Shown: positions 1 to 16,368 of the stretch, piece after piece
How the letters are laid out: each line of letters starts with the position of its first letter
How positions within the stretch are numbered: position 1 is the stretch's first letter
Assembly: GCA_036170655.1 (NCBI GenBank)
Contig: JAVHPP010000046.1
Coordinates: 1 to 16,368, forward strand
Direction of reading: 5' to 3'
Source of the DNA: Candidatus Zixiibacteriota bacterium
GTDB taxonomy: Bacteria > Zixibacteria > MSB-5A5 > WJJR01
DNA: 16,368 nucleotides
The notes under the pieces: model-generated
What the model was told of the DNA's origin: nothing
The model's database searches: none
Seen by the model: the letters and a program-made list of their open reading frames with translations, nothing else
Position numbers and translations under genes: made by a program

Positions 1-545
1 ATGGCGAAGGTCACCCCGGTGGCTACAACAACAATCACCGAAGGATAGACCAGCGCGCCTCGGACTTTGCGCACGAGGGCATCGGCTTTTTCACGGTAGT
101 TGGCCAGACGCACCAGGATGGTATCGAGCGCGCCCCCGACTTCGCCGGCTTCGACCATATTGACGAACAAGTCGTCGAAGATCTTCTTGTGTTTGCCCAA
201 CCCTTCGGCCAGGGTGGAGCCAGAGGAGACAGATTCCTTGACTTGGGTGATGACACGGCGCATCTGTACCGATTCCATCTGCTTTGACAGAATGTCCAGA
301 CACTGGACCATGGGCAGTCCCGCGCCGATCATCGTCGCAAACTGACGCGTGAAACGGGAGATCTCGATTTTTGGAACTCCGGTCCCCAGATGAAACTTCA
401 ACTGCGACGGTTTCTTGGCGACGTTTGCGACCAGGATTTTCTTCCGGCGCAACAGACGTTCCAGCTCGGTGCGGCTCTTCGCGCGCAACTCACCGGCGAC
501 GGCCATCCCGGCCATGGTCTTTCCCTTGTATTCAAAGAGCGGCAC
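1..545 (-). CDS. pilC: Type IV pilus inner-membrane platform protein PilC (T2SS F family), N-terminal part; runs off the window edge
   Basis: Not in the ORF track because it has no stop in the window. Manual translation from GTG at 545 (SD GGAGG at 551-555, 1 nt after the pilT stop) gives MPLFEYKGKT...ISRFTRQFATMIGAGLPMVQCLDILSKQ...GSTLAEGLGKHKKIFDDLFVNMVEAGEVGGALDTILVRLANYREK...VRGALVYPSVIVVVA, typical of PilC/GspF. Confidence 0.95.
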   Translation of the reverse strand, partial: MPLFEYKGKTMAGMAVAGELRAKSRTELERLLRRKKILVANVAKKPSQLKFHLGTGVPKIEISRFTRQFATMIGAGLPMVQCLDILSKQMESVQMRRVITQVKESVSSGSTLAEGLGKHKKIFDDLFVNMVEAGEVGGALDTILVRLANYREKADALVRKVRGALVYPSVIVVVATGVTFA

Positions 546-546
546 G

Positions 547-1647
547 TCAACCTCCTGCACTGGCATGCTCGCGGGCGCCCGCGAGCACCTGATTTCTCTG
601 GATCATTTCGTTGAGTTCCTGCGGATTGGAAGAGCGGCCAACGGCATCGCCCATCGTGATCTTCCGCGTCAAATACAATTCGGCGAGGGATTGGTTCATC
701 GTCCGCATACCGAACTTCTGTCCCGCCTGGATGAGACTGTATATCTGATGGACCTTGTCGTCGCGGATGACGGCCCGGATCGCCGGTGTGCAGATCATCA
801 CTTCCATTGCCAGGACACGTCCGCCCCCAATCCGCGGAATCAGTTGCTGTGAAACAACCGCCTGGATCACAAAGGACAAAGTGACACGGATCTGCTCCTG
901 TTGATTGACCGGGAACACATCGATGATGCGATTGATCGATTCGGCGCAGGAGTTCGTGTGCAGTGTGGCAAAGGCGAGATGGCCGGTCTCGGAAATCCGC
1001 AGGGCGGCATCGACCGTCTCCAAATCGCGCATTTCACCGATCAGCACCACATCCGGGTCTTCGCGCAGGGCGTATTTCAGCGCCGAGGCGAACGACGGCG
1101 TATCCGAGTAGACTTCACGCTGGTTGACCAGCGAGAACTGATGCCGATGGAGATATTCGATCGGATCCTCAACGGTAATGATGTGACAATAAAGCTCGCG
1201 GTTGATCTTGTCGATCAGGGCCGCCAGCGTGGTCGTTTTCCCCGAACCCGTGGGACCCGTCACCAGGACGAGACCGCGCGGGAGGTTGGCGAGTTCGCTG
1301 ACAACACGCGGCACGCCCAGTTCCTCGAACGAGCTGATCTTGTACGGGATCTGGCGGATGGCTACGGCGACGTTGCCGCGTTGCATAAAGACATTGCAAC
1401 GGAACCGGCTCAGGGATTCGATACCAAACGAGAGATCGAGTTCCCAATTCTCTTCGAATTTCTTGCGCTGCTTTTCATTCATCACGCTGTAGGCGAGCTT
1501 CTTGGTCTGCTCCCCAGTCAGCGGTTCCATGTCGGTGCGCGTGAGGTGCCCATCAACCCGCAACTGGGGCGGGGACCCCACAGTCAGGTGGAGATCCGAC
1601 GCCTTGCGTTGATACATCAACTCGAGCAATTCTCGTAAGGTCACCAT
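547..1647 (-). CDS. pilT: Type IV pilus retraction ATPase PilT (366 aa)
   Basis: ASDLHLTVGSPP, Walker A GPTGSGKTT, TVEDPIEY, LREDPDVVLIGEMRD, TLHTNS, and an AIRNLIRE-like AIRAVIRD. Start placed at ATG 1647 (MVTLRELL); the 1884 start overlaps pilB and adds an implausible N-terminus. Confidence 0.96.
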   Translation of the reverse strand: MVTLRELLELMYQRKASDLHLTVGSPPQLRVDGHLTRTDMEPLTGEQTKKLAYSVMNEKQRKKFEENWELDLSFGIESLSRFRCNVFMQRGNVAVAIRQIPYKISSFEELGVPRVVSELANLPRGLVLVTGPTGSGKTTTLAALIDKINRELYCHIITVEDPIEYLHRHQFSLVNQREVYSDTPSFASALKYALREDPDVVLIGEMRDLETVDAALRISETGHLAFATLHTNSCAESINRIIDVFPVNQQEQIRVTLSFVIQAVVSQQLIPRIGGGRVLAMEVMICTPAIRAVIRDDKVHQIYSLIQAGQKFGMRTMNQSLAELYLTRKITMGDAVGRSSNPQELNEMIQRNQVLAGAREHASAGG

Positions 1648-1711
1648 GGGTGTCTTTTTCGCCTCTTGAACAGAACCTGCCGGACCAAATGATGCGCCGC
1701 CCTCTACTTGA

Positions 1712-1739
1712 TTATCGGACGCTAAGCGGCGCTGCTTGA
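1712..1739 (-). promoter_or_regulatory. Putative sigma-28-like promoter upstream of pilT (TCAA-N16-TCCGATAA)
   Basis: Minus strand reads TCAAGCAGCGCCGCTTAGCGTCCGATAA in the pilB-pilT gap; same geometry as the motifs at 7342-7369 and 9160-9187. Confidence 0.6.
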
Positions 1740-1750
1740 TGGAATCCGGA

Positions 1751-3442
1751 TCAGGTGGATTCGGCCAGAACCTGGTCGATTGGGATCTGCCCCAGTGACA
1801 TCTTCTCGATGGCCGCCTGCCGCAACGACTGCATCCCCTCGCTAACCGCCTGCTGGCGGAGTTCGTCAACAGACGCAGAGGCAAGAATCATGCGTTCGAT
1901 TGCCGGAGAGATCGGCATCACTTCGAAGATGCCCGTACGCCCGGAGAGCCCCGTGTGATTGCACTCGGGACATCCCGTGCCTTCAAAAATGTGCAGGTTC
2001 CCGGCGTCTTCCCGTGTCATCTGGAGCTTGGCCAGGTGCTCATCGCTCACCTCGATTTCGCGGCGGCAGTGAGCGCAGATCTTTCGCGTCATACGCTGTG
2101 CCATGATCAGTTTGGCTCCCGACGCAACCAGGTATGGGGGGATTCCCATATCGATCAGGCGGTTGACCGACGACGGCGCATCGTTGGTGTGCAACGTGGA
2201 GAAAACGAGGTGCCCGGTCAAAGCCGCGCGAATGGCGATTTCCGCCGTCTCCCCGTCACGAATCTCACCCACCATGATAATGTCCGGGTCCTGGCGCAAG
2301 AATGAACGCAGCGACGCTGCAAAGGTCAGTCCGATGTCAGTGCGGACCAGCACTTGATTGATCCCTTCGAAGTTGAACTCCACGGGATCTTCTGCGGTCA
2401 GGATATTGACTTCAGGGTCGTTGAGCGTCTTGAGGGCCGAGTAGAGCGTGGTGGTCTTTCCCGATCCTGTCGGTCCAGTCACGAGGATCATACCGTAGGG
2501 CAGGTTGATTGCCCGCTGAAAATTGTCGAGGGCCAGTTCGGGGAATCCCAGCTGGGTCAGATCCGCCATGAGCGATTGCGGATCGAGAATTCGCATAACC
2601 ACTTTTTCACCGAAGATCGTCGGGAGAACAGACACGCGAAGATCGACGGCACGATTGCCGAATTTGACTTTAATGCGGCCGTCCTGCGGCAGCCGCCGCT
2701 CCGAAATATCCAGGTCGGCCATGATCTTGACGCGCGAGACGATCGCGGCCCGGTACTTGAACGGCAGCGGTTCGGTCTCCTTCAAGACGCCGTCGATCCG
2801 GTAGCGGACGCGGATGCGTTTCTCGTAGGATTCGATGTGAATATCCGACGCGCCACGGCGGATGGCTTCGAGGATGATACCGTCCACAAGTTTAACCAGC
2901 GGCTTGTCCTGCACTTGCGAACGCAAGTCATTCTCGTTGACCGTTTCCTCGGTTTCAATGACCTCGAGTCCGCTTTCATCCTCCAATCCCTTGAGCAGAT
3001 CGCCGATGCCGCCGGTGTCCTTGTAGCACTGGTCGATCGTCCGCGCGATCGCCCGTTCGGGAGAGATGACCGGCTGGATGGTGCAGCCGGTAATGAATTT
3101 CAACGCGTCGAGGACATAGATGTTGTGGGGATCACTGATGGCCACAACCAGTGTTTTGTTCAGCTTGGAGATGGCGATGACATTGAAACGCCGGGCGATA
3201 TCCAACGGGATGAGCCTGACGATCTCGGGGTTGAGTTCGACGTCCGAGAGTCTCAGCGCCCCAATGTTGAGCTGACGGCCAATAAAGTGGGTGAGTTCGT
3301 CCTCATCGGCAACGGCCCCCATCCGCACGAGAATGTCGACAAACTTCTCATTGGTGGCTTTCTGCTTCTCGAGGGCCTGGGCCAGTTGATCAGCACTGAT
3401 CTTCCCTGCCTTGACCAGCATATGGCCGAGTTCTTGCGACAT
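1751..3442 (-). CDS. pilB: Type IV pilus extension ATPase PilB (563 aa)
   Basis: N-terminal GSPII_N/MshEN-like region, ASDIHIE, LDISERRLPQDGR, Walker A GPTGSGKTT, TAEDPVE, LRQDPDIIMVGEIRD, TLHTND, Zn-binding CAHC...CPEC. Confidence 0.96.
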   Translation of the reverse strand: MSQELGHMLVKAGKISADQLAQALEKQKATNEKFVDILVRMGAVADEDELTHFIGRQLNIGALRLSDVELNPEIVRLIPLDIARRFNVIAISKLNKTLVVAISDPHNIYVLDALKFITGCTIQPVISPERAIARTIDQCYKDTGGIGDLLKGLEDESGLEVIETEETVNENDLRSQVQDKPLVKLVDGIILEAIRRGASDIHIESYEKRIRVRYRIDGVLKETEPLPFKYRAAIVSRVKIMADLDISERRLPQDGRIKVKFGNRAVDLRVSVLPTIFGEKVVMRILDPQSLMADLTQLGFPELALDNFQRAINLPYGMILVTGPTGSGKTTTLYSALKTLNDPEVNILTAEDPVEFNFEGINQVLVRTDIGLTFAASLRSFLRQDPDIIMVGEIRDGETAEIAIRAALTGHLVFSTLHTNDAPSSVNRLIDMGIPPYLVASGAKLIMAQRMTRKICAHCRREIEVSDEHLAKLQMTREDAGNLHIFEGTGCPECNHTGLSGRTGIFEVMPISPAIERMILASASVDELRQQAVSEGMQSLRQAAIEKMSLGQIPIDQVLAEST

Positions 3443-3518
3443 GGCGTTTCTTCAGATGCGGGGCACACCGCCCACGGGATGGGAAAACCGGACGACCGGA
3501 GAGTTCCCGAAAAGCGAT

Positions 3519-3998
3519 CTACTCCTTGAATACATCGTCGATTTTTGACCCGGCGCTGCGGGCAAACTCCGGATCAATGGCTGGTTCTTCCTTGTTGTCA
3601 GATTCCGTCAGAATCTCCTTGAGGCGATCACCCGTCTCCTTGGCAAACAAGCGCACCATCCCAATCGTCGTGCGATCATCAAAGAGGACGGCGAGAATGC
3701 AGCGCTCCCCGACCAGCGAGACGTGGATGTGATCTTTCTTCCCCTGATGGAACAGCACGGAAAATTCCGGCTCACCAACCAGCCGGGCGATTTCTTTGGT
3801 CGAAGCGAAGCTTCCGGCCAGCAGCGCCGCCAGCGCGGTGGTGTCCAGGGTCTGCGTGAATCCCTGCCGTGTGATGAGATGGCCGTCCTTGTCCACCAGC
3901 AGCGCGCACTTGGCTTCCGCCTTTTTGATCATGCGCAACAGGGCGGCATTGATCTGGTTAACCTGTTCCTCGTAGACAACGAACGAATGTGACGACAT
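3519..3998 (-). CDS. mglB: MglB, roadblock/LC7-domain GTPase-activating protein of MglA (159 aa)
   Basis: LLVDKDGHLI, LDTTALAALLAGSFAST, GEPEFSVLFHQG, LAVLFDDRTTIGMVRL and C-terminal KIDDVFKE resemble Myxococcus MglB. Strong SD (GGAGGT) directly after the mglA stop. Confidence 0.92.
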   Translation of the reverse strand: MSSHSFVVYEEQVNQINAALLRMIKKAEAKCALLVDKDGHLITRQGFTQTLDTTALAALLAGSFASTKEIARLVGEPEFSVLFHQGKKDHIHVSLVGERCILAVLFDDRTTIGMVRLFAKETGDRLKEILTESDNKEEPAIDPEFARSAGSKIDDVFKE

Positions 3999-4009
3999 GA
4001 GTCACCTCC

Positions 4010-4954
4010 CTAACGGCCAGTCAACCACCCGAACAGGCGGTCCCAGAATGATCGTTGACGACTCCTGATCCGTCGGCTGGGCTGCCGTGCAAAGACAACG
4101 TCGCGCGGAATCGGAGTGGCACGATGTGCAATTCCTGTCTGTGTAATTTTGTTGCTGCTGATCAGCGCGTCGGCGCCCTGCCCAGAGGGCGGGGGCGGCT
4201 CTTCGACCGCAACGGCACTGCGGTTTGCCTGCGTCCATGATCCGCCGTTGGGTACTGTGGCAACGGTCTGCGCATACACCGGCTCGGCCCTCTGAGACGA
4301 GACATCCACCCGTTCGGGCATCGGAGCCGACGCGGCACCGATCTGGGGAACGCCATCGGGGGAAACCGCCGTTTCACGCTTCGTGTGTTCCAATACCAGC
4401 TTCGTGATCCGTTTGAGAGTGTCAAACACACCGGTCCCGTTGACTGCCGAGGCTTCGGTGCAGACCCAGCCTTCGGGATTCAACGCCTTCTGCAGTTCAT
4501 CAATGGAACAGATGTCGGGCAGATCTCTTTTGTTGTATTGAATGACGACCGGAATTTCAGAGAGATCGATGCCGTTTTCCCGCAGGTTCTCGTACATGTT
4601 GGTCAGCGATTCGATGTTTTCATCCATCTTTGCCTTCTGCGAGTCGGCGACAAAGACAATCCCGTCCACGCCTCGGAGCACGAGTTTGCGTGTGGCGTTG
4701 TAGAAGACTTGTCCCGGGACGGTGTACAATTGGAACTTGGTGGCGAACCCGGCGATATCTCCCACGTGGATCGGCAGGAAGTCGAAATACAAGGTCCGGT
4801 CGGCCTCGGTCGCCAGGCTGATCAGATCACCCCGCGATTTCGAGGGGATTCGGTCATGGACGTACTGAAGGTTGGTCGTCTTGCCCGACAACCCGGGACC
4901 GTAGTACACGATCTTGCAGCTAATCTCGCGAAATGCGTAGTTGATCGTTACCAT
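4010..4954 (-). CDS. mglA: MglA-family small Ras-like GTPase with C-terminal extension (314 aa)
   Basis: INYAFREISCKIVYYGPGLSGKTTNL (G1), TEADRTLYFDFLP (switch I with intrinsic Arg), TVPGQVFY (G3, catalytic Gln), QYNKRD (G4). Start placed at ATG 4954 (MVTINY). Confidence 0.95.
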   Translation of the reverse strand: MVTINYAFREISCKIVYYGPGLSGKTTNLQYVHDRIPSKSRGDLISLATEADRTLYFDFLPIHVGDIAGFATKFQLYTVPGQVFYNATRKLVLRGVDGIVFVADSQKAKMDENIESLTNMYENLRENGIDLSEIPVVIQYNKRDLPDICSIDELQKALNPEGWVCTEASAVNGTGVFDTLKRITKLVLEHTKRETAVSPDGVPQIGAASAPMPERVDVSSQRAEPVYAQTVATVPNGGSWTQANRSAVAVEEPPPPSGQGADALISSNKITQTGIAHRATPIPRDVVFARQPSRRIRSRQRSFWDRLFGWLTGR

Positions 4955-4996
4955 TCGTCGCCTTTGCCCTGCGGGCACAGCCCGCCGCACGGTCCG

Positions 4997-5335
4997 TCAG
5001 ATGTTGCGCAGCTCGTTGATTGCGTTTCGGATTTCGAGTCGCACGAGGCCGATATTGACACGAGAGTCGGTGGTCACCACCAGTGTTCCGATGCCGGCAT
5101 CGGCCAGGAACATTTTCCGGTTGTCTGCCTCCACGGTGATTTGAGAGAAATCACCACTGCCCATGTTGTCAAGTGACCGGCGGACGGTCGCCACAATGGA
5201 TGAGGCCAGCGCCCCGACGGTGTCATCTTCGACCTGACTGTTGAGATCGGCGGCGATCACGATGCCGTCGGCGCCGACAACCATGCTGCCGGTCACACCG
5301 TTGGTCTTGTTCAACTGCGTGAGAACGTCATACAT
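4997..5335 (-). CDS. Stand-alone roadblock/LC7 domain protein (MglB/MglC-like paralogue, 112 aa)
   Basis: GVTGSMVVGADGIVIAA...VGALASSI...LVVTTDSRVNIGLVRLEI. ATG at 5335 with SD GGAGG at 5342-5346, overlapping the upstream stop (ATGTATGA). Confidence 0.88.
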   Translation of the reverse strand: MYDVLTQLNKTNGVTGSMVVGADGIVIAADLNSQVEDDTVGALASSIVATVRRSLDNMGSGDFSQITVEADNRKMFLADAGIGTLVVTTDSRVNIGLVRLEIRNAINELRNI

Positions 5336-6275
5336 ATCGAGCCTCCTGCAGTCCCGTGGACTGGACACAGCGTTCTTGAAGATGCTTCAGAATCATGTCA
5401 CGTGATTGCGACAGCCGCAGACCGATCAAATCGTCGGCGTCCCGGTTGGTCAAGACACCAAGCCAGAGTTCTCCAACCGCCTCCAGGATAATCCGGCCGG
5501 CATCGGTACGAACTTCGACGCGCTGGGGGGTGACTTCCCCCGCCGCGGAGAGACATCGGCGATTGAATTCAACGATCTCAATCGAAATTGGCGCCCAGAA
5601 ATCGACACTGCCGGTGTATTCCTGTCGCTGCCACACCGCCAGTGGCAACCCTTCGGCATCGACCAGCCAGGAAATCCGCACACCGTCATAAGCGCCAACG
5701 TACGCGAGAGCGTTGTCGAACGTCAGGTGCGAACGGTGCAACAAAGATCGCGTGTCTGTCCCCGACCCGAAGGATTTCGACAGATCTCCTCCGGCCATTC
5801 TGGGAACATGAACCGGATGGGAGGGACGAAACCCTGCGATCCGCGGCCGCGGAAGATCAGCGCCCCAAAGGCTCTTCAGCAGAACACGGATGACAAATGG
5901 CGCGGCCGCCACCTGCAGGATCAGCAATGGTGGGAACGACCACAGGGCAAATTTCACAGACGAAACCCACGACAAATCGTGGCCGGCCGCCAGGAGAGAA
6001 CCGGAGGCGACACCGCACAGATAACGATAGGCCAAGGTGAATACGGCCGCCGCCATACGTTTGGAGACGGTCAGCCACGAAGCAAGCGGGATCAGCAAAA
6101 CGAAGTACAAAGCGCATTCGATCAGAACCATCACGGGCCGATAGCGGAACGGCATCAAGCCGGCAGCGCCGGGGTAAAACAGCAACGGGATGACGGCCAA
6201 GGCCCCCGTCCAGAGAATCATCTGCCGGATGGTGACGGAGGAACTGGTCGATCCATGTCTGTCAGCGAGAGGCAT
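5328..6275 (-). CDS. Membrane protein: about 4 N-terminal TM helices plus C-terminal roadblock/LC7-like domain (315 aa)
   Basis: Hydrophobic segments in aa ~19-135, then a Pro/Gly linker. aa ~184-300 (GVRISWLVDAEGLPLA...VEVRTDAGRIILE...LWLGVLTNRDADDLIGLRL) follow the roadblock pattern. SD AAGGGA. Confidence 0.75.
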   Translation of the reverse strand: MPLADRHGSTSSSVTIRQMILWTGALAVIPLLFYPGAAGLMPFRYRPVMVLIECALYFVLLIPLASWLTVSKRMAAAVFTLAYRYLCGVASGSLLAAGHDLSWVSSVKFALWSFPPLLILQVAAAPFVIRVLLKSLWGADLPRPRIAGFRPSHPVHVPRMAGGDLSKSFGSGTDTRSLLHRSHLTFDNALAYVGAYDGVRISWLVDAEGLPLAVWQRQEYTGSVDFWAPISIEIVEFNRRCLSAAGEVTPQRVEVRTDAGRIILEAVGELWLGVLTNRDADDLIGLRLSQSRDMILKHLQERCVQSTGLQEARYV

Positions 6276-6313
6276 TGCGTATCCCTTTCCACATCTCGGT
6301 CGGTTGCCGGCCG

Positions 6314-7258
6314 TTAGACATCCATCGGCAAATCAGCCGGCGCTGTACCGTCGTCGTGGGTCGCTTGCATTCCCTTCGACGGCGACGTGACTTCGCCGTA
6401 CGAAGGAGGAGAATTCACACGTTTCGCCATATCGACGCCACGCTGGCGTATGGCCCCGAACGACATTAGACGAAGGCCAACCAAGCCAAAGGCCAAGTCG
6501 CCGTTCTTCCTCGCCCATATCTCGGAGCTGGCTGTTTCAATGTGAACTTCCTGGAGAGGACTCCATGCGTGGTGGCACAAGAGCTCATCAATGACCTGCG
6601 CCAGTGAACGAACAGAGCCTGCCCGACCCTCTGTCTCTGCGGATCGTGGGTGGACCGACACAAGCTGATCAACCCGGTCGTACACAAAAGCCGCCTCGAC
6701 GCCGCGCAAATTCCCGATCGCGCTGGCCCACTCTTCCCAACCGATCGGATCAGGCGTGTTGCGCATCTCCGGGGCGGGATGGTGTTCCCCGTCGGAGTCG
6801 GTTGCCGGCGAGGGCAGTACACCTTGGCCCGGTTTGGCCGCGCCCAATTGCTTCACCTGCTCCACCAGTTCGGCGAGTCCCGGGTTCCCCGGATCGGAGA
6901 TCCTCAGCCGATCGATTACGGCCTGGGCGGCTTTGCTGTCTCCAGTGGCGATCTGGATCTCTGCTTCCAACAGATCAGTCGTGCGTGTCTGTCCATCCAG
7001 CTCGATGGCACGACGTAACGCACCCAATGCGTCTCCGAGCATTCGCTGATACAAGTAGAGTTTTGCCAGAACGACGTGCGCTGGCGCGTAGTCAGGATGG
7101 TGCTTCAGGCCGCTTTTGCACACCGAAAAGGCCCGCCCGAATTCACCCCGACGACGGTATGCTTCGGCAAGCGCCGCAAACACCTGCGAATGAGGATTGT
7201 CGGCCAGGATGGCCAGACACCGGTCGATTCGCTCGTCAAGCTCGGCAACGTTAATCAT
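6314..7258 (-). CDS. TPR-repeat protein with probable C-terminal divergent roadblock domain (314 aa)
   Basis: TPR-like helices (FAALAEAYRRRGEFGRA...HPDYAPAHVVLAKLY...ALRRAIELD), a Pro-rich linker, then GVEAAFVYD...LQEVHIET...LAFGLVG...FGAIR. Start placed at ATG 7258 (SD AAGG); TTG at 7288 is an alternative. Confidence 0.75.
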   Translation of the reverse strand: MINVAELDERIDRCLAILADNPHSQVFAALAEAYRRRGEFGRAFSVCKSGLKHHPDYAPAHVVLAKLYLYQRMLGDALGALRRAIELDGQTRTTDLLEAEIQIATGDSKAAQAVIDRLRISDPGNPGLAELVEQVKQLGAAKPGQGVLPSPATDSDGEHHPAPEMRNTPDPIGWEEWASAIGNLRGVEAAFVYDRVDQLVSVHPRSAETEGRAGSVRSLAQVIDELLCHHAWSPLQEVHIETASSEIWARKNGDLAFGLVGLRLMSFGAIRQRGVDMAKRVNSPPSYGEVTSPSKGMQATHDDGTAPADLPMDV

Positions 7259-7341
7259 AAGTGACCTTGAAAATGCAGACTCAGGCAACAGCCCCGGTGC
7301 CCGCCTGCACGGCAGGGGCTATCTCCATGCCACATTTGTTG

Positions 7342-7369
7342 ATATCGACGCCACACCGGGGTAACTTTA
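7342..7369 (-). promoter_or_regulatory. Putative sigma-28-like promoter upstream of the TPR/roadblock-mglA-mglB-pilB operon (TAAA-N16-GTCGATAT)
   Basis: Minus strand reads TAAAGTTACCCCGGTGTGGCGTCGATAT, resembling FliA TAAAGTTT / GCCGATAA. Confidence 0.6.
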
Positions 7370-7540
7370 TCCTTTACGGAAAACAACCTTTTGGCGCGAT
7401 CCGGACTCCTTAAGGGAATGCCAAGTTTGCTCCGGTCTCAATGTCGCCCTGCAGTGTCCATCACTGCTGAAGGATCGCACTCGATCTCGGGTCGCCTTAG
7501 TTGCGATTTGCGTCGAAGAGAGGTGATGCCCGCGGTGGGG

Positions 7541-7930
7541 TTAGACTAACAGCTTTCGGATGCGACCGACACCGAGCAGCACAAAGACCAAGGCGACAAC
7601 TCGGAGGGCGTCAACCCAAGTGACCGAGATTGGCGCCACCCCCATCTGGGAGGTCACCAAGAGCAACTGCGCGAAACCGAGCAGTCCGAAGCCGCTCACA
7701 AGCCAGAACCAGCCACGGGCGATTTTCCCCCCGCGCATGGCTACATAAATCTTAAGAGCCGTATAGAGACAGGCGATGACGACCAGCAGCAGGAGCACGC
7801 CGATGAGCACAGACCCAATAGGAATTCCCAACGTGTCGGCCCCAGCCACATGCACGTCGGACGGCCGCACCGCTGACTGTACCCCCAGTGCGATGGCGCT
7901 GTTCGCGCTGATCACGCCATCCCATTTCAT
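7541..7930 (-). CDS. Small hypothetical membrane protein (about 3 TM helices, 129 aa)
   Basis: Three hydrophobic stretches; starts 4 nt after the stop of the DUF4388 gene, so probably co-transcribed. Confidence 0.7.
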   Translation of the reverse strand: MKWDGVISANSAIALGVQSAVRPSDVHVAGADTLGIPIGSVLIGVLLLLVVIACLYTALKIYVAMRGGKIARGWFWLVSGFGLLGFAQLLLVTSQMGVAPISVTWVDALRVVALVFVLLGVGRIRKLLV

Positions 7931-7934
7931 TGTC

Positions 7935-9104
7935 TCACACCCCCCGTAAGGCCTGCCGAATATCCCTGCCTATATCATATTTGTCGGCCAGCGACCGCTT
8001 TTGGGCAAGCAAGAAGGACAGGTCTTTTTGGATACCACTCGTGACGCGACCGGCAATTCCTGGCCCCAGCCAGTCTGCCGTCAGACGCACCCTGTCCGCA
8101 AGAATCTGATTGGCGGACGACAGCGCCCGGTGCAAACGTACCGGATCGGGAATTCCGGACATCTCTTTCTGCAACGAATCAACCGGACCGCCCGGCGTGA
8201 TCAGGACATCGAACAACCGGGACCGATCGCTCTCCCATCCCTCTGGCGCCCGGCAAAACAATCGCTCACCCGAAGGTCCAAGGTACTCGACCAATACCTT
8301 ATGCACGGCTTGAAGAGCGTGAGTGTAAAGACGGTAGATCAACTCGTACACCATCTCTTCCTCGCCCTTTCGGCTGGCACGTTCAGCCGCATCAGGACAG
8401 GGCTCAACCAGAGAAGATTTCAGGAGCTTGTGCAGAGACTTCGAGGCCGAATACTCACCATGAGCGGCCGATGAGATGATGTCGGAGACGCTCCGTTCAC
8501 CGTTCACGGCGACTAGCACATCAATGTCTTCTCCGGTGAGAACGATATTGGGTTCTTCCATGCGTGGGGAGGGACTCAAGCGGAGGACAGTCGCCGCGTC
8601 GGGAAGGGAATGGGCGACCTCTGCATATTCGTCGAATCGGCGGGCGCCCTCCATCATCACGTTCAAGGTGTTGAGTTCCACGAGAATCTGACCGGGGTCT
8701 GGCGCCTCCCCATCCAGAAAGCGGAACTCCGCTTCCGGCCAGGCAAAGACACTATAGACAACCTCCTCCACTTGGGCGCGCAGCGAGTCAAGAATGATGG
8801 CCCGGTCAAGGATACCCATTTCGATCAGGACATGTCCGAGCCGCTTGCCGGAGGATCGCTGCTTCTTGAGCGCCTTGTCCAAATCGTCTGCAGTGATCTG
8901 TCCCCGGCGCAGAAGAACCTGCCCAAGCCGTTCTTCGATCGTCGAGGGCTGCGCGGCGGCGGTCACGATGTTTCCGCCACGGAAATAAATCTTCTTCGCG
9001 GCATTTGCACGGAGCAATTGCAAGACACCGGTCTTCTTCCCGGTCGAGATAAGCTGGAGGATATCTCCAAAGGAGACAGTCTTGAGATTTCCGGTGAACC
9101 CCAT
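7935..9104 (-). CDS. DUF4388 (PATAN-like) domain protein with inserted tandem MshEN motif (389 aa)
   Basis: GFTGNLKTVSFGDILQLISTGKKTGVLQL...IYFRGGNIV...VFAWPEAEFRF...LNVMMEGARRFDE is DUF4388-like. The insert is RLGQVLLRRGQITADDLDKALKKQ-RSSGK-RLGHVLIEMGILDRAIILDSLRAQ. Start placed at ATG 9104 (SD GAGGG). Confidence 0.85.
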   Translation of the reverse strand: MGFTGNLKTVSFGDILQLISTGKKTGVLQLLRANAAKKIYFRGGNIVTAAAQPSTIEERLGQVLLRRGQITADDLDKALKKQRSSGKRLGHVLIEMGILDRAIILDSLRAQVEEVVYSVFAWPEAEFRFLDGEAPDPGQILVELNTLNVMMEGARRFDEYAEVAHSLPDAATVLRLSPSPRMEEPNIVLTGEDIDVLVAVNGERSVSDIISSAAHGEYSASKSLHKLLKSSLVEPCPDAAERASRKGEEEMVYELIYRLYTHALQAVHKVLVEYLGPSGERLFCRAPEGWESDRSRLFDVLITPGGPVDSLQKEMSGIPDPVRLHRALSSANQILADRVRLTADWLGPGIAGRVTSGIQKDLSFLLAQKRSLADKYDIGRDIRQALRGV

Positions 9105-9159
9105 GGTCGCCCTCGCGGCGGCGCGCGCGACTCCGCGACTCATTGACCGCCACGTATCT

Positions 9160-9187
9160 TTATCGGGGTCAAGAGAATCGGGCTTTA
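9160..9187 (-). promoter_or_regulatory. Putative sigma-28-like promoter upstream of the DUF4388 gene (TAAA-N16-CCCGATAA)
   Basis: Minus strand reads TAAAGCCCGATTCTCTTGACCCCGATAA in the comEC-DUF4388 gap. Confidence 0.62.
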
Positions 9188-9201
9188 CTCCAATTCGGCG
9201 A

Positions 9202-11514
9202 TCAGGGGGCGGGATCTCTGACAGTTGGCACGATTGTTGTGGATGACGGTCTCCATTCGATCATAACACCGCCATTGAGGGTCGTCGACCAGAATTGAAC
9301 CGATGGGAACTGCGCCCGCCACCGTTCCAGCCACTGCTCCTCGTGTCCCGGCTGTGCATATCCACCAAACAAGATCACGCGTTCGGGAGCCAGCCGCGCA
9401 AGCAGCGTCGCGCCCAAGCGAGACGGCAGGCCGCCGGGGAGCACAATCGTGCGCGCCGAAGCCATCGCCTGTGTCAGCCACTCGGCGCCGGGGGGTGAAG
9501 TCGGATAGTCTCGCAGACAGAAGATTGTGTCGCCATACCACGCGAACTGCTCGCCCCACACACGTGGCGGCTCTTTGGCATCGGTCGAATATGACACAAA
9601 CCGCTTCCAGGATGGAACTGAACTCTCGTGATGCAGCAATATCACATCCGTGGTTGACACACTTGACGAATCCAGCCAACGCCATGGACCAAGGCGGAAT
9701 GGGACATCACTGTAGCCAGATTGGGATCGGGCAAACGGGACCAAGATCCACTCCTGCAAACCCTCATCCAAATCCGGTGAATCGACCAGCCACAATCCCT
9801 GCTCTCGCTGGTGCATATAGGCCGCCACACGGGTAGCACCTGCGTCAAGGTAGGCAAGGGTGATGGGCGGGCGAGATTGTGAATGCAGACTCCAGATCGC
9901 CATAGCGGGAACAAGCGCAACCGAATACCAGGCTACGAGCCTCGCCCAACGATAACGGTGACGCCAGTTTAGCAGCAGGAACACAGCAAGATAGAAGTGG
10001 ATGATAGCGATCCAGGATGGATCAGGCCATGAAAGTCGCGCGCCGGGGAGTCTCGAAAAGAATCCAGCCGTGCCCGAGGTCAGCTCGACGACCCATTGCA
10101 CGGGAATGGCAACCCACCCCGCCAGCGGCCCGGGCACGAATGCAATCACCGCGAGTGTCAACCCACCGTATAATGATGCCGCCGCGAGCGGGATCATGCA
10201 GAGATTGGCGGGCACGGACCATGCCGGCACAGTCCCGAAATGACGCGCGACGATCGGGACAGTCACCAGTGTGGCTGCGGTCGATGTCGCCAGAACGAGT
10301 AACGGGACACGGAGCCATCCGCGTTTCGGCAGCCACTCCCACCTCTGTGCCCGCTGCGTCACCAGCGTGATGCCGATGACCGCCACATAAGAAAGCTGGA
10401 ATCCCGGGCGAAACAGTTGCGACGGTGACACCAGCAGGATGGTCAGGGCAGAAACACCCACCGCGTTGAGAAATTGTACAGGCCGAAACAAGAGACGTCC
10501 AATCAACATGGTTGAAATCATGAGCGAAGCGCGCACCACCGACGGTTCGTTCCGTGTCAGAAAGCTGAACGCAATGACGATCAGTATCAGCACGACCGTC
10601 CGCGGCCATCGCGGTACGCGCATGATCCGCAAGGGCCAGAGCAAGAGCCCGACGACCAGCCAGACATTGGCACCGGAGACGGCAAGCAGATGCATTGTCC
10701 CCGAGTCACGGAAAGCGTTGACAATGCTCTGCGGCAATTGATCGGTGTCGCCCAAGAAAAAACCGAGAATGAGCCCACCGGCCGGTCTGGGAAGGGCGCC
10801 GGCAATGGCGGCACGAATCCACCGGCGAACCGGCTCGACATACCGGTCCAGTGACCAACGCGATCCCGCGTCGGAGAGAGATCTGATGTGTCCTGACGGT
10901 CGCAGGAGTCCATCAATTCCCTGACGGTAGAGATGAGCGGCGTAATCGAAGCCACCGGGATTTCTTTGCACGAAGGGAATCACAATGCGGGCGGGGAACT
11001 GAAGGAGATCCCCAGAGTGGAATTCGCCGGTGCTGAGACGTGTCGTCAGTAGCAGGCGTGCCGTCACCGGAATGTGCCCCCGCTCTGTGCGGATGGCCTC
11101 GAGATCAAAGGGAGCCCGCCATCCGGCTGCCCTCTGCTCCGGCGATCCGGCCAGATGTCCCACGACATCTACCGTTTTGCCCGACTGCATGAGTGTCGCC
11201 AACGCCGGTGAAGGACGGTTGCTATTCTCCAACGTGATCCGCCATGCTCCCAACGCGATGAGCAGGAGACCGGCGAACAACACGGGCCATGCCGTACGGT
11301 CAGCCAGCGATTTCAGCATCACGACGGCTATGATTCCGGTGACGGTGAAAATCGCCCAAGTCGCAATGGGCCAGGCGCCCCAGTCGCCAACCACAATACC
11401 CACTGCGAGAAGGACTGAAGCGAACAGGGCCGGGTGGCGTTGTCCGGCGATGCACACCCAAGACTTTGCGGGATTCTGTCTCTGACTCCCGACGGTCGCG
11501 GTCCAAGTATCCAT
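9202..11514 (-). CDS. comEC: ComEC/Rec2 DNA-uptake channel (DUF4131 OB domain, Competence domain, degenerate MBL-like domain)
   Basis: RNPGGFDYAAHL, FRDSGTMHLLAVSGANV, PSVVRASLM, PGFQLSY and many TM helices. No clear SD, so the exact start is uncertain. Confidence 0.93.
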   Translation of the reverse strand: MDTWTATVGSQRQNPAKSWVCIAGQRHPALFASVLLAVGIVVGDWGAWPIATWAIFTVTGIIAVVMLKSLADRTAWPVLFAGLLLIALGAWRITLENSNRPSPALATLMQSGKTVDVVGHLAGSPEQRAAGWRAPFDLEAIRTERGHIPVTARLLLTTRLSTGEFHSGDLLQFPARIVIPFVQRNPGGFDYAAHLYRQGIDGLLRPSGHIRSLSDAGSRWSLDRYVEPVRRWIRAAIAGALPRPAGGLILGFFLGDTDQLPQSIVNAFRDSGTMHLLAVSGANVWLVVGLLLWPLRIMRVPRWPRTVVLILIVIAFSFLTRNEPSVVRASLMISTMLIGRLLFRPVQFLNAVGVSALTILLVSPSQLFRPGFQLSYVAVIGITLVTQRAQRWEWLPKRGWLRVPLLVLATSTAATLVTVPIVARHFGTVPAWSVPANLCMIPLAAASLYGGLTLAVIAFVPGPLAGWVAIPVQWVVELTSGTAGFFSRLPGARLSWPDPSWIAIIHFYLAVFLLLNWRHRYRWARLVAWYSVALVPAMAIWSLHSQSRPPITLAYLDAGATRVAAYMHQREQGLWLVDSPDLDEGLQEWILVPFARSQSGYSDVPFRLGPWRWLDSSSVSTTDVILLHHESSVPSWKRFVSYSTDAKEPPRVWGEQFAWYGDTIFCLRDYPTSPPGAEWLTQAMASARTIVLPGGLPSRLGATLLARLAPERVILFGGYAQPGHEEQWLERWRAQFPSVQFWSTTLNGGVMIEWRPSSTTIVPTVRDPAP

Positions 11515-11641
11515 GCGGGAGTGTGGAGTGGATCGAGGTCGGAGTTCTGCTACCGGACCTCAGAGAGTGGGTAACGGGAAATGGCTGCCACCATAACAGC
11601 GCAGGGCATGATGCAATCAAACATCGCCATAAGCGACCCCG

Positions 11642-12370
11642 CTATTGAGCAATGGCAAACCGTACGCGCACTTGAGCCACCGTGGTCACCACCGGCGATT
11701 TGAGATCAATGGCCTTTTGACGGACAAGTATGTCCTCATTGGGTGCTGATGCGTTCAAGGGTAGCGCTGACGGAAGAGGCGACCATGGGGCTGGCTGGGG
11801 CGGCGGGGTCGTTTCTTCGCATCCCGTCAGGGCGCCAAGCTTGACACCACCCTCTGCGGCCAACGCCTCCGCTTTGAATCGGGCATCGGCCAGGGCGCGC
11901 TTCAAAGCGCTCTCATATTCAGTCTGCGGGTCGCTCACTTCAAACCGAAACCGGACCGAAGCGGCATCCAACATTGTGGCCCGGTCCATCATGTCGATCG
12001 CCGCAGAAAAATCATTGAGACGCACCACCAGCGTCGTCGCGGCCAAGAAGATGGTCTTCTTTGGTTCCTCCGGCAGCGGACGACGGTAGGCCTGCTGGCT
12101 GCGGACCCAATCGTCGGGCTTGATGCCAAAACGGCGAAAGTCCGCGATGAGTCCCTCGGTCTTGCCGACGGTGCGTGCCCGAGCATCTTCGGCGGTCGAC
12201 CCCGAACCGAGCACGGTCATCTCGAGCACGAGAATCGTGGCCGGTGTGTTCAAGACCACCGTACCGGTGGTCACAATTTCGTGCTCCGGATTCTGTGCCC
12301 ATGCCGCACTCACCAAACCAAGCACGAGAAGGACTGACATAACAAAACGGAAAGATCGGAATACGCTCAT
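11642..12370 (-). CDS. SIMPL (DUF541/BP26/YggE-like) exported protein (242 aa)
   Basis: Signal peptide (LGLVSAAWA), IVTTGTVVL, ALKRALADARFKAEALAAEGGVKLGAL, C-terminal VRVRFAI. ATG at 12370 overlaps the murJ stop (ATGA). Confidence 0.85.
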   Translation of the reverse strand: MSVFRSFRFVMSVLLVLGLVSAAWAQNPEHEIVTTGTVVLNTPATILVLEMTVLGSGSTAEDARARTVGKTEGLIADFRRFGIKPDDWVRSQQAYRRPLPEEPKKTIFLAATTLVVRLNDFSAAIDMMDRATMLDAASVRFRFEVSDPQTEYESALKRALADARFKAEALAAEGGVKLGALTGCEETTPPPQPAPWSPLPSALPLNASAPNEDILVRQKAIDLKSPVVTTVAQVRVRFAIAQ

Positions 12371-13974
12371 TGGTCCCCCCTGTTTTTCTGGTGGCCACGG
12401 AAGTTCAGAAACGCAGGCCATTCACTCTTCATCCTTACACCGCCAAGCTGGCGATATCCCAATAGCCAAGTTATCCCGAGATAGAGAAATCCAGCAACCA
12501 AAATCGCCAGCGCAACGCCCCCCACACGCCACCAGCCAGAGGTCATGTGCCCCATGGAATTCCAGACCACCCATCCCAGTCCAATCGAACCAACAGAAAC
12601 ACATGCCACCAGACCGAAGTGGCGGATCAGACGAGTCAGACCGAGCGGGCCGTAGCGCCGCTGGGCGATGATCCAGAGCGCCGCCACTTGGACCCACGCC
12701 GCGCACGACACCGAGAGCGCCAGCCCGCCATACCCCATGGGGCGCACGAGCAGTGACATGCCGATCAGATTGAACACGACGGCGAGGATGCCACACATGG
12801 CGGGTGTCCTGGTGTCGTGGTGTGCATAGAACAGGGGCGTGGTCACACGGATGGCCCCCATCGCCGGCAGGCCGGCGGCATAGAACATCAACGCACGTGC
12901 GGTGTGGGCGCTGGCAACAGCATCGAAACGACCGCGTTGGAACAACGCCGCACAGAGCGGCTCTCCCAGAATGATGAACATGACTGCGGTCGGGATCACG
13001 AAGTAGCTGACAGTCTGAAGCGCTTGCGCAAATGTTCGCTGTACCTGTTGTGTTTCTCCTGCGGCCACGAGTTGCGACAGACGCGGCAGCCCCACTGTGG
13101 CGGCGGCGACGGCGAACACACCCAGCGGCAGGAAGATCACGAGGTAGGCATAATTGAGGTAGGCCACCGGGCCATCGCCGAGCGACCAGGCAAAACGGGT
13201 GATTGAGAAAATGTTAATCTGCACAGCCGCTGTGCCCACCAGCGAAGGCAGAATCAGCGCAGCAATATGGCGGACATTGGGGTCACGCCATCCCAAAGCG
13301 GGGGCATGGCGGAATCCGAGACGGTGAAGTGAGACGGCTTGGAATGCCCATTGCAGGATGCCCCCGAGGACTACTCCCCAAGCCAACCCAATGATCTTCG
13401 GGTCGGTCCAGAATGACAGGAGGGTGGCACCAATGATGACACCGACGTTGAACCCGGCCGGGGCCAGCGCGGGGATTCCAAATCTTCCCAGCGAATTCAG
13501 CGCTCCCATCATGACTGAGGCAACTGACACCAAGAGCAGGAAGGGAAACATCCACCGGGCCATCCGGATCAGAAGCTCAATCTTGCCCGGCGAGGACTCC
13601 ACGCCGCCGGACATTAAAGACGCGATCTGCGGCGTGAAGAGAATCCCCAGTCCACATACGACCAGCAGCACGGGGACAAAGACGCCGAGAACCCGATTGA
13701 GCAACTCAAAGGCAGCCCGCTTTCCATCTTTTTCGAGGACGCGTGAGAACGTGGGGACAAAGGCGGCGGAGAAGGCCCCCTCGGCAAACAAGTCTCTGAG
13801 CAGGTTGGGGATACGAAAGGCGGCGACATAAGCATCCGTCATGGCGCCAGCCCCGAAATAGTAGGCGATGACCTGCTCTCGCATCAGGCCAACCACACGG
13901 GAGAGCATGGTGGCGATCACCACCGTGCGCGTCTGACGGGCGAATCGGGCGGTAGCGGGAGCCTCTTTTGTCAT
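12367..13974 (-). CDS. murJ: Lipid II flippase MurJ (MviN)
   Basis: TMLSRVVGLMRE, DAYVAAFRIPNLLRDLFAEGAFSAAFVP, LPLGVFAVA, LFQRGRFD, FYAHHDTRTP; polytopic membrane protein. Confidence 0.96.
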   Translation of the reverse strand: MTKEAPATARFARQTRTVVIATMLSRVVGLMREQVIAYYFGAGAMTDAYVAAFRIPNLLRDLFAEGAFSAAFVPTFSRVLEKDGKRAAFELLNRVLGVFVPVLLVVCGLGILFTPQIASLMSGGVESSPGKIELLIRMARWMFPFLLLVSVASVMMGALNSLGRFGIPALAPAGFNVGVIIGATLLSFWTDPKIIGLAWGVVLGGILQWAFQAVSLHRLGFRHAPALGWRDPNVRHIAALILPSLVGTAAVQINIFSITRFAWSLGDGPVAYLNYAYLVIFLPLGVFAVAAATVGLPRLSQLVAAGETQQVQRTFAQALQTVSYFVIPTAVMFIILGEPLCAALFQRGRFDAVASAHTARALMFYAAGLPAMGAIRVTTPLFYAHHDTRTPAMCGILAVVFNLIGMSLLVRPMGYGGLALSVSCAAWVQVAALWIIAQRRYGPLGLTRLIRHFGLVACVSVGSIGLGWVVWNSMGHMTSGWWRVGGVALAILVAGFLYLGITWLLGYRQLGGVRMKSEWPAFLNFRGHQKNRGDQ

Positions 13975-14002
13975 TGCACGTTTTCGGGGTATCTGCTATA
14001 AT
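13974..14002 (+). promoter_or_regulatory. Sigma-70 promoter for rpsT (TTGCAC-N17-TATAAT with extended -10 TG)
   Basis: TTGCAC at 13974-13979, 17-nt spacer ending in TGC, perfect TATAAT at 13997-14002. Confidence 0.8.
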
Positions 14003-14012
14003 TGGATGTTGT

Positions 14013-14041
14013 AGGATAACCCCGGCTTGGACCGGGGCCAA
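14013..14041 (-). promoter_or_regulatory. Possible sigma-70 promoter for murJ (TTGGCC-N17-TATCCT)
   Basis: Minus-strand TTGGCC (14041-14036) and TATCCT (14018-14013) with a 17-nt spacer; each box matches consensus at 4/6. Confidence 0.4.
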
Positions 14042-14077
14042 TGGTTTTTGATCTGAGAACGAAGAGAGGGAATCACC

Positions 14078-14344
14078 GTGGCTGAACACTTATCTGTCAA
14101 GAAGCGTAACCGCCAGAGCATCGCGCACAACCGCCGCAACCGCGCGGCCAAATCGAAGATTCGGACCACCACGAAGCTGTTTGACAGCGCCGAACCAGCC
14201 AACAAAGAAACCAGCTACCGCACGTTGTCGTCTCTCTTGGACCGTGCCGCCACCAAGCGGGTCATTCACCCCAACAAGGCCGCACGGACCAAGTCGCGTC
14301 TGGCAAAACGGATGAAAAAGGTAACGGTGACCACTCAAGGATAG
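14078..14344 (+). CDS. rpsT: 30S ribosomal protein S20
   Basis: MAEHLSVKKRNRQS...RNRAAKSKIRT...LDRAATKRVIHPNKAARTKSRL; GTG start with SD GAGGG. Confidence 0.97.
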   Translation: MAEHLSVKKRNRQSIAHNRRNRAAKSKIRTTTKLFDSAEPANKETSYRTLSSLLDRAATKRVIHPNKAARTKSRLAKRMKKVTVTTQG

Positions 14345-14388
14345 GTTGCAACAGTCGGGCCTCAGCCCATCGGGTGGACAGGTTTACA

Positions 14389-14422
14389 GGAGTGTCGCTG
14401 GTATGGCGGCGCTCCTTTTTTT
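14389..14422 (+). terminator. Rho-independent terminator of rpsT
   Basis: 10-bp stem GGAGTGTCGC / GCGGCGCTCC (two G-U pairs), 7-nt loop, followed by T7. Confidence 0.85.
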
Positions 14423-14473
14423 GTCCTGAAACGCGACGGGTGGGACGCGGCGCCAGTGAACGAATATCCTGGC

Positions 14474-15667
14474 CTACCAAACCAAATGCCGTGCCAGGCG
14501 TAGCAGCGACGGGCGGTGGCGCAGGGCGGTCTTGATGACATCGATGGGATCGATGGCGGTAACCGTCTGGCCGTTGTAGATCGTGGCCAGAAATCCAATG
14601 ACATCATCATATTCGGTGTTGGACATACGCAGCATGATGTTGCGCGTCCAAAGAAAGTAACGCATCTGGCGACCGCGCGCCGCCATCCACCGGGATGGGT
14701 ACTGGCGCAGAATGGTGAGGTCGCGGTGGCCGTCACGCAGGCAGGCGACAGCCGCTTCGGCGGCGAGGCGGCCCGACCAGAGGGCGTTGGCGATACCGGC
14801 GCCGGTCACCGAGTCGACCAGACGGGCCGCATCGCCCGTCACCATGACGTTGCCCCTGAGCATGAGCTTGCGTCCGCAAAACTCCGGAATTCCTCCCACG
14901 CTGCGCCGCAGCGGCTTGGGACCGGGTCCCTTGAAACGAAACTGGATAAACTCACCCAGCATGGTCATCGCCTTGCGGCCATGAGCAACGGCGGGCGCGA
15001 GCGCCAGCCCGACATTGGCAGCGCCGTTTCCCTTGGGGAAGACCCACGCGTATCCCCCGGGGGCGAAACGATCATCGAAGTAGAACTCCATCCGCGACGG
15101 GTCAAGTTCGGGGACATCCCCTAATAGGAATTGCGCCGCAGAGTCGACGCGATTGAGCGGCAACACCGTGTCCAGTCCCGCCCACCGAGCCACCATGGAT
15201 TCGATACCGTCGGCGGCAATGATGATGTCGCAGCCGACGTCATAAGTCGTGCCGTTTTCGCGCAGACGAATTCCCGCAAAGCGTTCGCTGTCATTGGGAA
15301 TCAGGCCGACCGCCTCTGTGCTTGTGCGCACCTGTGCGCCATATCCAGCCGCCATGTCGGCCAACCCCTGCTCAAAACGGCGGCGGGAGAGGACAAAACC
15401 GGCGTCTGGATGGTGCAATTCGAGTTCCATCCCACCGGGCGAACGCAGATAGCAGCGTTCGATCCCGGCCGCGACCCAGTCACGGTTGAGTTCGATGTTA
15501 TCAGTCAGACCACAGAGGGAAATCCCTTCTGCGCAGCAGAGCGGTTCGCCAATAACTGCATGTTTCTCGATCAGCAGCGTCCGGCAACCCGCACGCGCCG
15601 CGGTCAGAGCCGCCAACCCACCAGCCGGGCCTGCTCCGACGACGACAATGTCAAACTCCTGGTCCAT
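14474..15667 (-). CDS. Geranylgeranyl reductase-family FAD oxidoreductase (DGGGPL reductase-like, 397 aa)
   Basis: DIVVVGAGPAG, PLCCAEGIS, IIAADGIESMVAR, APGGYAWVFPKG (PxxYxWxFP), GDAARLVDSVTGAGIANA. Confidence 0.88.
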   Translation of the reverse strand: MDQEFDIVVVGAGPAGGLAALTAARAGCRTLLIEKHAVIGEPLCCAEGISLCGLTDNIELNRDWVAAGIERCYLRSPGGMELELHHPDAGFVLSRRRFEQGLADMAAGYGAQVRTSTEAVGLIPNDSERFAGIRLRENGTTYDVGCDIIIAADGIESMVARWAGLDTVLPLNRVDSAAQFLLGDVPELDPSRMEFYFDDRFAPGGYAWVFPKGNGAANVGLALAPAVAHGRKAMTMLGEFIQFRFKGPGPKPLRRSVGGIPEFCGRKLMLRGNVMVTGDAARLVDSVTGAGIANALWSGRLAAEAAVACLRDGHRDLTILRQYPSRWMAARGRQMRYFLWTRNIMLRMSNTEYDDVIGFLATIYNGQTVTAIDPIDVIKTALRHRPSLLRLARHLVW

Positions 15668-15713
15668 TGTTCATGCCGGAAACTGAATTCGTCCGATGCG
15701 GACCAGGTCAGGA

Positions 15714-15917
15714 TCACCCAATCGACAAGGCGCTGGTCGGACAGGCAATGACACACACATCACAGAGCACGCATTCATCGTGGAGAATCTCAAGAACGGT
15801 GGGGCGGAGTACCAGGGCATCATAGGGACAGACCGCGACACAGAGCCCACATTCGGCGCACGCTTTGACATCCAATGTCAACTTTGTCTCGCGCACGGTT
15901 GCACCCGAACCGGTCAT
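15714..15917 (-). CDS. 2x[4Fe-4S] ferredoxin
   Basis: CAECGLCVAVCP and CVLCDVCVIACP; directly upstream of the reductase. The start could instead be GTG at 15896. Confidence 0.9.
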   Translation of the reverse strand: MTGSGATVRETKLTLDVKACAECGLCVAVCPYDALVLRPTVLEILHDECVLCDVCVIACPTSALSIG

Positions 15918-15975
15918 AGGAAATGTCGATCAAGATGTTTGAGGGGTATTTAAGCGAATAAAGAGCACGTGACGG

Positions 15976-16368
15976 TTAGAGTGAGTCGACATGCATGGAT
16001 TTGAAGCGGTCACGGTTGATGAACACCAGACGGCCACGCCCGGGCTCGAAGCGGACTTCGGGAAAGGCCGCACCCCACTTCGACGGCGTCTCCTCTTCGG
16101 TATGGACAACCTGTCCGCTGCGATCGTAGATTACGCACCGGGAGCGCACATGACGTTCGAGGCTTTCCGGCCCCGGATCGTAGTCCAGACCAAGGGCAAC
16201 CAGACGGGCGCCGTCGAGAACATCGACCGTGCGGATGTTCCATGTCGTGTCGGGAACGGCAACATCCCAGAGCGTGGCGACCGTGTCTGTTTGAATGAGA
16301 ATCGCGTGCCGTGCAGTTGCGGCGCAAGCGTGCTGTCCGTCGGGCGAGACTGACATGGCACGTATGGG
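15976..16368 (-). CDS. Hypothetical protein, C-terminal part (possibly beta-propeller-like)
   Basis: The frame stays open to the window edge (PIRAMSVSPDGQHACAA...). The SVSPDG motif and beta-rich pattern suggest a propeller. Confidence 0.55.
   Translation of the reverse strand, partial: PIRAMSVSPDGQHACAATARHAILIQTDTVATLWDVAVPDTTWNIRTVDVLDGARLVALGLDYDPGPESLERHVRSRCVIYDRSGQVVHTEEETPSKWGAAFPEVRFEPGRGRLVFINRDRFKSMHVDSL

Follow-up and report, generated by a model that had tools for sequence, protein, structure and literature searches.

A probable FliA-controlled module for pilus activation, with MglA, MglB and nested promoters, beside the type IV pilus motor genes of Candidatus Zixiibacteriota

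The window analysed here is a stretch of 16,368 nucleotides from a Candidatus Zixiibacteriota bacterium (assembly GCA_036170655.1, contig JAVHPP010000046.1). Eight minus-strand genes had been predicted in the order TPR-roadblock, membrane-roadblock, stand-alone roadblock (RB1), mglA, mglB, pilB, pilT and pilC, and all of these open reading frames are present (Table 1). They are as tightly packed as described, with successive gaps of 38, -8, 42, 11, 76, 103 and 1 nt from the TPR-roadblock gene to pilC. The pilC gene is cut by the contig end, and its remainder lies on contig C55, followed by a PilS-like PAS-histidine kinase. All PF03259 matches of the genome are located in this window, as is the only mglA gene found.

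Table 1. Genes and sequence elements of the locus (positions in the window)
Feature	Position	Strand	Description
pilC, 5' part	1..545	-	Pfam T2SSF
PilT retraction ATPase	547..1647	-	TIGR01420 above cut-off
P3, TCAAG-N16-CCGATA	1713..1739	-	intergenic, before pilT; 38/51 upstream regions at N15-17, 4.2 expected
PilB extension ATPase	1751..3442	-	TIGR02538 above cut-off
MglB, 159 aa	3519..3998	-	carries C-terminal helix of the Myxococcus protein
MglA, 314 aa	4010..4954	-	G domain (residues 1-194), low-complexity linker, C-terminal tail
MglA basic-aromatic C-terminal tail	4013..4084	-	candidate membrane-binding helix; composition/moment filter
Stand-alone roadblock RB1, 112 aa	4997..5335	-	PF03259 54.8 bits; overlaps membrane-roadblock gene by 8 nt
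Membrane + roadblock protein, 315 aa	5328..6275	-	hydrophobic helices at the N-terminus, then a disordered linker and a roadblock at the C-terminus
TPR + roadblock protein, 314 aa	6314..7258	-	N-terminal TPR region (conserved), linker (variable), C-terminal roadblock (fast-evolving)
P2, TAAAG-N16-TCGATA	7343..7369	-	intergenic, before TPR-roadblock gene; 24/57 upstream regions, 1.6 expected
Small membrane protein, 129 aa	7541..7930	-	about three hydrophobic segments
PATAN/DUF4388 protein, 389 aa	7935..9104	-	Pfam DUF4388; tandem MshEN-type c-di-GMP motif inserted, residues 59-111
P1, TAAAG-N16-CCGATA	9161..9187	-	intergenic, before PATAN gene; 38/53 upstream regions at N16, 1.8 expected
comEC, DNA-uptake channel	9202..11514	-	Pfam Competence + DUF4131

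Across the phylum, 49 of 56 relatives share the gene order; five of the seven misses are contig ends and two are a break after pilB. The module adjoins pilB in 53/56 loci. It had been placed within positions 1-7258, but the conserved unit begins two genes further upstream (7541-9104), with the PATAN/MshEN protein and the small membrane protein. In one family, none of the seven genes is present between comEC and pilB (2 loci seen), and they are therefore considered as one unit. The same family retains comEC-pilB-pilT-pilC; the motor therefore does not need the module, which counts against the explanation that we favour below. In another family, the cluster is broken between pilB and pilT.

The residues of MglA were mapped on the MglA of Myxococcus sp. 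CA023, using the catalytic and allosteric residues given in PMC6785124. MglA matches the protein of M. xanthus (6hjh) with an E value of 5e-76, and the intrinsic arginine finger R53, the catalytic Q82 and the G1 and G4 motifs are present; R53, T54, D58 and Q82 are kept in 57/57 homologues. MglB matches full-length M. xanthus MglB (6izw; E 1.6e-35), with D or E at position D154 in 50/56 and F157 in 55/56 sequences, and the MglA partners of its acidic C-terminal helix are kept as well (K181 in 56/57, K185 in 55/57). Against the favoured explanation, MglB departs from the Myxococcus protein at G68 (E in 56/56) and K120 (E or D in 56/56), and the D150-152 patch is not kept. Judged from their sequences, MglA and MglB are of the Myxococcus type.

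With 314 aa, MglA extends about 120 residues past the G domain and exceeds the length of about 195 aa of single-domain group 1 proteins. Between 80 and 430 extra linker residues plus a tail are found in 56 MglA homologues. A filter combining basic residues, aromatic residues and hydrophobic moment, with thresholds chosen after the MglA tails had been seen, was passed by 39/56 homologues vs. 34/1228 open reading frames of the genome. By its hydrophobic moment alone, the tail does not stand out (0.57 vs. a genome value of 0.46 and 0.55 in MglB). In Planctomycetota, the MglA tail is a transmembrane helix in 6/7 loci.

Three further roadblock-containing genes do lie upstream of mglA, and the four predicted roadblock domains all pass profile or fold tests. 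Checked individually against Pfam PF03259, MglB and RB1 exceed the cut-off, but the two fused domains fall below it: the membrane-roadblock protein alone reaches 18.2 bits (cut-off 23) and the TPR-roadblock protein alone gives no match. Among homologues of the two fused domains, 43/70 and 48/67 match this profile at E<=0.1, and profile comparison with RB1 yields probabilities of 99.3 and 97.4. Both domains were modelled by AlphaFold as roadblock folds (mean pLDDT 95.6 and 87.3), with the five-strand sheet between helices of the roadblock/LC7 fold; the models match MglB, Asgard roadblocks and LAMTOR2, with TM-scores of about 0.7-0.85 to MglB and Asgard roadblocks. The membrane-roadblock domain was found in 149/151 genomes of the phylum, and its conserved C-terminal YV is due to the overlap of its coding region with the start of RB1. 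RB1 itself groups with roadblocks adjoining mglA in Planctomycetota (tree support 95/90).

As far as sequence comparison goes, the extra roadblocks are not MglC. The RB1 profile matches the MglC structure 7ct3 with an E value of 1.1, the three extra-roadblock profiles score 6-12 bits against MglC, and none of them groups with the two MglC rows in a tree with unresolved deep forks. At the positions of the MglC patch F25-D26-I28, RB1 homologues have D and G in 62/62 and I in 61/62, and F is not kept; in the MglB patch facing MglC (K14/R115/K120), R115 is kept and position 120 is E or D. The TPR-roadblock protein was also considered as an SgmX orthologue and rejected: it has 314 aa and is no closer to SgmX than to unrelated TPR proteins, its TPR region scoring 14.3 bits against SgmX and up to 25.7 bits against six unrelated TPR open reading frames of the genome. 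A tblastn search of this genome with SgmX at 1e-5 found nothing.

Several roadblock folds, a possible membrane anchor and a small GTPase recall the Ragulator-Rag system (LAMTOR1-5), and such a likeness has been drawn in print for MglB and MglC (PMC10329633, PMC13408092). The roadblocks could thus be fixed heterodimers on a membrane anchor, forming a platform that recruits and activates MglA. Four roadblock folds at one locus would agree with this, as would the overlap between the membrane-roadblock gene and RB1 (median 8 nt, 55 loci), which suits coupled translation, and the fast divergence of the fused domains (mean column identity 31% and 37% vs. 69% for RB1), as can occur in obligate partners. 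However, hydropathy shows that the membrane segment is gone in 5/55 loci, from two families, and the anchor here consists of hydrophobic helices fused to a roadblock, unlike that of Ragulator. Rag GTPases carry their own roadblock and heterodimerise, whereas MglA lacks such a domain and ends in a tail of its own (PMC10329633). LAMTOR2 moreover matches no better than Asgard, MglB or dynein roadblocks. The predicted resemblance to Ragulator therefore holds for the shared fold and not for any LAMTOR kinship, nothing specific being found beyond the fold, and we consider such a platform quite unlikely.

The PATAN protein reaches 57.2 bits against the NCBIfam c-di-GMP motif (cut-off 38). Two 24-residue RLG...Q motifs with a 5-residue spacer, which define MshEN receptors (PMC5013675), are present in it and in its family members. 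The first arginine of the motif is found in 14/14 family members with sequence vs. 3/41 other relatives, and the motif is degenerate in 38/41 of the latter; its confinement to one order in intact form weighs against the favoured explanation. The C-terminal part of the protein is a helical region, for which Atlas searches gave no usable family. At the position of the small membrane protein, a hydrophobic open reading frame occurs in 55 of the 56 loci listed, and this protein has no known family or useful match in Pfam, NCBIfam or Atlas. The N-terminal MshEN motif of PilB lacks both arginines: position 1 is E or D in 49/49 matched homologues, and the arginine position is E or D in all loci that have the module and K in the two that lack it. 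PilB is still above the NCBIfam cut-off for the c-di-GMP motif, again against the favoured explanation. PATAN genes are also reported near some group 1 mglA genes, as are loci that pair mglA with two mglB-like genes (Wuichet and Sogaard-Andersen, PMC4316618; McLoon et al., PMC4719450); no four-roadblock locus, membrane roadblock or pil linkage is described in the passages of these two papers on such loci.

We then searched upstream regions for the published sigma-28 (FliA) consensus TTAAG-N16-CCGATA (PMC3627812), counting for P1 the matches within 2 mismatches and deriving the expectation from shuffles. Among relatives, which are not independent samples, the elements far exceed the shuffled expectation at three genes, whereas the other eight genes stay at background: one was found in 1/48 comEC regions and in 4/54 pilB regions (background), and none before pilM or pilQ. 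P2 has a fixed position about 87-103 nt before the start codon within the family of the window, a P3-type element also precedes pilT in the module-less family, and 5/57 loci lack all three elements. The same element precedes flagellin, flgN and csrA of this genome (3/3 tested). Against the favoured explanation, the motif is not enriched genome-wide (15 one-mismatch sites vs. 15-28 in shuffles). Outside the phylum, 30 deltaproteobacteria-like and other loci gave 4 elements vs. 4.1 expected, and none was seen in one Eisenbacteria locus. Reverse-strand matches before mglA (17/57 regions), mostly inside the RB1 coding region, are read as a codon effect. Scans for sigma-70 promoters and terminators stayed at background (4 vs. 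3.3 and 14 vs. 10.5). A sigma-54-like site before the TPR-roadblock gene was dropped, being at that position in the window only. A weight matrix built from no more than 4 flagellin sites (two near-identical) in 16 regions was replaced by the published consensus, and a strict genome pattern, written after the sites had been seen (22 vs. 6-19 in shuffles), is not counted as evidence.

FliA is encoded in 60/61 genomes, including all 21 that lack FlhA as well as flagellin, and its gene is located in the flhA gene cluster of flagellated members. Of the flagellum-less genomes, the 17 for which a module locus was available all have one element or more. FlgM was found in 3/61 genomes, the family being probably too divergent to judge. 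P1 to P3 thus follow the consensus, are intergenic and conserved, and have a cognate sigma factor present. The genes had been predicted to be co-operonic: the same-strand run is indeed tight, but this view is too simple, because three promoter-like elements lie inside it and one family is split between pilB and pilT. Rather than one simple operon, the locus is probably a module that activates pili under FliA control, with promoters nested inside it.

The linkage to pilB could also be regulatory only, the module setting general cell or flagellar polarity and lying near pilB as a fellow member of the FliA regulon. The promoter type that the module has in common with flagellin, flgN and csrA, the persistence of pili genes without the module and the absence of flagella in the module-less family agree with this. 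Yet the module is intact in 17 genomes without FlhA or flagellin, pilB has no element of its own, so that it depends on the promoter of the module, and its adjacency to the module is widely kept. We judge a purely regulatory linkage very unlikely.

Somewhat less improbable, although still unlikely in our opinion, is that the module gates pili used for DNA uptake, adhesion or prey contact, as an on/off licence for the motor and not as a front-rear switch. The comEC gene lies directly upstream of the module, in order, in 49/56 relatives, and in Bdellovibrio MglA serves pilus formation and predation (PMC7519303). CheW, present in 29/61 genomes, was not found in this one, which therefore has no Frz-like reversal input; that the module is retained without CheW also counts for the explanation favoured below. 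However, comEC remains next to pilB in the loci without the module and lacks a sigma-28 element, so it is linked to the motor genes or to the position, and GAP machinery typical of polarity switching is retained.

A GTPase switch controlling pili is the best reading of the locus, because the cluster is conserved, the roadblock assignments hold and the catalytic residues of MglA and MglB are kept. This much of the original prediction of a pilus polarity switch stands, but the switch is neither self-contained in 1-7258 nor simply co-operonic. We favour, with a probability of roughly 0.55, a seven-gene MglA/MglB module that shares three FliA promoters with the motor genes and turns on type IVa pili at one membrane site, probably a pole. 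From its promoter-like elements, FliA would drive expression of the module together with pilB and pilT-pilC when cells are motile or seek a surface. By analogy with Myxococcus, MglA would cycle GTP by its own R53 and Q82, and MglB dimers would speed hydrolysis via the conserved pocket for the C-terminal helix. The basic-aromatic tail on its long linker would let MglA grip the inner membrane, replacing recruitment by polar scaffolds. The three extra roadblocks, given their fold, would stack on MglB and position or gate its GAP activity; they would stand in for MglC although they are not MglC, and the membrane roadblock would fix the site. The TPR domain may pass the MglA-GTP signal to PilB, as SgmX does; MglA acts on pili via TPR proteins in Myxococcus and Bdellovibrio (PMC7668184, PMC7519303). 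In the order of the window, the motifs suggest that c-di-GMP would enter via the PATAN/MshEN protein and not via PilB.

In the polarity module of M. xanthus (MglA, MglB, MglC, RomR/RomX and RomY, with SgmX as effector), MglA and MglB are close homologues of those described here, their catalytic and C-terminal-helix residues are kept here, and extra roadblock and TPR proteins occur in both. The order pilB-pilT-pilC-kinase is also common to the two. The predicted contrast with Myxococcus is right in that mglB comes first at the Myxococcus locus, as we confirmed, but it is overstated: in Myxococcus sp. CA023, mglC and sgmX are co-directional just after pilQ, at the end of the pil cluster. Unlike in Myxococcus, mglA-mglB themselves precede pilB here, in reversed order, MglA has a linker and a tail, and there are three extra roadblocks, two of them fused and none shown as MglC. 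This genome also differs in having no detected SgmX homologue, no CheW, and sigma-28-type promoters. Sigma factors of the flagellar clade act on pilus genes elsewhere, as WhiG in Rubrobacter and Actinoplanes (PMC8325347) and as FliA in the attack phase of Bdellovibrio (PMC3627812), with the same promoter consensus as here; Rubrobacter has three such promoters within its own pil cluster. In contrast to these cases, the sigma gene here lies in the flhA cluster and is kept after flagellar loss, and its presumed targets include an MglA switch.

Each of the parts is known; the way in which they are wired together appears undescribed. A bolder and rather doubtful possibility is that a bacterial Ras-like GTPase has acquired, independently, a hypervariable linker and a membrane tail of eukaryotic style and docks on a membrane-anchored hetero-roadblock stack. 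In this reading, the switch would be the principal target left to FliA once flagella had been lost repeatedly, and it would have relieved PilB of c-di-GMP sensing. Nearly all that is understood of MglA polarity comes from Myxococcus, and several links between MglA, its scaffolds and PilB are still open there. In this phylum, a compact version occurs in which all candidate parts share one locus, together with natural deletions: the module is gone in one family and the membrane anchor of the roadblock in two, and pilT-pilC have moved in one. These make it possible to test with purified proteins how the roadblocks pair, how a bacterial small GTPase is targeted to the membrane and how MglA is linked to PilB. 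The promoters, finally, suggest why a flagellar sigma factor outlives flagella.

The eight ORFs from the TPR-roadblock gene to pilC lie where the original prediction placed them, separated by gaps of 38, -8, 42, 11, 76, 103 and 1 nt. The genome is 2.6 Mb long, with a completeness score of 100%; the window begins contig C46, and pilC runs on into contig C55, where it is followed by a PAS-histidine kinase gene, as in 9 of the 10 relatives read further downstream. MglA was detected in 57 of 61 genomes, and the loci of 56 relatives were fetched for gene-order comparison. The order from the DUF4388 gene to pilC was conserved in 49 of these 56 loci; five of the exceptions lie at contig ends and two, from a single family, are broken after pilB. 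The membrane-roadblock domain is present in 149 of the 151 genomes of the phylum. Two upstream genes that had been omitted also belong to the unit; one encodes a PATAN/DUF4388 protein, the other a small membrane protein. In family f3 (relatives without the module), both loci seen read comEC-pilB-pilT-pilC-kinase, all seven module genes being absent. Since these genes are missing together, the module is one unit, and since f3 retains pilB-pilT-pilC, the motor can persist without it. The cluster is real, phylum-wide and larger than first described. Side observations with coordinates are collected in the table; murJ often adjoins comEC in relatives too.

Coordinates of additional features (C, contigs of the genome of the window; L, fetched loci)
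Location	Fetched locus	Strand	Content
Window 11642-15667			Upstream genes: SIMPL, murJ, short ORF (presumably rpsT-like), geranylgeranyl-reductase-like gene
C49	L148:6536-8326	minus	Protein with N-terminal MshEN and C-terminal DUF4388; two weak sigma-28-type matches upstream
C170	L149:2126-4177	plus	Protein with N-terminal MshEN and C-terminal DUF4388, after third pilT-like gene
C163, near 13454	L151:4322-5494	minus	Second pilT paralogue; two-mismatch sigma-28-type element 106 nt upstream
C47, 13565-16211		minus	Three sigma-28-type elements in 2.7 kb, one preceding a 179-aa protein with signal-peptide-like start
Fibrobacterota	L042:10001 onward		MglA of 292 aa with basic-aromatic tail as in this phylum, between DUF4388 and mglB
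Geobacter hydrogenophilus	L193:722-2133		Pair of adjoining genes, each matching roadblocks weakly (E 0.003; 0.018), one with a PATAN-like start by sequence likeness alone

Three PF03259 matches occur in the genome, all inside the window. MglB and RB1, the stand-alone roadblock, score above its cut-off, and the domains fused to the TPR and membrane parts individually fall below it. At family level, PF03259 is matched by 43 of 70 members for the TPR-fused domain and by 48 of 67 for the membrane-fused one, and the profiles of both families match solved roadblock structures. The fold of these domains, named beforehand as the point on which the four-roadblock claim could fail, is thus that of a roadblock by family, profile and model matches. 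The likeness of their predicted models to MglB, to Asgard roadblocks and to LAMTOR2 is about the same. The roadblocks may stack, and a Ragulator-like heteromeric platform, an analogy already in print (available text of PMC10329633 and PMC13408092), is an unlikely explanation of the module; five loci, from two families, encode the membrane roadblock as a soluble protein of 133-171 aa. In a tree built on 125 columns for 77 rows, a subsample of the alignments, the roadblock beside Planctomycetota mglA groups with RB1 (support 95/90). MglC was rejected as the identity of the extra roadblocks, which match it weakly and do not group with it in a tree whose deep forks stay unsettled. Of the MglC patch, RB1 retains D-G-I, a feature that the available text of McLoon et al. 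(PMC4719450) ties to the orphan clade, but the same D-G is present in MglB here.

We mapped residue numbering on the MglA of Myxococcus sp. CA023. R53, T54, D58 and Q82 are conserved in 57/57 sequences, K181 in 56 and K185 in 55; the available part of PMC6785124 names these residues as catalytic and allosteric. MglB, the putative GAP for MglA, retains its C-terminal helix, with E at the G68 position and E/D at the K120 position in all 56. An A/P/E/S-rich linker of 80-430 residues leads to an MglA tail that probably binds the membrane. In 39 of 56 homologues this tail passes a filter that combines basic residues, aromatic residues and moment, compared with 34/1228 ORFs of the genome, 7/32 for MurJ and 0-1 for the other genes of the cluster; the thresholds were chosen after the tails were inspected, and the moment by itself does not discriminate. 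Planctomycetota MglA ends in a hydrophobic helix instead (6/7 loci). Gemmatimonadota-type loci (L028, L035, L038, L066) have the order DUF4388, TPR-roadblock, roadblock, mglB, mglA, DUF4388 and form a related soluble module; no pil genes were detected inside these loci.

The module probably functions in the manner of the Myxococcus polarity module, to whose families MglA and MglB belong; for the other parts such membership is at most putative. SgmX was discarded as the identity of the TPR-roadblock protein, whose TPR region scores 14.3 bits against it, lower than several unrelated TPR proteins. Myxococcus sp. CA023 has pilB-pilT ... pilA ... pilM ... pilQ, one gene, mglC, efp, ... and, after these, a 1056-aa TPR protein, which we take as SgmX by size and position (cf. 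the available text of PMC7668184). With mglC and a putative SgmX near its pil genes, linkage of roadblock and TPR regulators to pil therefore pre-exists in the model genus. PATAN neighbours of mglA are noted in the available text of PMC4316618, whose supplementary tables may bear on novelty. Outside subscription journals, we found no literature on MglA in Zixibacteria, none joining FliA/sigma 28, type IV pili, mglA and promoter, and, mostly among titles and abstract openings, none on the cluster or the MglA membrane tail.

A conserved bipartite motif was first noticed upstream of the TPR-roadblock gene. We scanned 220 nt upstream of genes for the Bdellovibrio FliA consensus (TTAAG-N16-CCGATA; available text of PMC3627812) with up to 2 mismatches and spacers of 15-17, against shuffles. 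Elements precede the DUF4388 gene in 39/53 loci (4.4 in shuffles), the TPR-roadblock gene in 24/57 (3.6) and pilT in 38/51 (4.2); the remaining eight genes have 0-5, close to background. Of the 57 loci, 52 carry one or more elements; the loci are kin and hence non-independent samples. The three elements of the window are all intergenic with a 16-nt spacer. The same element precedes flagellin, flgN and csrA in this genome, where none was found before pilM or pilQ and the motif shows no genome-wide enrichment. Outside the phylum, it occurs in 3 of 7 Planctomycetota loci (0.6 expected).

FliA scores above cut-off in 60 of 61 genomes, flagellin being found in 38 and FlhA in 40. FliA is retained in every one of the 21 genomes that have neither; a module locus was available for 17 of these, and each of the 17 carries an element. 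The module-less f3 retains the pilT element. FliA would use the sigma-28-type promoters to express the switch. That co-regulation is all that unites these genes is improbable. Promoters of this type within a pil cluster have a precedent in Rubrobacter, whose cluster contains three WhiG promoters (available text of PMC8325347). In flagellum-less genomes (L176, L177, L178, L179), fliA persists beside remnants, with DUF2225 and PilZ genes after it in L176 and, in some, nearby ORFs that are FliW- and CsrA-like by sequence likeness alone.

CheW had no match in this genome and is present in 29/61, so the module is independent of chemosensory input. With flagellin, FlhA and FliA (contigs C64 and C72) and no CheW match, the genome has flagellar genes without a chemotaxis system; the best flagellin ORFs of relatives have about 725-770 aa.

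The PATAN protein, which may bind c-di-GMP, passes the NCBIfam model and contains a pair of RLG motifs separated by a 5-residue spacer, matching the definition in the available text of PMC5013675. Its first arginine is found in 14/14 family members with sequence vs. 3/41 others. At the corresponding arginine, PilB has E or D in every one of the 49 homologues that could be matched, 5 more being unmatched; in both module-less loci the residue is K. PilB nonetheless scores above the cut-off of the NCBIfam c-di-GMP motif model. Three GGDEF matches occur in the genome. These motifs suggest that c-di-GMP sensing was handed over from PilB to the module, the PilB contrast resting on one genus.

The direct observations are the gene content, the folds and catalytic residues, the tail composition and the motifs. 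That they reflect an on/off gate serving uptake, adhesion or predation is possible but doubtful. The best reading, to which we give a probability of about 0.55, is that a FliA-expressed GTPase switch, coupled to PilB through the TPR domain, would license the motor of the pilus at a single site on the membrane.

What the first reader, a model, noticed from the sequence alone, without database searches (positions are those of the whole stretch)
4010..4375. MglA has a ~120-aa tail ending in a MinD-like membrane-targeting helix
Seen: the GTPase core ends near 4376. It is followed by a Pro/Ala/Ser/Gln-rich, probably disordered linker, an Arg-rich patch (RQPSRRIRSRQR) and a terminal SFWDRLFGWLTGR (4051-4013). 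Known: M. xanthus MglA is ~195 aa with no tail, and MinD binds membranes through a C-terminal amphipathic helix of the GFLKRLFGG type. Inference: this MglA may attach directly to anionic membranes, a bacterial analogue of the polybasic, lipidated hypervariable tail of Ras.
Basis: partly seen in the sequence, partly recalled or inferred. Interest (0 to 1): 0.7.

Follow-up and report, generated by a model that had tools for sequence, protein, structure and literature searches.

The report
Bacterial Ras-like switch with membrane tether
This gene encodes a bacterial Ras-like switch protein (MglA) that, unlike the small forms studied so far, carries a long floppy tail ending in a positively charged, greasy helix that most likely ties it to the cell membrane, and relatives in another bacterial group carry a membrane-spanning helix at the same spot.

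Summary
The 314-aa MglA (4954-4010, minus strand) has an intact group-1 GTPase core, a 90-aa disordered linker, a polybasic patch and a terminal amphipathic helix. It is no artefact. All 99 distinct complete orthologues examined from the window's phylum (Zixibacteria, by homologue names) have a 106-456-aa tail. Of these, 97 end basic and aromatic, against 20 of 1729 genome ORFs and 0 of 45 short MglAs. Strain variants change the linker but not the core or the tip. The best evidence for membrane binding is a swap: in a Planctomycetota-centred sample the same linker ends in a transmembrane helix (43 of 46), with amphipathic forms nested among them. Most Fibrobacterota forms end amphipathically (29 of 43). 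Nothing is shown experimentally. The helix alone barely beats its shuffles (p=0.055), and 13 Fibrobacter-type tails lack it. With no cysteine, the closer eukaryotic analogues are the basic-tailed RIT and RGK proteins rather than prenylated Ras. Long 'MglA2' proteins were noted in 2010 without an anchor, and the main survey excluded sequences over 240 aa. This scan has noted the Zixibacteria and Planctomycetota forms before on other DNA. New variant of a known kind.

The parts
4010..4954 (-). mglA, long form, 314 aa; the only MglA match in the genome
4376..4954 (-). GTPase core, residues 1-193: G1 GPGLSGKT, intrinsic Arg53, G3 TVPGQ, G4 NKRD; K181 and K185 of the pocket for the MglB C-terminal helix are kept
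4106..4375 (-). Disordered Pro/Ala/Ser-rich linker, residues 194-283, poorly conserved and variable in length
4052..4105 (-). Conserved Ser motif (S293 in 88 of 91 close homologues) and polybasic patch, residues 284-301
4013..4051 (-). Terminal amphipathic helix SFWDRLFGWLTGR, residues 302-314, predicted membrane-targeting sequence
3519..3998 (-). mglB (Roadblock/LC7, with acidic C-terminal helix), directly downstream of mglA
   Evidence: NCBIfam MglB 94 bits, below its cut-off of 200
4997..5335 (-). Second Roadblock/LC7 protein, directly upstream of mglA
5328..6275 (-). Protein with hydrophobic N-terminal half and a weak C-terminal Roadblock match
   Evidence: PF03259 E 0.002, below cut-off
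6314..7288 (-). TPR protein
7935..9143 (-). DUF4388 protein with an MshE-related c-di-GMP-binding motif
   Evidence: NF053729 over cut-off
1751..3442 (-). PilB-like ATPase (MshEN + T2SSE), directly after mglB
547..1647 (-). PilT-like ATPase (T2SSE); 'PilT' is my reading of the sequence and position

Best explanation
The tail is a membrane tether. The polybasic patch draws the C-terminus to anionic inner-membrane lipids, and the terminal helix inserts its F303/W304/L307/W310/L311 face into the interface. The GTPase core hangs from this on a flexible leash of about 90 residues. It keeps the ordinary group-1 cycle with the adjacent MglB and, by gene order, acts on the type IV pilus motors. The anchor most likely binds whatever the nucleotide state, so it concentrates the switch at the membrane and does not itself switch. 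Shown: anatomy, conservation, gene order and the swap with transmembrane anchors. Inferred: lipid binding, nucleotide independence and the link to pili.
For: (a) All 99 distinct complete orthologues from genome handles have a 106-456-aa tail. In 97 of 99 the last 26 residues have net charge of +5 or more and the last 16 have at least 2 F/W, against 20 of 1729 genome ORFs and 0 of 45 short MglAs. (b) The commonest tip, GFFKRLFGIK (14 of 90 motif-bearing tips), differs by few letters from the E. coli MinD tag KGFLKRLFGG that was used as a transplantable membrane anchor (PMC5471200, passage; PMC8155659, passages). (c) Swap: 43 of 46 complete MglAs from the phylum of G211 end in a 17-residue hydrophobic stretch after the same kind of linker. 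The other 3 end in an amphipathic basic helix. Two of these 3 were in the careful tree, nested among transmembrane forms (99/97 and 100/98), and one clade of all amphipathic forms is rejected (AU p=0.001). (d) In the phylum of G208, 29 of 43 end amphipathic or basic-aromatic, and 119 of 120 homologues of one such protein carry the hydrophobic pattern. (e) Strain variants: core 7 of 7 synonymous, linker 6 of 8 non-synonymous, basic stretch 3 of 3 synonymous, none listed in the helix. (f) AlphaFold2 gives coil and then one helix. (g) Linker length varies more than fourfold, as expected for a leash.
Against: No binding experiment exists. The query helix alone beats its own shuffles only at p=0.055. 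The group shuffle test (0.555 against 0.47, 0 of 200) is also passed by the ordinary last helix of short MglAs (0.451 against 0.401, 0 of 200), so it shows helical periodicity and not lipid binding. Some families have a low moment (0.25 in f7, 0.36 in f10). Thirteen Fibrobacter-type tails end in an acidic DDEIELRPY motif, and most long paralogues in the phylum of G210 end in a beta-hairpin-like motif, so a long linker does not always carry a lipid anchor. The groups in the AU test were named after I had seen a quick tree. The samples were top hits plus hand-picked rows, and kin are not independent.
Confidence: 0.8

Rival explanations
1. The tip is mainly a protein-binding motif, for example for the neighbouring TPR or Roadblock proteins, a pilus platform protein or an acidic partner. 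Any lipid affinity is incidental.
For: A Ser-containing motif just before the basic patch is conserved beyond what lipid binding needs (S293 in 88 of 91 close homologues; a looser pattern in 64 of 99 across the phylum). A TPR gene lies in the same row. Other long MglAs end in motifs that do not look like anchors.
Against: The tip tolerates many sequences as long as charge and aromatics are kept. A transmembrane helix stands in its place in another phylum. The allosteric pocket on MglA is basic (K181/K185, PMC6785124 passages; kept here) and should not take a basic helix.
Confidence: 0.12
2. The helix is a regulated, reversible anchor: released or exposed by nucleotide state, by MglB binding, or by phosphorylation of the serine beside the basic patch, so that MglA cycles on and off the membrane. 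This refines the best explanation and competes only with its 'constitutive' step.
For: A single E. coli MinD helix is too weak and needs dimerisation (PMC8155659). Asgard Arf membrane binding depends on GTP (PMC11914678, passages). The genome has 8 protein-kinase-domain matches. S293 is conserved.
Against: The helix is about 110 residues from the core and the linker length varies widely. It is predicted stronger than the MinD tag (interface sum -3.9 for 13 residues against -1.6 for 9, scale recalled). Transmembrane relatives cannot cycle. S302 is often Gly in other families and looks like a helix cap.
Confidence: 0.25
3. The tail is a read-through, frameshift or assembly artefact, or a neutral extension.
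For: The linker is low in complexity and has no family match.
Against: 99 of 99 orthologues carry it. A contig from a separate study spans 3500-4756 without gaps. The tip is under purifying selection.
Confidence: 0.01
4. The basic tail binds nucleic acid or serves as a degradation tag.
For: The net charge is +7 over the last 26 residues. Exposed C-termini are common protease tags (established knowledge).
Against: It does not explain the aromatic helix face or the transmembrane equivalents.
Confidence: 0.04

Closest known systems
Group-1 MglA with MglB (Myxococcus xanthus, Thermus thermophilus; PDB 5ymx, 6izw, 3t12; Wuichet and Sogaard-Andersen, PMC4316618)
   Same: Core matches over residues 3-193 (E 3e-75); Arg53, TVPGQ, NKRD, K181/K185; adjacent mglB with an acidic C-terminal helix.
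   Different: Those are 195-197 aa with no tail. Gene order here is mglA then mglB (112 of 112 loci with room downstream), whereas 41 of 45 short MglAs have mglB upstream. The survey excluded sequences over 240 aa.
'Group II / MglA2' proteins of Fremgen et al. 2010 (PMC3000849, section 11 read)
   Same: [quoted passage not shown]
   Different: A size class only: the section names no linker, no membrane anchor and no test. The Fibrobacter-type tails I saw lack the terminal helix.
MinD (and FtsA) C-terminal membrane-targeting sequence
   Same: Terminal hydrophobic-hydrophobic-x-basic-hydrophobic-hydrophobic-Gly helix after basic residues; moment 0.65-0.76 against 0.55 for KGFLKRLFGG.
   Different: Unrelated host protein. 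A much longer leash and basic patch. MinD needs ATP-driven dimerisation to bind, while MglA binds MglB as a monomer. The likeness is of pattern; homology is not shown.
Eukaryotic RIT1/2 and RGK (Rad, Rem) GTPases
   Same: Ras-type core with a basic C-terminal extension that binds anionic lipids (PMC13565119, abstract); Rad has a predicted polybasic amphipathic helix needed for membrane localisation (PMC11244639, passages).
   Different: Different GTPase family, so an analogy by convergence. That these proteins lack a lipid modification is recalled, not read in those passages.
Asgard Arf GTPases (PMC11914678, passages)
   Same: Prokaryotic small GTPase that binds membranes through an amphipathic helix without needing myristoylation.
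   Different: The helix is N-terminal, next to the core and gated by GTP; here it is C-terminal and far from the core.

Membership tests
Group-1 MglA | Intrinsic arginine finger beside the G2 threonine | tested here: met
   R53, T54 in the query; pattern in 99 of 99 orthologues (definition)
Group-1 MglA | G3 motif TVPGQ | tested here: met
   99 of 99
Group-1 MglA | Coupled Roadblock-fold MglB gene | tested here: met
   PF03259 at 3519-3998; downstream in 112 of 112 loci with room
Group-1 MglA | Single-domain size of 150-240 aa (the survey's working criterion) | tested here: not met
   314 aa; criterion. Hence a variant and not a plain member.
Group-1 MglA | GTP hydrolysis stimulated by MglB | not testable with these tools
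   needs biochemistry
MinD-type membrane-targeting sequence | Short amphipathic helix at the extreme C-terminus | tested here: met
   helix 304-312; moment peaks at 100 degrees; own-shuffle p=0.055
MinD-type membrane-targeting sequence | Basic residues flanking the hydrophobic face | tested here: met
   net +7 in the last 26 residues; median +8 in 99 orthologues
MinD-type membrane-targeting sequence | Transplantable lipid binding | not testable with these tools
   needs GFP fusion or liposomes
MinD-type membrane-targeting sequence | Binding gated by nucleotide-driven dimerisation of the host protein | not tested
Ras/Rab prenylated hypervariable region | C-terminal cysteine for prenylation | tested here: not met
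   0 of 99 and 0 of 120 have Cys in the last 10 residues
Ras/Rab prenylated hypervariable region | Hypervariable disordered linker with a polybasic patch after the G domain | tested here: met
   linker identity 15%; coil

The most novel reading that the evidence does not exclude
Zixibacteria, Fibrobacterota and Planctomycetota share one old subfamily of MglA, marked by the gene order mglA-mglB and a hypervariable leash, in which the membrane anchor is a swappable module (amphipathic helix or transmembrane helix). The amphipathic version is released reversibly, for example by phosphorylation of the serine beside the basic patch, so that bacteria run a membrane on/off cycle of a Ras-like GTPase of the kind thought to have arisen with eukaryotes.
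Probability: 0.2. Interest if true: 0.82.

Novelty: new variant of a known kind. Interest (0 to 1): 0.6.

Why it matters
The MglA proteins listed as characterised are 176-239 aa single domains, and that M. xanthus MglA is placed by partner proteins is recalled knowledge. [quoted passage not shown] If the tail binds lipids, whole bacterial phyla have reached the same design (core, hypervariable leash, basic patch, anchor) without prenylation, and a 240-aa filter hid them from the standard survey. It is cheap to test in E. coli, and it bears on how a polarity switch is held at the pilus motor outside Myxococcus.

Tried and rejected
Artefact or read-through: rejected. Family match for the tail: none in Pfam at E up to 1 or in NCBIfam, none among solved structures at E up to 10, no usable Atlas hit; these blanks show nothing about novelty. 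A link 'anchor present only when mglB is adjacent' appeared (0 of 13 for tails classed 'other' in the phylum of G208) but fell: those loci have a divergent Roadblock ORF downstream (Pfam confirmed on the 2 tested). The motif-anchored shuffle test is circular and I do not rely on it; one search is the non-circular version. The family PF01656 gave two matches in the genome and neither ends in such a helix, so no MinD control was at hand; the genome's FtsA does end in an amphipathic helix (moment 0.62). A single origin of the long anchored forms: they are one side of a branch at only 84/80 in an unrooted tree, so neither shown nor rejected, and gain cannot be told from loss. No RNA holder listed. 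Cluster look-ups for 10 odd representatives gave no informative names, and one search listed no cultured species by name. PMC4508894 passages held nothing on direct MglA-lipid binding. RomR/RomX were not searched for.

Full report
Observation. The gene runs from ATG 4954 to the stop at 4010 on the minus strand and gives 314 aa. Residues 3-193 match solved M. xanthus and T. thermophilus MglA (E 3e-75 and 1e-71), leaving a 121-aa tail. The tail has a Pro/Ala/Ser-rich linker (194-283), a stretch with a conserved serine and many arginines (284-301), and the terminal SFWDRLFGWLTGR. AlphaFold2 on a 91-sequence alignment models the core, then coil at low confidence, then one helix at 304-312. The helix moment is 0.72 and peaks at 100 degrees. 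It is reached by 29 of 1729 crudely called ORF ends of the genome, but against shuffles of its own 13 residues p is 0.055. All hydrophobicity scales were recalled. It is the genome's only MglA match. It lies in a minus-strand row: DUF4388 protein with a c-di-GMP motif, small hydrophobic protein, TPR protein, hydrophobic protein with a weak Roadblock match, Roadblock, mglA, mglB, pilB-like and pilT-like ATPases.

Conservation in the phylum. Named homologues point to Zixibacteria (the name first came from earlier scan notes). MglA was found in 197 of 201 genomes of the phylum sample. I fetched the top 30 loci of two searches and 60 hand-picked loci, covering 17 of the 19 families listed. Three run off contig ends and were dropped, and duplicates were merged, leaving 99 distinct sequences. 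All 99 have tails of 106-456 aa (median 179), keep Arg53 and TVPGQ, and have no cysteine in the last 10 residues; 90 carry a hydrophobic-hydrophobic-x-x-hydrophobic-hydrophobic pattern. A fixed rule (net charge of +5 or more in the last 26 residues and at least 2 F/W in the last 16) is met by 97 of 99, by 20 of 1729 genome ORFs and by 0 of 45 short MglAs. Among 90 close homologues, identity to the query is 82% (core), 15% (linker), 41% (basic stretch) and 65% (helix). The helical moment exceeds shuffles for all 99 and for one sequence per family (0 of 200 each), but the last helix of short MglAs does so too, so the test shows periodicity only; some families have a low moment. Contigs from other runs give strain variants: core 7 of 7 synonymous, linker 6 of 8 non-synonymous, basic stretch 3 of 3 synonymous. 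Some core variants may come from other organisms, and the numbers are small. One contig from a separate study spans 3500-4756 without gaps.

What stands at the same place elsewhere. The genome scan returned 57 loci below the Zixibacteria-like block. Of the 56 complete ones, 45 are short (189-211 aa) and 11 are long. I then sampled the phyla around three of these genomes. Around G211 (its locus is titled Planctomycetota), 118 of 201 genomes matched at E 1e-40. Of 46 complete distinct sequences (top hits to a transmembrane-type query, 20 hand-picked lower ones and one second paralogue; 3 open-ended and 1 masked dropped), 43 have a transmembrane-like stretch in the tail and 3 end in a basic amphipathic helix. 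Around G208 (titled Fibrobacterota), 68 of 81 matched. Of 43 complete sequences (5 open-ended and 1 masked dropped), 29 end amphipathic or basic-aromatic, 1 more looks so by eye, and 13 end in an acidic DDEIELRPY motif. Around G210 (titled Latescibacterota), the long paralogues mostly end in a beta-hairpin-like motif (18 of 27 by pattern) and have no adjacent mglB by tblastn. Among the best 150 representatives of a profile search, my classifier called 41 amphipathic, 7 basic-aromatic, 29 transmembrane, 18 hairpin, 54 other and 1 unclassified; the middle of that listing was cut from view. The anchored forms share the order mglA then mglB (112 of 112, 43 of 45, and 15 of 19 loci with room), whereas 41 of 45 short forms have mglB upstream. 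In a 50-sequence tree of cores (LG+G4, unrooted), the two amphipathic Planctomycetota forms included nest among transmembrane forms. One clade of all amphipathic forms is rejected (AU p=0.001; groups named after a first quick tree). The anchored phyla are one side of a branch at only 84/80. So anchor type has changed at least once inside a lineage; a single origin of the tail is open.

How it probably works. Basic residues bring the tip to anionic lipids, and the aromatic face inserts. The core, on a leash, runs the normal MglA/MglB cycle; K181 and K185, which bind the acidic MglB C-terminal helix in M. xanthus (PMC6785124, passages), are kept in 100 of 101 scorable sequences of the Zixibacteria-like group (12 more could not be scored). 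The E. coli MinD helix is too weak as one copy (PMC8155659, passages). This one has two tryptophans, two phenylalanines and seven net positive charges, so I infer that one copy suffices and that binding does not depend on nucleotide. Action on the pilus motors is inferred from gene order alone. Rivals are a protein-binding motif (0.12), a regulated anchor (0.25, overlapping with the best reading), artefact (0.01) and nucleic-acid binding or a degron (0.04).

Comparison with what is known. The core is a group-1 MglA by every motif, but fails the 150-240 aa criterion by which Wuichet and Sogaard-Andersen excluded longer sequences (PMC4316618, passages). Fremgen et al. [quoted passage not shown] The tip resembles the MinD tag KGFLKRLFGG (PMC5471200, passage). 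Eukaryotic analogues are RIT1/2 (PMC13565119, abstract) and Rad (PMC11244639, passages). The prokaryotic precedent is Asgard Arf with an N-terminal helix (PMC11914678, passages). Archaeal Rab-like proteins lack such extensions (PMC4915359 and PMC10933270, passages). Searches listed no paper whose title or abstract start describes a membrane-anchored MglA, and none holds both 'Zixibacteria' and 'MglA'. The library lacks most subscription papers. I read no supplements; the tables of PMC4316618 and PMC6785124 may list long MglA sequences.

Earlier notes of this scan describe the Zixibacteria operon with its tail and the Planctomycetota transmembrane form (read after I had seen it); a look-up for the Fibrobacterota amphipathic form returned nothing. 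I tested these claims myself as above.

Verdict. A real, phylum-wide, selected feature; very probably a membrane tether (0.8); a new variant of a known switch, unproven at the bench but easy to test. Interest 0.6.

Noticed in passing
L270-L279, L287-L289 (MglA C-termini and the ORF after each): Fibrobacter-type MglA tails end in acidic DD(D/E)I(E/V)LRPY and carry 2-3 (S/P)(P/T)F(G/R/A) repeats, while the Roadblock ORF downstream (138-141 aa) lacks the acidic C-terminal helix of MglB. The tail might supply that helix in cis; untested.
   Followed up: partly
L160:2742-3629 (+): The MglB-like Roadblock protein after this MglA is 296 aa and itself ends in a basic amphipathic-looking tip (KGILSRFFNRSR), so the partner may be tethered too.
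   Followed up: no
L172, L175, L182, L310-L338: A separate MglA clade (100/98) with a long linker mostly ending in a beta-hairpin-like motif with no Pfam match, not beside mglB, often in genomes that also hold a short MglA.
   Followed up: partly
L296, L304, L309: Three MglAs in the phylum of G211 have an amphipathic, lysine-rich tip in place of the transmembrane helix; two have the shortest tails seen (63-65 aa).
   Followed up: partly
L241-L269, L281-L286: Fibrobacterota tails have their own conserved hydrophobic-serine motif (such as YFTSV) before the basic patch, paralleling MAPSL/MQKSL/QPSR in the window's phylum.
   Followed up: no
L300, L305, L237, L290, L291: Some transmembrane forms continue for 52-122 residues after the helix, so they would have an outside domain.
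   Followed up: no
window 7935-9143 (-): The DUF4388 protein carries an MshE-related c-di-GMP-binding motif over the NCBIfam cut-off, a possible second-messenger input to the module.
   Followed up: partly
window 9202-11514 (-): A ComEC-like DNA-uptake gene lies upstream in the same direction as the MglA-pilus row.
   Followed up: no
window 14474-15667 (-): Geranylgeranyl-reductase-family flavoprotein (PF22578), near murJ and a small ribosomal-protein-like ORF; probably unrelated to the tail.
   Followed up: no
L122, L125, L128, L131-L133, L141-L143: Several records titled Ignavibacteria or Terriglobales carry the tailed Zixibacteria-type MglA, some with the same tail and length as proteins from genomes in the window's own phylum sample; their titles may be mislabels.
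   Followed up: no
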